DNA from: Christensenellales bacterium
GTDB taxonomy: Bacteria; Bacillota; Clostridia; Christensenellales; SZUA-584
Assembly: GCA_040768905.1 (NCBI GenBank)
Contig: JAXGMA010000001.1
Coordinates: 1,619,806 to 1,683,805 of the forward strand
Direction: 5' to 3'
DNA length: 64,000 nt
How positions within the stretch are numbered: the stretch's first letter is position 1; each line of letters starts with the position of its first letter. Below the pieces are notes generated by a model. It was not told where the DNA came from. It saw only the letters and a program-made list of their open reading frames with translations, and ran no database searches. Below, in pieces: positions 1-64,000 of the stretch. Both the position numbers and the translations under genes were made by a program.

Positions 1-599
1 ATCAGAACGCCTCCGTTTGCATAAACCTCTATGACTTCACTGCCCGCGAGGTAGCGCGCCATATCGAAATCATGAATCATCATGTCAAGAAAAATCCCGC
101 CTGACACTTTAATGTACGGAATCGGAGGCGGAGCAGGATCTCTCGACGTCACTTTGACAATCTGGACGTCTCCAATTTTATCGTCTTTTACCATATCGCG
201 GACTTTCTTAAAATTGTGATCGAACCTTCGGTTGAAGCCAATCTGAAGCTTCACGCCGCATTCCTTGACTACTTTCAACGCCGCAACAATTTGTTCAACA
301 TCAAAGCTGATCGGTTTTTCACAGAAAATCTGTTTACCCGCTCTTGCGGCTTCCATTATAATCTGCGTATGCGTATCGGTAGAAGAGCATATCACAACTG
401 CTTTGATATCAGGGTCACGCAAGATATCTTGATAATCTTTTGTCACAATGCCAACTCCGATATCTTCTGCCCATTTTACAGTTTCTTCGTTTAAATAAGG
501 TTCTGCGATAGTCTTAATTTTTGCATCCGTAATGTGCTTGGTGATGATCTCGGCGTGAATTTTACCGATTCGACCGGCGCCAATAATTCCTAACATCAT
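1..599 (-). CDS. iolG: Gfo/Idh/MocA-family NAD-dependent dehydrogenase, probable inositol 2-dehydrogenase (5' part only; C-terminus lies outside the window)
   Basis: The minus-strand translation starts MMLGIIGAGRIGKIHAEII (Rossmann GxGxxG), followed by FCEKP and GFNRRFD motifs typical of the family. A GGAGG RBS precedes the ATG at 599. It lies next to iolD and iolB. Confidence 0.7.
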   Translation of the reverse strand, partial: MMLGIIGAGRIGKIHAEIITKHITDAKIKTIAEPYLNEETVKWAEDIGVGIVTKDYQDILRDPDIKAVVICSSTDTHTQIIMEAARAGKQIFCEKPISFDVEQIVAALKVVKECGVKLQIGFNRRFDHNFKKVRDMVKDDKIGDVQIVKVTSRDPAPPPIPYIKVSGGIFLDMMIHDFDMARYLAGSEVIEVYANGGVL

Positions 600-977
600 T
601 GTCAATACCTCCATAAAATTCTATTTATGCTCAATATTACACTAACCTTAACCCAGCGGCCTTCCTTCGCTGATTTCTCCGTCGCGCCACTATGAAAACT
701 CAGACCCTTCGTGCTTCTTTGATATCGACGATGCGCTGTCCATCAATTTCTGCAGACCGATGCGCGGCGCTTCTGGCCGCCCACCCCGAGCCTGACTGCG
801 GAGAGCACGAGCTATTGTCATAAATTATCATTTCGTCGGCAGCCATATCCCCAAAACAGTCTGTCGTGATTCCTAATTTCATTTTTTATTTCTCCAATAG
901 TATATAAAAGGTCTTTGATCGTCCAGAACGAAAAACGAGTGCCTCAGCCATCCTGAGTTCTTCGGACAAAGGAGGAT

Positions 978-2843
978 CTAGAATTTCTTTGCAGCCTGTA
1001 TATGGTTATTCTGGTCTGCCTGAGCCTCAAGGATTCCGTTAATCTCGGTCACTTCGGCGACACCTATACGCCAGTAGGACTCGTAACCGGGGGACTCCGT
1101 TCCCTTCAGGGTCATAATCTCGATCACACAGCTTGCTTCCTGTTTTTTCGCATCTTCAAGCGCCGCCTTCAATTCATTATTTGTTTTTACACGATACCCT
1201 TTGCAGCCCATGCTTTCAGCGTGCCTCACATAATCCACGTTAATGAGCTCACCATCGCAGATACCGGTCTGCGGGTTATATTTTCGAAACTCGTTGCCTT
1301 CGCCTCGCTGACCGGCTTCGATCTGCAGTCCGGCAATGCATTGGCAGCCATAATTGTTCATTATGAGCGCAGTTATTTTTTTGCCTTCTCTTAAAGAGGT
1401 AAAAAGCTCGCTGTTCAGCATCATATAGCTGGCATCGCCCATCACGGTATAAACCTCGCTGTCCGGAAATGCAAATTTCGAACCGAGCGCACCTGCAATT
1501 TCATATCCCATGCAGGAAAAGGCATACTCCATATTGTAAGTGCCAGGATTCTTTGTTCTCCAAAGTCTTTGCATACAACCGGGCAATGTGCCTGCTGCCG
1601 CGACGATGATCGCATCGTTATCAAGAACTTCGTTGATAATACCGAGCGCTGCCGTTTGGGCAATACGCCCTTCACATTTCATGGAATAAAGCCTGTCCTG
1701 CTCTTTTTCCCACTCTTCCTTCGCATCCGCAAAAAACTTTGCATCAAACTCGGATTTGTATCCGATCTTCTCAAGCGCTTTGGTCATCTCGCAAACAGCA
1801 GCTTTCGCGTCAGCACAGATAGGAAGCGCGTTCATCTTGTAGTTGTCAAAGTTGTTGACGTTTACGGAAATAAACTTACAGTTTTCATTTTTGAACTGCC
1901 ACTTGGATGCTGTAGTAAAATCGGTAAAGCGAGTTCCGATGCCAATCACGACATCTGTCTCTTTTGCAAGACGGTTGACAGGCGCCGTGCCGTGAACACC
2001 TTCTGCTCCCAATAAATAGGGCTCGGACCAGCTATAAGCGCCCTTACCAGCATGTGTCTCTGTCAGCGGGATGTTAAACTTCTTCGCCATCTCAAGAACC
2101 TCAGCCTCCGCGCCAGAGTATACAACACCACCACCGACAATTATCATGGGCTTTTTAGCATTCTTCATGATTTCTGTAAACTTATCGATCACCTCGGGAA
2201 CAGGGTTCATGCGGTTGACGTAATGGACTCTTTTGTCAAAGAACTCTTCCGGATAGTCATATGCTTCTGCCTGTACATCCTGAGGAAGCGCAAGGCAAAC
2301 AGCGCCTGTATTCACGGGGTCGGTGAGCGTACGCATCGCATGGAGAGCGGCTGTCATGAGCTGCTCGGGGCGGCTCACTCTATCCCAATAGGTACAGACA
2401 GCCTTGAATGCATCGTTTGCGGTAATGGTATAATCGTGAAACTGTTCAATCTGCTGCAGCACCGGATCGGGCTGACGTGTAGCAAATATATCCCCCGGCA
2501 GCAGAAGCACAGGCAGTCTGTTGGCCGTAGCAACACCTGCCGCCGTGATCATATTCAGGGCGCCGGGGCCGATTGATGTGGTACACGCAAAAATCTCTTT
2601 TCTTTTTTTCATCTTTGCATAAGATACTGCCGCCTGTACTGCGCCCTGCTCGTTCATAACCTGGTGAAACTTCAAATCGCCGTCGAACTCTTCCATAGCC
2701 TGCCCGAGCCCCGTGCAGTTGCCATGTCCGTAAATACCCATAATACATTTTACGAATTTGTTTTCGACACCGTCTATGCTTATATACTGGTTATCTAGAA
2801 AACGCACAAGTGCCTGTGCCATAGTCAGCTTTATAGTTTTCAT
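978..2843 (-). CDS. iolD: 3D-(3,5/4)-trihydroxycyclohexane-1,2-dione acylhydrolase (TPP enzyme IolD)
   Basis: The ORF has an MKTIKLTMAQALVRFLDNQYI N-terminus and overall ThDP-enzyme architecture matching IolD. AAGGAGAAG RBS lies before the ATG at 2843, and the 5' extension to 2870 given in the ORF track is unlikely. Confidence 0.88.
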   Translation of the reverse strand: MKTIKLTMAQALVRFLDNQYISIDGVENKFVKCIMGIYGHGNCTGLGQAMEEFDGDLKFHQVMNEQGAVQAAVSYAKMKKRKEIFACTTSIGPGALNMITAAGVATANRLPVLLLPGDIFATRQPDPVLQQIEQFHDYTITANDAFKAVCTYWDRVSRPEQLMTAALHAMRTLTDPVNTGAVCLALPQDVQAEAYDYPEEFFDKRVHYVNRMNPVPEVIDKFTEIMKNAKKPMIIVGGGVVYSGAEAEVLEMAKKFNIPLTETHAGKGAYSWSEPYLLGAEGVHGTAPVNRLAKETDVVIGIGTRFTDFTTASKWQFKNENCKFISVNVNNFDNYKMNALPICADAKAAVCEMTKALEKIGYKSEFDAKFFADAKEEWEKEQDRLYSMKCEGRIAQTAALGIINEVLDNDAIIVAAAGTLPGCMQRLWRTKNPGTYNMEYAFSCMGYEIAGALGSKFAFPDSEVYTVMGDASYMMLNSELFTSLREGKKITALIMNNYGCQCIAGLQIEAGQRGEGNEFRKYNPQTGICDGELINVDYVRHAESMGCKGYRVKTNNELKAALEDAKKQEASCVIEIMTLKGTESPGYESYWRIGVAEVTEINGILEAQADQNNHIQAAKKF

Positions 2844-2918
2844 AATCGCTCTTCTCCTTTTCCGTACCAAATACTATATGATTGCCTCTATAAATATCTT
2901 CTGCCGGACTCGCCGCCT

Positions 2919-3713
2919 TTATATCTCGGGGAAAAACTTCGCGTCCGCCTGCGTTGTCCATTGGTATTCCTTAACAACGGAAGTCGCTATATCTTTTTCT
3001 TCTCTTAAGCGAATGCACCAAAGATAAAATTCCGAATACCCGGGGGCAGCAACCTGGGAATGTGTCACATTTGCTGGCATTCCCATCAGATCGTTATGAC
3101 GTACTTTAAAAGCCTGATCTCCGTATTCCGCAAAGCCATAGCCGTTTTCAGGCAGAAATTTGTAATAATACATTTCCGGTTCAACATGCTGATGAGGGGG
3201 ATAAGACGACCATTTGCCTGGAAAATGGACAACTTCACCAAGGAAAAAATTCGTTTCCGGACAATTCGACCGGTCAAAGAATGTTCTTACAATACGAGTC
3301 GCACATTCGTTCAGCTGGCCTGCGCCCCGTTCCTCGTTCGCGCAGATGCAATCTTTCGGATAAATCAGCTTTGAATAAAACGATTTATTATTTTCCGTGC
3401 GCATGACGGCAACTTCTGTTTTTTCAGAAAGACACGAAACAGCAACATGTACATTAGACGGAACATGCAGCAGGACTGCCCCGTCATGGAAACAGCACTT
3501 CCTGTTTACCGTTTCTTTTCTCCCCTCCCATTCAAAGATAACTTCGCCGAAAAGAAGATCAAAAACCGTCTCCTCTGGATAGCAGAAATTAAACACATCA
3601 TGTTTTCCCATCGAAACAACACCAAATTCCATACCCACCATCTCCGGATTATTGACGCTGGATAGCATTTCATTGTAACCCTTTTCAAAAGGCTTTTGTC
3701 TCTTATAATTCAT
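2919..3713 (-). CDS. iolB: 5-deoxy-glucuronate isomerase (KduI/IolB family)
   Basis: The 264-aa cupin-type protein carries PGKWSSYPPHQH and a YYYKF motif characteristic of IolB. It sits directly upstream of iolD on the same strand. Confidence 0.85.
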   Translation of the reverse strand: MNYKRQKPFEKGYNEMLSSVNNPEMVGMEFGVVSMGKHDVFNFCYPEETVFDLLFGEVIFEWEGRKETVNRKCCFHDGAVLLHVPSNVHVAVSCLSEKTEVAVMRTENNKSFYSKLIYPKDCICANEERGAGQLNECATRIVRTFFDRSNCPETNFFLGEVVHFPGKWSSYPPHQHVEPEMYYYKFLPENGYGFAEYGDQAFKVRHNDLMGMPANVTHSQVAAPGYSEFYLWCIRLREEKDIATSVVKEYQWTTQADAKFFPEI

Positions 3714-3929
3714 TCACAATTCTCCTTTTTTAAGTATTACTATTCCGAATGCCGAAAAAACTATCAAAAATATTCGACGCCAAAGTTTTGATTGAATATA
3801 TTTTTTATTTAGCTTATTACTTGGCATCGTTTTCTTTTAATAAATAGTCGTTTATATTAGTACATATATTATCTTAATAAAAATCAAACACATTAACAAT
3901 GCGTGTTTATTTCGTTTTTCAGGGGTTTT

Positions 3930-4296
3930 CATTTGTTCTTTTGGCCGGTTATGCGACTTTTCCCTGAATGTCCGATTAGTCTGCATTCATGAATGACTGC
4001 CTCCGGTAATACTATAGATTTCTTGTCCAGTTTCCGCTATTTCAGTATCACCGGGCCTCTTTTTTGAGTAAAAGCTTTGCAGGCAGTATTTGTCCGCAAA
4101 CTTGAAACGGCTACACTAAGCTAGACAGAGAAAATACGGGCAACCAGTCCTTAAAGCTCTCGTTTCCCCTGATCCACAGCCCCAAGACGTCCTTTATACC
4201 TTCAAGAGTGATGCTAATCAATAACGGCCTTCTTGATTATTCGCCCGTCCTGACGCGATAGTGAATGGCGTCAATATAGATAACGGCATAGATACA
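3930..4296 (-). pseudogene. IS256-family (Mutator-type) transposase remnant; internal fragment with frameshifts and stops
   Basis: Minus-strand translation gives AVIYIDAIHYRVRTGE, then (shifted frame) IIKKAVID, then ISITLEGIKDVLGLWIRGNESFKDWL. This resembles the conserved IYIDAIHFKVR...G.EGxKEVLG..xGENES core of IS256 transposases. Several stops interrupt it, and both termini are missing. Confidence 0.5.
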
Positions 4297-5037
4297 ATAT
4301 ACATATTCAAACACCGCTGCCCGAACCGACTCTTTCGTCTCATAGTGCGTCCAGTGTATCAGCTCTTTCTTCATAGTCGCAAAGAAGCTCTCCGACCATG
4401 CGTTGTCGCCCGGCATCCCCACTCGCGAGAAGCTCTGATGCAGCCCATATTGCTGCAGCATTCCCATTACGGCTTTTGATGTATACTGGCTGCCCCTGTC
4501 GCTATGGAAGATGCAGCCTTCAGCCAGTTTGTGCCTTGCTATCATCGCCAGTATCGCATTGATCACGAGTTCCTTTGTCATTCTGTCTGCCATATGATCT
4601 CCAAGTATCTCGCCAGTTACGATATCCCTGACCACACAGTGATACATGAACCCCTCGTCCGTTCTCAGGTATGTAATATCGCTTGTAAGCCCCATTCTCG
4701 GCTTGATCGGAAATTCTTGATCCCTTAGGATATTCGGATACCCATCGCCTCTGGCTTTCTTGCTGTTCGTCAGGCTCTTGGCTCTATGCCTGTTGTGGCA
4801 TGAGTCCAAATACATCTCGGCCATGTATTCAGCGCATTTCTTGCGGCCTATGCTTTCGCCTTTTTTGCGAAGTTCTGCGGTAATCCTATCTGGTCCATAC
4901 GTACCACGACTCTCGTCAAACTCTTTTTTGATTCTTTCCTTTAAATGCGCTTCCCGTCTTTCAATGGCTACCCGATTCCTGAGCCAGGCATAATATCCTG
5001 TTCGCTCTATTTTCAGAATTGCGGCCCACTTCGCCAC
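4237..5037 (-). CDS. IS3-family transposase OrfB (DDE/rve integrase domain), C-terminally truncated and read through into IS256 debris
   Basis: Motifs include GTYGPDRITAELRK, TSDITY, FHSDRGSQYTS and GMPGDNAWSESFF (DDE catalytic region). The reading frame is -1 relative to OrfA. The usual C-terminal FYNxxRxH segment is replaced by an IS256-like sequence. Confidence 0.85.
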   Translation of the reverse strand: MAKWAAILKIERTGYYAWLRNRVAIERREAHLKERIKKEFDESRGTYGPDRITAELRKKGESIGRKKCAEYMAEMYLDSCHNRHRAKSLTNSKKARGDGYPNILRDQEFPIKPRMGLTSDITYLRTDEGFMYHCVVRDIVTGEILGDHMADRMTKELVINAILAMIARHKLAEGCIFHSDRGSQYTSKAVMGMLQQYGLHQSFSRVGMPGDNAWSESFFATMKKELIHWTHYETKESVRAAVFEYVYCIYAVIYIDAIHYRVRTGE

Positions 5038-5072
5038 AGGGTACTCGGGGTTACCCCGTATAAATTGATATC

Positions 5073-5354
5073 TTACTTTTGGTGACTCGCGAAGTAGGCC
5101 GCTGCTTTTTTTAGCATGTCACGCTCCATTCTGGCCTCTGCAAGCTGTCTTCGTAAGTCTCTGTTTTCTTCTTCAAGTGTGGTGAACTTTGTTTTATCAC
5201 CATCAGCGGTATACTTTCGCCGCCAGTTGTAAAGCAGATTTTCGTGAATCCCCAAATCATCTGCTATCTCTTTTACCGATTTTGGGCTTGCGTACGATAA
5301 CTTGACCGCATTCTTCTTAAAATCGTCATCATATTTCTTCCTGTATTCTCCCAT
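5073..5354 (-). CDS. IS3-family transposase OrfA (HTH)
   Basis: MGEYRKKYDDDFKKNAVKLSY...IADDLGIHENLLYNWRRKY is a typical IS3 OrfA, with a leucine-zipper-like C-terminus. A GGAGG RBS precedes the ATG at 5354. Confidence 0.8.
   Translation of the reverse strand: MGEYRKKYDDDFKKNAVKLSYASPKSVKEIADDLGIHENLLYNWRRKYTADGDKTKFTTLEEENRDLRRQLAEARMERDMLKKAAAYFASHQK
5106..5112 (-). other. Putative programmed -1 ribosomal frameshift slippery run (A7 on the minus strand) joining IS3 OrfA to OrfB
   Basis: The minus strand reads CTA AAA AAA GCA near the end of OrfA. The OrfB frame is offset by -1 (coordinate arithmetic: 5396-5037=359, which is 2 mod 3). Confidence 0.6.
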
Positions 5355-5568
5355 TTCTCCGCCTCCGATTTCTGAGCGTTCATTCGCTCTTTCCATCTTA
5401 GCAGATTGTCTAAAATTCTAACACACTCCCAAACCCTTTATGAAAAAATTAATAAAGGGTTTTGCACATTTGATATTAATACATATCAATTTGTCGCCAC
5501 TTAAAAAGAAATTTGCCACTTAACATGTTTAAGTCATTTGTTCAATTGTTAAATTATAATGTGTTCAG

Positions 5569-5886
5569 CTAATAATAGCCTCTGTTTTTCCAAAATTCTC
5601 GCCGCTTTTTTCGCCGTTCAGCCCACTCATAAACCCAATCTGGACAGCGCTTTACATGAATATTGGATTGCCTACACCACCGTTGCAGTGTTCGTCTAGG
5701 TACTGTTAATATACGCGAGGTAGCCCTGATGCCATATTCGTTTATTTGTATAAATGCATATCTTTTTTGCTGATAAGAATAATGTCCACCCTTACCTAAG
5801 CTAATGAACTCTGCTTTTATTTCTTCATATAATTGCTGTTGCATTAGGCATATAAGCTGTTTTGTTGAAATGTTCAGTCTGTTCAC
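5569..5886 (-). CDS. Hypothetical small protein with a central helix-turn-helix-like segment (island-encoded)
   Basis: 105-aa ORF. The segment IRATSRILTVPRRTLQRWCRQ resembles an HTH. No further family assignment is possible by eye. Confidence 0.45.
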   Translation of the reverse strand: MNRLNISTKQLICLMQQQLYEEIKAEFISLGKGGHYSYQQKRYAFIQINEYGIRATSRILTVPRRTLQRWCRQSNIHVKRCPDWVYEWAERRKKRREFWKNRGYY

Positions 5887-5999
5887 CTGCCTGTATTCAA
5901 TTAGTGAATGTGCAAAATGTGCAAAATAAATGTAACCCTTTATGTTTATATATCATATATGATACTTTACAAGTAAAATGCACAGATTGCACAATTATA

Positions 6000-8435
6000 T
6001 TATTCGTACCACTTTCTTTTTGGCTTATTATCATAAGATAGTTTATTATCAACAATCCTCAGGGACGCCTGGATACCTTCCTCACAGTCTCTAATATAAT
6101 CCTTTGGCAACTTATACCCTGCAACGACATTTTTTACTGTTTGCCCACAGACTGTTCCAGTGCTCCTTAACAAACCCTTTGTGCGCAACTCATCATAAAA
6201 TTTTGATTTATTTTCAACCCCGTAGTTATGATAATCACACCAGCGCGAAAATGCTTCATAGACATCCTTTGCTTTTAGATTTGTTTGTGCGGGCTCTAGG
6301 CATTCTTCAATAAAATTATCTATTTTTGCGCTGTTCTTGCGATAATGATTGGTCGCACTGATGATGCTTTGCGGTGCTTCCGCTCCCTCTTCGCGAAATA
6401 ACTTAAGGCCCTCTAAACAATAGTTAAAAATTCCGCTGATGTTCTCTCTGCTTTTTAATCGCTCCTTTAATGTTTTGTCCTGTGAAGCCTCATCAAAATG
6501 CCTGTTAAAGGGTATCACTGTTAAACGCCCGCTGGTAAACAGTGTATCGTCAAGAATAACGGGTAAATGATTCGTATTTATGAATAGCTTGAATCCTGGA
6601 ACAAATTGCATCTCTCGCTCATACAAATGTCTGGCTGTGATAGTATCGCGCCCTAAAAGCGCTTTAAGCAACCCTGCGTCAAAAACCATATTATTGGAAG
6701 GCTCACGGGCCTTTAGAAACCTGCAATCCTTTAACCGGGCAATATCTCCACTTGCTTGCCTGCCGTCGCTATTAAGCTTATATGCTAGTGTTTCAGGGTT
6801 CATAGTAAGGGCATATCCTCCGGCGCCACCCAACACATATCCAATCGTTTCAACAAGCGTACTTTTACCGTTGCGCGTTGTAGGACCATAAAGCAAAAAA
6901 CAGGTTTCCATCGAAGTGTCGGTTGTAAGGGAATACCCTAATATCTTCTGTAGGTATTTGATATTTTCACCATCGCCCTCCATTATTTCATCCATGAATT
7001 TTTCAAATTCTGGGGTGCATGCATTTTCATCATAGACAACATTAGAGATTTTTGAAAGCATATCGCTGGCCTTGTGTTTCCTAAACTCAAGACTTTTTAA
7101 ATCGTAAGTTCCGTTTAAACAGTTTATCAAATCAACGTTGCTATCTAAATCACCAGCACATATACAATATTTGTCTCTGGCGTCTTTTACTATTGTTTCT
7201 CTAAAGCTTAATTTTCTAAGCTTCAGCAGATATTTTAAGTATCTATCTGCTGTTTGTTCATCGCTAATGCCCATGGCATATTGTATTAATTCATCAACCA
7301 TTTTCTTTACTAATCGGCTAACAATCATACCCTCAGCATCGGGCAACCATACTTTACTATTATAAATGTACCATTCTTTTGCTGTTGTATTGTATCTGCA
7401 TTTATCTTTATGTAAATCAGCAAAAAGCTCGCTTGTTCCTTTGTCATCGTACGTGTATTTTTCATGCGGCATTAAGTCCTGTAATATAGCTTGATATTCA
7501 TTATCAAGGGAGATGGAAGGGGCTTTTTTATCAAACAGGGTAGAAGTCCGAGGTATTCCGTATAGTTCATGTTTAAAGTATCCTATTGCTTCTTTTAAAC
7601 CCAGATGTTGTGATTCCATAATGTAATCGATAATAGAGCCGCCTTTATTACAGTGTGCACCAAAACACATAAAAGTGTTTGTACCATGATAGTATACAAG
7701 GTCACTATTATGTCCACAAAGTTCACAGGTCTTGAACATAGCATACTTGGAATTATTACATTCAAGTTCTCCGTTCCGCGCTTTAAGATATCCAAAGAAG
7801 TCGAAATCTCTTTTTAGACTATCTAACTCCTTCATATCATATGCATTAAGATTTGCTATCTGCAACGGATTGCTATCTTTAGGTAGCGAATAATGACTTA
7901 ATATATCCTCAAATGTAAACATAGCTTGTCCATCACAAATAGTAGCTCTTTGGTTGGTTCCTAGAAATATTCTGTCGGCGTTTTTACATGCCATATCACA
8001 CTGCGGAAAAAGGGATTGCAAGCATTCCATAATTACTTCTCTTTTAGAATTTAAAGTAATAACCTCGTTACAAATAAAAGCAAGGCGGTATTTTGGCTTG
8101 CTTTCAGAATCGCTAAAAGTAGGGTAATAAAAAGCAGGGGATAGGTTATTTTTCTTACATATGTCAAGCGCATCTTCGATTCTTAGAACCGATTCTTCAT
8201 GGTTGTCATTATCAATATCGACACAAAATAATTGCTGCTCTGACCAGTTCTGCGCACCCATTCCGTCCTTAAGAACAGCAGGGCTAAAACTATACCCTTT
8301 CTGTATTTTATCAACAAGCTGTTCTAAAGATATCTCACAAGGGGGTGAAAGCTGGATACGTTTTTTTATTTTACCAAAATCGTTCTTGGCAGCTTCCTTT
8401 GTCTTGAAAGAGATTGTATCAATTTGTAATTTCAT
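6000..8435 (-). CDS. Primase-polymerase (AEP) / zinc-ribbon / D5_N / SF3 helicase replication protein (phage-plasmid primase, P4 family-like)
   Basis: It has FCVDIDNDNHEE (AEP DxD motif), the Cys/His cluster CELCGHN...CFGAHC, and a Walker A LLYGPTTRNGKST. The following FINTNH-type segment is typical of the P4-family primase C-terminal domain. Confidence 0.82.
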   Translation of the reverse strand: MKLQIDTISFKTKEAAKNDFGKIKKRIQLSPPCEISLEQLVDKIQKGYSFSPAVLKDGMGAQNWSEQQLFCVDIDNDNHEESVLRIEDALDICKKNNLSPAFYYPTFSDSESKPKYRLAFICNEVITLNSKREVIMECLQSLFPQCDMACKNADRIFLGTNQRATICDGQAMFTFEDILSHYSLPKDSNPLQIANLNAYDMKELDSLKRDFDFFGYLKARNGELECNNSKYAMFKTCELCGHNSDLVYYHGTNTFMCFGAHCNKGGSIIDYIMESQHLGLKEAIGYFKHELYGIPRTSTLFDKKAPSISLDNEYQAILQDLMPHEKYTYDDKGTSELFADLHKDKCRYNTTAKEWYIYNSKVWLPDAEGMIVSRLVKKMVDELIQYAMGISDEQTADRYLKYLLKLRKLSFRETIVKDARDKYCICAGDLDSNVDLINCLNGTYDLKSLEFRKHKASDMLSKISNVVYDENACTPEFEKFMDEIMEGDGENIKYLQKILGYSLTTDTSMETCFLLYGPTTRNGKSTLVETIGYVLGGAGGYALTMNPETLAYKLNSDGRQASGDIARLKDCRFLKAREPSNNMVFDAGLLKALLGRDTITARHLYEREMQFVPGFKLFINTNHLPVILDDTLFTSGRLTVIPFNRHFDEASQDKTLKERLKSRENISGIFNYCLEGLKLFREEGAEAPQSIISATNHYRKNSAKIDNFIEECLEPAQTNLKAKDVYEAFSRWCDYHNYGVENKSKFYDELRTKGLLRSTGTVCGQTVKNVVAGYKLPKDYIRDCEEGIQASLRIVDNKLSYDNKPKRKWYE

Positions 8436-8647
8436 AATGATTTACCACTTTCATTATTTAACCATGCTCGAAGAGCTTCCACCGGAATTAGAATCCGTCG
8501 ATCACCTACTTTAATTGCTGGAAACCCTTCTTGCTTGATGAGCTTATAAGCTATAGGACGGCTTATACCAAGAAGCTGAGCCATTTCATCAACGCTAAGC
8601 GCTAATTTTTCAAAATGATTTAAATTAATAATTTGATCCATAATCAA
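8432..8647 (-). CDS. Excisionase-family / MerR-type HTH DNA-binding protein
   Basis: The sequence LSVDEMAQLLGISRPIAYKLIKQEGFPAIKVGDRRILIPVEALRAWL is the typical helix-turn-helix excisionase-family signature. The ORF overlaps the primase start by 4 nt. Confidence 0.7.
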   Translation of the reverse strand: MIMDQIINLNHFEKLALSVDEMAQLLGISRPIAYKLIKQEGFPAIKVGDRRILIPVEALRAWLNNESGKSL

Positions 8648-8853
8648 GCCTCTTTATCTGAATTAATATCCCAAAATAGTTCTTTATCACTAATATTTAA
8701 ATACTTTGAAATACGTTTTCTCCAAGCAGGATAGAATGGCTTTTTGCCGTTTAAAGCACAATATAAATCACTTGGGGTAATCTTCGTATTCAAAGCAAGC
8801 TGCAATTTTGTAATATTACGTTCCTTTAATATTTCAAGCAAATACATTAGCAC
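8644..8853 (-). CDS. Small Cro-like HTH protein
   Basis: 69-aa ORF containing ERNITKLQLALNTKITPSDLYCALNG (HTH-like). It is divergent from the cI-like gene and first in the leftward operon. Confidence 0.5.
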   Translation of the reverse strand: MLMYLLEILKERNITKLQLALNTKITPSDLYCALNGKKPFYPAWRKRISKYLNISDKELFWDINSDKEA

Positions 8854-8882
8854 ACCTCAAAAACCATATTTTCAATAGACTA

Positions 8883-8913
8883 TTGACTATATTTATTATA
8901 GTGATTATAATAA
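8883..8913 (+). promoter_or_regulatory. Candidate promoter for the cI-like gene, with an embedded 8-bp inverted-repeat operator
   Basis: The promoter reads TTGACT (8883-8888), a 17-nt spacer, then TATAAT (8906-8911). The inverted repeat TTATTATA (8893-8900) / TATAATAA (8906-8913) overlaps the -10. Confidence 0.45.
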
Positions 8914-8995
8914 CTAATGTATAGTGGATACAGATAATAATAATACATATACAAGCCATTAATATGGATTATAATCGTAAAAAGAAGGTGATATT

Positions 8996-9703
8996 TTGTA
9001 TAACAATGAATTAGTTAAGATTTCTGCAGAAAGAATCAAAAAATGCAGGAAAATGAAAGGCCTATCTCACAAGAAATTAGCGGACGAACTAATCGCAAGA
9101 TATGGCATTAGGATTTCCCCAGATGTACTTAAAGTTTATGAAATCAACGATGAGTTTCATTCAAGATTTGGTGATCTTAAGGGGATGAGAATAGAGTATC
9201 TATATTGTTTAGCTGACTTTTATAGAGTATCTACAGATTACCTGCTGGGCATCACGGATATAGAAACACCTAGTATGGATATACGAGCAATAAGTAAAAA
9301 TACTGGATTAAGCCAAGGAGCTATATTTGCATTGAGACAAAATTTAGATGACGAATGTAATGGACATGAAAGTCTGCTCAACACAATTAATGCATTGCTT
9401 GAAGACGAATATTATCCACTTGAATTAATGAAAGATGATAAAAAATATAAGAAATTGCTTGAAAATCCATCTGTGCTAACGTTAAGCAAAATAGATGAAT
9501 ACCTATCATATGAGCCTAAGCAAAAAATTAGATACGGAATAAAGCAGGGACAATTAGTTCAATTATCCGATAGGGAGAGCGGGGAGTTTGATATTAGCTA
9601 CCAAGGAGAAATATCCGAAGCTGAGATTTTGGAAAATGCCTTTCTATTAGAAATACAAATTAGGTTAAAGAAATTAAAGGATAGATTGAAAAAGTCAAAA
9701 TAA
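8996..9703 (+). CDS. XRE-family (cI-like) transcriptional regulator with a non-peptidase C-terminal domain
   Basis: The N-terminal HTH_3-like segment is IKKCRKMKGLSHKKLADELIARYGIRISPDVLKVYE. The start is TTG. No S24 peptidase Ser/Lys dyad motif is recognisable in the C-terminal 150 aa. Confidence 0.72.
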   Translation: MYNNELVKISAERIKKCRKMKGLSHKKLADELIARYGIRISPDVLKVYEINDEFHSRFGDLKGMRIEYLYCLADFYRVSTDYLLGITDIETPSMDIRAISKNTGLSQGAIFALRQNLDDECNGHESLLNTINALLEDEYYPLELMKDDKKYKKLLENPSVLTLSKIDEYLSYEPKQKIRYGIKQGQLVQLSDRESGEFDISYQGEISEAEILENAFLLEIQIRLKKLKDRLKKSK

Positions 9704-9729
9704 AGACATGAAAAATGAGGTGATTGAAC

Positions 9730-10875
9730 ATGTCAAAAAAGCGCAACCCCAAGGGCATGGGTACCGTTCGGCAGCGTGTCGATGGAACATATGAAGGTCG
9801 CATAGTTATCAATGGCAAACGCAAATCATTCTTTGCCAAAAAGCAAGGTGATGTTATTAAAGCTATGCGCGCTGCAAAAAAAGCTGCTGATGAGGGTATT
9901 TATTTTGAGCCAACTAAGCTAACGATAAGTAAATGGCTTGATGTTTGGCTTGACGAGCATGTAACTTCTTCTGTGAAACCTCTTACATATGCTACATATA
10001 AAACACAATGCGAAAATCACATCAAACCTGAGCTTGGAAAGATTAATTTACCTATGCTGAACGCGACGCAAATACAGAAACTCTATAACGACCTCTCACG
10101 GATTAAGGGGTTGTCCGCAAAGACCATCAAGAATACCCACGGAGTGCTGCATAAGGCACTCTCAAAGGCTGTAGCACTGCGATATATCAGTTATAATCCA
10201 TCGGATGCTTGTACATTACCTAAAGTTGAAAAGAAGGAAATACAGCCGTTTGAGCAAGCTGAGATAAGAGCATTCTTAGATGAAATAGCGGAAGGCGAAC
10301 GGTTAAAGGATCTGTTCACCGTTGCTTTGTTTACCGGTATTCGTGAAGGCGAGATTTGCGGCCTATCTTGGGAATCGATAGACTTTGAGAGGGGTACTAT
10401 CTGTATAAAACAACAACTATCAAAGGAAAAGAAGCCTAACGCGAAATACTATATCGCTGCTACAAAAAACGATAAATCCAGAACTATCACTCCTGCACCG
10501 TTTGTTATGTCAATTCTAAAGGAAGTAAAAAGGGAGCAAAGCGAAAATAAGCTAAAGGCAGGCCGTGCTTGGTCAAACTCATGGAACTTGGTGTTTACGA
10601 ATGAGATAGGTTCTCATTTATGCCCACAGACCGTGCTGAAACGCTTTAAAAGGATTGCTGCAAGAATAGGTAATCCTAGTGCTCGCTTTCATGATTTGCG
10701 CCATACATACGCTGTTACAGCGTTACAGGAAGGTGACGATATAAAGACAGTACAAACTAACCTTGGCCATGCCACTGCATCCTTTACGTTGGATGTATAC
10801 GGCCATGTCAGCGAAAAAATGAAGGCTGAGTCAGCAGCCAGAATGGAAGCGTTTATACAAAGCATTAAAAGATAA
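9730..10875 (+). CDS. int: Tyrosine site-specific recombinase (phage-type integrase)
   Basis: It has an N-terminal SAM-like domain, the catalytic-region motifs GIREGEICGL, HDLRHTYA and LGHATASFTLDVYGH, and a GAGGTGA RBS before the ATG at 9730. Confidence 0.9.
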   Translation: MSKKRNPKGMGTVRQRVDGTYEGRIVINGKRKSFFAKKQGDVIKAMRAAKKAADEGIYFEPTKLTISKWLDVWLDEHVTSSVKPLTYATYKTQCENHIKPELGKINLPMLNATQIQKLYNDLSRIKGLSAKTIKNTHGVLHKALSKAVALRYISYNPSDACTLPKVEKKEIQPFEQAEIRAFLDEIAEGERLKDLFTVALFTGIREGEICGLSWESIDFERGTICIKQQLSKEKKPNAKYYIAATKNDKSRTITPAPFVMSILKEVKREQSENKLKAGRAWSNSWNLVFTNEIGSHLCPQTVLKRFKRIAARIGNPSARFHDLRHTYAVTALQEGDDIKTVQTNLGHATASFTLDVYGHVSEKMKAESAARMEAFIQSIKR

Positions 10876-11010
10876 TAATGGCTATTAGGTTGACTCACAA
10901 AGTCTTAACGGAACCGACTTTGTCATGGCGGAAAGCAGTCTGTCGAATATCCCCCTGGCCAGATCTCTGTGTCAGAATCTATAACAGCATACTTGTTGAG
11001 GAGTAGATTG

Positions 11011-11556
11011 ATGAACGAAAATCAATGCTTTGAAAAAGAAAGAGAAAAATATAAACCAAAAAATATCAAGTTTCTTTTAATTGCAGAAGCGCCACCTCAA
11101 TATGAAAGCGGGAGATTCTTTTACTACCTTAATGTAAAAGAACAAGATAGTCTGTTCTTGGAAATAATGAAAGTTTTATATCCATCATTGTTTATTGATA
11201 AAACCATTACGCAAATTCGTAATTGCAAAGATGAAATTCTTAACAGATTTATGAAAGATGGGTTTTATTTAATAGATGCCGTGGACACGCCGATGATACA
11301 GAATAGTGCAAGTTACAAAAAGGGAAAAATTAAAGATTCCCTTAATGAGCTTAAAGAAAAATTAAATAATTTGGTTGATCAAAATACTCAAGTTATTCTG
11401 ATTTCAAAAAATGTGTATGATGTTTGTTATAAAGAATTAGGAATAAGCGGATACAATATATCTAATATTGAGATGCTTGATTTCCCGGGGTCGGGCAAAC
11501 AGATAATATTTCGAGAGAAATTTGGGAAATTAATAAGAACACTAGTTAACAAATAG
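11011..11556 (+). CDS. Orphan island cargo protein; possible uracil-DNA-glycosylase-superfamily fold (weak)
   Basis: The ORF lies between int and the tRNA junction. GAGGAG RBS precedes the ATG at 11011. FLLIAEAPP, then LIDAVDTP, then VILISKNVY, then LDFPGSG follow the spacing pattern of UDG-like motifs (GEAPG ... HPS). This is pattern-level only. Confidence 0.5.
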   Translation: MNENQCFEKEREKYKPKNIKFLLIAEAPPQYESGRFFYYLNVKEQDSLFLEIMKVLYPSLFIDKTITQIRNCKDEILNRFMKDGFYLIDAVDTPMIQNSASYKKGKIKDSLNELKEKLNNLVDQNTQVILISKNVYDVCYKELGISGYNISNIEMLDFPGSGKQIIFREKFGKLIRTLVNK

Positions 11557-11649
11557 CCATATAAAAACCTATAAGGGGTAAAATAAGGGGTAAATTGCCC
11601 TACACACATTAAAAAAAGCCCATTTGTCCGATAATTAGGGGCTTTTCTC

Positions 11650-11740
11650 TGGCGGAGAGAGAGGGATTCGAACCCTCGTCACGGTTCCCCGTGAACACGA
11701 TTTCCAGTCGTGCGCCTTCGACCAGCTCAGCCATCTCTCC
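11650..11740 (-). tRNA. tRNA-Ser (anticodon GGA), long variable arm, CCA encoded
   Basis: The minus strand reads GGAGAGATGGCTGAGCTGGTCGAAGGCGCACGACTGGAAATCGTG...GGGTTCGAATCCCTCTCTCTCCGCCA. The cloverleaf has anticodon loop CTGGAAA. Confidence 0.9.
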
Positions 11741-11782
11741 ATATCACGCGAGGGATATTCTATCATACGCATCCTAAAATAA

Positions 11783-11808
11783 CAATACAATAACAGACAT
11801 TTGTATTG
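11783..11808 (-). terminator. Hairpin (8-bp stem) flanked by T-runs on both strands, between hit and tRNA-Ser
   Basis: CAATACAA (11783-11790) pairs with TTGTATTG (11801-11808). The minus strand is followed by TTATTTT. Confidence 0.4.
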
Positions 11809-11849
11809 TTTTGTTGAGCTTCGGTTTGGCTGTTCCGGAAATATGGTTT

Positions 11850-12191
11850 TCAGCCGGGCGGCCATCCCATCGCGCGCCCCCCAAGCAAATGAAAATGCAG
11901 GTGATCCACGCTTTGCCCGCCGTCCGGCCCCGTATTTGTCACGATGCGGAAGCCGCCTTCAAGGCCAAGTTCTTTGGATAGCTGACACATAACACGAAGG
12001 ATGTGTGCCGCAATTTCATACTCGCCGTCGCCAAGCTGCAAAACAGATGCTGCGTGCTTTTTTGGGATCACCAGTACATGCACGGGCGCTTTCGGGTCAA
12101 TATCCCGAAAAGCAAGCACACGCTCGTCCTCGTAGACTTTAGAGGATGGGATTTCGCCCGCAACGATTTTACAGAACAAACAGTCTTTCAT
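11850..12191 (-). CDS. hit: Histidine triad (HIT) family nucleotide-binding protein
   Basis: 113 aa, with a C-terminal HLHFHLLGG histidine triad. Confidence 0.88.
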   Translation of the reverse strand: MKDCLFCKIVAGEIPSSKVYEDERVLAFRDIDPKAPVHVLVIPKKHAASVLQLGDGEYEIAAHILRVMCQLSKELGLEGGFRIVTNTGPDGGQSVDHLHFHLLGGRAMGWPPG

Positions 12192-13469
12192 TCATGCTCC
12201 TTTTTCGGTTCCAAAAACAACCTTGCCTTTTATGCTTTTCAGTGTTACCGATTTGAGGTCATTTTTTTTTGCAATGGCGGCCACACGTGTGTACCGTTCG
12301 CAAAAACCCTCCATACAACCGTTAAAAACCGCCGACGGCTCCTCAAACAGCACGTAGGCATTTTTCCCCATACGGCTTTGCAGAAAATCCTTCTCCAGCA
12401 TATCGCCCAGCGCCATAAGCTGTGCCGCACGGTTTTTTGCTATGGTTTTTTGGACACGCGGTTTTAAGCTGTATGCCTTCGTGCCTTCCCGAGGCGAATA
12501 CGGGAATACATGCACGCGTGAGAACGCAGCCTTTTCGACAAAAGTCAATGTCTGCGCGTGTTCCTCATCCGTTTCACCCGGAAATCCGGTGATCAGATCT
12601 GTTGTGACGGCCGGGGCATCGAACGCCTGCCGCAGTAAAGATAGAAAGTCCATATACTCTTTTGGCGTGTAAGGACGGTTCATGCGTTTTAAGACTGATT
12701 CCGAACCGCTTTGCAGAGAAAGATGAAAATGCGGGCAGAGGTTGTCTGCCGATGCCGCCTGCCTGACAAAATCTTCACCGAGCAGACCGGGCTCCAGCGA
12801 ACCCAAACGTATGCGTACACCGTGCAAGCTGCCAAGCGCCTTGATGATGTCCCCAAGCCCCTTTCCCCCATGACTGTACGATGCAAGATTTATCCCTGTG
12901 AGCACGATCTCCTTCACGTCGTGCTCGGCCAATATTTGCGCTTCGTCAATTACCTCAGTAAAATCGCGCGAACGCGAACGTCCGCGTACATAAGGAATGA
13001 TGCAGTAGCTGCAAAAACAATCGCAGCCCTCCTGGATTTTAAGGACGCCGCGCGTGCGGTTGAGCGCGTTTCCTGCGCGCAGAGGCTCGTAACCGCAGCC
13101 GCTCAGCTTATGAGTCAAGTCAATCCCCGAAGCGCCCGCAAGAAGCTGTTCCGCCACCTCGACGATTCGTCCGCGCCCGTCTGTTCCTAAAACGGCGCTC
13201 ACGCCCTCCATGCCAAGGATCTGCTCCGCAGCCCTTTGCGCCAAGCACCCCGTCACGATCACATGGCCGTTCTTGACGGCGCGCCGTATCGCTGCACGGG
13301 ATTTTTTATCCGCCACAGCAGTGACTGTACAGGTGTTGACGATAATGATATCCGCAGGCATCCCAAACTCTGCTGTTTCATAGCCATGCTGCGCAAAAAG
13401 CGCCTGCATCGATGCAGAATCATAAGCATTGACCTTGCATCCTAGCGTTAAAAAAGATACCTTTTTCAC
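12192..13469 (-). CDS. mtaB: Radical-SAM methylthiotransferase, MtaB-like (MiaB/RimO family)
   Basis: It has an N-terminal UPF0004 domain (TLGCKVNAYDS), the radical SAM motif CDCFCSYCIIP and a TRAM-like C-terminus. Its position after rsmE matches B. subtilis yqeU-yqeV. Confidence 0.82.
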   Translation of the reverse strand: MKKVSFLTLGCKVNAYDSASMQALFAQHGYETAEFGMPADIIIVNTCTVTAVADKKSRAAIRRAVKNGHVIVTGCLAQRAAEQILGMEGVSAVLGTDGRGRIVEVAEQLLAGASGIDLTHKLSGCGYEPLRAGNALNRTRGVLKIQEGCDCFCSYCIIPYVRGRSRSRDFTEVIDEAQILAEHDVKEIVLTGINLASYSHGGKGLGDIIKALGSLHGVRIRLGSLEPGLLGEDFVRQAASADNLCPHFHLSLQSGSESVLKRMNRPYTPKEYMDFLSLLRQAFDAPAVTTDLITGFPGETDEEHAQTLTFVEKAAFSRVHVFPYSPREGTKAYSLKPRVQKTIAKNRAAQLMALGDMLEKDFLQSRMGKNAYVLFEEPSAVFNGCMEGFCERYTRVAAIAKKNDLKSVTLKSIKGKVVFGTEKGA

Positions 13470-14179
13470 ATCTGCCCCTTGTCATACATAACAGCCGCGA
13501 GCACCGCGATACCGGCAGTCTCTGTACGCATGATACGCGGCCCCAGCGTGACGGATAAGCCGCCCGCCTGCTGCATAGCCTTTACTTCGCCCCGGGTAAA
13601 TCCGCCCTCGGAACCGATCACGATGCCAATATCGCGCGCCTGCCCTGCAAGCGCCGTTTTGAGCGTTGTGTGTTTTTCTTCCTCCCAGCACACGATCAGC
13701 GCTTCGTGGTTTTTCATATGCAATGTTGCATCTTCAAAGCTTTTGATGTCTGAGACAGGCGGCAGTAAACTGCGTCCGCACTGTTTCACAGCTGCCAGCA
13801 CGACGCGGCGCAGCCTGGATACATCCTTTGGCCTCTTGACGCAACGCGCTGATAAGAACGGCACGATGGCTTTTACGCCAAGCTCGACAGCTTTTTGCAC
13901 GATCTCTTCCATCTTTGCCGCCTTGGGATAGGCTTGATAAAGCGTCACGGCGATATCGGGCTCACACATATTTCGCACACGCGCCGTGATTTGCGCTTTG
14001 ACATCAGCCCCCACAGCATCCGTGATACGGCACATATAATCGCTTCCCGTACCATCGAAGGCAATAAAAGTATCGCCAGGCTGCATGCGCAGCACGTTTT
14101 TGATATGGTTGGCTTCCTCTCCCTTGATTTTAAGGCTGTCTTCACGTATATCCGCGCTGTTAACAAAAAACCTATACAC
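13466..14179 (-). CDS. rsmE: 16S rRNA (uracil1498-N3)-methyltransferase
   Basis: 237 aa, starting MYRFFV...HIKNVLRM with a C-terminal GPRIMRTETA motif typical of RsmE. Confidence 0.85.
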   Translation of the reverse strand: MYRFFVNSADIREDSLKIKGEEANHIKNVLRMQPGDTFIAFDGTGSDYMCRITDAVGADVKAQITARVRNMCEPDIAVTLYQAYPKAAKMEEIVQKAVELGVKAIVPFLSARCVKRPKDVSRLRRVVLAAVKQCGRSLLPPVSDIKSFEDATLHMKNHEALIVCWEEEKHTTLKTALAGQARDIGIVIGSEGGFTRGEVKAMQQAGGLSVTLGPRIMRTETAGIAVLAAVMYDKGQM

Positions 14180-15095
14180 CGCGTTTCACCGCCGCAAGTG
14201 CACACCAGTCGCCCATGCGCTGTGTATCTATCACCGAAAAATTTCTGTTTTCAAGAGATCTTAAAACTTCGGGAAGGCGTTCTTCGATAATGCCTGACAT
14301 GATATATACACCTTTATCCGATAGATAATTTGCAGCTTCTCTATTAAGCTTGATGATGATATCAGCAATGATGTTGGCTAAAATAACATCAAACTTTTCT
14401 TCATCCGCATTTTGCAGTAAATCCGATTCGCGTACCGAATAGTTATTTACGCCGTTGGTCTGCGCATTTTCTTTGGCGACGCGCACACTGATGCCGTCAT
14501 AATCAAGCGCGAGCACACGCTGTGCGCCGAGCTTTGCAGCCGCGATTCCGAGTATGCCAGAGCCGCAGCCCACATCTATCACAGCCGCGTCTTTGGGCAT
14601 ATACTTTTGCAGCAGTTCAAGACACATACGCGTGGTTTCATGTACGCCCGATCCAAAAGCCATGCCTGGATCTATTTCAACAACGATATCGTCATCATGC
14701 GCGTCAAGGGTTTCCCACGTCGGCTTGACGACGATGCGTCCGGCCGCGCGGAAAGTGCCAAAATGCTTTTTGAAATTTTCATTCCAATCAGCATCCTGAA
14801 CAGTATTGACTGAGAATAACAGCCCCTCCGCTTCGGGTTTGCCGAGCAGTTTGAGGCTCTCGATACGTCCCCTGATATAGGCCTGAACGCCCTCAAAGTC
14901 GTACTCGCCGTAATAGGCTTTGACGACCACGTTGCCGTTGCTTTCCTGGGATATATCGGTTAACTCATCACCTTGCGCGGCAGGTATGCTGCCTCCGACG
15001 ATCTCTACGCCGTGTGCCCCTGCATCCAGCAGCACTGACGATATAATATCCGACATTTCCTCAGATGTATCGACACAAACCTGTTTCCAGTTCAT
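14172..15095 (-). CDS. prmA: Ribosomal protein L11 methyltransferase
   Basis: Motifs [14 protein letters not shown] and [14 protein letters not shown] (SAM binding). It lies downstream of dnaJ, as in Bacillus. Confidence 0.9.
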
Positions 15096-16195
15096 TTTCC
15101 CATAACTCTTTCAAAAAAACTTTTTTCCTTTTTGCCCAGCTTATCAAACTCGCGTAACAATGTTTTTTGTTTTTCACTGAGTTTGTTTGGCACTTCGACT
15201 TTTACGCGCACATAAAGACTGCCCTTCTTATTTGAATGCAATTGGGTGATGCCCTTGTCTTTAAGGCGGAAGACGGTGCCCGTCTGGGTGCCCTCAGCCA
15301 TCTTATACTTGGCTTTGCCCTCAAGTGTCGGCACGGTCAGTTCTGCACCCAATGCTGCATCCACAAAGGTGACCGGCATCTCAATGATAAGATCATATCC
15401 TTCACGCGCGAAATACTTATGCGGCATTACCGTAATGTATATCTGCAAATCACCCGGCTGGCCCCCGCGCTGTCCTGCGCCGCCTTCGCCGCGTATCGTA
15501 ATCACCTGTCTGTTGTCAATCCCAGCTGGTATGTTGACGCTGAGCGTCTTTGGTTTGACAGATGCGCCCCGGCCTTTGCATTCAGGACACGGATCCTTGA
15601 TGACCTGCCCGCGCCCGCCGCAGTCGGGACAGTCCACCACATTGACGAAACTGCCAAAAGCCGTGTTGCGCTGCTGGCGGATCTGTCCCGCACCGCCGCA
15701 GGCAGAGCATGTTTTAGGTTCAGAGTCTTTGCGCGTACCGGATCCTGCGCATGCATCACACGTTTGTTCCTTATTGAGGCGCACCTCTTTTTTCACGCCG
15801 AACGCGGCTTCTTCGAAAGTGATCTTCAGTTCCATACGCAGATCTGCGCCATGTACCGGGCCTGAACGCCGCGAAGATCTGCCGCCGCCGAAGAATGATT
15901 CAAAAATATCACCGAAGCCGCCCATGAAGTCATCAAAGCCGCCGAAACCGCCGAAACCGCCGCCGTTTTCAAACGCAGCATGCCCGAAGTTGTCATACTG
16001 CTGCCTTTTCTGCGAATCAGACAACACACTGTAGGCTTCACTGGCTTCTTTGAATTTTTCAGCCGCTTCCTCTTTTTTTTGATTTACATCGGGATGATAT
16101 TTTTTTGCGAGCTTTCTGTAAGCTTTTTTGATGTCCTCACTGCCCGCCTGCCTGTCGACGCCGAGAACTTCGTAGTAGTCACGTTTACTTGCCAA
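15092..16195 (-). CDS. dnaJ: Molecular chaperone DnaJ
   Basis: It has a J domain (DYYEVLGV...KYHPD), a G/F-rich region and four CxxCxGxG zinc motifs. Confidence 0.96.
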
Positions 16196-16332
16196 ACTTA
16201 AAACACCGCCTCAACAAATTGATAAGTATCTGCCTGCCAGTCCATAGGGCCGGCTGACATCCGAAAAGCCAAAGCGCGTGTTGTAAAACGTTCTGGCTTC
16301 CGGCAATTGAAAATCGGTAAATCTAATTTTTC

Positions 16333-18195
<1,863 letters not shown>

Positions 18196-18209
18196 CTAAT
18201 AAAAATATA

Positions 18210-18764
18210 TTACTTGTTCACCATAACCATGCTGTGACGCAAAACTCTGTCTCCCTGTGTATAACCTTTTTGCACCACGATTGCCACCGTGCCGGAAACT
18301 GCGCCGTCAGCCGGCTCAACCATTTGCATAGCCTGATGCAAATTTGGGTCAAACACTTCTCCGAGCGCAGGTATCTCGCAGACACCCAGCTTCTCCAAAA
18401 CATCACGCATCTGACGGTAGACCATTTTCATGCCATCCGCGAGTGCGCTTTGCTCCTCACATTCTTCTATATGTTCAATGGCCCTCTCGAAACTGTCGAG
18501 TACGGGTAGCATCATTTCTATGGTACCGCACTGGCCGTCTTTGATCGCATCTGCCCTCGCCGCGAGCATGCGTTTCTTGTAATTGTTAAAATCGCTGTAA
18601 GTACGCAGGTATTTATCTTTAAGGTCGTCGCGTTCCCTGCATGCCTTCTCAAGTTCGCTGTCCTGCGACTGCCCGGCATCTGTCTTCGCGCATTCCTCTT
18701 CCTCCTGCTCAAGCGCAGCGGTATTATCAATTTTCTCATTTTTGTTTTGTTTTTTTTCATACAT
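18210..18764 (-). CDS. grpE: Nucleotide exchange factor GrpE
   Basis: 184 aa with an acidic N-terminus, YLRTYSDFNNYKKR and a C-terminal beta domain. It sits between hrcA and dnaK. Confidence 0.9.
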   Translation of the reverse strand: MYEKKQNKNEKIDNTAALEQEEEECAKTDAGQSQDSELEKACRERDDLKDKYLRTYSDFNNYKKRMLAARADAIKDGQCGTIEMMLPVLDSFERAIEHIEECEEQSALADGMKMVYRQMRDVLEKLGVCEIPALGEVFDPNLHQAMQMVEPADGAVSGTVAIVVQKGYTQGDRVLRHSMVMVNK

Positions 18765-18784
18765 ATGCTTATCTCCTCCCCAGT

Positions 18785-19825
18785 TTAATCGTCTGATTCA
18801 ATAAAATTTGAGAATATGCTGTTCAAACTGTTGCTCACATATCCCAGTATGGAAATCACCTTGCCGTAATCCATTCTCGTCGGCCCAATGACGCCGAAAG
18901 ACCCCAGCGATTCCCCGCCTATTTTATAAGTCGCAGTCACAATGCTCATGTCCTCAAGCTCTTTGACCATGTTTTCCTGCCCGATCGTGACGGAAAATTC
19001 AAGCTTAGTGGCTTTTTTCATCATGTCGTAGAGCATTTCTTTTGTTTCGAGCACGGATAAAAAATTTCTTGCCTTTTCCACGCTCATGTATTCGGGAAAC
19101 TCGATGATCTTCTGCGTCCCGCTCAGCACAATGCCTCTTTCTCCCTGCGGTTCAACGCTCGTTTCGATAGCCGAGATGATGTCAGATACAAAATCGCTGT
19201 TGATGCCGATATTTTCGCGCAGACAGCAGATCAGATCCTGTTCAGCTTCCTCGAGCGTTTTTTTGGACAGTTTCTCGGTCAGCAGCCCGCCGATCATCTC
19301 AAGATAGCTTGGTGTAAGGCCTTCCGGCACCGCGATGACCGTATCCGTCACAAGCCCTGCATTGGTGATCACGAGCAGTATGGCTTTGCGTTCCGTGATC
19401 TTGACCATCTGAATGCGTTTAATGACCGATCTTTTGAGCTGCGGCCGCAGCACCATCGAGATATGATGCGTAGAGTCAGAGAGCGCCTGCGCCGCTTTTT
19501 CCATCACCTGCTCAACTTCAGACATCCTGTCTTTAAAATAACGCTTTATTTTTTCGGCTTCCGCATGGCTCAGTTTGACAACCCGCATCAGGCGGTCGAC
19601 ATAATACCTGTACGCCTTTTGCGAAGGTATGCGGCCGGCCGACGTATGTGGCTGCTCTAAAAACCCAAGTTCCTCCAAATCAGCCATCTCATTGCGTATG
19701 GTCGCGGAGGAAAGATCAAATCCGTGTTTTTTGGAAATGGTGCGCGAGCCGATAGGAAGGCCAGTCATGATGTAATCGTCGATGACGGCCTTTAGAATGC
19801 CAAGCTTTCTTTCACTTAAATCCAA
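18785..19825 (-). CDS. hrcA: Heat-inducible transcription repressor HrcA
   Basis: The protein starts LSERKLGILKAVIDDYIMTGLPIGSRTISK. The start codon is TTG, preceded by an AAGGAGGGAAGG RBS. A CIRCE element lies upstream. Confidence 0.93.
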   Translation of the reverse strand: MDLSERKLGILKAVIDDYIMTGLPIGSRTISKKHGFDLSSATIRNEMADLEELGFLEQPHTSAGRIPSQKAYRYYVDRLMRVVKLSHAEAEKIKRYFKDRMSEVEQVMEKAAQALSDSTHHISMVLRPQLKRSVIKRIQMVKITERKAILLVITNAGLVTDTVIAVPEGLTPSYLEMIGGLLTEKLSKKTLEEAEQDLICCLRENIGINSDFVSDIISAIETSVEPQGERGIVLSGTQKIIEFPEYMSVEKARNFLSVLETKEMLYDMMKKATKLEFSVTIGQENMVKELEDMSIVTATYKIGGESLGSFGVIGPTRMDYGKVISILGYVSNSLNSIFSNFIESDD

Positions 19826-19847
19826 CGGCCTTCCCTCCTTTCTCTTA

Positions 19848-19874
19848 TTAGCACTCTTCCATGTCGAGTGCTAA
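19848..19874. promoter_or_regulatory. CIRCE operator (HrcA binding site)
   Basis: This is a perfect TTAGCACTC-N9-GAGTGCTAA inverted repeat, 23 nt upstream of the hrcA start. Confidence 0.93.
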
Positions 19875-19931
19875 CATCATGCAATAAAAATAGCACTTAT
19901 TGTCTGCAAAGTCAAGCCTCGAAGTGCATTT

Positions 19932-21062
19932 TCATAGATTTTTTATAAATTCAACGATCAGGGCGTTTTGCAGGTCAAAACCTTTGCTTGTCGGCTTTAT
20001 GCCGCTTTGATCGGCAGTTATCAGACCGGCTTTTTGCGTTTTGGCTATGGCCTTGGCATATGTTCGGGTAAATTCGGTGCCGAACTTTTTGCGGTAATCA
20101 TCAAAGCGGATGCCATCCGAAAGGCGTAGCCTCAGCATCAGGTATTCGGCAAGCAGCTCAGCAGCATCAAGCACCGTTTCGGACACAACGGGGCGCTGCC
20201 CGGCCATAACAGCAGCGATATAGGCTTCTAAATCCTCAGTATTACCGGTTCTTGACGGCTTCTCAAAGTTGATATAGGAATGCGATGCGACACCCAGCCC
20301 CAGATATTCTCCGCCCGTCCAGTATTTCAGATTGTGCCTGCATGCAAAGCCTTTTTGGGCAAAATTAGATGTTTCGTAATGTATATAACCCGCTGCCGTT
20401 AAAATTTCTTCCGTCATGTGGCACATCGCCCTGTCTTCCTCTTCGCCTACGCCTGCATAATCTTGTGCCAGCGGTGTGCCCGGCTCGATTTTGAGCGCAT
20501 ATGCGGACACATGCTGCGGCGACAGAGCGGCCACACGCTGCAAAGTTTCGATATGGGTCTTTATGCTTTGGCCGGGAAGGCCGAAGATGATATCCACATT
20601 GATGTTTTCAAACCGGCGCGCAGCAGTCTCATATGCTTTTTTAAAAACTTCCCAGGTATGCTGCCTGCCTATGCTTTTCAGTATCGCGTCATCATGCGTT
20701 TGCAGGCCGATGCTTAAACGGCTGGCTCCGGCCCCTGCATAAGCGGCCAGCTTATCATCGCTGAGCGTCTCGGGGTTTGCTTCGATCGTGAATTCATGAG
20801 GCTGCCAACGGCAGATAGATTTTAAGCCTTTTACAAGCGATGAAAACTGCTCCGGCTCAAGCAATGAGGGCGTGCCTCCGCCGATAAACACAGTGTCTAC
20901 GGCGTGGTTTTGCAGCAGCGGCGCATATATGTTTGCTTCAGCCAGAACGGCATCGATATACCGGCCGATCAAGGATCCCCTGCCTGTAAAAGAAACAAAG
21001 CTGCAGTATGCGCATTTTCTCAAACAGAACGGCATGTGCACATAAAGCCCGATGGTACGCAT
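19932..21062 (-). CDS. hemW: Radical SAM heme chaperone HemW (coproporphyrinogen III oxidase-like)
   Basis: It starts [22 protein letters not shown] (CxxxCxxC). Its ATG overlaps the lepA TGA (TGATG). The longer ORF-track version overlaps lepA and is rejected. Confidence 0.85.
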   Translation of the reverse strand: MRTIGLYVHMPFCLRKCAYCSFVSFTGRGSLIGRYIDAVLAEANIYAPLLQNHAVDTVFIGGGTPSLLEPEQFSSLVKGLKSICRWQPHEFTIEANPETLSDDKLAAYAGAGASRLSIGLQTHDDAILKSIGRQHTWEVFKKAYETAARRFENINVDIIFGLPGQSIKTHIETLQRVAALSPQHVSAYALKIEPGTPLAQDYAGVGEEEDRAMCHMTEEILTAAGYIHYETSNFAQKGFACRHNLKYWTGGEYLGLGVASHSYINFEKPSRTGNTEDLEAYIAAVMAGQRPVVSETVLDAAELLAEYLMLRLRLSDGIRFDDYRKKFGTEFTRTYAKAIAKTQKAGLITADQSGIKPTSKGFDLQNALIVEFIKNL

Positions 21063-22882
21063 CAGTCCATTTTGAGGACAGACATGAACGCCTCGGACGG
21101 CACCTCGACGCTGCCCACCTGGCGCATGCGTTTTTTGCCCTCTTTCTGCTTTTCCAGCAGCTTCTTTTTGCGCGTGATATCGCCGCCGTAGCACTTGGCG
21201 AGTACATCCTTGCGCATGGCCTTGACGGTTTCGCGCGCAATGATCTTGCCGCCGATGGCCGCCTGAATAGGCACCTCGAACATCTGGCGCGGTATGGCCT
21301 CTTTAAGCTTTTCGGCAATGCTGCGCCCTCTAGCATATGATTTGTCTCTGTGAACAATAATGGACAGCGCGTCGCATACCTCTCCATTGAGCAGTATGTC
21401 AAGACGCACCAGGTCGCTTTTCTTGTAGCCCTTGAGCTCATAGTCAAGCGACGCATAGCCCCGCGTACGCGATTTTAAGATATCAAAAAAATCATAGATG
21501 ATCTCGTTAAGAGGCAGCTCATAATGTATCATCACGCGCGTGCCTTCAATATACTCCATGTTTTTAAATACGCCGCGCTTCTCCTGGCAGATATCCATCA
21601 CGGCACCCACATATTCATCAGGCGTCATGATGGTCACATCGGCGATCGGCTCTTCCATATACTCTATCTGTGTGGGCTGCGGCAGGTTCGTCGGGTTTTC
21701 CACAACCAGCATCTCGCCTTTGACGGTCTTTACATGATAGCTCACGCTGGGCGCTGTGGTCACAAGGCTTAAGTCAAATTCGCGTTCAAGCCGCTCCTGG
21801 ATAATCTCCATATGCAGCAGGCCAAGAAATCCGCAGCGAAAACCAAACCCGAGTGCGACTGAAGTCTCCGGCTCATACAGCAGCGACGCATCGTTGAGCG
21901 CCAGCCTTGCCAGCGCGTCGCGCAGGTCTTCATAATCTGCACCGTCAGCCGGATAGATACCGCAGAACACCATGGATGTCACATATTTGTACCCGGGCAA
22001 CGGCTTTGAGGTGCCGCCTTTGGCATTGGTGATCGTGTCGCCCACACGCGTGTCCGAAACATTCTTGACGCTGGCGGCGATATACCCCACCTCTCCCGCG
22101 CTGAGCAACTGCGTTGTTAACGGCACAGGTAAAAACACGCCGACCTCGGTCACGTCAAAACGCTTGTCTGCTGCCATAAACAGTATTTTATCACCCTCAG
22201 CCACACGCCCCTGCTTGATACGCACATAGCTGATCGCGCCTTTGTAATTATCGTAAAACGAATCGAATATAAGTGCCTCAAGCGGTGCATCCGCATCACC
22301 GGACGGCGAAGGCAGATGCTTGATCACAGCTTTTAATACATCGTCTATTCCCGTCCCCTCTTTGGCGCTGATGCGGGGCGCATACGATGTGTCAAGCCCC
22401 AGCACATCCTCGACTTCCTTGCACACTTCATCCACGCGCGCGGACGGCAGATCGATCTTGTTGATAACAGGCAGTATCTCTAGCCCGTTATCCATCGCTA
22501 GGTATACGTTGGCAAGCGTTTGCGCCTCGATGCCCTGGCTTGCATCCACAACAAGTATGGCACCCTCACAAGCCGCCATGCTGCGCGAAACCTCGTAAGT
22601 AAAATCCACATGCCCAGGTGTGTCGATAAGGTTCATCATGTATTCGGCGCCCTCATGCTCATAGAACATCCGTACAGCCTGTGACTTGATGGTGATGCCG
22701 CGCTCCTGCTCTAAGTCCATGGTGTCGAGTATCTGGTTGCGCATATCACGCTTTGACACCGTGTTTGTGGTTTCTATCAGCCTGTCGGCGAGCGTGGATT
22801 TTCCGTGGTCTATATGCGCAATGATACAAAAATTTCTTATCCTGTCCATGGATGCCATAAAAAACCTGTCCTTTGTTTTCAT
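21062..22882 (-). CDS. lepA: Translation elongation factor 4 (LepA)
   Basis: G1-G4 GTPase motifs are present ([25 protein letters not shown]), together with the LepA-specific C-terminal domain. Confidence 0.96.
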
Positions 22883-23048
22883 CTACCGCACTATATTATA
22901 TAAAACCGAGGTGAATTGCAATATCGGCTTTGGCTTAATTTTTCTGTTGTGATAGAATGAAGGAACAAAATCGATGATCTGCTGTGTCTGGTGCGACTGT
23001 TTGATGCCTATGCCATTGCAGCTTATTACATCTTGGAGGTGCCAACCT

Positions 23049-23663
23049 ATGAATGATCTTAAAAGAACGATCGAGGCCCTTGTCAGCAAAGGGTTCAAGG
23101 CCGTGCTGGCCGCGGATGCCGCAAAAGCCACTGCTTATGTGCTCTCGGTGATCGGCAAAGATGAGACCGTGGGTATGGGCGGCAGCGTCACGCTGTTTGA
23201 AACCGGCATTGCGGACGCCCTGCTTGCACGCGGAAACACTGTTTTTTCCAGCCAGGTCGCAGAGCGCACAGGCGAAGACAAGGAAGAAGCCAAGCGTCTT
23301 GGGATGGGCGCGGACGTGTATCTGACTTCCACCAATGCGCTCACGCTTGAGGGCGACCTTATCAATATAGACGGCGTCGGGAACCGTGTAGCAGCCATGA
23401 TCTACGGACCGCCAAAAATCGTTTTTATCGCCGGAAAAAATAAATTGACGCAAAATCCGCATACTGCGGTTGCCCGTATCAAAAAGATAGCCTGCCCGCA
23501 GAACGCAAGGCGGCTTGGCCTTTCAACGCCATGCGCCACACTGGATCGCTGCACCGACTGTGACGATGCTTACCGCATGTGTAACGTCACGGTACGTTTG
23601 CAGCGTCCGACACGCGGCAAGGAAATACACGTCGTCCTCATAGACGGCGACTTTGGTTACTAG
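23049..23663 (+). CDS. LUD-domain (lactate utilisation/YkgG-like) protein
   Basis: The sequence MNDLKRTIEALVSKGFKAV...GMGGSVTL...NIDGVGNRVAAMIYGP is typical of DUF162/LUD proteins, and it has a C-terminal Cys cluster. Confidence 0.65.
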   Translation: MNDLKRTIEALVSKGFKAVLAADAAKATAYVLSVIGKDETVGMGGSVTLFETGIADALLARGNTVFSSQVAERTGEDKEEAKRLGMGADVYLTSTNALTLEGDLINIDGVGNRVAAMIYGPPKIVFIAGKNKLTQNPHTAVARIKKIACPQNARRLGLSTPCATLDRCTDCDDAYRMCNVTVRLQRPTRGKEIHVVLIDGDFGY

Positions 23664-23832
23664 CAAAAAGCTGCCGGGACCTTATTGTCCTCCAGTATAT
23701 TAATCGTATGGAGTTACACAGGAAGGATCCATGTTATATATGCTGGCGCAATTGCGGTCGGTTTTGGCTTTATGACGACGAGAAGCATAAAATCAAACCA
23801 TCAGCACGCATAACGGATTGATTTGCTTTTAT

Positions 23833-24630
23833 TCAGCCAAGAGCTACATCGAGGCACATCATAAGCGCAAACCCGATCATAGCGCCGATCGTCAGTTTAT
23901 TATCGACGATACCCTCCCCGTTGCTTCCGCCTGGTATCAGCGCATCGATCACCACATAGATCATCGCCCCTGCCGCAAACGCGAGCACAAAAGGGAGTAT
24001 CGGCCTTATTATGCTGATGAGCAGCGCACCCGCCACACCTGCCGCAGGCTCGACTGCCCCGGAAAGCTGCCCTAAGAAAAACGCCCGGCCGCGGCTCATC
24101 CCGCCCTGCAGGAGCGGCATAGCGACCGCCGTGCCTTCCGGAAAGTTCTGTATGCCGATGCCCATCGCCAGCATCATGGCCCCCACCAGCGTTGCCCCGG
24201 GCACGCCTTGCGCAAATGCGCCGAAAGCCACACCGATGGCCAGGCCTTCAGGTAAGTTGTGGACTGTCACAGACAGCACGAGCAGCATCGTGCGCCTTGC
24301 GCCGGTAGACAGTCTTGCCGTGCGCTTGATCCTTTTGAGCATCGTATCGCTAAGTTTTAAAAAAAGGCCTCCCAGCAAAAAGCCGCCCGAGGCGGCCAGC
24401 CAGGGTATGCCTTCCATCTCTTCTGATAGCGCGATCGCGGGCTGAAGCAAAGAAAAAAAACTGGCCGCCACCATGACCCCGGCGGAAAACCCGAGCATGA
24501 TATTGAGCATTTTTTTGCTGATGGTCCTCATGAAAAGCGCCGGGAGCGCGCCCAGCGCAGTGACAAACCAGGTAAAGCATGTTGCGATCAGCGCCTGAAT
24601 GACGGCAGGCATCCCAGCAAATTCACTCAT
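23833..24630 (-). CDS. zupT: ZIP-family divalent metal (zinc) transporter
   Basis: A multi-pass membrane protein with the HNLPEGLAIG and IQNFPEG motifs characteristic of ZupT/ZIP. Confidence 0.82.
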   Translation of the reverse strand: MSEFAGMPAVIQALIATCFTWFVTALGALPALFMRTISKKMLNIMLGFSAGVMVAASFFSLLQPAIALSEEMEGIPWLAASGGFLLGGLFLKLSDTMLKRIKRTARLSTGARRTMLLVLSVTVHNLPEGLAIGVAFGAFAQGVPGATLVGAMMLAMGIGIQNFPEGTAVAMPLLQGGMSRGRAFFLGQLSGAVEPAAGVAGALLISIIRPILPFVLAFAAGAMIYVVIDALIPGGSNGEGIVDNKLTIGAMIGFALMMCLDVALG

Positions 24631-24688
24631 AGATAAAAAATCACCCCATGGGTTTATATATGCGCACAGGGTGTTTTGAGTGCAAAAG

Positions 24689-25585
24689 TCAGATGCTGTC
24701 TATATCGCGCTGAATCTGCTGTTTAAGTTCATCCAAGTTGCTGAACTTTTTTTCATCACGAAGGCGTTTTTTGAACCTGACGGTGATCTTTCGTCTATAT
24801 AGGTCTGCGGAAAGAGCCAGAATATGGATCTCAATGCTTCTGCTGCCGCTTTCTGACACAGTCGGGTTGATGCCGATGTTACACACGCCCTTATAATTGC
24901 CGCCAACAGCGTCAATCTCTACGCTGTAAACACCGCTTGAGGGGATCAGCTTTTCCCTGCTAACACGAATGTTTGCCGTCGGAAAACCAAGCTGAGTGCT
25001 GCCGATGCCGCGGCCCCTGCCGACTTTGCCGCAAACTGAATACGGCCGGCCAAGCAACTCTTCGGCCAAAACAACATCGCCCGCTTCCAGGCATCTGCGA
25101 ATGCGCGATGAACTGACCGCTTCGCCGTGTGCGATCACTGGCGGTATGATGCATACCTCAAAGCCCAGCTTACGGCCCGCATCCATCAAGGTCTGCGCAT
25201 TGCCGCACGCATGGCAGCCATAAGTATAATTATACCCAGCAACCACGAGGCGGGGCGAAAATGCCTCCGCAAGTATTCTTTCAAATTCTTCGCTTTCAAT
25301 CGAAGCAAATTTTTTATCAAAATGCGCGACACAAAATATGTCTATGCCTGCCGCTGCAAAGGCGCACGTTTTTTCTTCAGTTGTCATCAGGTGCTGCGGA
25401 CGCTCGCTGCAAAACAACTCGCCAGGGAGCGTGTCAAAAGTCAGTACGGCGCTTTGCCCCGGCGCTTGCCTCGCTGCGTCTATCAGCGCCATATGGCCGA
25501 TATGCAGCCCGTCAAAGGCGCCAAGCGCCACCGACAGGCCATGGTAGTGTTTTTTTCTCGCTTCGTTGAGCTTGATGATTTCCAT
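24689..25585 (-). CDS. ribF: Bifunctional riboflavin kinase / FMN adenylyltransferase
   Basis: The motifs ALGAFDGLHIGH, SSSRIR and GFPTANI are present. Confidence 0.9.
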   Translation of the reverse strand: MEIIKLNEARKKHYHGLSVALGAFDGLHIGHMALIDAARQAPGQSAVLTFDTLPGELFCSERPQHLMTTEEKTCAFAAAGIDIFCVAHFDKKFASIESEEFERILAEAFSPRLVVAGYNYTYGCHACGNAQTLMDAGRKLGFEVCIIPPVIAHGEAVSSSRIRRCLEAGDVVLAEELLGRPYSVCGKVGRGRGIGSTQLGFPTANIRVSREKLIPSSGVYSVEIDAVGGNYKGVCNIGINPTVSESGSRSIEIHILALSADLYRRKITVRFKKRLRDEKKFSNLDELKQQIQRDIDSI

Positions 25586-26452
25586 TCAGTTGTCCACCAG
25601 CAATGTTGTTATTTTGATTTTCCCGTTCTGTGCGCATCCTATGCCGATCAAGCATCCGTCTGTATAGACACGGGCTGCCATGGTGTCTTCACCGTGATAT
25701 ACCGCCTGTGCCCCGTTTACCAGCATGCTGCGGCAGTTTGGCTGCACGTCTATGCGTGCAAGGCCGCGAAGAAACATATCCGGGGGAAGCAAAATACTGC
25801 CTAGATCGGTGATCTGCTTGATTTCGTCCGCTGTGTAAGCATCCGCGATATCAAGTCCCGCGCATTTCGTGCGCACAAGAAAAGACATATAGCTGCATGT
25901 CCCAAACATTTTCCCAAGATCCTCACACAACGTACGGATATATGTGCCTTTGCTGCATACAAACCGCAGCAGGTGGGCCTCCGCGCGTGTTTGCCGCAGA
26001 TATTCTGCCTTGTGAATGACAACTGTGCGTTGCTTTGCCGGTACGCTTATCCCGCGCCTGGCCAGTTTATACAGCGCCTGCCCCTCATGTTTTGCCGCCG
26101 AATAGGCGGGCGTTCGCTGCGTGATCTGGCCTGTAAAGCCGGCAAGAGCCGATTTTACGGCTTCCGTATCCGGAGGAGGCGACGTGCAGACCTTCATCAC
26201 CTGACCGTAACTGTCTGCGGTATCGGTGCTTTTTCCAAAAGTCAGCTCCGCGATATACTCTTTTTGCGCGTTCATCATGTAGGAAGAAATGCGCGTCGCT
26301 TTGCCTACGCAAACGGGCAGCACGCCGCATGCGCCGGGATCAAGGGTTCCTGCGTGGCCTGTCTTTTTCACACCGAGTACGCCCCTTAAAAAAACGACTG
26401 CTCCGTTTGAGGACATCCCCGGGGGCTTTAAGAAATTGACAACGCCGTTCAA
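25586..26452 (-). CDS. truB: tRNA pseudouridine(55) synthase
   Basis: The sequence NGVVNFLKPPGMSS...GHAGTLDPGACGVLP contains the catalytic Asp motif. Confidence 0.9.
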   Translation of the reverse strand: MNGVVNFLKPPGMSSNGAVVFLRGVLGVKKTGHAGTLDPGACGVLPVCVGKATRISSYMMNAQKEYIAELTFGKSTDTADSYGQVMKVCTSPPPDTEAVKSALAGFTGQITQRTPAYSAAKHEGQALYKLARRGISVPAKQRTVVIHKAEYLRQTRAEAHLLRFVCSKGTYIRTLCEDLGKMFGTCSYMSFLVRTKCAGLDIADAYTADEIKQITDLGSILLPPDMFLRGLARIDVQPNCRSMLVNGAQAVYHGEDTMAARVYTDGCLIGIGCAQNGKIKITTLLVDN

Positions 26453-27399
26453 TCCACCATCTCCGTCAGTTTATCAAGAACGGATTTTTTCACTTCATCA
26501 AGTTTGCCGCCCGTCACGCACCCAGATGCTGCCGCGTGGCCGCCGCCGCCGTAAAGCGCCGCCAGCGCACCGACGTCCGCACTTCCTTTTGATCTAAAGC
26601 TGATTTTGACGCCTGCAGGCAATTCACGGAACAAAACCGCCACCTGCGTTTCCTCGATCTCGCGTGCGACTTCAACGATGTTCTCACAATCTGCGCTCCC
26701 GGCGCCGAATTCTTTCATGTCGCTGTCAAGCAAAGTCAGGCATGCGATACGTCCGTCTTTAAAAAGCTCCATTCTTGAAAGTGCGCGCCCCATAAGCTGC
26801 GTTGACAGCAGCGAGCGTTGCCGGAACAGGATATCTGCCGTCCCCCTTAAGTCGAAAAGCTCGACAAGCTCAGATGTGTAAAGCAGCACTTTTTTGCTGG
26901 TGTTGGAATACGTAAAATTGCCCGTGTCGGTCGACATCGCGGTATACAGGAACTTAGCCATGTTTTCGTTGGGCGTCATATCAAGGTCACGCATGAATTC
27001 AAAGATGATTTCGCCCACAGACGAGGCGTCCGTCACATAATTGATTTGCGCATAGTGATCGTTGGTGGAATGGTGGTCAATGTTTGCGGTCGTTTTGGCA
27101 CGTTTGAACAGCTTGTGGCACTTGCCGAGCCGGACGCTGTCCGCACAGTCTACAGCAACAGCAAGGTCGATACTTTCCGGCGCTGACTGCGGCGCAAGCA
27201 GCGTGTGCGGAGAAAATAAGGCTGCATATCGGGAAGTCATGTCACCGTCACAGCAGACTGCGACATCTTTGCCCATATCGCAGAGCATCTCTTTCAAAGC
27301 AAAACAAGAGCCGAGCGTATCGCCGTCCGGCTGCAAATGAGCGATCAGGGTGATGTTCTGTGCTGCGCCTATGGCCTGCTTTATCCGTTCAAACTCCAT
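26449..27399 (-). CDS. nrnA: DHH/DHHA1 phosphoesterase (NrnA-type oligoribonuclease/pAp phosphatase)
   Basis: The motifs HLQPDGDTLGS, DHHSTN and GGGGHAAASG are present. Confidence 0.8.
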   Translation of the reverse strand: MEFERIKQAIGAAQNITLIAHLQPDGDTLGSCFALKEMLCDMGKDVAVCCDGDMTSRYAALFSPHTLLAPQSAPESIDLAVAVDCADSVRLGKCHKLFKRAKTTANIDHHSTNDHYAQINYVTDASSVGEIIFEFMRDLDMTPNENMAKFLYTAMSTDTGNFTYSNTSKKVLLYTSELVELFDLRGTADILFRQRSLLSTQLMGRALSRMELFKDGRIACLTLLDSDMKEFGAGSADCENIVEVAREIEETQVAVLFRELPAGVKISFRSKGSADVGALAALYGGGGHAAASGCVTGGKLDEVKKSVLDKLTEMVD

Positions 27400-27406
27400 A
27401 ATGCGT

Positions 27407-27745
27407 TTAAACCTTTTTGAGCATTTGAGAGATTTTGCTGCTGTACTCTATGGATGTGTCGAGCACAAAAGTGATCTGAGGCAAGCGGCGCATCCTCATC
27501 CGGGAACCCACTTCGTTCTTGATAAAGTGCTCAGCATGCGACAAAGTTTCAATCGTGGACTTCTTTTTCTTCTCATCGTCAAACACGCTGATATAAGCCT
27601 TTGCGTATTTTAGATCACGCGTTAAGTCCACATGGGTCACGCTTGCCATCTCAGAGACCCGCGGGTCTTTTATCTCGGTGCTGATGATCTCGCTTAAAAC
27701 ACGTTTAAACTCAGACTGTATGCCTGCCATTCTGTCTTTTGACAC
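27407..27745 (-). CDS. rbfA: Ribosome-binding factor A
   Basis: 112 aa containing IKDPRV and an LRRLPQITF-like motif. It lies directly after infB. Confidence 0.9.
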   Translation of the reverse strand: MSKDRMAGIQSEFKRVLSEIISTEIKDPRVSEMASVTHVDLTRDLKYAKAYISVFDDEKKKKSTIETLSHAEHFIKNEVGSRMRMRRLPQITFVLDTSIEYSSKISQMLKKV

Positions 27746-30204
27746 TATCTTTCAATCTCCTGCATTTCAAAGGCTTCGATGACGTCGCCTTCCTTTATAT
27801 CGTTAAAGTTTTTGAGCGTAATGCCGCATTCATAGCCCTGGCTGACTTCTTTGGCGTCATCCTTGAAACGTTTGAGAGAAGCCATCGTGCCTTCGTGGAT
27901 GACCACATTGTCGCGCAGCAAACGCACTGAGGCATTCTTTAGGATCTTGCCGTCGGTGACATAGCTGCCCGCGATCGTGCCGATGCTGGATGCGGAAAAC
28001 ACCGTGCGTACTTCGGCATGGCCAAGCACGACTTCTTTATATTCAGGCGCAAGCATGCCCTTTATCGCAAGCTGCAGATCCTCTATCGCTTTATAGATAA
28101 TGCGGTAAAGCCTTAATTCCACCTTTTCTTTTTCAGCTTCGATGCGCGCCATGGCATCGGGCCGCACATTAAAGCCGATGATGATCGCGTTTGAAGCGGA
28201 AGCAAGCATGACGTCCATGGCTTTGATCGCGCCGACGCCGGCATGGATCACCTTGACGCGCACCTCTTTGTTGCTCAGTTTCTCAAGCGCCTGCCTGACG
28301 GCTTCTACAGACCCCTGCACATCGGCTTTGATGACAAGATTCAGATCCTGCACAACACCTTCCTCGACATGACTGAAAAGGTCTTCAAGAGAGACTTTTG
28401 AAAGATTTTTGAGCATATCTGCTTTCTGCTTATCTCTTCTTTCTTCGGCAACCTGACGGGTAAGGCGGTCGTCCTCCACCGCATGAAGCGTGTCTCCCGC
28501 GACGGGGACTTCTGAGAACCCAACCACTTCCACAGGCTGCGACGGGCCAGCAGCCTCAACACGGTTGCCCAAATCGTCCACCATCGCGCGGACGCGGCCG
28601 TAAGCGACGCCCGCAACGATCATATCAGAAATATGCAGCGTGCCGTTTTGCACCAGCACTGTGGCCACCGGGCCTCTGCCCTTGTCAAGTTTGGCCTCGA
28701 TGATGGTGCCCTTGGCAAGACGGTTGGGATTGGCCTTGAGTTCCAAAACATCCGCAACAAGCAGTATCATTTCCAACAGCTGGTCAATGCCGTCTCTGGT
28801 GATCGCAGAAACAGGCACCATCACGGTGTCTCCGCCCCACTCTTCAGCAACCAGCTCATATTCGGTCAGATCCTGCTTGATGCGTTCCGGGTTCGCGCCT
28901 TCTTTATCCATTTTGTTGATAGCTACAATGATCGGCACGTTGGCGGCTTTTGCATGGTTGATGGCCTCAACCGTCTGAGGCATCACGCCGTCGTCAGCGG
29001 CCACGACAAGAATGGCGATATCCGTCACCTGCGCACCGCGCGCACGCATGGCTGTGAATGCTTCGTGCCCCGGCGTATCAAGGAAAGTGACCTGTCGCTC
29101 TTTATGCGTGATGGTGTAGGCACCGATATGCTGTGTGATGCCGCCCGCCTCATGCTCTGTGACGTGCGTCTCTCGTATGGAATCGAGCAGCGAGGTTTTG
29201 CCGTGGTCAACATGGCCCATCACAGTCACGACAGGCGGCCGCGCCTCAAGCTTATCGCCGGCATCAAGCTGATCGCCTTCGCCGAGAACATCTTCTGCTG
29301 TCTGCGTAAGCTTATACTCAAGTTCGATCTTGAATTCTGAGCAGACAAGCTGAGCGGTATCGTAATCGATCTCCGAGTTTATTGTACACATCATGCCAAG
29401 CAGCAAAAGCTTTTTCAAGATCTCTGCGACTGGTTTCCCTGTTTTTTCTGCAAGATATTTCACAGAAATCGTTTCAGCTGTCATGATGGCCTTTTCAACG
29501 ACGACAGGCTGAGGTGCCGCAACAGGCTTGGCTTTACTGCGGCGCTTGCCCCTGTAGCGCAGATCCGATTCGTCGATGCCGACCTGTTCTTTCATCAAAG
29601 CCTTTTTAGATTTCCTGCCTCTTTCGTCCCGGACATAGTTTTGATGTGCGCCTTTTTTGCCTTGATGCCCCAGCGGCCCTCTTCTGTCCACCTGAACAAA
29701 TCCGCTCATACCCGTATCGGCTTTTGTTTCCGTCTTTCCCGGCTTCCTTGCCGGTTCGGCATGCGCAGCAGGTGCTTTAGTTTGTGTGCGAGGTTCCATT
29801 GCCTTTGGCGGCCTTGGGGGCTGCTCCTGCCTTTGCGCCGGTTCTTTTGTGCGCGGCAGCATCTGCTTCTTCAAAGCCGCTTCCTGTGCATCCGCCTCCT
29901 GTTTCTTTGGCGGTTGTTCCGCGGCAGGCGTGACAGTGTCGGTTGTCTCCTGGCTGGCTGGCTTGGTTTTTTCTTCAGTCAGTTTTGCTTCTGTGGCTCT
30001 GGCAAGTTCCTGAGCCTCCTGCTGTTTTTGCAGCCGTTGTTCTTCAGCTTCAGCGCGCGCAATCTTGACGAGTTCTCCCTCGATGCGCTTTAAAGTAAGC
30101 AGATGGCTCTGCACGCTTGCCTGCAGCGCTTCGATCCGCGTCACAGTCTGCTTTGAGTTGTCCATCAGCTGTTTATTCATATCGATAATCTTCAGTTTGC
30201 TCAT
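27745..30204 (-). CDS. infB: Translation initiation factor IF-2
   Basis: It has a low-complexity N-terminus, the GTPase domain motifs [21 protein letters not shown] and NKMD, and C-terminal IF-2 domains. Confidence 0.96.
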
Positions 30205-30518
30205 TCCTTGCTTCTCCCACCATCCATTAAGTTTCTGATCGCATCAGCGAACCTTTTGTCAGTGATGCCAAGCACCATGATGCCCGGTTTTCCGACTGCA
30301 TCTCCAAGCCGTGTCTGTTCATTGACCGTCAGCGTACAAATACCAAAGCGGCTGCACATTTCTTCAAAATTTCTTTTGCTTGATGACGAAAGCCCCTCCT
30401 GCAAAAGCAGCAGCCGTATTTTATTGTGCCTGATGCCCTTTTCGCAAGCTGCCGATCCGAAAACAGCCTTGCCGGCGCGCACTGCAAGCCCAGCCATCGA
30501 AAGATTATTTGAGGCCAC
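30201..30518 (-). CDS. ylxQ: L7Ae/L30e-family RNA-binding protein (YlxQ-like)
   Basis: 105 aa, in the conserved position between ylxR and infB. Confidence 0.72.
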
Positions 30519-30777
30519 GCCGCAGTATCACCCTTTTGATAGCATTGTACGCATCATCACTCAAACCTGCAGACAATGCGCGGTCAAACGCCTTTGTTTT
30601 TTTTGCCTTGTCAAGGCACGCAACCTCCGGGCACACATATGCGCCGCGCCCCTGCGCCTTGCCGGTCTCATCGGCGGACAAACCGCCTTCGGTCACCACG
30701 ACGCGCACAAGCTCTTTTTTGGGCCTTCCCTGCCTGCATGCGATGCACATGCGCACAGGTACTTTTTTCGTCTTCAC
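30505..30777 (-). CDS. ylxR: YlxR/RnpM family protein (DUF448)
   Basis: The signature KKVPVRMCIACRQGRPKKELVRVV...GRGAYVC is present. Confidence 0.82.
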   Translation of the reverse strand: MKTKKVPVRMCIACRQGRPKKELVRVVVTEGGLSADETGKAQGRGAYVCPEVACLDKAKKTKAFDRALSAGLSDDAYNAIKRVILRRGLK

Positions 30778-30789
30778 ATCAAACCCTCA

Positions 30790-32004
30790 TTATGTATCAG
30801 TTTTTTCAGCCTGCGTGTCTGCAGCATCCTCTTCCGGTCCGGCAAAATCAGTGCCGTTATCGGTTCCAGAGCCTTCGGCTTGAGTATCTTCGAACTCTTC
30901 GTCAAAGAAGATCTCGCTGTCGAAGGGTTCTTCACTGTCCTCTTGCTCTTTATGATCGCTAAACAGTGTTTGCTCTATCTGGGTCTGGCTCTTTATATCA
31001 ATTTTCCATCCTGTGAGTTTGGCTGCCAGACGGGCGTTCTGCCCTTCTCGGCCGATCGCAAGCGACAGCTGATAATCCGGTACGACCACTTTGGCGGCTT
31101 TCTCATCTTCATTGATCTGCACCATCAGCACTTTGGCCGGGCGCAGCGAATTGGCGATATACTCTATCGGATCGGAGCTCCAGGGTATCACGTCGATTTT
31201 TTCATTGCCAAGCTCCGCCACGATCCTGTCGATACGGGAACCCTTCTGTCCCACACAGGCACCCACGGGATCGACATTCTCGTCTTCGGAATAAACCGCT
31301 ATCTTGGTACGCGAGCCTGCCTCGCGCGCAATGCTTTTTATATGAACGATATTCTGCATTATTTCTGGCACTTCAATTTCAAACAAACGTTTTAACAGCC
31401 CGGGATGCGAGCGTGATACAACGATCTGCGGCCCTTTCGTGGTTTTGCGCACCTCTGAAACATAGACCTTAATATGGTCATTCACATTGTAACGTTCTCC
31501 CGGGATGCCTTCTGAAAGCGGCATAACGCCTTCCGCTCCGTCGATCTCCAACAGGATGCTGATTTTGTCCACACGGTGAATAGAGGCAGACAGAACTTCT
31601 CCTTCACGCTCTTTGAACTTGTCATACACAACGTCGCGCTCTGCCTCGCGCAGACGGTGAACAACCACTTGCTTTGCGGTCTGCGCAGCGATGCGCCCGA
31701 AAGACCCCGGCGTGACCTCCATCTCCAGTACATCGCCGGGTTCATAAGCTATATTGATTTTCTGAGCATCTGGCAGCGAAATCTCTGCGACATCGTCTTC
31801 CACTGTTTCAACAACGGTTTTTTTGGCAAACACACGGAAAGCGCCGACCATAGGGTCTACCTCCACGCGCACATCCTGCGCACTCCCGTAATTCTTTTTG
31901 TAGGCGGAAACGAGCGCATTTTCGATCGCATCGATCAAAACGCTTTTTTCGATTCCTTTTTCTCTTTCCAGCGCTGCCAGCGCCATCAGAAACTCTGTGC
32001 TCAT
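30790..32004 (-). CDS. nusA: Transcription termination/antitermination factor NusA
   Basis: It has an N-terminal domain, S1 and two KH domains (GACVGQKGSRI, AIGREGQNARLA), plus an acidic C-terminal tail. Confidence 0.96.
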   Translation of the reverse strand: MSTEFLMALAALEREKGIEKSVLIDAIENALVSAYKKNYGSAQDVRVEVDPMVGAFRVFAKKTVVETVEDDVAEISLPDAQKINIAYEPGDVLEMEVTPGSFGRIAAQTAKQVVVHRLREAERDVVYDKFKEREGEVLSASIHRVDKISILLEIDGAEGVMPLSEGIPGERYNVNDHIKVYVSEVRKTTKGPQIVVSRSHPGLLKRLFEIEVPEIMQNIVHIKSIAREAGSRTKIAVYSEDENVDPVGACVGQKGSRIDRIVAELGNEKIDVIPWSSDPIEYIANSLRPAKVLMVQINEDEKAAKVVVPDYQLSLAIGREGQNARLAAKLTGWKIDIKSQTQIEQTLFSDHKEQEDSEEPFDSEIFFDEEFEDTQAEGSGTDNGTDFAGPEEDAADTQAEKTDT

Positions 32005-32019
32005 TGAAAACCTCCGAAT

Positions 32020-32472
32020 TTATATGTCGACATGCAGCCTTATCAAGGCCACATCCTTATGCGCAAAAGCCGTTCCGTCTTCGAGCGTAAAGCCGCTGTC
32101 GTCATATGCAGACAAAACGCCCGTCAGCTCCTTGTGCCCGTTTGCCGCGCGGTAAAGCTTGATATCCACTTTTTTTCCGATGCTGCGCGCAAAATCACGC
32201 GGCGTCTTCAAAGGGCGGTCAAGCCCGGGCGACGACACGCACAGATAATATGAATCTTCGATGGGATCATTTTCCTCTATGACAGGGTCAACAAGGCGGC
32301 TGATCTTTTCGCAGTCTTCGAGCATCAGCCCACCCGGTTTGTCAGCGTAGATAATCAGTTCAATCTCTTTGCCTGTCTTTTTGATTTCTGTCCCAACATA
32401 TTCGTAGCCGTTTTGCGTGATGATCGGCTCAACAAGCGCCTCAACGGTCTTTTCATTTTTTTTAGATATGAT
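32020..32472 (-). CDS. rimP: Ribosome maturation factor RimP; no canonical start codon (probable ATA or ATC start)
   Basis: The RimP-like sequence ISKKNEKTVEALVEPIITQNGYEYVGTEIKKTGKEIELIIYADKPGGLMLEDCEKISRLV continues in frame 49 codons upstream of the first ATG. That stretch contains no ATG, GTG or TTG and is bounded by a TGA at 32473-32475. A GGAAGGTG RBS lies just upstream. Confidence 0.75.
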   Translation of the reverse strand: MISKKNEKTVEALVEPIITQNGYEYVGTEIKKTGKEIELIIYADKPGGLMLEDCEKISRLVDPVIEENDPIEDSYYLCVSSPGLDRPLKTPRDFARSIGKKVDIKLYRAANGHKELTGVLSAYDDSGFTLEDGTAFAHKDVALIRLHVDI

Positions 32473-32515
32473 TCAGCACCTTCCCGAACAAAATTCCTTT
32501 TTTTAGCTTACAATT

Positions 32516-32540
32516 CAAAAGAGTGGGTTCTTCCCACTCT
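32516..32540 (-). terminator. Leader hairpin with a short U-tract between the rimP promoter and the rimP start (candidate attenuator)
   Basis: The minus strand reads AGAGTGGG-AAGAA-CCCACTCT followed by TTTTG. It lies about 45 nt upstream of the rimP start. Confidence 0.5.
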
Positions 32541-32567
32541 CCGGTAAAAAAGCATATCAGCATGGTC

Positions 32568-32596
32568 AATATACCACAAACAGCAAATTTGTGCAA
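32568..32596 (-). promoter_or_regulatory. Candidate sigma-A promoter of the rimP-nusA-infB operon
   Basis: The minus strand reads TTGCAC, a 17-nt spacer, then TATATT, with a TGg extended -10. Confidence 0.5.
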
Positions 32597-32771
32597 GTAA
32601 AAAAGATGGGCACAGGCTTGTGTCCGTTGTCGTTCGTTTTTTTAGGCTTCCAGTGCAAAATAAAAACATTTAACTACACAAAACGGTAAAACAAGGTTAT
32701 AATTTACGTAATCAGGCCAAAATCATAAGTCATTGTTCTTTTTTGGTATTCTTTTTCGGATTGGTGGTAAA

Positions 32772-34052
32772 ATGAACAAAATCAAAGCATGCCTTGTCAT
32801 TGTGATCATTGTTGTGTTCTCCGGATGCATAGGTTTGTTCCCGGTTGCTCCGGTCAGTGTTGCATCGCTCGGCGTTGAGGAAGGCAGTGCCGATGCTTTC
32901 GGCTTTGATTTGCCGCCTGAGCCCGAAACAACGCCGCAGCCAACCCCTGCGCCCACACCGCAGCCAACTCCCGAGCCTGCGAAGATCAGCATCATGGCAG
33001 TGGGCGATATCATGTTCCATAGGGCTCAGATCGACGCTGCTTATGACAAAGAAACAAAAACACACGACTTTTCATACAGCTATCAGTTTGTTAAAGACAT
33101 TCTTTCCAGCGCCGATCTGGCGATCGGCAATCTGGAGTGCCCTTTGGCCGGGCCGGGCAGGCCTTATTCGGTCGCGAACGGGAAAAGCTTCAACGCACCG
33201 GACAGCGCGGCCATCGCTCTGAAAGAAGCAGGTTTTGACGTGCTCTCCACGATCAACAACCACAGCCATGACAGGCGGCTCGCCGGTTTGCTGCGTACGA
33301 TCGATACGTTGCGCGAGGCGGGCATCGTGTGTGCGGGTACGCGCAAGGACGCAGACGAACCGCGCTTTTTCATGACAGATTTGCAAGGCATCCGTGTCGG
33401 CGTCACGGCTTACTCTTACGGAGATAAAAACGCGGATTACGCCAATCTTTATGCTCGCTCGAACACACAAAAAGCGCTCGAGACGATTGGACAGACCGTG
33501 ATAGAAATGCGCGAAGCCGGTGCCGAGATCGTGATATTGTTCATACACTGGGGCAGCGAATACCAGCGAAAACCTACCGGCCAGCAGACAAAGCTCGCGC
33601 ACGTCCTTTGCGAAGCAGGCGTAGACATCATCTTTGGTTCGCATCCGCATGTGCTGCAGCCTGTAGACATCCTGACATCCGAGTCAGGGCACCGTACAAT
33701 CGTCGCTTATTCTCTCGGCAACTTTATTTCCAATCAAAGAACGCGCTTCAATCCCAAGTTCAAATATACTGAGGATTGCATGATACTCAATGTCAGCGTC
33801 ACAAAGCCGTTCGGCGAAAACGCTTATGTTTCCGGCGTTGCGTATCTGCCTACATGGACGATGATGTATACGAGCGGCGGTAAGCGGCATTATACCGTTC
33901 TGCCTATCGAAAAGGCTCTTGCCAAGCCCGAGGCTTATGATCTGCTTACCGAATACGACAAGAAAAAAGCACAAAAATCTCTTGATGACACAAACGCTCT
34001 TTTGGCTGATGCCATCGAAAGGGGCCTGTTGTCGCTTATGCCGCTCGATTGA
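32772..34052 (+). CDS. CapA-family (PGA_cap metallophosphatase-like) lipoprotein
   Basis: It has a signal peptide and lipobox (MNKIKACLVIVIIVVFSGC), a P/T-rich linker, then MAVGDIMFHR, GNLECP and HWGSEY motifs of the CapA family. Confidence 0.8.
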   Translation: MNKIKACLVIVIIVVFSGCIGLFPVAPVSVASLGVEEGSADAFGFDLPPEPETTPQPTPAPTPQPTPEPAKISIMAVGDIMFHRAQIDAAYDKETKTHDFSYSYQFVKDILSSADLAIGNLECPLAGPGRPYSVANGKSFNAPDSAAIALKEAGFDVLSTINNHSHDRRLAGLLRTIDTLREAGIVCAGTRKDADEPRFFMTDLQGIRVGVTAYSYGDKNADYANLYARSNTQKALETIGQTVIEMREAGAEIVILFIHWGSEYQRKPTGQQTKLAHVLCEAGVDIIFGSHPHVLQPVDILTSESGHRTIVAYSLGNFISNQRTRFNPKFKYTEDCMILNVSVTKPFGENAYVSGVAYLPTWTMMYTSGGKRHYTVLPIEKALAKPEAYDLLTEYDKKKAQKSLDDTNALLADAIERGLLSLMPLD

Positions 34053-34065
34053 TTATTTGATATGC

Positions 34066-34098
34066 AAAAAGCAGGAGCGCACGGCCCCTGCTTTTTTT
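34066..34098. terminator. Bidirectional terminator between the convergent capA-like and symporter genes
   Basis: The sequence AAAAAGCAGG...CCTGCTTTTTTT forms a hairpin with A-runs and T-runs on either side. Confidence 0.55.
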
Positions 34099-34105
34099 CA
34101 CGTGT

Positions 34106-35740
34106 TTATTGGCTTACTGAATTGCCTTTAACGCCGTGGAAACACTTATCGACATGATCTGCCTCAAGCCTCTTTTTGCTTGCAATCTGAACGATGATCG
34201 TGACCAGTATGGAAAGCGAGAGTGAAATGATCAGCGGATCGACAAAGCCAAGCAGTGTGCCCTCGGGCGCAAGCGTCGGCACGCCGAAAATCAGCTCAGA
34301 AAGCTTAAGCACGGCTGATTCTTTGGTGTGAAAGAACAGCATCCACAAAAGACTGCTTGAAAAACCCGCGACCATGCCCGAAATAGCAGCTGTTTTGGTC
34401 ATCTTCTTGATATACAGCGCACCGAAATACATCGGAAGGAAAGCCGCGCAGCAAAGGCCAAAGAACAGCGCTGTTCCGCTTGCTATGGCGCCCTCCCATA
34501 TTGTCGGCAGCACATACGATAAAGCAATGGTGACGACGATAGCCACAAGCACGCCAAGCCGTGAAACAAGCAGCCCTTTTTTAGAATCAGTCTCCTTGAT
34601 CTTGAAGATATCTCTGCCCACAGCCGTGCCGATGGCGTGAAACTGTGAACTGATGGTCGACATCCCTGCCGCCAGCAGTATGATCAGGAAGGCCGTGACA
34701 AACCATTCCGGCATGAAGTTGCCAATAAAGGCGGGCATGATGCTGTCCGTCCCGCCCGTCGCCACAACAGCAATGGATCCCTGGGCGTTGAAAAACAGCA
34801 CATTTGAGAGCGCACCGACAACGAAAGCCACGCCTGTCATCATCAGTATAAACACGCCGCCGATAGGCACGGCGCGGTTGAGTTCCTTATCGCTTTTGAC
34901 GGTCATAAAACGCACTGCAAGCTGCGGCTGTGCAAGCACGCCGATACCGACGCCCATAACGATCGTAGAGATAACAACCCACCAGTTTTGTGAAAACAAG
35001 GTCGGCATTGAAGTCCAGCCTTGGAAGCCTCCTGCCTGAAAACCGCTGATCTGCTCCGCTATCGCCGGATTGGCCGCCAATTCGGTCAGCTGCTTATGCG
35101 AAGGCGCAATGCCGCCAAGCTGCGCATAGACGGCAATGATGAGCACAGTCATGCCGAGCAGCATCAGCGAGCCCTGGAAAGCATCCGAGTACATCACGCC
35201 CTTCATGCCGCCGAAGAACACATACGCCGCAACAATGACGGCAAAGATCAGCAAAACGACATCGTAAGGCAGCCCAAGGCTGCTCTCCAAAAACTTTGAT
35301 ACGCCGATCATAACGGCTGCCGTGTAGATGGGCATAAAGATGAAAATCACCCAGCCCGCAAACTTTTGTACAAATGACGATTGATACCTCTTTCCCAGAA
35401 ACTCAGGGAAAGTGTGCGCGTTTAAGTTGCGCCCGATGCGGCGTGTTCTTTTGCCGAAAAAGATAAAGGCAATGAAAACGCCGAGAAAAATGTTTAAAAA
35501 CGTGAGCCAAAGCAGGCTGAACCCGAAAACACCTGCTGTGCCGCCAAACCCCACAATGGCAGAGGTGCTGATGAATGTCGCGCCGTATGAGAGCGCCATG
35601 ATCATGGGGTGTGTCTTGCGCCCGCCCAGCAGATAGTCTCCTGTGGTCTTCGTCCTTCTGTAACCCATGACGCCAAGCACCGCGATCACGCCTAAATAAA
35701 TGATGATAATAACTATTTTTACGAATAGGCTCCAGTCCAT
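34106..35740 (-). CDS. Sodium:solute symporter family (SSF) transporter
   Basis: 544 aa with about 13 TM segments. The N-terminal GYRRTKTTGDYLLGGR motif is typical of SSF (PanF/PutP-like). The substrate cannot be determined from sequence alone. Confidence 0.85.
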   Translation of the reverse strand: MDWSLFVKIVIIIIYLGVIAVLGVMGYRRTKTTGDYLLGGRKTHPMIMALSYGATFISTSAIVGFGGTAGVFGFSLLWLTFLNIFLGVFIAFIFFGKRTRRIGRNLNAHTFPEFLGKRYQSSFVQKFAGWVIFIFMPIYTAAVMIGVSKFLESSLGLPYDVVLLIFAVIVAAYVFFGGMKGVMYSDAFQGSLMLLGMTVLIIAVYAQLGGIAPSHKQLTELAANPAIAEQISGFQAGGFQGWTSMPTLFSQNWWVVISTIVMGVGIGVLAQPQLAVRFMTVKSDKELNRAVPIGGVFILMMTGVAFVVGALSNVLFFNAQGSIAVVATGGTDSIMPAFIGNFMPEWFVTAFLIILLAAGMSTISSQFHAIGTAVGRDIFKIKETDSKKGLLVSRLGVLVAIVVTIALSYVLPTIWEGAIASGTALFFGLCCAAFLPMYFGALYIKKMTKTAAISGMVAGFSSSLLWMLFFHTKESAVLKLSELIFGVPTLAPEGTLLGFVDPLIISLSLSILVTIIVQIASKKRLEADHVDKCFHGVKGNSVSQ

Positions 35741-35763
35741 TTTTTATCCCCTCCTCTCTCTCT

Positions 35764-35943
35764 TTAAATATCCAGTTTATCGGAAATCTCTTGTTCTGTT
35801 TCCTGCCATTCTTGTTCTACGGCAGGCTCATCGGCATCCGCGCCCTTGTTCCAGTTAAATATGCCGTAGACAACACAGGCGAGCGCAGACAAAATGCACA
35901 GCGCATAAGCGGCAAAGATCGCGAAATCACCCATTCCAAGCAT
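35764..35943 (-). CDS. Small single-TM symporter accessory protein (YhdT/DUF997-like)
   Basis: It encodes MLGMGDFAIFAAYALCILSALACVVYGIFNWNKG plus an acidic tail. The gene sits immediately upstream of the SSF gene. GGAAGGTGA RBS precedes this ATG, and the ORF-track start at 35961 is an alternative. Confidence 0.6.
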   Translation of the reverse strand: MLGMGDFAIFAAYALCILSALACVVYGIFNWNKGADADEPAVEQEWQETEQEISDKLDI

Positions 35944-35991
35944 GAGGTCACCTTCCTTCATATTTATTTATAATCTGTATATCAATATATT

Positions 35992-36018
35992 AAAAAACCC
36001 CTTGGCAAAACCAAAGGG
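35992..36018 (-). terminator. Intrinsic terminator inside the 5' leader of the symporter operon
   Basis: The minus strand reads CCCTTTGG-TTTTG-CCAAGGGG followed by TTTTTT. It lies between a good promoter and the first ORF. Confidence 0.6.
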
Positions 36019-36096
36019 TAAGTAAAAACCGACAAAAACAACTGCCGCCTTGATGCTATGACAACCTTGCTACCCTATGCTACCTTTATATTGTAC

Positions 36097-36125
36097 AGTA
36101 TAGAAAGCATCAGGGATATTGTCAA
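36097..36125 (-). promoter_or_regulatory. Candidate sigma-A promoter of the symporter operon
   Basis: The minus strand reads TTGACA (36125-36120), a 17-nt spacer, then TATACT (36102-36097). Confidence 0.55.
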
Positions 36126-36324
36126 TACACTTATTGTAATTTATGACATAAAAAATATTCCAGCTGCTGTATTTTATCTGCGTTCTTTCCCCATAAGCGA
36201 AGCTTTTTTCTTTGTTGGCCGATTGTAAAAAAATTCTGGCTTTGCTAGGGCTTTTTTTCTATGCTTTCTCAATATTTTATCCTTCTGCGAGTTATGCTAA
36301 CAGAAACGAAACAAGGTAAGGTTT

Positions 36325-37122
36325 ATGCGTATATCTTTGGTTTTTATGCTGGGGCTGCCCGTTCTTTATCTGACCGGAAGCCTTAAAAAAACTGTCAGCG
36401 CCATGCGTATCGGCGGCAAAGCGTTCGTCCTTTATTTTTTTCTGGCAGCAGGCCTGTCTCTTTTGCCGACTTTTTCCGTTCTTGCATTCATCCACATGGA
36501 TGCCGCGGGCGCTTTTATTTGTGTCGCTCCGGCTGTTTACCTCGCGTACCAAAAGGAATTAAGCTATCGCTTATTATTGGCTGCGATGCTGTCGGTCATG
36601 CTTTCCGTTGCCGCATACTATATTCTTTCCTCATATTCGGTGCCGTATCTGCAGCCGCTTACAGGCGCCGCTGTGGCTTTTATCGGCCTTGTCTGCTTAG
36701 GCAAACGTGCAGCCAAAGCATCGCCCGTACTTGCAGGTGCCTACAGTATCAGTGAAAATATGATGACACTGCTTACAGGCCAGGCGCGCCTGCTGCGTCT
36801 TTTTGATGCTGTTGACCTCGCTTTGCTTTGCACTGTGTTCTGTCTGGCGGCAATCGGCACGGGCGCACTGATTGGCAGGCAGCGTCAAAGCTCAGAAAAC
36901 GGAAAAGTTCCTGATTTGCCTCATCCCAAATTTCCGGATCCCGATCACCCAGAGCAGGAAACGCCAGAACCCAAGATTCCCGAAACCCCATTTCCTGGCA
37001 TCGAATTTCCAGAGCCGGAGCTGCCAAAGCCCGAATTGACATACCCCGTATTTCCCGAAGTTGATTTCCCCGGCATCAAACCAGATGTTCCGCCGCCGGA
37101 TTTAAAGACAAACGAGAGTTAA
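36325..37122 (+). CDS. Hypothetical polytopic membrane protein with a Pro/Glu-rich C-terminal tail
   Basis: It has about 6 hydrophobic segments and then PDLPHPKFPDPDHPEQETPEPKIPETPFPGIEFPEPELPKPELTYPVFPEVDFPGIKPDVPPPD. No recognisable family. Confidence 0.5.
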   Translation: MRISLVFMLGLPVLYLTGSLKKTVSAMRIGGKAFVLYFFLAAGLSLLPTFSVLAFIHMDAAGAFICVAPAVYLAYQKELSYRLLLAAMLSVMLSVAAYYILSSYSVPYLQPLTGAAVAFIGLVCLGKRAAKASPVLAGAYSISENMMTLLTGQARLLRLFDAVDLALLCTVFCLAAIGTGALIGRQRQSSENGKVPDLPHPKFPDPDHPEQETPEPKIPETPFPGIEFPEPELPKPELTYPVFPEVDFPGIKPDVPPPDLKTNES

Positions 37123-37218
37123 AGACACGCTTAACTGGTCCCGCGTTCCCTAAAATGGTCTGGCGCATCGCTGCGATATGTTATATAATAGCCGGGCAAA
37201 AAGGGAGGGTTTTCGTTT

Positions 37219-38514
37219 TTGTTCGAAGTGAAGGCTGTGGACAAAGGCAGCGCGGCAGAGCGCGCCGGCATACTGGCAGGTGATATCATCGTCTCGGTGA
37301 ACGGCGAGGCGTTGCTTGACTATGTCGATTATATCAGCTTCTGTGCACACAAAAACTTCAAGGCCCGTGTTTTGCGCAACAGAAGGGCTTTGACTGTGCA
37401 CAGCAGAAAAGATGAACATGAGGATATCGGGCTTGTTTTTACCAGGCCGCTGCTTGGCAAAAAGAACGTCTGCGGCAACCGATGTGTGTTTTGTTTTGTT
37501 GACCAGCTGCCAAGGGGCATGCGAAAATCGCTGTATGTCAAAGATGAGGACTGGCGCTATTCGCTCATCATGGGCAACTATGTCACGATGTCCGCAATAT
37601 CAAAAGCGGAGATCTCGCGCCTTATACGCCGCAAAGCATCCCCTCTCTATATTTCCGTACATACAGTCGATGAGCAGCAAAGGCGCATCATGCTCGGCAA
37701 CCAAAGCGCGCTGCCGATACGCCCGCTTTTAAGAAGGCTTGCGCGCCGCGGCATATGTTTTCATACACAGGCCGTCATCTGCCCGGGTTTCAACGACGGC
37801 AAAAAGCTTTTAGATACATATCGGTTTCTCCGCGGTCTTTATCCTTCCGCCTTGTCTCTCGCCGTGGTGCCCGTCGGGCTCACCGGCCACCGCGAAGGCC
37901 TTTGCAGCCTGCTTCCTGTCACGCCCCAAATGGCACGGGAAACGATTAAAGAGGTTGAAAAATGGCAGCAGGAATGTTTAAATGGTATTGGTACGCGTTT
38001 TGTGTTTGCCGCGGATGAATATTATATACGCGCCGGGCTTGATCTGCCCTCAACTGAGCACTATGAAGGTTTTTCACAGATCGAGAACGGTGTCGGGCTG
38101 ATGGCTCAGTTTTTGGATGAGGCGAAGGAAGCCTATTTAAGCTGCACAGGCAAAGGCGCACATGCCAGCATCGTGACAGGTGAGGACGCATACCCATATA
38201 TTAAAACTCTCGCCGACAAAGCCGTCAACGAATGCGGGGCACGTTTGCATGTGTACGCAGCGAAAAACGAAACATTCGGCGGCGGCGTGAGCGTCAGCGG
38301 TTTACTCGGCGGCCATGATATACTGCGGGCTGTTTCCGGCAAGGCGCTGGGGGAAAAGCTGCTGATCTCCGCCAGCGCACTGCGCGCAGACAACGTCTTT
38401 TTAGACGGCATGACTCTGGGTGCGCTCAGCGCATCTTTGGGTGTGCCTGTGCTGCCGGTTGCCGACGGGTATGCGTTTGTGCAAAGCCTGTGTGAAGAAG
38501 AGCAAAAGGAGTAA
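37219..38514 (+). CDS. DUF512 protein (PDZ + radical-SAM-like domain, TIGR03279-type)
   Basis: It has an N-terminal PDZ-like segment (AAERAGILAGDIIVSVNGE) and a CGNRCVFCFVDQLP Cys motif. The position upstream of der is conserved in Clostridia. The start is TTG. Confidence 0.78.
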   Translation: MFEVKAVDKGSAAERAGILAGDIIVSVNGEALLDYVDYISFCAHKNFKARVLRNRRALTVHSRKDEHEDIGLVFTRPLLGKKNVCGNRCVFCFVDQLPRGMRKSLYVKDEDWRYSLIMGNYVTMSAISKAEISRLIRRKASPLYISVHTVDEQQRRIMLGNQSALPIRPLLRRLARRGICFHTQAVICPGFNDGKKLLDTYRFLRGLYPSALSLAVVPVGLTGHREGLCSLLPVTPQMARETIKEVEKWQQECLNGIGTRFVFAADEYYIRAGLDLPSTEHYEGFSQIENGVGLMAQFLDEAKEAYLSCTGKGAHASIVTGEDAYPYIKTLADKAVNECGARLHVYAAKNETFGGGVSVSGLLGGHDILRAVSGKALGEKLLISASALRADNVFLDGMTLGALSASLGVPVLPVADGYAFVQSLCEEEQKE

Positions 38515-38516
38515 CA

Positions 38517-39842
38517 ATGGCAAAGCCGTTTGTGGCGATCGTAGGCCGCCCGAATGTCGGCAAGTCTACTTTTTTCAACAGAATAGCCGGACGGCGCATT
38601 TCCATCGTCGAAGACACGCCGGGCGTAACGCGGGATCGGATCTATGCTGATGCCGAGTGGCTCGGGCGCGAATTTACGATGATAGATACCGGCGGCATCG
38701 ATCCCGATGCGGGCGAGGTGATATTAAAGCAGATGCGGCTTCAGGCTGAATTGGCTGTGGACATCGCGGATGTCATACTTTTTTTCGTTGATGCCAAGCA
38801 GGGCGTTTTGCCTGCTGATTTTGAAATTGCGGATATGCTCCGGCGTTCCGGCAAACCGGTGATCACGGTCGTCAACAAAGCAGATACGCAGCGCGATGAG
38901 CAAAGCATGTATGATTTTTACGCGCTCGGCACCGATAACCTATTCGCCATCTCGTCTGCACAGGGCCTCGGCCTTGGGGATCTTCTCGATGCGGTGATCG
39001 CCGACTTTGAGCCGGCAGACACAACACAGCAGGAGCAAGATACGATAAAGATCGCCATCGTCGGGCGCCCCAACGCAGGCAAATCCTCGCTTGTCAATGC
39101 TATTATCGGCGAATCGCGAACCATCGTGTCGGAGACCGCGGGCACCACGCGCGATGCCATCGATGTCCCGTTCCTGCGCGGCGATATACACTATACTTTG
39201 ATCGATACAGCCGGCATCCGCAAAAAAGCGCGTATCGAAAACAAATCGATCGAACGCTACAGCGTGATACGGGCTTTCGCAGCGGTACGGCGTGCTGACG
39301 CCGTTATCGTGATGATTGACGCCACGCAGGGCATTGCAGAGCAGGATGTGAAGATCGCCGGCTTCGTTCACGATGAAGGCAAGCCGTGCGTCATCGCAGT
39401 CAATAAATGGGATGCCGTGGAGAAAGACACGCACACAGTCAACAGATTTGACAATGATATCGTCTCTGCGCTCGCCTTTATGGCATATGCGCAAACAGTA
39501 TATATTTCGGCTCTTAAGGGACAGCGGCTCGGCAAAATGTTTGATCTGCTGATGGCTGCGCTTGAGAACAACCGGAGGCGCATCACCACAGGACTGCTGA
39601 ACGAATGCATATCGGAGGCGATCAGCATGGCAGAGCCTCCGTCCGACAAAGGCAGAAGGCTCAAAATCTATTATGCGACACAGGTTGGCACATGCCCGCC
39701 CCATTTTGTGGTGTTTGTCAATGACGCACGTCTTGTGCATTTTTCGTATATGCGCTATCTGGAAAATTATCTGAGAAAAACATTTAATTTTACCGGCACC
39801 CCGCTCAAGCTGACGGCGCGCAATAAAACGGATAAGGAATGA
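38517..39842 (+). CDS. der: Ribosome biogenesis GTPase Der (EngA)
   Basis: It has two tandem GTPase domains (GRPNVGKST and GRPNAGKSS) and a KH-like C-terminus. Confidence 0.96.
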   Translation: MAKPFVAIVGRPNVGKSTFFNRIAGRRISIVEDTPGVTRDRIYADAEWLGREFTMIDTGGIDPDAGEVILKQMRLQAELAVDIADVILFFVDAKQGVLPADFEIADMLRRSGKPVITVVNKADTQRDEQSMYDFYALGTDNLFAISSAQGLGLGDLLDAVIADFEPADTTQQEQDTIKIAIVGRPNAGKSSLVNAIIGESRTIVSETAGTTRDAIDVPFLRGDIHYTLIDTAGIRKKARIENKSIERYSVIRAFAAVRRADAVIVMIDATQGIAEQDVKIAGFVHDEGKPCVIAVNKWDAVEKDTHTVNRFDNDIVSALAFMAYAQTVYISALKGQRLGKMFDLLMAALENNRRRITTGLLNECISEAISMAEPPSDKGRRLKIYYATQVGTCPPHFVVFVNDARLVHFSYMRYLENYLRKTFNFTGTPLKLTARNKTDKE

Positions 39843-39855
39843 GGAGAACGGCAAA

Positions 39856-40467
39856 ATGGTTTTGTGTTATATCGGGACAGCTCTTATAGGCTATCTGATC
39901 GGATGTGTATCTTTCGGTTATATTTTCGCAAAACTTTTTAAGGGTAAGGACATCCGGGACGTTGGCAGCGGGAACGCGGGCACCGCCAACGTGATCCGCA
40001 ATTACGGCTGGGTCATCGGGCTGCTGACGTTTATCGGTGATGTGGCAAAGGGCGCCGGCGCGGCATATATCGGCTATTTGCTTTGCCCGCAAGGTATGCT
40101 TTTCGGCTCCCCTGTCCCCATCAGTGTGTGCATCGGCGGTCTTTCGGCCGTTGTCGGCCACATCTGGCCGGTTTTTCTTAAATTCCGCGGCGGCAAAGGC
40201 GTCGCAACAACGCTGGGCGTCTTTCTTATCATGATGCCGCTTTACACAGCCATAGGGCTTGGCATCAGCATCATTCTGATCGCAGTCACACGCATGATGT
40301 CCGTCGGTTCGCTCACAGGTACGCTGCTGATGGCGTCTGCCTCCTTTATTTTCTTCTTTGGCGATATCTGGCACAACGCCACATGCGTGCTGCTCTTCAT
40401 ACTCGTGTTTTATTCGCACAGGGCAAACTTAAAAAGGCTTGCTTTAGGCAAAGAAAACCAGCTTTAA
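39856..40467 (+). CDS. plsY: Glycerol-3-phosphate acyltransferase PlsY
   Basis: The motifs GSGNAGTANV and FLKFRGGKGVAT are present. Confidence 0.92.
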   Translation: MVLCYIGTALIGYLIGCVSFGYIFAKLFKGKDIRDVGSGNAGTANVIRNYGWVIGLLTFIGDVAKGAGAAYIGYLLCPQGMLFGSPVPISVCIGGLSAVVGHIWPVFLKFRGGKGVATTLGVFLIMMPLYTAIGLGISIILIAVTRMMSVGSLTGTLLMASASFIFFFGDIWHNATCVLLFILVFYSHRANLKRLALGKENQL

Positions 40468-40476
40468 GGAGGATAA

Positions 40477-41031
40477 ATGCTGCAAATCATCATTATCGTT
40501 TTAGTGCTCGCGGCTGACCAGCTGAGCAAATATCTGCTCGTACCGGTGCTTGAGACGCTGCCCGGCCGGACGCTGCCGGTCATTGAAAACGTGTTCCATC
40601 TCACCTATGTGAAAAACCACGGGGCATCTTTTGGGATCCTGCAGGGCATGCGCATATTTTTTATTATCACTACTGTCATCGTGCTTTTGATCGTCGGATA
40701 TTATATGATCCGCGGCAGAAAATCACAGCCGCGGTTTTTACGCATCTGCCTTGCGCTGTTGTTCGGCGGCGCGCTCGGCAACCTGTTTGACAGGGTGGCC
40801 TTCTCATTTGTGCGTGACCTGTTCGAATTTAGGTTCAGCTTTTTCCCCTGGGTGTTCAACGTGGCAGACGCAAGCCTTGTTATCGGGTCGATCATGCTTG
40901 GGATATATCTGCTTTTTATCTATAAGGGCAAAGAAAAGGGGGGCGCTAGACTCTTTGCGCAAACCAAAAAAGACACAGAAAAAGATTTTGCACACCCACC
41001 TAGTGACACTGAAGATGGCGCAGATGGATAG
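40477..41031 (+). CDS. lspA: Lipoprotein signal peptidase II
   Basis: The motifs DQLSK, NHGASFG, GNLFDR and FNVAD are present. There is a charged C-terminal extension. Confidence 0.9.
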   Translation: MLQIIIIVLVLAADQLSKYLLVPVLETLPGRTLPVIENVFHLTYVKNHGASFGILQGMRIFFIITTVIVLLIVGYYMIRGRKSQPRFLRICLALLFGGALGNLFDRVAFSFVRDLFEFRFSFFPWVFNVADASLVIGSIMLGIYLLFIYKGKEKGGARLFAQTKKDTEKDFAHPPSDTEDGADG

Positions 41032-41087
41032 GCCAAAGCCTAAAAAAGAACCGCTGGCGATCCGGCTGGCCGCGTGATCAGGGTTTG

Positions 41088-42065
41088 CTAAATTATGCAG
41101 CTTAATATTTCTTCCAGCGTGATGTTGTAAAAATAGTCTTGTACGCCGCAGTCCTGCAGCGCTTTATTTATGTCTCCTTCCTTGTATGGGCATCCGACAA
41201 GCTTTTTTGCCATTTCTTCTATGCCTTCTTTTGCAAAAAAATCGCCGAAGAAACGGATATCGGCAATCTTTCCGCTTTCCACAAACGCCTGTACGCAGAG
41301 CTTACCGCCCGCAAACCTTTTTTCTTTGGTTCTGTTGAATTTTGGGTTGTTGCCAAAGTTCCACTCCCAGGTGTCAAACTGTGCGCGCTTTATTTCCATG
41401 ACATTCTCGATATCCTTTTGGCTCAGATCATATGTCTCCATACCTTTGAGCAGGCCACCGAGCATGGCTTCTTTGAATTCAAGGCTGGTCATTTTGGTTT
41501 GCAAATGCTCTGCGATATTGGTCACCCTCTGGCGCACAGACTGTATGCCCTTGGAGATGATCTTTTCATCATCCACGCTGAGCGCGCGCACGAGCGCCTC
41601 AAGGTCGGTGTCAAACAGCAGCGAGCCGTGGTGCAGCGTCAAAGCCTTGCGCATATACTGAGCGTTGCCCGAGAATTTTCTGCCCCCGATCACAAGATCG
41701 TTCCGTCCGCTTCTTTGCGCATTCACGCCAAGAGATAAGAGTACGTCAAGTATCGGCTGCGTATAGGTTTCAAACTCGATCCGGCTCTCCCCCGGCTTTT
41801 TGCTGATGAACGAAAACTGCCAGCCGTTTTGGTCGGTATAGATGGTGCCGCCGCCTGTGATGCGCCGCACGATATTGATATTGTGCGCTTTGGCGTACGG
41901 CATGTTGATTTCCTGCAGTGTATTCTGATACCTGCCGACCATCAGCGTGGGCGTTGTGCGCCAGAATATGAAATATCCATCCGCGATATCAAGCGCGTCC
42001 ATGGCGTATTTTTCAAGCGCGAAATTGAAGTTGGCATCGTCGCTTTCGCTTTTCAGATAGATCAT
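41088..42065 (-). CDS. lplA: Lipoate--protein ligase
   Basis: 325 aa containing [10 protein letters not shown] and GRKFSGNAQ (a BPL/LPL catalytic-domain motif). Confidence 0.85.
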
Positions 42066-42922
42066 TTATGCTTCCCCATTTCCTTGACAGCTTCAATGGC
42101 GTTGTAGGAGCTTCTGACAAACGGCCCGCTTGCAACGTATCTAAAGCCTTTTTCCAAACCGATGCGTTTATAATCCTCAAACTGGTCAGGATGTATGTAC
42201 TGCGCCACCGGGATGTGGTATTTGGAGGGCGCAAGGTATTGGCCTATAGTCAGTATATCGCAGCCCGCAGCCAAAAGATCATCCATGACATCTGTCACTT
42301 CGTTTTGTGTTTCTCCCAGCCCGACCATAAGCCCTGTTTTGCTGCATACGCCGGCCTGTTTGACGCGGGAAAGCAGCTCAAGCGAACGCGTATACTTTGC
42401 CTCCGGCCGCACTGCCGCATATAACGAGGGCACCGTCTCGATATTATGGTTAATGATGTCCGGCTGCGCACTGATCACCGTTTGCAGTGCATCCAAACTG
42501 CCCTGAAAATCCGGTATAAGCACCTCCACAGTGCTCTTTGGCAGCCGTTTTTTGAGCGCAGCAACGGTTTTGGCAAAATGCGCAGCGCCCCCGTCGGGCA
42601 GATCGTCCCTGGTCACACTGGTGACAACCACGTGCAGTAACGAAAGTTTCTCCGCAGCTCTCGCCACGTTTTCCGGCTCATCAGCATCGACGGGAACTGC
42701 CGTGCCCTTACCGACGGCGCAAAACCGGCAGCTGCGTGTACACACGTCCCCAAGTATCATAAAGGTTGCCGTTTTATTGGCAAAGCACTCCCCCCTGTTC
42801 GGGCAGTCCGCGCCTTCGCACACCGTATGGAGTTTCAATGCGCGCAGCATCTCCTCCATTTTCTCGATGGCGCCGGTATCTATCCTTTTTTTCAGCCACT
42901 CCGGCTTGCGGGAAATTGCCAT
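42062..42922 (-). CDS. lipA: Lipoyl synthase
   Basis: The two Cys clusters [12 protein letters not shown] and [10 protein letters not shown] are present. The start is at [11 protein letters not shown]. The longer ORF-track N-terminus is unlikely. Confidence 0.9.
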
Positions 42923-43040
42923 AAGCTCCTCCTCGTTTGATTTATTATAATTGAACAGCCCAGATAAAAGCAAGGCTGACCACCTTAAGCCCCTTATCTG
43001 CAGCATTGATAATGCGCGGCGTTAATGGTAGAATGGCCGC

Positions 43041-43952
43041 ATGGAAGAAAAGGAAATCACCGTTGAGCAAAATGCGGACAGGCTTGACAAATACCTTGCT
43101 GAAAACTTGGCGTTGTCGCGCTCACACATTAAAAACGCCGTTATTTCGGGTGATATACTTATCAACGGCGCACCCGGAAGGCCGAGCGATAAATTAAAGG
43201 CCGGCGATACAGTCACGGTAAAGATACATCCGCCGTCTGAACCTAAAGCCGCGCCCGAAGATATTCCCATAGATATCATTTATGAGGATGCTTGGTTGGC
43301 GGTCGTCAACAAGCCCCAGGGCATGGTCGTGCATCCAGCCGCAGGCAACCAGACCGGCACGCTTGTCAGCGCGCTGCTTTACCGTATCACAGACTTATCG
43401 GGAATAAACGGACAGCTGCGCCCCGGCATCGTGCATCGGCTCGACAAGGACACTTCAGGCCTGCTCGTCATCGCCAAGAACGATACGGCCCATACCTCGC
43501 TCGCAGAGCAGATCGCACAGAAAACGGCGCGGCGCATCTATGCAGCCATCGTGCACGGCAATATCAAGGAAGATACTCTCACAATAGACAAGCCCATCGG
43601 ACGCAGCCGGAGAGACCGTAAAAAAATGGCTGTGGAGGCGTCCGGGCGAAGCGCTGTTACGCATATCCGCGTTCTTGAGCGGTTCGGCGCTTATACGTTT
43701 ATCGAGGCGGAGCTTAACACGGGCAGGACGCACCAGATACGCGTACACCTCTCCAGCATACAGCGGCCTGTGGCGGGAGATAGTGTATACGGCCCCAAAG
43801 ATGCAAAGCTGCATGGCGGCGGCCAGCTGCTTCACGCCAAAACGCTTGTACTGCGCCACCCGCAGACGGGCAAGCAAATGGTTTTTCATGCGCCGCTGCC
43901 GGATTACTTTGAAAAGTCGCTTGCATATTTAAGGAACGGCCTTCGACAATGA
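43041..43952 (+). CDS. rluD: RluA-family 23S rRNA pseudouridine synthase (RluD-like) with an S4 domain
   Basis: It has an S4-like N-terminus, the catalytic HRLDKDTSGLLV motif and TGRTHQIRVH. Confidence 0.87.
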   Translation: MEEKEITVEQNADRLDKYLAENLALSRSHIKNAVISGDILINGAPGRPSDKLKAGDTVTVKIHPPSEPKAAPEDIPIDIIYEDAWLAVVNKPQGMVVHPAAGNQTGTLVSALLYRITDLSGINGQLRPGIVHRLDKDTSGLLVIAKNDTAHTSLAEQIAQKTARRIYAAIVHGNIKEDTLTIDKPIGRSRRDRKKMAVEASGRSAVTHIRVLERFGAYTFIEAELNTGRTHQIRVHLSSIQRPVAGDSVYGPKDAKLHGGGQLLHAKTLVLRHPQTGKQMVFHAPLPDYFEKSLAYLRNGLRQ

Positions 43953-43956
43953 AGTG

Positions 43957-43985
43957 TTGACTTTTCAAGGGCAGTTGTCTATAAT
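43957..43985 (+). promoter_or_regulatory. Near-consensus sigma-A promoter of rpsU
   Basis: TTGACT (43957-43962), a 17-nt spacer, then TATAAT (43980-43985). Confidence 0.6.
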
Positions 43986-44058
43986 GGTCTAAGCTAAAAA
44001 ACTCCCATTAACGAAGCCGTAAGAAAGCTTCATCGGGGTATGGGAGGGAGGGTAATAA

Positions 44059-44232
44059 GTGGCAGAAATTCGTGTTGGTGAAAATGAATCTTTGGAGAAT
44101 GCGCTTAAGCGTTTTAAGCGACTGACTGCAAGAGAAGGAACGTTGGCTGAATTAAGAAAGCGCGAGCACTACGAAAAACCGAGCGTGAAGAGAAAGAAGA
44201 AGGCAGAAGCGGCTCGGAAGAGAAAACACTAA
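44059..44232 (+). CDS. rpsU: 30S ribosomal protein S21 (57 aa; below the ORF-track size cut-off)
   Basis: The start is GTG and the translation is [66 protein letters not shown] lies 7 nt upstream. Confidence 0.9.
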
Positions 44233-44251
44233 GTCTACATAATCGCAGATG

Positions 44252-44277
44252 AACCCGAGGCTTTGCTTCGGGTTTTA
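44252..44277 (+). terminator. Intrinsic terminator after rpsU
   Basis: AACCCGAGG-CTTTG-CTTCGGGTT followed by TTATTG. Confidence 0.6.
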
Positions 44278-44311
44278 TTGTCCCTGACGAATGAGGCTGA
44301 AAGGAATATTT

Positions 44312-45595
44312 ATGAAAAGATTATTCTGCGTGCTGGCCGTGCTGTCCTTCGTACTGGCTCTGCTTATACCGGGCACAGCGCAAGCTCAGAGCAGCCAGGT
44401 GCTGGTGGTGGATGTCAAGGGCGAGGTCAATGCGGCGATGAGCGCGTATATCGCGCAGGCCATCACCGAAGCGGAAGAGGCATCGATGCCTGTGGTGCTC
44501 GATATCGACACTTACGGCGGCCAGGTGCTCGAGGCGGATACTATCAAAAAAACGCTGCTTGCGGCTGGCGTGCCTGTGCATGCCTATATCAGAGCCAACG
44601 CACTTTCTGCAGGCGTCCTTATCTCTATATCCTGCGAATCCATCATCATGGCGCCCTCGGCGGTGATCGGCGCAGCGGAGACCATCCCCAATGATGAAAA
44701 AACGCTCTCCACATGGATTGGTATCCTCACATCAGCCGCTGAAGCCCGCGGATATGACCCGCAGTTGGTAAAAGCGATGGCCGACAAACGTTACGCCATT
44801 GAGGGCTTGACGCAAGAGGATGAGCTGCTCACGCTGCGCGCCGCCGATGCGCTGGCATTTGGGCTCTCCAGCGGCACCGCGGCGACACTCAATGATGCGC
44901 TGGCGATGCTTGGTTACGGGGAGCATACAGTCATCAGCAAACCCATGAGCTTTCCCGTCCGGGCTGCGCAGTTTTTAACCTCCACACCAATTTTAAGCCT
45001 TTTATTCCTCGCGGCCATCGTATGCATGGGCATCGAGATCATGACGCCGGGGTTCGGCATTTTCGGCATCGTCTCAATTGTCTGTTTCGGGCTTTATTTC
45101 GGCGGCGGATTTCTTGCCGGCTATGCCGAGTGTTGGAGCGTGGCTCTGTTCCTGCTGGGCATCGTGTTTATCGGAATTGAGATCACCGTGCCCGGTTTTG
45201 GCGTTTTCGGCGTGCTCGGTATCATCGCACTGGGGGTAGGCCTTCTTTTTGCCACACGCGATGCTGCAACGTTTTTGACCGCGCTCGCTGTCGGCCTCGT
45301 TGGCGGCATCATTGCCCTTCCTCTCCTTTATAAGCTCTTCAAACGCTTAGGGCTTTTGCGCAGGATCGTGCTGTTTGCCAACATGACCCCAGAAGAAGGC
45401 TATGTCAGCCATGATTTTGGCACAAGCCTTGTGGGGCAGGAGGGCGTAGCCCTGACAGACCTCCGGCCTGCGGGTTTCGCGCGCATAAACGGCGTGCGCA
45501 CAGAGGTCATCTCCTCGGGTGCCTTCATTGAGAAAGGCACACAGGTCACCGTGATCAAGCATACGCCCGGCCGCATAGAAGTAGACGCAAGATAA
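44312..45595 (+). CDS. nfeD: NfeD-family membrane-bound ClpP-class serine protease (long form)
   Basis: It has a signal peptide, a ClpP-like domain (DIDTYGGQVLEADTI...ALSAGVLISISC), several TM segments and a C-terminal NfeD OB domain (GFARINGVRTEVISSG). Confidence 0.8.
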   Translation: MKRLFCVLAVLSFVLALLIPGTAQAQSSQVLVVDVKGEVNAAMSAYIAQAITEAEEASMPVVLDIDTYGGQVLEADTIKKTLLAAGVPVHAYIRANALSAGVLISISCESIIMAPSAVIGAAETIPNDEKTLSTWIGILTSAAEARGYDPQLVKAMADKRYAIEGLTQEDELLTLRAADALAFGLSSGTAATLNDALAMLGYGEHTVISKPMSFPVRAAQFLTSTPILSLLFLAAIVCMGIEIMTPGFGIFGIVSIVCFGLYFGGGFLAGYAECWSVALFLLGIVFIGIEITVPGFGVFGVLGIIALGVGLLFATRDAATFLTALAVGLVGGIIALPLLYKLFKRLGLLRRIVLFANMTPEEGYVSHDFGTSLVGQEGVALTDLRPAGFARINGVRTEVISSGAFIEKGTQVTVIKHTPGRIEVDAR

Positions 45596-45645
45596 GATCA
45601 TCCGCCTATTGCGGCACTGTTACGCTTAACTGTTCCTGATGCCAG

Positions 45646-45678
45646 AAGAAGGCAGGCCACCCTGCCTTCTTTTTTTTA
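45646..45678 (+). terminator. Strong intrinsic terminator after nfeD
   Basis: AAGAAGGCAGG-CCAC-CCTGCCTTCTT followed by TTTTTTT. Confidence 0.72.
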
Positions 45679-45724
45679 TGCTGTACGCATAAAGATAAAC
45701 GATAGCGGCACGGAGTGTATTATT

Positions 45725-46003
45725 TTGAAGAAGCTTCGCGAAATTAGAAAACGAATCGTATCGGCATTCGAGCTTGCGCCCGAAGCGGCGGGCAGCACGC
45801 GTCTGACGCTGATCGACAACACGCGCGTGTGCCTTGAAAACCACAAGGGCATAGCCGAGTACACCCAAAAAAGCGTCCGTATCCGCACGCATGTGCTTTG
45901 CATCATCATCAACGGCAGCGCGCTTTGCCTTGAGCGGTTCGGGCGTGAAAGTGTCGTGGTCAGCGGAAATATACACGCCATACAGTTTGAAAATCTGCGG
46001 TAA
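45725..46003 (+). CDS. yqfC: Sporulation protein YqfC
   Basis: 92 aa with a TTG start. The YabP/YqfC-like pattern is present (LIDNTRVCLENHKGIAEYTQKSVRI). It is followed by yqfD and phoH, as in Bacillus. Confidence 0.75.
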   Translation: MKKLREIRKRIVSAFELAPEAAGSTRLTLIDNTRVCLENHKGIAEYTQKSVRIRTHVLCIIINGSALCLERFGRESVVVSGNIHAIQFENLR

Positions 46004-46007
46004 AAAG

Positions 46008-47183
46008 GTGGAAAGCGCCATTTTGAGATTATGGAATTATTTTGCCGGATATGTTATGATACGCGTAGAAGGCCTCTCTCTTGAGAAGTTTTTGAACACG
46101 GCTTTGGATCTGCACATTGCCGTGTTGGATGCACGGCGGCTTTCCTATACCGCGCTTTGCGCTGTGGTCAATATGCGCGGCTATAAAAAGCTGCTCGAAG
46201 CTCTTTCCGCACGCTACGCCATCACCGCAGAAAAAAAGGCGGGCGTGGCATTTGGGGTCAAGTGGCTCACGCGGCGCAAAGTGCTGTTTTTTGGTCTTCT
46301 GTTGATTGCGGCCGCGGTGTTTGCCGCTTCGTTTTTCGTATTTGAGGTGCGCGTCAGCGGGCTCGAGTTTGGCGCTGCGCAGGCGCTCAAAGAGGAGCTT
46401 TCTGCGCTCGGCATTTACAGCGGCGCGTTCAAAGGCAGCATTGATCCAAAGTATTCAGAAACGCAGCTGCTCATTGCGCATGAGGAATTTGCCTGGATCA
46501 ATATAAGGATACACGGCGCAATTGCCGAGGTACAGGTGGTGCTTTGTGAGCCTGTGCCGCAAATCGTTGATGACACACGCCCCTGCAACATCGTTGCTGT
46601 TAAAGATGCGCATATCAAACGCATCACGGCAAGGACAGGGCGGGCGCTTGTTAAAGCTGGCGACACGGTCCGCGCAGGAGACGTGCTGATATCCGGCCTT
46701 ATATGGGATGCAGGCTTAAAACGCATGCTGTTCGCCGCACGGGGCGATGTGATCGGAAGCGTATGGTACACGGCAAGCGCCAGTGCGCCTCTGTATAAAC
46801 AGACATACACGGCCACAGGCCGAACGCAGACACAGCGCATCATCGTGATCGGCGCGGACAGGGCGGATATCGACGCAGCGTGCACATTTGAAAACTTTCA
46901 GACACGCGTATTAGAAACGCGGGATGTCGTCGGGCTATTTCTTCCGGTCAAGATATTGCTTCTTGAGCACAGCGAAACAAAGCTTATCTGCGAGCCCGTC
47001 GACACGCAAATCATCAAGGCTGACATTGAGGAACGCGCCTACTGCGACGCTGCAGCAAAAGCGCAGGCAGATGTCGTCGCGCATGTGCCGGTGTTTTCCG
47101 AGCAGGACGGGATACTGCATGTCACTGTCTATTTGCAGACATATGAAGACATCGGAAAAGTTGTCTATTTGGAGGATTATTAA
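46008..47183 (+). CDS. yqfD: Sporulation protein YqfD (stage IV-like)
   Basis: It starts VESAILRLWNYFAGYVMIRVEGLSLEKFLN, has a single TM segment and shows conserved synteny. The GTG start lies 5 nt after the yqfC stop. The ORF-track start overlaps yqfC. Confidence 0.75.
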   Translation: MESAILRLWNYFAGYVMIRVEGLSLEKFLNTALDLHIAVLDARRLSYTALCAVVNMRGYKKLLEALSARYAITAEKKAGVAFGVKWLTRRKVLFFGLLLIAAAVFAASFFVFEVRVSGLEFGAAQALKEELSALGIYSGAFKGSIDPKYSETQLLIAHEEFAWINIRIHGAIAEVQVVLCEPVPQIVDDTRPCNIVAVKDAHIKRITARTGRALVKAGDTVRAGDVLISGLIWDAGLKRMLFAARGDVIGSVWYTASASAPLYKQTYTATGRTQTQRIIVIGADRADIDAACTFENFQTRVLETRDVVGLFLPVKILLLEHSETKLICEPVDTQIIKADIEERAYCDAAAKAQADVVAHVPVFSEQDGILHVTVYLQTYEDIGKVVYLEDY

Positions 47184-48158
47184 TTGGAAACGACCAACGT
47201 CGAACTTGGCATCGAGGTAGAAAATATTGACCATCTTATCGCGCTTTTCGGCGCGTTTGACGAAAACTTAAAGGCTCTTGAAAAAGAAACGGGCGCGAGC
47301 ATCATACCGCGCAATACACATGTGGCGATATACGGACGGCGCGAGGAAGCCGAACTTGCCAAAACGGTGGTGGACAAGCTTCTTAGCATGATCTGCAGGC
47401 ATGAGAAAGTAGACCTTTCACGCATCCGTTATGCCGTAGAGCTCGCACGCGAAGGCAACGCCGACGCCATAGAAGAGATCATGACTGACGTGATCGCCAT
47501 CACGAGCAAAGGGCGGCAGGTCAAAAGCCGGACCATCGGCCAGAAACGCTATGTCAAAGCCATGCGTGAAAACACAGTGGTTTTTGCCATAGGCCCCGCG
47601 GGCACCGGCAAGACTTATCTCGCAATGGCCATGGCCGTCGTCGCGCTCAAAAACAAAGAGGTGGAACGCATCATATTGACGCGCCCGGCAGTTGAAGCCG
47701 GCGAAAGCCTCGGCTTTCTGCCCGGCGATCTGCAGACAAAGGTGGATCCGTACCTGCGCCCTCTTTATGACGCGCTTTATGAGCTGCTTGGCGGTGAAAT
47801 GTATGCCCGCCTCTCCGAACGCGGCGCCATTGAGGTCGCGCCGCTTGCGTACATGCGCGGGCGCACGCTTTCCGACGCCTTCATCGTGCTTGACGAAGCG
47901 CAGAACTGTACGGAAGAGCAGATGAAGATGTTTCTCACAAGGTTTGGCGAAAATGCACGCGTCGTTGTTACGGGAGATATCACTCAGATAGATCTGCCCA
48001 AAGAGAAAAAAAGCGGCTTGAAGCAATGCATCAGCATACTTGAAGGCGTGGACGGTATCAGTGTTCAGTATCTGACGCACAAAGATGTGGTGCGCCACGA
48101 GCTGGTGCAAAGCATCATCCGGGCTTACGAAAGATATGAGAAAACCCAGAGGAGGTGA
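47184..48158 (+). CDS. phoH: PhoH-family ATPase
   Basis: It has Walker A (GPAGTGKTYLAMA), LDEAQN and the PhoH signature. The start is TTG. Confidence 0.92.
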   Translation: METTNVELGIEVENIDHLIALFGAFDENLKALEKETGASIIPRNTHVAIYGRREEAELAKTVVDKLLSMICRHEKVDLSRIRYAVELAREGNADAIEEIMTDVIAITSKGRQVKSRTIGQKRYVKAMRENTVVFAIGPAGTGKTYLAMAMAVVALKNKEVERIILTRPAVEAGESLGFLPGDLQTKVDPYLRPLYDALYELLGGEMYARLSERGAIEVAPLAYMRGRTLSDAFIVLDEAQNCTEEQMKMFLTRFGENARVVVTGDITQIDLPKEKKSGLKQCISILEGVDGISVQYLTHKDVVRHELVQSIIRAYERYEKTQRR

Positions 48159-48162
48159 CCGC

Positions 48163-50325
48163 ATGGCTGCAGCCACCAAAAAGAGAAAAACCGCGGCCAG
48201 GAAGCAGCTGCTGATCGCTGCAGTGATCGGCTTTTGCACGCTGCTGATCGTCTTTGCCCTTGTCTCACTTTCCGTCACGCCTGTCAAATACGATATATCG
48301 GTCGGCGAAGTGGCCCCCGTGTCTTTAACGGCCAGCCGCGACGTGATCGACACGGTGTCAACAAATGCGGCAATAGATCAGGTGCGTGCAGATGTCCAGC
48401 CGATTTATACGATTATCAACAGCATCACACAGGAATCGCAGCAGGCCATACTTTCGTATTTTGAAAAGGTGCAGACCGTCAATACCAGGGTCCGCAATCA
48501 ATATATAAGCCATCAGCAATTCGAAGACCCAAGCAACCCGCGCGAGCATTATATGTCGCTGTTCGATGCTTCAAAAGTGGCGTGGGACGAATTTTTGGAG
48601 CCGGAGGATTACAACGCCGTCCGCTCCGAATTCGGCGATATGTCCATATCCGAAGAAACCGTCCGCGCAATGGCCGCGTTAAACAACGAACAAATCGCCT
48701 CAATGGCCGATGCAGTCATCAGCCTGGCTTCGGGCGCGCAAAGCAGCGGGATCACCGAAGAGAAGCTGGATGCCGAAAAAGCCGTTATACTGCAGAATCT
48801 GACCACGCTGTATCCGGATAACGCCAAAGCTTCCGTCGCTTACTACCCTATCAACCATGCGCTCAAGGCCAATAAGCTTTTAGATTTGCAGGCCACCCAG
48901 CAGGCGCGCGAAGAAGCAGCGTCTGAAGTGCAGTCCATCATCTATAAACAAAACCAGACAGTAGTTGTGGCCGGCGATGTGGTCACAGAGGCACAGTATG
49001 CCGTACTGCTCGCTCTTGGGGTCGTCGGCAGCAACAATATTGACTATATGCTCTATATCGGCGTTTTTCTTCTGCTTGCGCTGCTTTTTGGCGTCTATTC
49101 GGTTTATATCAAACAATTTGAACCCGACGTCTTTAGCGAAACAAGAAAGCTTCTTGTGATTGCAAGCGTCATCATCATCGTGACCGCCATTGCTTTACCG
49201 CTGGCGCGGCTCGATACACGTGTCAATCCTGTGTTTTTTGGTACTTTGCTGGTGTGCGTGCTGGTGTCACAAAGAAGCGCGCTTGTCCTGAATATCCTGC
49301 TGGCGTCCGTCACCGGCCTTATCGCATCATGGCAGACAGGCATCATGAGTTCACCCATGCTGCTCGCGCTGGTCACAGCGGCCGTAGGCGGCTCAGTCAG
49401 CGTGTTTGCGCTGCACAAGCCCGGCCATCGTTCATCGCTTTTAACCGCAGGCCTTTTGGGCGGTGCAGCAGGCACTGCGGCAGTGCTCTTGATCGGCCTT
49501 GTGGGCAGCACAGCCACGATTTGGGACAACCTGTTTGTCGACGGCGCCTTCGCTTTAGGGAGCGGCCTTTTGGGCGGCGTGCTGGCCATCGGGACTCTTC
49601 CGATCTGGGAAGCCGTATTCCGTGTTTCCACACCTGCCAAACTGCTAGAGCTATCCAACCTCAACCATCCGCTGCTCAAGCGGCTGACCGTTGAGGCGCC
49701 CGGCACTTACCACCACAGCGTACTCACGGCGAACCTTGCGGAAGCAGGCGCTGATACGTTGGGTGCCAACGCACTTCTTTGCCGGGTTGGCGCATATTTT
49801 CATGATGTAGGCAAGCTCATGCGCCCGCGCTATTTTAACGAAAACCAGAAAGGGGAAAACCCGCATGACGAGCTTGACCCCCATGAGAGCGCTAAGATCA
49901 TAACAGCCCATGTCGAGCAGGGCCTTATGCTTGCGCACCGTTATAAGCTGCCCCGCGAAGTACAGAACATCATGATGCAGCACCATGGTGACAGTATCGT
50001 TCCGTATTTTTTCCACAAAGCCAGCCAAGCAGGCCTGTCACCCAAAGAGAAGGATTTCAAATACCTGGGCAGCCGGCCTTCCACAAAGGAATCAGCCATC
50101 GTGATGCTTGCAGACTGCGTGGAAGCAGCCGTACGCAGTATGAACGACCCAGACCGCGACCAGGTCAAAGACATGATAGACAAGCTTTTCCGTGATAAGT
50201 ATAATGACGGGCAGCTTGATGACTGCCCTTTGAGCCGGCGCGATCTTAACAGGCTTGCACAGGCGTTTTTACATGTATTTGACGGCGCGCTGCACGAGCG
50301 CGTCAAATATCCAGATCAGGAGTAG
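48163..50325 (+). CDS. pgpH: 7TM-receptor-linked HD/HDIG phosphohydrolase (YqfF/PgpH-like)
   Basis: It has an extracellular N-domain, a 7-TM block and a C-terminal HD domain (HHSVLTANLA...YFHDVGK...HHGD). Confidence 0.85.
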   Translation: MAAATKKRKTAARKQLLIAAVIGFCTLLIVFALVSLSVTPVKYDISVGEVAPVSLTASRDVIDTVSTNAAIDQVRADVQPIYTIINSITQESQQAILSYFEKVQTVNTRVRNQYISHQQFEDPSNPREHYMSLFDASKVAWDEFLEPEDYNAVRSEFGDMSISEETVRAMAALNNEQIASMADAVISLASGAQSSGITEEKLDAEKAVILQNLTTLYPDNAKASVAYYPINHALKANKLLDLQATQQAREEAASEVQSIIYKQNQTVVVAGDVVTEAQYAVLLALGVVGSNNIDYMLYIGVFLLLALLFGVYSVYIKQFEPDVFSETRKLLVIASVIIIVTAIALPLARLDTRVNPVFFGTLLVCVLVSQRSALVLNILLASVTGLIASWQTGIMSSPMLLALVTAAVGGSVSVFALHKPGHRSSLLTAGLLGGAAGTAAVLLIGLVGSTATIWDNLFVDGAFALGSGLLGGVLAIGTLPIWEAVFRVSTPAKLLELSNLNHPLLKRLTVEAPGTYHHSVLTANLAEAGADTLGANALLCRVGAYFHDVGKLMRPRYFNENQKGENPHDELDPHESAKIITAHVEQGLMLAHRYKLPREVQNIMMQHHGDSIVPYFFHKASQAGLSPKEKDFKYLGSRPSTKESAIVMLADCVEAAVRSMNDPDRDQVKDMIDKLFRDKYNDGQLDDCPLSRRDLNRLAQAFLHVFDGALHERVKYPDQE

Positions 50326-50329
50326 AGCG

Positions 50330-50755
50330 ATGATCAGAGTTTATATCACTGTGCAGGATGTCTGTATAGAAAGGTGCCTTCGGCGGACAGCCGTCAAGGC
50401 CGCGCGCGCAGCCGCCAAATACGAAGGCAATGCCGGCAGTGTTTCGCTGATGTTTACCGATAACACGGGAATACACAGCCTCAACAAAATCTACCGCAAG
50501 CATGACGCGCCGACCGATGTGCTCTCGTTCCCCTCGGATGAAGCGGGCTTTCTTGGCGATATCGCCATTTCTCTGCCGCGTGCACAAACACAGGCCGACG
50601 AATACGGCCACGGGCTGCAGCGCGAGGTGGCTTTTCTAATTGTGCACGGCATGCTGCATCTTTTTGGTTATGATCACAACACTGAAACGGAGGAAACCGC
50701 CATGCGCGCCCGTCAGCGCGAGATACTTAGAATAGCGGGGTTTATAAGAACATGA
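50330..50755 (+). CDS. ybeY: rRNA maturation endoribonuclease YbeY
   Basis: The zinc motif HGMLHLFGYDH is present. Confidence 0.92.
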   Translation: MIRVYITVQDVCIERCLRRTAVKAARAAAKYEGNAGSVSLMFTDNTGIHSLNKIYRKHDAPTDVLSFPSDEAGFLGDIAISLPRAQTQADEYGHGLQREVAFLIVHGMLHLFGYDHNTETEETAMRARQREILRIAGFIRT

Positions 50756-51147
50756 CATATAAAAGGCTGCTGGAGCAGGCAAAAGAGGCCAAATCGGGCG
50801 CATATGCCCCGTATTCGCGTTTTCACGTCGGCGCAGCTTTGCTCTGCGCAAACGGCCGCGTATATACCGGCGCAAATATCGAAAACGCTTCTTACAGCGT
50901 CACGTGCTGTGCAGAACGGGTGGCTCTTTTCAAAGCTGTCAGCGAGGGTGAAAGAGCATTTTTAGCGATCGCCGTCACTTCCGACTCGGATAAACCGACC
51001 TATCCGTGCGGCGTTTGCCGCCAGGCGCTCAGTGAATTCTCGCCCCGGATGGATGTGATAGCGGCTGATGGTGCGCTGGATCACCAGACCACGACACTGG
51101 ATTCGCTGCTTCCCTGCGCGTTTTCCGGTAAGGATATGGAGAAATAA
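50752..51147 (+). CDS. cdd: Cytidine deaminase
   Basis: CAERVALF and PCGVCRQ zinc-binding motifs in a 131-aa protein. Confidence 0.92.
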   Translation: MTYKRLLEQAKEAKSGAYAPYSRFHVGAALLCANGRVYTGANIENASYSVTCCAERVALFKAVSEGERAFLAIAVTSDSDKPTYPCGVCRQALSEFSPRMDVIAADGALDHQTTTLDSLLPCAFSGKDMEK

Positions 51148-51149
51148 AA

Positions 51150-52037
51150 TTGGAACACAGATCAGCTTTTATTGCGATAATCGGCAGGCCAAATGTGGGC
51201 AAATCCACACTTGTCAACAGCCTTGTGGGTGAAAAGGTCGCCATCGTTTCAAAAAAACCGCAGACAACGCGCAGCCGCATATCAGGCATTTTGACTGGCC
51301 AGGGCTATCAGATCGTTTTTCTTGATACACCCGGCCTGCATGCCCCGAAAAACAGGCTCGGCGAATTTATGGTAAAGACCGCTTATGAAGCGGCACGCGA
51401 TGTGGAAGCCGTGGTCTTCGTCTGCGATGCGCAGCGCGGCGTCGGGCCGGAGGATATCGATATACTGCAGAAAATGCTGCGAAGCGGCACACCCTTGATC
51501 GCGGCTGTCAATAAAACGGATGCAGCAGGCAGCCAGGGCAGCACACAGGCTGCTCAGCTACTGGCAGAAGCCGGGCTTGATTCAAAGCCGTACCTGATAT
51601 CCGCCAAAAACGGCGACGGCGTTGGCGAGCTCAAAGAGGCGTTGATGCAGTTTTTGGTGCCGGGCCCCAAGTACTACCCTGATAACCAGCCAAGCGACCA
51701 ACCCGAAAGAATCATAGCGGCTGAAATGATACGCGAAAAGGCGCTTGCGATGCTGCGCGAGGAAGTTCCCCACGGGATCGGCGTTTCGATCATGCATATC
51801 GGCAAACGCGAAGACAAGGATATCGTTGACGTGCAGGCCACCATCATCTGCGAGCGTGCAAGCCACAAGGGCATCATCATCGGAAGCGGAGGGCGTATGC
51901 TCAAACGTATCGGCAGCGCCGCAAGGCAGGATCTTGAGATGCTTTTTTGCTCCAAGGTGTTTCTTGAACTTTGGGTCAAGGTGGAAGAGGGCTGGCGCGA
52001 CAGCACGCGCGTGATGCGCGAGCTCGGTTACGAATGA
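51150..52037 (+). CDS. era: GTPase Era
   Basis: GRPNVGKSTL, DTPG and NKTD motifs plus a KH domain. The start is TTG. Confidence 0.96.
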   Translation: MEHRSAFIAIIGRPNVGKSTLVNSLVGEKVAIVSKKPQTTRSRISGILTGQGYQIVFLDTPGLHAPKNRLGEFMVKTAYEAARDVEAVVFVCDAQRGVGPEDIDILQKMLRSGTPLIAAVNKTDAAGSQGSTQAAQLLAEAGLDSKPYLISAKNGDGVGELKEALMQFLVPGPKYYPDNQPSDQPERIIAAEMIREKALAMLREEVPHGIGVSIMHIGKREDKDIVDVQATIICERASHKGIIIGSGGRMLKRIGSAARQDLEMLFCSKVFLELWVKVEEGWRDSTRVMRELGYE

Positions 52038-52038
52038 C

Positions 52039-52776
52039 ATGGGCGAACTGCGGCAGTCGCTGTCCCTGGTATTAAGGACAGCGGATTATAAAGACAACGA
52101 TAAGATCATCACACTGCTGACCAAAAACTACGGACGCATGTCCGCGAAGGTACGCGGCGCAAAAAAGCAGACCTCCAAACTGTTTCCGGCCTCTTCGCTG
52201 TTTTGCTGCGGCGATTACACCTTCTACGAGAAAAGTGGCCGCTACGGTGTCAAGAGCTGTGAAGTCAAATCTGTTTTTTTTAATCTCCGGCACGATTATG
52301 ACGCTTTTTCGGCAGCGTGTTTGATCACAGACGCTGTGGATAAGATCGCGCAGGAGGACAACGTCTCCCCCGGCCTGTTTTCACTGACTGTGCATGCGCT
52401 GTATGCGCTTGACACCGCAGCAGCGCCGCCGCGCACAGTCATCTGTTACTTTTTGCAGCGTCTCCTTTTTATCGAAGGCGTGTACCCGTGTCTTTTTGCC
52501 TGCGTATCCTGCGGTGCGCCGCAGAAATCGGGCGGTTTCTCTGCTTCTCTCGGAGGCATCGTCTGCCCGGACTGCGATAAACCCTATGACAGCATACCCA
52601 TTGATGAAGCCTTTGTCACGGCATTGCGCAGCTTGGCGCGCACAGCGCCTGCGGACATCGGCAGCCTTGCGTTGGATGAGGATATGTCGCAGCGAATGAG
52701 CAAAGCGCTCATCGTATACCTTGAGCACGTATTGCAAAAGCCTTTAAAAACGGCGCGGTTCATCAAGGAGGGGTAG
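52039..52776 (+). CDS. recO: DNA repair protein RecO
   Basis: It has an OB-fold N-terminus and the zinc motif CVSCG...CPDC. Confidence 0.88.
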   Translation: MGELRQSLSLVLRTADYKDNDKIITLLTKNYGRMSAKVRGAKKQTSKLFPASSLFCCGDYTFYEKSGRYGVKSCEVKSVFFNLRHDYDAFSAACLITDAVDKIAQEDNVSPGLFSLTVHALYALDTAAAPPRTVICYFLQRLLFIEGVYPCLFACVSCGAPQKSGGFSASLGGIVCPDCDKPYDSIPIDEAFVTALRSLARTAPADIGSLALDEDMSQRMSKALIVYLEHVLQKPLKTARFIKEG

Positions 52777-52854
52777 CTTTTTGCTTGTTTTACCCCCCGG
52801 AAAGACATGTTTTTACCATGAGAAAATGAACGTATTGAAACTGGCTCAGAATTA

Positions 52855-52883
52855 TTGACATCAGCGCATACTTGTGATAAAAT
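52855..52883 (+). promoter_or_regulatory. Candidate promoter of the tRNA cluster
   Basis: TTGACA (52855-52860), a 17-nt spacer, then TAAAAT (52878-52883) with an upstream TG (extended -10). Confidence 0.55.
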
Positions 52884-52931
52884 TCCGTCTTGTCGGCTGC
52901 TTGATTTACATTGAGCTGCGGCAGGGATTGG

Positions 52932-53008
52932 GCGCCTGTAGCTCAGCAGGATAGAGCAACGGCCTTCTAAGCCGTGTGCCCGGGGTTCGAGTCCCTGCAG
53001 GCGCGCCA
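52932..53008 (+). tRNA. tRNA-Arg (anticodon TCT), CCA encoded
   Basis: Cloverleaf GCGCCTG/TA/GCTC..GAGC/ACGGC-CTTCTAA-GCCGT/.../CAGGCGC-G-CCA. Confidence 0.88.
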
Positions 53009-53013
53009 AACAT

Positions 53014-53091
53014 GGTGGGTATAGCTCAGTAGGTTAGAGCGCCAGGTTGTGGCCCTGGAGGCCGTGGGTTCAAATCCCACTACTCACCCCA
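53014..53091 (+). tRNA. tRNA-His (anticodon GTG) with encoded G-1, CCA encoded
   Basis: Anticodon arm CCAGG-TTGTGGC-CCTGG. An extra 5' G pairs with discriminator C. Confidence 0.88.
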
Positions 53092-53104
53092 TTATGCCAT
53101 ACAT

Positions 53105-53179
53105 TGGGGTGTAGCCAAGCGGTAAGGCACGGGACTTTGACTCCCGCATTCGTAGGTTCAAATCCTGCCACCCCAGCCA
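53105..53179 (+). tRNA. tRNA-Gln (anticodon TTG), CCA encoded
   Basis: Acceptor TGGGGTG/CACCCCA and anticodon arm CGGGA-CTTTGAC-TCCCG. Confidence 0.88.
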
Positions 53180-53189
53180 ATACAGATTT

Positions 53190-53265
53190 GACCCATTAGC
53201 TCAGTTGGTAGAGCACTTGACTTTTAATCAAGGTGTCCCGCGTTCGAGTCGCGGATGGGTCACCA
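53190..53265 (+). tRNA. tRNA-Lys (anticodon TTT), CCA encoded
   Basis: Acceptor GACCCAT/ATGGGTC and anticodon arm CTTGA-CTTTTAA-TCAAG. Confidence 0.9.
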
Positions 53266-53451
53266 TTTTAGCCCTTTAAGCAGCGGAAAAACCGTTGTTT
53301 AAGGGGTTGTTATTTTAATTAGCTTAAGATTATATTGTTTGTCGCTATTTATGCCACTACATCCATTCAAACTATTAAGCCTATTTAGATGCAAAATTCG
53401 AGTCAAACCTATTATAAAAGCTTGTTCACATTTAATACTCTATTTCCTATT

Positions 53452-53471
53452 GGATGGATGGATGGATGGAT
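53452..53471. repeat. Tetranucleotide microsatellite (GGAT)x5
   Basis: The intergenic sequence reads GGATGGATGGATGGATGGAT. Confidence 0.95.
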
Positions 53472-53513
53472 AATTACGTGTTGTCGCTATGCTGCTATGC
53501 CCCAGACTTTTGC

Positions 53514-54344
53514 TTACTTGGGAAGCTTTTTCTTAAAAACCCTACATAAGAATGCGTAGACTGAAAAAACAATTGATTCATCAATACGGTATGGACTGCT
53601 AATTTGACGTTCTAATTCACTTATCATATGAATAATGAATCGAATCCTCGCTTCAATTTCATTTAATGGTACTTCAGACCAATCATAACTATCATCTATA
53701 CATAGAATACGAGACAACCCATGATAATGATTAAACGCTTCAAGCATAGAATTTTTTTTATTGTTTGAGTCGTCAACATTCATAAAATGTTGGGCAGTAT
53801 AAAATAAACTACGTGTTCTTGCATTAAAAAACTGCCTCTTTGAATAAGAAAAACCGTTATAAATAATAATTTCATCCCAATTAAAAGAGGTTGTATTTAT
53901 GCTAAGTTTGTTTAAAATTTCGTTATATACGTGATCATGATTATATTCAAATCCGTAAAGATGAATTGGTTTTAATTCAACATTAAAAACTTCATGTATT
54001 GCTTCTATAAAAAATGCCATAGTTTCAATTAAGTAATAGTAATGAATATGCAAATATTTCAACTCTCTTCTTCTAATTCTTTCTTTATTATAAAAAGCAA
54101 TGAAATAAGTCGTAAAACAAACAGAGAGAATAAATATTTGAAATTGTTTAAGGGCTGCTATAAAATTTGCATAATTACCAAATAAATAAAACACAAAAAC
54201 AGCTAGTAAAACTAATGCAAAAATAGGCGACATCATTATTAGTTCATATACTGCTCTACAAAAAAATCTAATTATTCTGCTACATATCAATAAAAGACGA
54301 TATATTATTCTTTTCATACAATTAGTCCCCATTTTTCTAAGCAT
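53514..54344 (-). CDS. Orphan hypothetical membrane-anchored protein in an AT-rich islet
   Basis: 276-aa ORF with very AT-rich codon usage, unlike its neighbours. It has two or three N-terminal hydrophobic helices and a helical soluble domain of about 190 aa. No family is recognised. Confidence 0.45.
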   Translation of the reverse strand: MLRKMGTNCMKRIIYRLLLICSRIIRFFCRAVYELIMMSPIFALVLLAVFVFYLFGNYANFIAALKQFQIFILSVCFTTYFIAFYNKERIRRRELKYLHIHYYYLIETMAFFIEAIHEVFNVELKPIHLYGFEYNHDHVYNEILNKLSINTTSFNWDEIIIYNGFSYSKRQFFNARTRSLFYTAQHFMNVDDSNNKKNSMLEAFNHYHGLSRILCIDDSYDWSEVPLNEIEARIRFIIHMISELERQISSPYRIDESIVFSVYAFLCRVFKKKLPK

Positions 54345-54605
54345 ATTATATTTTTTTTCTACTAATAATGCAAATTTGGATTATTAGTATATTTAAATTA
54401 TAATTGAAAATATTTTCAAACCGCTATACTCCCGGACTCTTTCATTTTATTTTTGCTTTGCCGTTACAACAGTCTTTCTTATGCAAAAATGCGCAGCAAA
54501 ACTGCCCAATGAGGAAAAGCCATGTTATAATGCACTTAATAGCATCGTGTTTAAAAACTGTCGATAAAAAAAAGAATGAATCAGCCTAAAAAACGCATCG
54601 CATAA

Positions 54606-55277
54606 TTTGGTTTCTGTACGGTATCCTTTTGGAAACGCACCCTCTTTAATATTATCAAAAAAATTTTAAAAGACTGGGCACACTGCTGCGCTGTATGCTT
54701 CTTTCCATATTATGTTATTTATGACCAGGAAGAGCGTTCATATGTCAGCTTACACTTTTCGGAGAGTACCTACCTGCTTAGTGTTGCACGCAACATAAGC
54801 GGCGATCCCGATGTTTCCAAAGGGCAGCTCCAATGATGGGAATTTGAGGAGTTTTATACCTACAGCTATGCTTATACACAAGATGGGTTCATACTCAACA
54901 TCGAGGGGCATGACGAAAATTACATAGTCACCATTGACGGTTTTGCGTCAGCGCAAATCACGCATATCGAGTCAAACGACACCATACTGTATTACAGAGA
55001 CCTTTCATTCATTGCAGCAGAAGACACCTGCCAACCATCAAACCCGGCTGTCGGTGCATGGCATTATGAAGGACGCATTATCCGGCTCAACGCGGACTTT
55101 TCAGCGACTCTTGAGCGCGGTGACACAACGGTTTACGGAACATACACTTTTGACGATATCACCATGAAGGGGATACTCACGCTTGTTTCCGCGGATATAG
55201 TACGAGACTTCAACATAAGCATGTCTGCAGGTACGCTATATTTGGAAGATATACCCTACACGCCTTACGTTGAGTAA
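54606..55277 (+). pseudogene. Decayed gene: long open frame with no start codon and an in-frame TGA at 54834-54836
   Basis: The single frame reads ...YYVIYDQEERSYVSLHFSESTYLLSVARNISGDPDVSKGQLQ*WEFEEFYTYSYAYTQDGFILNIEGHDENYIVTIDGF...LYLEDIPYTPYVE*. It has coding-like composition but no ATG/GTG/TTG near its 5' end. Confidence 0.5.
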
Positions 55278-55418
55278 AAAATGCCATCGATATCTGATGC
55301 CGCGGTATCGGCGGCAATGCCTGCAGACAAGGAGAAGAATATGTCAGTCACGAATGCTGAGGCAAAAAGCTTTTTTCCTGATCAAAGCCAGACTCGGTCT
55401 TGACAATGATTGGAGTAA

Positions 55419-57395
55419 ATGTTTAAATTGTATCAGATTATGAAAGAGAAATTGTTGAAATTCTTCCTGAGGCTGCTGAAACTTGACCCCATTAAGGATC
55501 TTGATACTGCGCATATCGTAACCGACAGCGAGGGCAATGGCTCAGAAAACAGCCTCGGCGGTGCTGAATCTGCCATCGAAACAGATAGCGTGGGCGATGG
55601 CTCAGAAAACAGCCTCGACGATACTGAAGCTGCCGCCGAAGCAGACAGCGCGGAAGATGGCTCAGAAAACAGCCTCGGCGGTGCTGAACCTGCCGCTGAA
55701 GCAGAAACTCCTGCTGCTAAAGACAGTCAGCCATTGACAAAGGCCAAAGAAAAATCCGGCAAGCGCTGGAGCAAAAAAAAGATTGTTTTCCTTAGTGCTG
55801 CGGCTCTCCTCGTACTGCTGCTTATCGGAACCGGCACATGGGCTTATTCCATTTGGGAAGACCCGATGGCACAGTTCAAAAATGTGGCAGAGCAAATCAC
55901 AACACCGCCTCCGACTGCGGCTCATTCCACTGATACCCCAACGGATCCAACACCCGAGCCCACCATCGACCCCTATGAGGCATTACTGGCGCAAGCCGAT
56001 ACAGGCTTTTTAAAAGACATCGTCAACATCATGCTGATCGGAGTCGATCATTCTGAAGAGCGTCAAACATGGAGAGGAAAAAAAGCCTTCCACAGCGACG
56101 TGATGATCGTGCTGTCTGTCAATAAAAACACCGGCGCTGCCAACATGATCTCACTGCCGCGCGACACCTATGCCAAGATCCCCGGTGTCAAGGGCATCTA
56201 TAAGCTCAATGCGTCTATCGACTGCGGCGGCGGCTGGCCCACCGAAGGCGGTTTTAATAAAGTCTGCGAGGCGGCGCAATGGATGCTGGGCGGCATCCCG
56301 GTGGATTACTATTACGCGGTAGACATGAATGCAGTGAAGAGCCTGGTGGATGTCATCGGCGGCGTCCATGATTTTGATGTAGAAATGAGTTTTAAGATGC
56401 AGGGGCGCTCCTACTCCAAAGGCGTGCAGGATATGGACGGCCAGGCCGTGCTGGATTACCTGCGCGTGCGCAAGGGTGTTTCGGAAGCGGGCGACTTAAA
56501 CCGCATCGCCCGACAGAAAAAAATGCTGGTTGCGATATTTGAAGAAATCAAGCAGAAAGGAATGCTGACAAGTATCCCTGCGCTGCTGGATGCATTTGAC
56601 GGCAATCTCTATACTAACACAACGTTTGCGCAAACGGCGGCGCTGGCGGCCTTTGCCTACAACGTGTCCCCCGAAAGCATCGGCATGTATTCGATGGGCG
56701 GAAAATACAACTATGGGATATTCAACTGGAACTTTGTGCTGACTGACCAGAATGCCCGCGTCAAGCTGATCAAGAAGATATACGGCGTTGATGTGGAAAA
56801 GTACGGCGAGTATTCTTCCGCGGCAGCCATTGCAAAATGGAACCGGATGCAGCTGCCCGTGGTCAGAGCCGGTGCATCCAGTGTACTCTCCAGTGTCAAG
56901 ACCAGGCTTGATGCGGATGCAAAACTGCCCATATATGGCGAACCCACGCCCACGCCAAAACCCACCCCGGAGCCAACACCAGTTCCGCCCGAACCAACGC
57001 CGGATCCAACGCCCGATCCAACGCCGGATCCAACGCCCGATCCAACGCCCGATCCAACGCCCGATCCGCCCGAACCCACAGACGAGCCGACAAGCACGCC
57101 GGAAAGCTCCGGAGACCCTCTGGCGCTGTTGAGTGCACACGGCGCTGTCAGTGTGCGTATATCGCTCTTATCTTCGGGCATACCATCCGGATATCGCCAG
57201 TTTCTGCCCGCTGGCAAGGAGTGGGCGCTGTACAATAAGACAAAAAGCGGCCTTGACTCACTGACGGCCAACACCGACAAGATCGAGCAGCTCAAGGCCG
57301 ATATTGGAGCTCTGTGCAAAATGTTCTCCATCCGCCTTCCCAATTGGAGGGTGAATTATGAAAGCAGCAACGAGATCAAAGTCGATTTCCGGTAA
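55419..57395 (+). CDS. LytR-CpsA-Psr (LCP) family cell-wall glycopolymer ligase with repeat-rich termini
   Basis: It has a cytoplasmic N-terminus with three 20-aa repeats, a single TM segment and an LCP core (IMLIGVDHSEERQ...SDVMIVLSVN...ISLPRDTY). A C-terminal domain follows a PTPDPTPDP repeat linker. Confidence 0.85.
   Translation: MFKLYQIMKEKLLKFFLRLLKLDPIKDLDTAHIVTDSEGNGSENSLGGAESAIETDSVGDGSENSLDDTEAAAEADSAEDGSENSLGGAEPAAEAETPAAKDSQPLTKAKEKSGKRWSKKKIVFLSAAALLVLLLIGTGTWAYSIWEDPMAQFKNVAEQITTPPPTAAHSTDTPTDPTPEPTIDPYEALLAQADTGFLKDIVNIMLIGVDHSEERQTWRGKKAFHSDVMIVLSVNKNTGAANMISLPRDTYAKIPGVKGIYKLNASIDCGGGWPTEGGFNKVCEAAQWMLGGIPVDYYYAVDMNAVKSLVDVIGGVHDFDVEMSFKMQGRSYSKGVQDMDGQAVLDYLRVRKGVSEAGDLNRIARQKKMLVAIFEEIKQKGMLTSIPALLDAFDGNLYTNTTFAQTAALAAFAYNVSPESIGMYSMGGKYNYGIFNWNFVLTDQNARVKLIKKIYGVDVEKYGEYSSAAAIAKWNRMQLPVVRAGASSVLSSVKTRLDADAKLPIYGEPTPTPKPTPEPTPVPPEPTPDPTPDPTPDPTPDPTPDPTPDPPEPTDEPTSTPESSGDPLALLSAHGAVSVRISLLSSGIPSGYRQFLPAGKEWALYNKTKSGLDSLTANTDKIEQLKADIGALCKMFSIRLPNWRVNYESSNEIKVDFR
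55524..55703 (+). repeat. Three tandem 60-bp coding repeats (20-aa units D-S-x-G-x-GSENSL-x-x-x-E-x-A-x-E-x)
   Basis: The units start at 55524, 55584 and 55644. They share the core ATGGCTCAGAAAACAGCCTCG. Confidence 0.9.
56991..57074 (+). repeat. Tandem 12-bp coding repeat (GATCCAACGCCS)n encoding (PTPD)n
   Basis: About six or seven consecutive units encode PEPTPDPTPDPTPDPTPDPTPDPTPDPPEP. Confidence 0.9.
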
Positions 57396-57468
57396 GCAAA
57401 AAACTCTGTCCGCCCGGCTCCGGAAGCGACAGTCAGCCCTGTTGAAATATCCACTGCGAAAAAATTCA

Positions 57469-57732
57469 TTATTTGTCTGCTTTTTTGGCTAATGACTTCT
57501 CCAGATTTTGCATCTTTTTATTTCTGAAGAACAGTTTGATCCTTTTCCAAAAAACGCCGACTGCAACACCGCTCGCTATGACGACGCCGGCAACGATCTG
57601 TACAATATAGGATGTAGCGGCGGGGTCAATATAGGCATACGCCGTGGTAGAGAGCATGAGCGTCATCAACATAAAATAAACGATAAAAACCCCGAAATTC
57701 TGTAAAGCTCTTTTCATTTTTTCCTCCATCAA
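57469..57732 (-). CDS. Small hypothetical membrane protein (2 TM) at the distal end of the phosphonate operon
   Basis: 87-aa ORF with two hydrophobic segments and a basic C-terminus. It lies 3 nt after the reductase gene. Confidence 0.4.
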   Translation of the reverse strand: MMEEKMKRALQNFGVFIVYFMLMTLMLSTTAYAYIDPAATSYIVQIVAGVVIASGVAVGVFWKRIKLFFRNKKMQNLEKSLAKKADK

Positions 57733-57735
57733 TGT

Positions 57736-58872
57736 TTATAAAAGATTCTTTAAAATTTTAATCACTGATTCCCGTTCCATTGGAAAAGGATTATTATCCA
57801 TACGCCCAAGTGTAAAAGCTTCTTGAGCGATACCGTCAATCATATGATCAAAGATCCCAAAAGCCGAAAGCCTAAGTTCCTGGATCCCCCGCGTGACACC
57901 GTTTAGCCATGTATCGAACCCCTCGGCACTGCCGAAAAGCCTTATGATTTCTGTCAGTTCAGGCACAGCCTCTGCGTTGATTTTTATCATCGCAGAAAGC
58001 GTGATGGCTGCCGCGAAACCATGTTCGACGCCGTGATTCAATGTCAGCGGGTATGAAATGCTGTGGCATGCGGTCGTTTTTGTCATTGAAAAAGCCAGCC
58101 CTGCCAGTAAAGAACCCAGGCACATCTCTTTTCTGGCTTCCGGGTCATCCGCGCCGTCAAGGGCAGAAGGCAAAGCGCACTTGATGCACTCGACAGCATG
58201 AAGGGCAAGCGCCTGAGAAAGCGGGTTCCTCTTCCGCGCCCAGAAAGCTTCCATCGCGTGGCTCAACGCATCAAGCCCGGTCGAGAGCGTCAGCCTTGGC
58301 GGCATGCTTTTTGTCAGCTCAGGGATCATAAACGCGTACTTGGGAAAACATCCGGGATGTTCGACAGACAGCTTTTTTCTGTACTTAAAATCCCAGATCG
58401 TGGCCCATTTTGTCACTTCCGATCCGGTACCGGCCGTGGTGGGCACTGCGATTATACCGGGCGGCTCATAGCCTTGAAAAAATGACTTATGCGCGATCGC
58501 CTCCAAGATGCCTTCGTAATCAAGGCCGTGCGTATTCGCCAACCCCTGCAGCGCGGCGATTGCTTTGGCAAGGTCGATACAGCTGCCCCCGCCGATTGCA
58601 AGGATACAATCATATTTATCGGCGCTGCGATGCAGTTTCAAAAAGCCAAGGACATCATCCACAGACGGGTTTGGCCGAATATCGCTGAAAATGCGGTTCT
58701 TTTTCTGCTTTGTGAAGCGGCCGAAATCTTCATACGCTTCTAAGCGTTTCAATGTGCCTTGGCTGGCCATGATCATCACGCGCTTGTCCGCCATGCAAGA
58801 CAGCTGCTCCAACAAAACCGGCATAGAGGTAAAACGTATATCCACAGGTGAAAATGGCTGATATTGCATCAT
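57736..58872 (-). CDS. Iron-containing (group III) alcohol dehydrogenase, probable phosphonoacetaldehyde reductase
   Basis: It has the Fe-ADH motifs AIGGGSCIDLAKA and PTTAGTGSE plus a His-rich metal site (LDALSHAMEAF, ACHSISYPL). It is located directly after the PEP mutase and phosphonopyruvate decarboxylase genes. Confidence 0.72.
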   Translation of the reverse strand: MMQYQPFSPVDIRFTSMPVLLEQLSCMADKRVMIMASQGTLKRLEAYEDFGRFTKQKKNRIFSDIRPNPSVDDVLGFLKLHRSADKYDCILAIGGGSCIDLAKAIAALQGLANTHGLDYEGILEAIAHKSFFQGYEPPGIIAVPTTAGTGSEVTKWATIWDFKYRKKLSVEHPGCFPKYAFMIPELTKSMPPRLTLSTGLDALSHAMEAFWARKRNPLSQALALHAVECIKCALPSALDGADDPEARKEMCLGSLLAGLAFSMTKTTACHSISYPLTLNHGVEHGFAAAITLSAMIKINAEAVPELTEIIRLFGSAEGFDTWLNGVTRGIQELRLSAFGIFDHMIDGIAQEAFTLGRMDNNPFPMERESVIKILKNLL

Positions 58873-58885
58873 GTGGCCTTTCTCC

Positions 58886-60178
58886 TTAATGATCCGGGAT
58901 CAATGTCAGAATCTGCTTGATCGGCAGGCAGTTTTCACTCGCCTCCAGCGACCTGCCGTGTTTGAGTATCTGCTCCGCCGTGCTCTGCATCGCCGGAAAC
59001 ATGCTCCTGATCAGATGGTTCGCATGGATCACGATATTCACGCCGTGCCGCGCCAGCTCTTCTTCTGTGATGGTGTTGTACGTCGTCGGCACAACCACTA
59101 TCGGAATGCTCTTGTTTGTCTTGCGGAACCGTTTACAGAATTCAATGACCTCATCCGGCTTGCCTTTGCACGAATGTATCATGATACCGTCTGCGCCCGC
59201 TTTAACATAGGCGTTGCAGCGGTTTATGGCATCCTCCATGCCTTTCTCCAATATGAGGCTTTCACAGCGCGCTATGATCATAAAATCAGAGGTCTTGAGT
59301 GCATTCTTGCCGGCTTTGATTTTTTCACAGAAGTCTTCAATACCGGCCTGCGTCTGGGCGGCCTCTGTACCAAAAAGCGAATTCTTTTTCAGCCCGTCTT
59401 TATCCTCTATGATGATGGCGGAAACCCCTTTGCGTTCCAGCGTGCGTATATTGAACACAAAGTGATCGGTGAGTCCGCCCGTATCACCATCCAGGATGAT
59501 CGGTTTGGTCGTGACATCCATGATTTCTTCGATCGTACGTATCCGCGATGTCATATCCACCAACTCGATATCCGGCTTTCCCTTCACTGTTGAATCACAC
59601 AGGCTCGAAACCCACATCGCATCAAACTCTTTGGTTCCCTTTATTGTCTCTACTTTGGTTTTTTCAGCGATCAGGCCGCTTAATCCGCTGTGTGCCTCAA
59701 TCACAGATAAACAGGGCTTGTAACTCAGCAGCTTTTTCAGCCGGGAGCGCCTGTTTTCCGGCATAGCCAGCACTTTATCGAGCTGCGTTATGATATCCTC
59801 AGTAGGCGTATGCGTATAAGGAAACTCGATAAGCTCCCCGCCCCACTGCTTAAGCTGTGCGATGACCCTCTCGCGGATCTCCGCCTGGTAACCGGTCGTC
59901 CAGTTGTCGCCGTGTACGACGATGTCAGGCCGCAGTTTCTGAAGTATTGCGTCGTATTCCAAAGAGTCCTGAACCACCACTTTTGAAACACACCGAAGGC
60001 TGCTGAACATCTCGATACGTTCCCGAAGCGGGATCAGCGGATACCGTTTGTATGACACGATCACTTCGTCCGTCAACACACCCACGGTGAGTTCCCCAAG
60101 TTGTGCAGCTTTGTTTAATATGTTCAAATGTCCGCAGTGGATGATGTCTGTGCTAAAACATGTATACACACGCTTCAT
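58886..60178 (-). CDS. Fusion of a HIGH-motif cytidylyltransferase-like domain (TagD-like) with phosphoenolpyruvate phosphomutase
   Basis: The N-terminal 130 aa contains CFSTDIIHCGHLNIL (HxGH). The C-terminal isocitrate-lyase/PEP-mutase fold carries EAHSGLSGLIAE, WVSSLCDS, ILDGDTGG, IIEDK and IARCES. Confidence 0.85.
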   Translation of the reverse strand: MKRVYTCFSTDIIHCGHLNILNKAAQLGELTVGVLTDEVIVSYKRYPLIPLRERIEMFSSLRCVSKVVVQDSLEYDAILQKLRPDIVVHGDNWTTGYQAEIRERVIAQLKQWGGELIEFPYTHTPTEDIITQLDKVLAMPENRRSRLKKLLSYKPCLSVIEAHSGLSGLIAEKTKVETIKGTKEFDAMWVSSLCDSTVKGKPDIELVDMTSRIRTIEEIMDVTTKPIILDGDTGGLTDHFVFNIRTLERKGVSAIIIEDKDGLKKNSLFGTEAAQTQAGIEDFCEKIKAGKNALKTSDFMIIARCESLILEKGMEDAINRCNAYVKAGADGIMIHSCKGKPDEVIEFCKRFRKTNKSIPIVVVPTTYNTITEEELARHGVNIVIHANHLIRSMFPAMQSTAEQILKHGRSLEASENCLPIKQILTLIPDH

Positions 60179-60912
60179 AGGGTGATCCTTTCTGATCCAA
60201 TCATGCTTTTGAATCGGGATGAATATACGCTTAAGTCTTCTGCATTATCAATCTCATTACAAAGCCGGCCGCCAAGCTCTTCAGTAAATAAATCCATTTT
60301 GTCCAATATGTTGTTAAGTGCTTTTTCGGCATAGACATCTCGCTGCCCGTTGGCACAAAACCTTTTGATCTGTTCAAGCCACAGCAGCATATCCTTTTTC
60401 TGCATATGGTAAATTGGCTGGCAGGCCACACAATCCGCTCCGAAGTACTCGATTCCGATCGCCTTGACCCTGCTGTCTGTTATCCTTGCCTTGAAATCCT
60501 TTTCCGGAAGCGGCGCAGAAGCGTCGACCGCGACGCAGCTTTTCCTCCTGTGCAGCAGATCACTCATCACCGAAGGCTCAAGCACCAGATCGCCGTGGAG
60601 CAGGATGATTTCATCATGTAAAAAATCGCTGGCGCAATCGATCGAGTAAATATAATTCGTGTTTTCATAATCCGGGTTGGCAATAAACTTGATATCCATC
60701 TTCACTTTCAGCGACCCGACATAGCCAGACAGCACATCGGCAAACGGGCCGGTGGTGATGATGGTTTCGCGGATGCCGGCCCTTTGGAGCAGATGCAGCT
60801 GCCAGCTTATGATAGAAAAACCTGCGCCGATATCCGCCATACACTTTGGTCGATCGTTTGTCAGCGCACCCATGCGCTTGCCGACCCCGGAATTCAATAT
60901 TAAAGCCTTCAT
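60175..60912 (-). CDS. LicC/PntC-like nucleotidyltransferase (NTP_transferase fold)
   Basis: It starts MKALILNSGVGKRMG (G-x-G-x-R loop) and is 245 aa. It overlaps both neighbours by 4 nt. Confidence 0.72.
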   Translation of the reverse strand: MKALILNSGVGKRMGALTNDRPKCMADIGAGFSIISWQLHLLQRAGIRETIITTGPFADVLSGYVGSLKVKMDIKFIANPDYENTNYIYSIDCASDFLHDEIILLHGDLVLEPSVMSDLLHRRKSCVAVDASAPLPEKDFKARITDSRVKAIGIEYFGADCVACQPIYHMQKKDMLLWLEQIKRFCANGQRDVYAEKALNNILDKMDLFTEELGGRLCNEIDNAEDLSVYSSRFKSMIGSERITL

Positions 60913-62048
60913 TGTCTTTTTCCGCCACTCAGATAAGCCATCAGCGCCTTTTTGTTCTCCAAAGGCGTCGTGTCTGGACGCCCAAGATCAGCCCTTGCGC
61001 CCAATGCCGCCATCACTTCGATCAGCGCCGTCCCGCGCTGCGCTTTGGCTTCATCAATACACTGTTTCAGCCCCGATTCATCCGATGTACGCCTGTGAAA
61101 ACCGTAACCGAACGATTTGGCAACTGCGCAAAAATCAGTCTCTCCCTTTGCCACAGGCATTCCGCCCACCGATTCGTGCGCCCCGTTATTCATCACGACA
61201 TGCACCAGATTGCCGCATTGACAACGCGCTGCGAGAAGCGCATTTCCAAGATGCATCACCATAGAGCCGTCTCCGTCAATGCACCATACCCTTCTGTCCC
61301 GTTTCTCAAGAGCGATGCCCAGAGCGATCATGGATGCATGCCCCATCGAGCCGACTGTCAGAAAATCTTGGGCATGCCCTTGTCCACTCGCTTTTCGGAT
61401 CTCAAAGAGTTCCCTTGACGCTTTGCCGGTCGTCGAGACGAAGATATCCGTTTCGTCCGCATTTTCCGCGATGATACGGATCGCCGCCTCCCGCGCCATT
61501 GTGTTGCTGTTTTTGTAGTCTGCTTTTTTCTGTGATGACAGTGCGCCTTTTCTTATAACAAAAGCGCTGCTTTTGCCCTGCTGCACATGCGCCGATGCCT
61601 GCCTGATCCACTGTGTGAACTCTTCTTCCGATGTCTCTTTGGACATGACATAACAGGCGATACCCAGCATGTCAAACATGGGCAATGTGATACTGCCCTG
61701 AAAAGCATGCTGCGGCTCATCTTTTACACCTGGTTCCCCGCGCCAGCCAATTACAAAAATGCATGGTATCGCGTATACGGCGCCGCTGAGCAGTGACGCG
61801 ACAGGGTTGACCGCATTCCCGATTCCGCTGTTTTGCATATAGACAAGTGCGGGTTTTCCCGTTGCCAAATAATGCCCTGCCGCAAGGCCGACAGCACCGC
61901 CTTCGTTGGCCGCCACGATATGTTTTTCGCCAATCCCATATTCGGTGTACAGAAGATCGCACAGAGCGCTCAGCTGTGAATCGGGCACGCCGTAATAACG
62001 GCTGACGCCTAAACTCTGAACCCCCTTTAAAAAAACCCTTACATCCAT
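60909..62048 (-). CDS. Phosphonopyruvate decarboxylase (ThDP-dependent)
   Basis: MDVRVFLKGVQSLGVSRYYGVPDSQLSAL...VYMQNSGIGNAVNP...GSMGHASMIALG...IDGDGSMVMHLG is the typical AepY/Ppd layout. The start at 62048 lies 1 nt after the upstream stop. The longer ORF-track N-terminus is rejected. Confidence 0.85.
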   Translation of the reverse strand: MDVRVFLKGVQSLGVSRYYGVPDSQLSALCDLLYTEYGIGEKHIVAANEGGAVGLAAGHYLATGKPALVYMQNSGIGNAVNPVASLLSGAVYAIPCIFVIGWRGEPGVKDEPQHAFQGSITLPMFDMLGIACYVMSKETSEEEFTQWIRQASAHVQQGKSSAFVIRKGALSSQKKADYKNSNTMAREAAIRIIAENADETDIFVSTTGKASRELFEIRKASGQGHAQDFLTVGSMGHASMIALGIALEKRDRRVWCIDGDGSMVMHLGNALLAARCQCGNLVHVVMNNGAHESVGGMPVAKGETDFCAVAKSFGYGFHRRTSDESGLKQCIDEAKAQRGTALIEVMAALGARADLGRPDTTPLENKKALMAYLSGGKRQ

Positions 62049-62049
62049 A

Positions 62050-64000
62050 CTAATTCTTTTCCTTGCTGGTGAGCTTATCGATGATGTATTGCCCCCCGAT
62101 CTGCGCACTCTGGCCGAAATGTGCGATATACGTCTGCATGATCTCTGATATCTTCGCAGCAAATTTTTCACTTGAGCCCAATAGCTCTTCAACGGCAGCG
62201 CACAGCTTATCAAGGCTGAGCGGATCGATACTTTTCCCGATCTGGCTGCGCAGCATTATTTCCAAAGGTTTGGCTTCGATCACATCGTATTGGGGATTAT
62301 TGATCTTAGGAGGCGTGTCGATAAAAATCACAGGCCTCTTTGTGACAAATGCGAACTCATACGCCGTTCCCGACCAGTCGGTAATGACAATATCTGAATT
62401 GAAAATCGAGCTGCTGTCCGAAAAATCCAGCTCAAAGGAAAGATCGTCTCCTTCATAACATTTATAGTGTTCCACGATGGCATTCATTTTCACGGCATAA
62501 CGTTTGACATACTCGGGATGCGGCCTTACAACCACCTTAAAGCCTTTGCCAAGCAATGCGTCGAGGATCTCATGGATGCAGCTGTCGAGGATATTGTGCT
62601 CCTGCCATGACGGTGCGATGAGTATCTTGCTGCTTTCGCGCTTTCGTTTGTCCATCATATCGTAACGCGACTGCAGTTCCTCGAGCATGGCGTAGCCGCA
62701 TAAAACAAGGTTCTTTTCCGGCAGATGATAATGCTGTTCTGTCTGCCGGATTTCATCTATCTGGAACGCACCGACACAAAAGATAGTATCGTAATGATCG
62801 AGCGCACCCTTTTTGAGAACCATGGTCGTGCTCAGCGGATAATGAAACATGTACACATATTCAATATCCTTTCGCACCAGCGAACGCTTCAGATGGTACT
62901 GCTGAAGATCCGACATCGTCATCACGAACATATCCGCCTCTATTTTCATAAACAGCACGATCAGCCTGTTGTCGTCAATATAATACGGGCGAAGCTGGGG
63001 GCTTTCTGATGCAAACACCTGGTCGTCTGGATCGCTCGTCACATAATGGATGACTATCTTCGAATTCTCTGTGATGTAGTCGATAACGCCTTTGAAATAT
63101 TTATAGAACCCGCTCTTTTCAGAATAAAAAACCAACTGTTTGACATTGTCTTCGTCAAAAAAGCGCCTGTAATCCTGCTTTGCCCTGGCTTTCTGTTCGG
63201 CGGTCGGCTTGAGCTTCTTTTCAAGCTCCCTGCTTTTTGCCAGTGCCAGCTTGCTCTTCTCCAAAGCCTCATAATCAATGTATTTTTTCGGGGGATACAT
63301 CAAATTGACAGCCAGCATCAGCAGCAGGGATATCAGATTGCTCAATATCCAGTAAAAGCCGACGCCTGCAGGCACGATAAAAGCGAAGTAGAATGAAAAA
63401 AACATCAGGAACAACGCCATTCCCCAGCGTCCGAACCATCCGGCCTCACGCTGCAAGACATTGACTTTATTCTGAACGGCCGAAAGCAGTACGGCACTCC
63501 CGCCGGAGAGGATCGGAACGAGCAGCATGATGTTCCACTCAAGCGCGGGTATAGCGGCCAGGTTGACACCCAAAAAATGAAGGTCAAGCGTCTTTATTTT
63601 CGCGATAGCGTCGGCAGCGCCGGAGACTGGGACACCCGAGAATGCGGTCGTATAGAACGGATCGTTGATCAGTTCGATGACTTTAAGCTGCGCACCGGAC
63701 CCAAGCTCTGCTGTACCAAGTATCTCAGACGCTTTTTGCACCAACGCATTGATGGTATTGGCATCAATGTGCAGCAAGTGCTGCAGCGGGTTATACACGA
63801 CGGCAATCAGCCCGAGGATGATCGGTATCTGTATCAGCAACGGAATCGTGCCGGCAAGGGGCTTATAATTCTCCTGTTTATATAACGCCAATTGCTTCTC
63901 GGCAACCGTGTCCCGGCTGCCGACACAAGACGCTGCGATCTCATTGATCCGCGGCTGAAGCTTTACCATTTTTATTGAATTTTTTTGCACCCATATGTTG
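62050..64000 (-). CDS. Fusion protein: YidC/Oxa1-like membrane insertase-type N-domain plus CDP-glycerol glycerophosphotransferase (TagB/TagF)-like C-domain. The 5' end probably lies beyond the window.
   Basis: The N-terminal part has KLQPRINEI...LALYKQENYKPLAGTIPLLIQIPIILGL and GVGFYWILSNL (YidC-family TM2/TM3-type motifs). The C-terminal 400 aa carries ILIAPSWQE, VRPHP, ITDWSGTAYEFAFVTKRPVIFID (TagF family). The frame is open to the window edge. Confidence 0.68.
   Translation of the reverse strand, partial: NIWVQKNSIKMVKLQPRINEIAASCVGSRDTVAEKQLALYKQENYKPLAGTIPLLIQIPIILGLIAVVYNPLQHLLHIDANTINALVQKASEILGTAELGSGAQLKVIELINDPFYTTAFSGVPVSGAADAIAKIKTLDLHFLGVNLAAIPALEWNIMLLVPILSGGSAVLLSAVQNKVNVLQREAGWFGRWGMALFLMFFSFYFAFIVPAGVGFYWILSNLISLLLMLAVNLMYPPKKYIDYEALEKSKLALAKSRELEKKLKPTAEQKARAKQDYRRFFDEDNVKQLVFYSEKSGFYKYFKGVIDYITENSKIVIHYVTSDPDDQVFASESPQLRPYYIDDNRLIVLFMKIEADMFVMTMSDLQQYHLKRSLVRKDIEYVYMFHYPLSTTMVLKKGALDHYDTIFCVGAFQIDEIRQTEQHYHLPEKNLVLCGYAMLEELQSRYDMMDKRKRESSKILIAPSWQEHNILDSCIHEILDALLGKGFKVVVRPHPEYVKRYAVKMNAIVEHYKCYEGDDLSFELDFSDSSSIFNSDIVITDWSGTAYEFAFVTKRPVIFIDTPPKINNPQYDVIEAKPLEIMLRSQIGKSIDPLSLDKLCAAVEELLGSSEKFAAKISEIMQTYIAHFGQSAQIGGQYIIDKLTSKEKN

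Follow-up and report, generated by a model that had tools for sequence, protein, structure and literature searches.

A seven-gene operon across the window edge

The window analyzed here, a stretch of 64 000 nucleotides from a Christensenellaceae-type Clostridia genome of 2.47 Mb, ends in six tightly coupled minus-strand open reading frames. The open reading frame list and profile searches confirm a six-gene phosphonate operon at 57469–64000, with the genes, domains, strand and tight junctions that the initial annotation had given. The host is described as a gut-type Clostridia bacterium. The operon and its convergent neighbor are arranged as follows.

55419..57395, plus strand: LCP (LytR-CpsA-Psr) protein, convergent neighbor (PF03816, 108 bits)
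57469..57732, minus strand: small membrane protein of 87 aa with two hydrophobic segments (TM87)
57736..58872, minus strand: PhpC/FomC-type Fe/Zn alcohol dehydrogenase (ADH), putative phosphonoacetaldehyde reductase, 378 aa (PF00465, PF25137)
58886..60178, minus strand: Fom1-type cytidylyltransferase-PEP mutase fusion (CTP_transf_like and PEP_mutase, TIGR02320)
60175..60912, minus strand: LicC/PntC-like nucleotidyltransferase, 245 aa (NTP_transf_3, PF12804; PF00483)
60909..62048, minus strand: phosphonopyruvate decarboxylase (Ppd), 379 aa (TIGR03297)
62050..64000, minus strand, running off the window edge: YidC-like and TagF-like fusion (60KD_IMP and Glyphos_transf)

The junctions include a 1-nt gap between the fusion stop codon and the Ppd ATG, two overlaps of 4 nt (ATGA), and a gap of 13 nt ahead of the ADH gene inside the operon. 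An upstream TTG at 62213 was replaced as the Ppd start by the ATG at 62048. For TM87 the start is most likely the ATG at 57717, which has GGAGG ahead of it and gives a protein of 82 aa. The fusion has no upstream stop and is open at the window edge, where 44 N-terminal residues are missing; its full-length form (P0001, 693 aa) is 100% identical to the window part. A contig with 97.8% identity over 3540 nt carries, upstream of the fusion, a further same-strand gene of 591 aa with a perfect TTGACA-17-TATAAT promoter ahead of it. The operon consists of seven genes, six inside the window and the first just past position 64000. The cluster does continue beyond the edge, as had been anticipated, by one more operon gene, which displaces the fusion from the first place that it had been assigned. 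The glycosyltransferases and flippases expected there were not found upstream of the fusion within 10 kb past the window edge.

A conserved membrane module with swappable donor cassettes

The fusion joins a YidC-like part to a TagF-like part. The 60KD_IMP profile (PF02096) scores 86 bits on it and 122 bits on a full-length relative, and the family profile matches YidC structures with an E-value of 2e-21. All canonical YidC motifs are kept, with the groove arginine replaced by a conserved lysine (Lys38), and the AlphaFold2 (AF2) model (pLDDT 88) contains the YidC helices and hairpin. The PF02096 core of five helices, the hairpin on the cytoplasmic side and the positive groove residue place the N-terminal part in the YidC/Oxa1 family, with a putative insertase or scramblase activity. 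Between TM2 and TM3 it carries an insert of about 85 residues; we know of no such insert in ordinary Gram-positive YidC. The C-terminal domain scores 31.1 bits against Glyphos_transf (PF04464, cutoff 22.1) in a match restricted to profile positions 181–291 of 367. Sequence profiles of the fusion do not reach TagF structures, and Foldseek places TagF (3L7K) first with an E-value of 5e-10 and a target TM-score of 0.57, ahead of the TagF-like capsule polymerases 8QOY and 8A0C. The closeness of its GT-B fold to that of TagF and the partial Pfam match together point to the TagF family. This domain follows the last YidC helix and should therefore be cytoplasmic. The TagF of Staphylococcus epidermidis has two catalytic histidines, H444 and H584. 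Candidates in the fusion, proposed from conservation rather than from a residue-level TagF alignment, are H430, with a conservation of at least 90%, and the invariant H538 of an RPHP motif.

The 591-aa protein (window-genome copy P0138) has N-terminal membrane helices, five in its AF2 model (pLDDT 74), followed by an ectodomain whose best Foldseek matches are LtaS (4UOO), EptA (5FGN), PbgA and MCR-1, at E-values of about 1e-6. D241, E242, T282, H451, D509 and H510 are invariant in its family, and all of these except H451 probably make up a metal site and threonine nucleophile. PF00884 scores 17.5 bits on P0138, below its cutoff of 25, and matches 11 of 27 family members with a best E-value of 1.3e-7. 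The modeled fold and the conserved residues thus argue for a membrane-anchored LtaS/EptA-like ectoenzyme, although this copy falls short of the Pfam cutoff. TM87 matches no Pfam family. Its two helices, the first of them signal-like, are accompanied by a conserved AYIDPxxxxYxIQxxAG motif and a basic tail.

Gene neighborhoods in about 57 lineages show that the LtaS-like enzyme, the YidC-TagF fusion and the small membrane protein form the conserved unit. In 23 lineages the fusion is flanked by 3 kb or more of sequence on each side; an LtaS-like neighbor is present in 22 of them, and the small protein adjoins the fusion in 20. The same parts are also found physically linked: Sulfatase-YidC-TagF and YidC-TagF-Sulfatase occur as single polypeptides, many lineages have the TM87 homologue as the N-terminal part of their LtaS-like protein, and the fusion, including triple fusions with the ectoenzyme, makes up hundreds of clusters at 50% identity. 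The module has no conserved companion gene for a transporter or flippase, and we found no published description of such a three-part membrane machine. In three close relatives, with fusions of 72–78% identity (L003, L006 and L009), the four phosphonate genes are missing and the fusion is directly joined to the small protein. Other lineages have, in the same place, an NTP-transferase with a choline kinase, an NTP-transferase-aminotransferase fusion, or an IspD-like protein with an SDR. On this comparative evidence, the four phosphonate genes form a putative donor cassette inserted in the module, one of several that can replace each other. The initial annotation had missed both the cassette nature of these genes and the ectoenzyme and 87-aa protein as conserved partners of the fusion; its biosynthetic half stands, while its account of delivery needs to be revised to include them.

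Enzymes of the phosphonate cassette

The proposed entry to phosphonates by PEP mutase and decarboxylase is borne out by scores above the curated cutoffs. The PEP mutase reaches 411 bits against TIGR02320 (equivalog cutoff 320), and its translation contains EDKDGLKKNS, an instance of the EDKxxxxxNS motif that separates Ppm from isocitrate-lyase relatives (PMC6697681). Ppd scores 443 bits against TIGR03297 (cutoff 312.5), and both TPP domains (PF02776 and PF02775) were found. In the Fom1-type fusion, the PEP mutase occupies residues 145–430 and is preceded by a cytidylyltransferase (CyTase) domain at residues 1–135, which has a PF01467 score of 58 bits and an HCGH motif (HxGH). Over 120 ungapped residues it shares 51% identity with the Fom1 CyTase (5X3D), which acts on HEP (E-value 7.5e-37); its match to TagD reaches only 4.5e-7. 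The domain is, by family, a Fom1-type cytidylyltransferase with a predicted preference for 2-hydroxyethylphosphonate (HEP).

The ADH carries PF00465 and PF25137 (Group III ADH). Among NCBIfam models it scores best against TIGR03405 (Phn_Fe-ADH), with 253 bits where the cutoff is 424, and its nearest solved structure is the sulfoacetaldehyde reductase 6JKO/6JKP, which served as the template for PhpC (PMC13576164). Homologues with 47–70% identity bear the NCBI/JGI names phosphonoacetaldehyde reductase or phosphonate-associated Fe-ADH. The gene is retained inside the cassette in every complete phosphonate-type relative even where the gene order differs, with the order unchanged in L001, L002, L005, L007 and L092–L094 and shuffled in L019. 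Although the curated cutoff is missed, the clustering with ppm and ppd and the names of the homologues fit a putative phosphonoacetaldehyde reductase.

The closest solved structure to the remaining cassette protein is LicC (1JYK, E-value 1.6e-9), followed by Treponema PntC (6PD1, 1.3e-6), which places it in the LicC-like family and supports the nucleotidyl activation of the phosphonate that had been suggested. The operon holds two cytidylyltransferases, this enzyme and the Fom1-type domain. In Treponema PntC, Glu104 and Glu196 contact the amine of 2-aminoethylphosphonate (AEP). At the Glu104 position, all 11 of the phosphonate-cassette orthologues have a histidine within an LLLHGD motif, and the Glu196 position is still Glu; the low-identity alignment makes this a lead only. 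LicC-like proteins of aminotransferase-linked relatives keep Glu at the Glu104 position.

Proposed mechanism

The families of the cassette enzymes are established by these matches, and the order of their steps can be proposed by analogy with the early steps of fosfomycin and phosphinothricin biosynthesis. PEP mutase would convert PEP to phosphonopyruvate, the decarboxylase would pull the reaction on to phosphonoacetaldehyde, the PhpC-type Fe-ADH would reduce this to HEP, and the Fom1-type CyTase domain and/or the LicC-like enzyme would form CMP-HEP, the most likely product of the cassette. The three-part membrane machine seems to attach small phosphate-type groups to the cell envelope. Its cytoplasmic TagF-like domain may use CMP-HEP as donor and, with release of CMP, join the HEP-phosphonyl group to a hydroxyl on a membrane-bound acceptor, presumably a lipid or lipid-linked glycan. 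The charged head group might then cross the membrane through the YidC-like domain, whose relatives scramble lipids, as Escherichia coli YidC does in vitro (PMC11047089). On the outer side, the LtaS/EptA-like enzyme and TM87 could move the HEP-phosphonyl group via a threonine-linked intermediate to a surface polymer, or the ectoenzyme could chain HEP units together. We give an even chance to this overall model, with CMP-HEP made by the cassette and the HEP-phosphonyl group placed on the envelope by the YidC-TagF, LtaS-like and TM87 machine. In related bacteria, other donor cassettes accompany this machine.

Alternative products and delivery routes

That the cassette is predicted to make HEP rather than AEP, as the initial annotation had proposed, is well supported by the 51% identity of the CyTase to the Fom1 domain, the retention of the ADH and the names of its homologues, and the lack of an aminotransferase nearby. 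Production of AEP or another phosphonate would call for a transaminase encoded elsewhere and a different or salvage role for the ADH. AEP is the commonest branch, accounting for 56% of ppm neighborhoods, and AEP clusters also hold PF01467-Ppm fusions (PMC8942020); the ADH scores under the TIGR03405 cutoff, and PhpC-type enzymes may also act catabolically (PMC13576164). However, no aminotransferase is encoded in the operon, within 10 kb past the window edge or in any complete phosphonate-type relative, the cassette always includes the ADH, and the LicC-like enzyme has histidine in place of the amine-binding Glu that aminotransferase-linked relatives keep. We therefore regard a product other than HEP as very unlikely.

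Two other accounts concern delivery, and each seems improbable to us, though less so than the AEP product. In the wall-teichoic-acid-type route of the initial annotation, the TagF-like domain would add or polymerize HEP-phosphonyl groups on an undecaprenyl-linked wall polymer within the cell, an unlinked exporter would move it, the convergent LCP protein would ligate it to peptidoglycan, and the LtaS-like enzyme would have a side role. TagF is indeed the best fold match, the LCP gene lies 73 nt away, the phosphonate-type locus L092, which is more distant, likewise has a convergent LCP gene at its end, and L093 sits among glycosyltransferase and Bac_transf genes. Across 94 related loci, however, only four (L022, L024, L029 and L092) have an LCP gene within about 9 kb of the fusion, and genes for TagGH, a Wzx-type exporter or the linkage unit are not conserved, so that the conserved LCP and exporter linkage of an LCP-dependent wall teichoic acid system is missing. 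Nor does a side role explain why the LtaS-like enzyme is conserved in 22 of 23 lineages and even fused to YidC-TagF. The LCP protein, initially put forward as a functional partner, is a neighbor and probably not part of the module. The YidC part itself retains all canonical motifs and could accordingly be an ordinary insertase, either housekeeping or dedicated to the LtaS-like and 87-aa proteins, that only tethers the TagF-like enzyme, with translocation performed by something else or unneeded. Its groove positive charge (Lys38) is conserved, the family is annotated only as YidC in databases, and small single-span proteins, to which the 87-aa protein can be likened, are typical YidC clients. 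That fusions and triple fusions persist over hundreds of clusters at 50% identity would be surprising for a chance tether, no conserved neighbor encodes another translocase, and the TM2-TM3 insert sets this part apart from the ordinary Gram-positive YidC known to us; a mere insertase role is accordingly doubtful.

Comparison with known systems

The cassette resembles early fosfomycin biosynthesis in Streptomyces, where the Fom1 CyTase-PEP mutase, the Fom2 decarboxylase and the FomC reductase lead to CMP-HEP with the same enzyme set and domain fusion. In contrast to that pathway, the operon has no Fom3/Fom4-type tailoring genes, has a second, LicC-like nucleotidyltransferase, and would hand its product to a membrane phosphotransferase rather than convert it to an antibiotic. 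Pnt pathways with PntC (Rice et al. 2019, PMC6697681) share the logic of a cell-surface phosphonate and of CMP activation by a LicC-like enzyme beside ppm. The characterized PntCs act on AEP and their clusters hold an AEP transaminase and LicD-like transferases, whereas here we find an ADH and no transaminase, histidine for the amine-binding Glu, and a TagF-like transferase. An HEP-modified exopolysaccharide is made by Stackebrandtia nassauensis and other actinomycetes (cited in PMC8942020 and PMC13576164). There, too, a PhpC-type cluster leads to HEP that ends on a surface glycan, but these bacteria belong to another phylum, and no YidC-TagF or LtaS-like machine has been reported for their clusters.

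For the membrane module, the Lic pathway of Streptococcus pneumoniae (LicABC, LicD, TacF) likewise brings a CMP/CDP-activated head group to a lipid-linked teichoic precursor, which is then flipped, and some module relatives carry a choline kinase and LicC-like cassette. LicD and a TacF-type flippase are missing here, and TagF-like and YidC-like domains stand in their places. TagF/TarF polymerases use CDP-activated alcohol phosphates and release CMP. With them and the TagF-like capsule polymerases (3L7K, 8QOY and 8A0C) the fusion shares the GT-B fold, the PF04464 match and a membrane-associated cytoplasmic enzyme. The sequence similarity is remote, however: a YidC domain is fused in place of the peripheral membrane-binding domain of TagF, the donor is likely a CMP-phosphonate, and there is no TagGH or LCP gene linkage. 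The extracytoplasmic head-group transferases LtaS, EptA (MCR-1) and GacH share with the 591-aa protein five N-terminal helices, an alkaline-phosphatase-fold ectodomain and the conserved Asp/Glu, Thr and Asp-His residues. In the known members, bulk phospholipids (PG or PE) supply the head group, whereas the ectoenzyme described here is linked genetically, and in some cases physically, to a dedicated cytoplasmic transferase and a YidC-like domain, which suggests a purpose-made donor.

Extent and gene content of the operon

ORF and domain searches recovered all six open reading frames and domains named in the initial annotation, on the minus strand of window positions 57469-64000.

Genes of the operon within the window
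57469-57732, minus strand: small membrane protein; two hydrophobic segments, no family match
57736-58872, minus strand: Fe-dependent alcohol dehydrogenase (Fe-ADH); PF00465 and PF25137
58886-60178, minus strand: cytidylyltransferase-like domain–PEP mutase fusion; TIGR02320, 411 bits (cutoff 320); EDKDGLKKNS and HCGH motifs in the translation
60175-60912, minus strand: LicC-like nucleotidyltransferase; PF12804
60909-62048, minus strand: phosphonopyruvate decarboxylase; TIGR03297, 443 bits (cutoff 312.5)
62050 to window edge, minus strand: YidC (PF02096)–TagF-like (PF04464) fusion; PF04464, 31 bits (cutoff 22)

The ORFs and domains stand as first described, and the decarboxylase start has been corrected to the ATG at 62048. 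The junctions comprise one 1-nt gap, two ATGA overlaps and one 13-nt gap. For the small protein, 57717 is the probable start, with GGAGG in front of it. No terminator turned up behind the operon in a simple scan for such signals.

The fusion ORF has no upstream stop and is truncated at the window edge, with 44 residues missing relative to the full-length protein (P0001, 693 aa), which is 100% identical across the shared part. A public contig (L011) aligns to window positions 60461-64000 with 97.8% identity over 3540 ungapped nucleotides, and there, as had been anticipated, the cluster extends past the window edge: one more gene lies upstream of the fusion on the same strand. Its 591-aa product has no Pfam match, and a perfect TTGACA-17-TATAAT promoter lies ahead of it. 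The window genome encodes its own copy of this protein (P0138, 97% identical to that of L011), and the operon therefore has seven genes. Further out on L011 are a divergent thiamine-transporter gene, pgi, minCDE and a PBP gene. Glycosyltransferases and flippases had been expected beyond position 64000; neither these nor an aminotransferase were found in the L011 flank beyond the 591-aa gene.

Structure of the fusion and of the LtaS-like protein

In the AF2 model of P0001 (pLDDT 88), a YidC core with five helices and a cytoplasmic hairpin is joined through an amphipathic linker to a GT-B domain; the YidC part has additional sequence inserted between TM2 and TM3. Foldseek placed TagF (3L7K) at the top of the matches to this model (E 5e-10), followed by TagF-like capsule polymerases. 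PDB sequence searches with the TagF-like domain, as a single sequence or a 57-member profile, did not find TagF, and YidC was the sole match. The fusion family profile matches YidC structures with an E-value of 2e-21 and has Lys at the position of the groove Arg. YidC topology would place the TagF-like domain in the cytoplasm, a location that fits a CMP- or CDP-activated donor.

For the 591-aa protein, the AF2 model (pLDDT 74) shows N-terminal helices and an ectodomain, for which the best fold matches are LtaS, EptA, PbgA and MCR-1. These matches came from fold searches, with a single-sequence PDB search returning nothing meaningful. Residues D241, E242, T282, H451, D509 and H510 are invariant across the family, 11 of whose 27 members reach PF00884. 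Both the TagF and the LtaS assignments are remote.

A conserved module with variable donor genes

Genome and metagenome scans yielded 94 related loci, the first 91 of which form 54 clusters when their fusion proteins are grouped at 90% identity. Neighbours were counted in the 23 clusters whose fusion is flanked by at least 3 kb on either side: the LtaS-like protein is present in 22 of them and a homologue of the 87-aa small protein in 20. In many lineages the small protein is fused to the LtaS-like protein as its N-terminus. Some polypeptides of 1200-1545 aa (for example P0176, P0199, P0178, P0187 and P0207) join Sulfatase/LtaS-like, YidC and TagF-like domains in a single chain, and both domain orders are represented. 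Grouped at 50% identity, the TagF-like domain family forms 503 clusters (E up to 1e-30), and the module has at least 515 metagenome matches, with carriers that include abundant human-gut lineages. The convergent LCP gene (window 55419-57395, plus strand), whose ligase had been taken as the anchoring partner, has a counterpart near the fusion in only 4 of the 94 loci, and we have downgraded the functional weight of this adjacency after the conservation count.

The donor genes beside the module vary. It follows that the four phosphonate genes act like an inserted cassette, the three-part module around them being the conserved element.

Donor cassettes found with the module
Phosphonate genes: about 14 lineages (L001, L002, L004, L005, L007, L011, L012, L013, L019, L026, L045, L083, L092-L094)
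NTP-transferase–aminotransferase fusion: eight clusters, including a 30-contig human-gut cluster
NTP-transferase and choline kinase: several lineages
IspD-like protein and SDR: L008
No cassette: L003, L006, L009; fusion gene joined straight to the small-protein gene, fusions 72-78% identical to that of the window

In L052, a prevalent human-gut lineage with 30 near-identical contigs, a LicC-like nucleotidyltransferase–class I/II aminotransferase fusion of about 605 aa (14158-15972) adjoins the YidC–TagF module; the same fusion occurs in L014, L015, L043, L046, L085 and L087, and may make a CDP-amino-alcohol donor. Two to four tandem LtaS-like paralogues lie upstream of the fusion in L003, L006, L009, L001 and L084, compared with one in the window's lineage, an arrangement reminiscent of primase/polymerase or multi-acceptor splits among LtaS paralogues. 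In L045 (10001-12127) the fusion gene is broken into one stretch for 77 aa of YidC and another for the remaining 617 aa, which could reflect a frameshift, pseudogene decay or misassembly; the opposite strand of this locus carries a triple NTP_transf_3–CTP_transf_like–PEP_mutase fusion. One phosphonate-type locus of clear Clostridia type (L093, contig JBLNDG010000246.1) is deposited as a Caulobacteraceae MAG, probably through a binning error.

Predicted product of the phosphonate cassette

The PEP mutase and the decarboxylase both score above curated cutoffs (TIGR02320 and TIGR03297). The cytidylyltransferase domain shares 51% identity over 120 ungapped residues with the corresponding domain of Fom1 (PDB 5X3D; E 7.5e-37), whereas its match to glycerol-3-phosphate cytidylyltransferase is far weaker (E 4.5e-7). 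Synthesis of CMP-activated 2-hydroxyethylphosphonate (CMP-HEP) has been demonstrated for the Fom1 domain, as cited in PMC6697681. The best NCBIfam model for the ADH is the phosphonate-associated Fe-ADH (TIGR03405), at 253 bits and thus under the cutoff of 424. Its closest solved relative is 6JKO/6JKP, a sulfoacetaldehyde reductase whose 6JKP entry served as structural template for PhpC (PMC13576164). Homologues with 47-70% identity carry the NCBI/JGI names ‘phosphonoacetaldehyde reductase’ or ‘phosphonate metabolism-associated iron-containing alcohol dehydrogenase’, and the ADH is kept in every complete phosphonate-type relative, including one with shuffled gene order (L019). The Fom1-like domain, the homologue names and this retention uphold the assignment to the HEP branch made in the initial annotation.

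The LicC-like enzyme has His where Treponema PntC has the amine-contacting Glu104, as found in 11 of 11 phosphonate-cassette orthologues, and its aminotransferase-fused relatives retain Glu at that position. This is a weak but consistent hint that the substrate may be a non-amine. We conclude with fairly good confidence that the cassette most likely makes HEP in its activated form, CMP-HEP. This assessment covers 64 kb of the genome and the flanks in its relatives. A secreted antibiotic of the fosfomycin or phosphinothricin kind was also considered and rejected: radical-SAM methyltransferase, epoxidase, NRPS and resistance genes are absent from the operon and its flanks.

Other features of the window

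A cluster of four tRNA genes (Arg-TCT, His-GTG, Gln-TTG and Lys-TTT) at 52932-53265 is followed by a low-GC island (53300-55400; 27-37% GC versus about 53% in the flanks), which looks like foreign DNA inserted beside the tRNA cluster. It contains an ORF of 276 aa (53514-54344, minus strand) without a Pfam or NCBIfam match. The LCP gene harbors two tandem repeats, a 60-bp unit present three times (55515-55694) that encodes an acidic N-terminal repeat, and a 12-bp unit present 6.8 times (56986-57067) that encodes a (PTPD)n linker near the C-terminus. Transposase-like and phage-type integrase-like ORFs, recognized by eye from their N-terminal sequences, lie at 4237-5037 and 9724-10875 with a large 811-aa ORF between them, and this may be another mobile region.

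Proposed mechanism and comparison with known systems

The analysis shows the enzyme families, topology logic, synteny and natural fusions; the steps of transfer, passage and delivery that follow are our inference. The TagF-like domain would move the HEP-phosphonyl group from CMP-HEP onto a membrane-bound hydroxyl, the YidC-like domain would pass the head group through the membrane, and the LtaS/EptA-like enzyme with the small protein would place it onto a surface acceptor. LtaS, EptA and GacH use lipid donors, a parallel for the proposed last step. Phospholipids are scrambled in vitro by E. coli YidC (PMC11047089), and the module could serve as a physiological test bed for this recently reported insertase activity.

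Because HEP keeps a free hydroxyl, polymerization is chemically possible, and its execution by the module is speculative. We regard as a long shot the full scheme in which the fusion, LtaS-like protein and small protein form an unrecognized, self-contained pathway: a lipid-linked phospho- or phosphono-head-group donor would be made on the cytoplasmic face, a repurposed YidC domain would be its translocase, and the head group would be polymerized or transferred outside. The product here would be an LTA-like polyanion with a poly(2-hydroxyethylphosphonate) backbone, a teichoic acid with C-P bonds.

The steps after C-P bond formation ‘remain enigmatic’ (Rice et al. 2019, PMC6697681). Transfer of phosphonates from the CMP conjugate to the bacterial surface is an acknowledged gap, for which this locus offers a concrete and widespread candidate machine. 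It would be the first case of a YidC domain tied genetically to the export of small molecules or lipid head groups, and the interchangeable donor cassettes suggest that gut Clostridia have a general way of varying envelope charge and antigenicity.

The searchable literature yielded no account of the delivery module and mentions YidC together with glycerophosphotransferase, TagF or LtaS only incidentally; database labels are limited to ‘YidC’ or ‘hypothetical protein’. The module is a new arrangement of known families. The cassette adds a new member to the established HEP branch, which represents 8.5% of ppm neighbourhoods (PMC8942020), and HEP-bearing polysaccharides are already known from actinomycetes.
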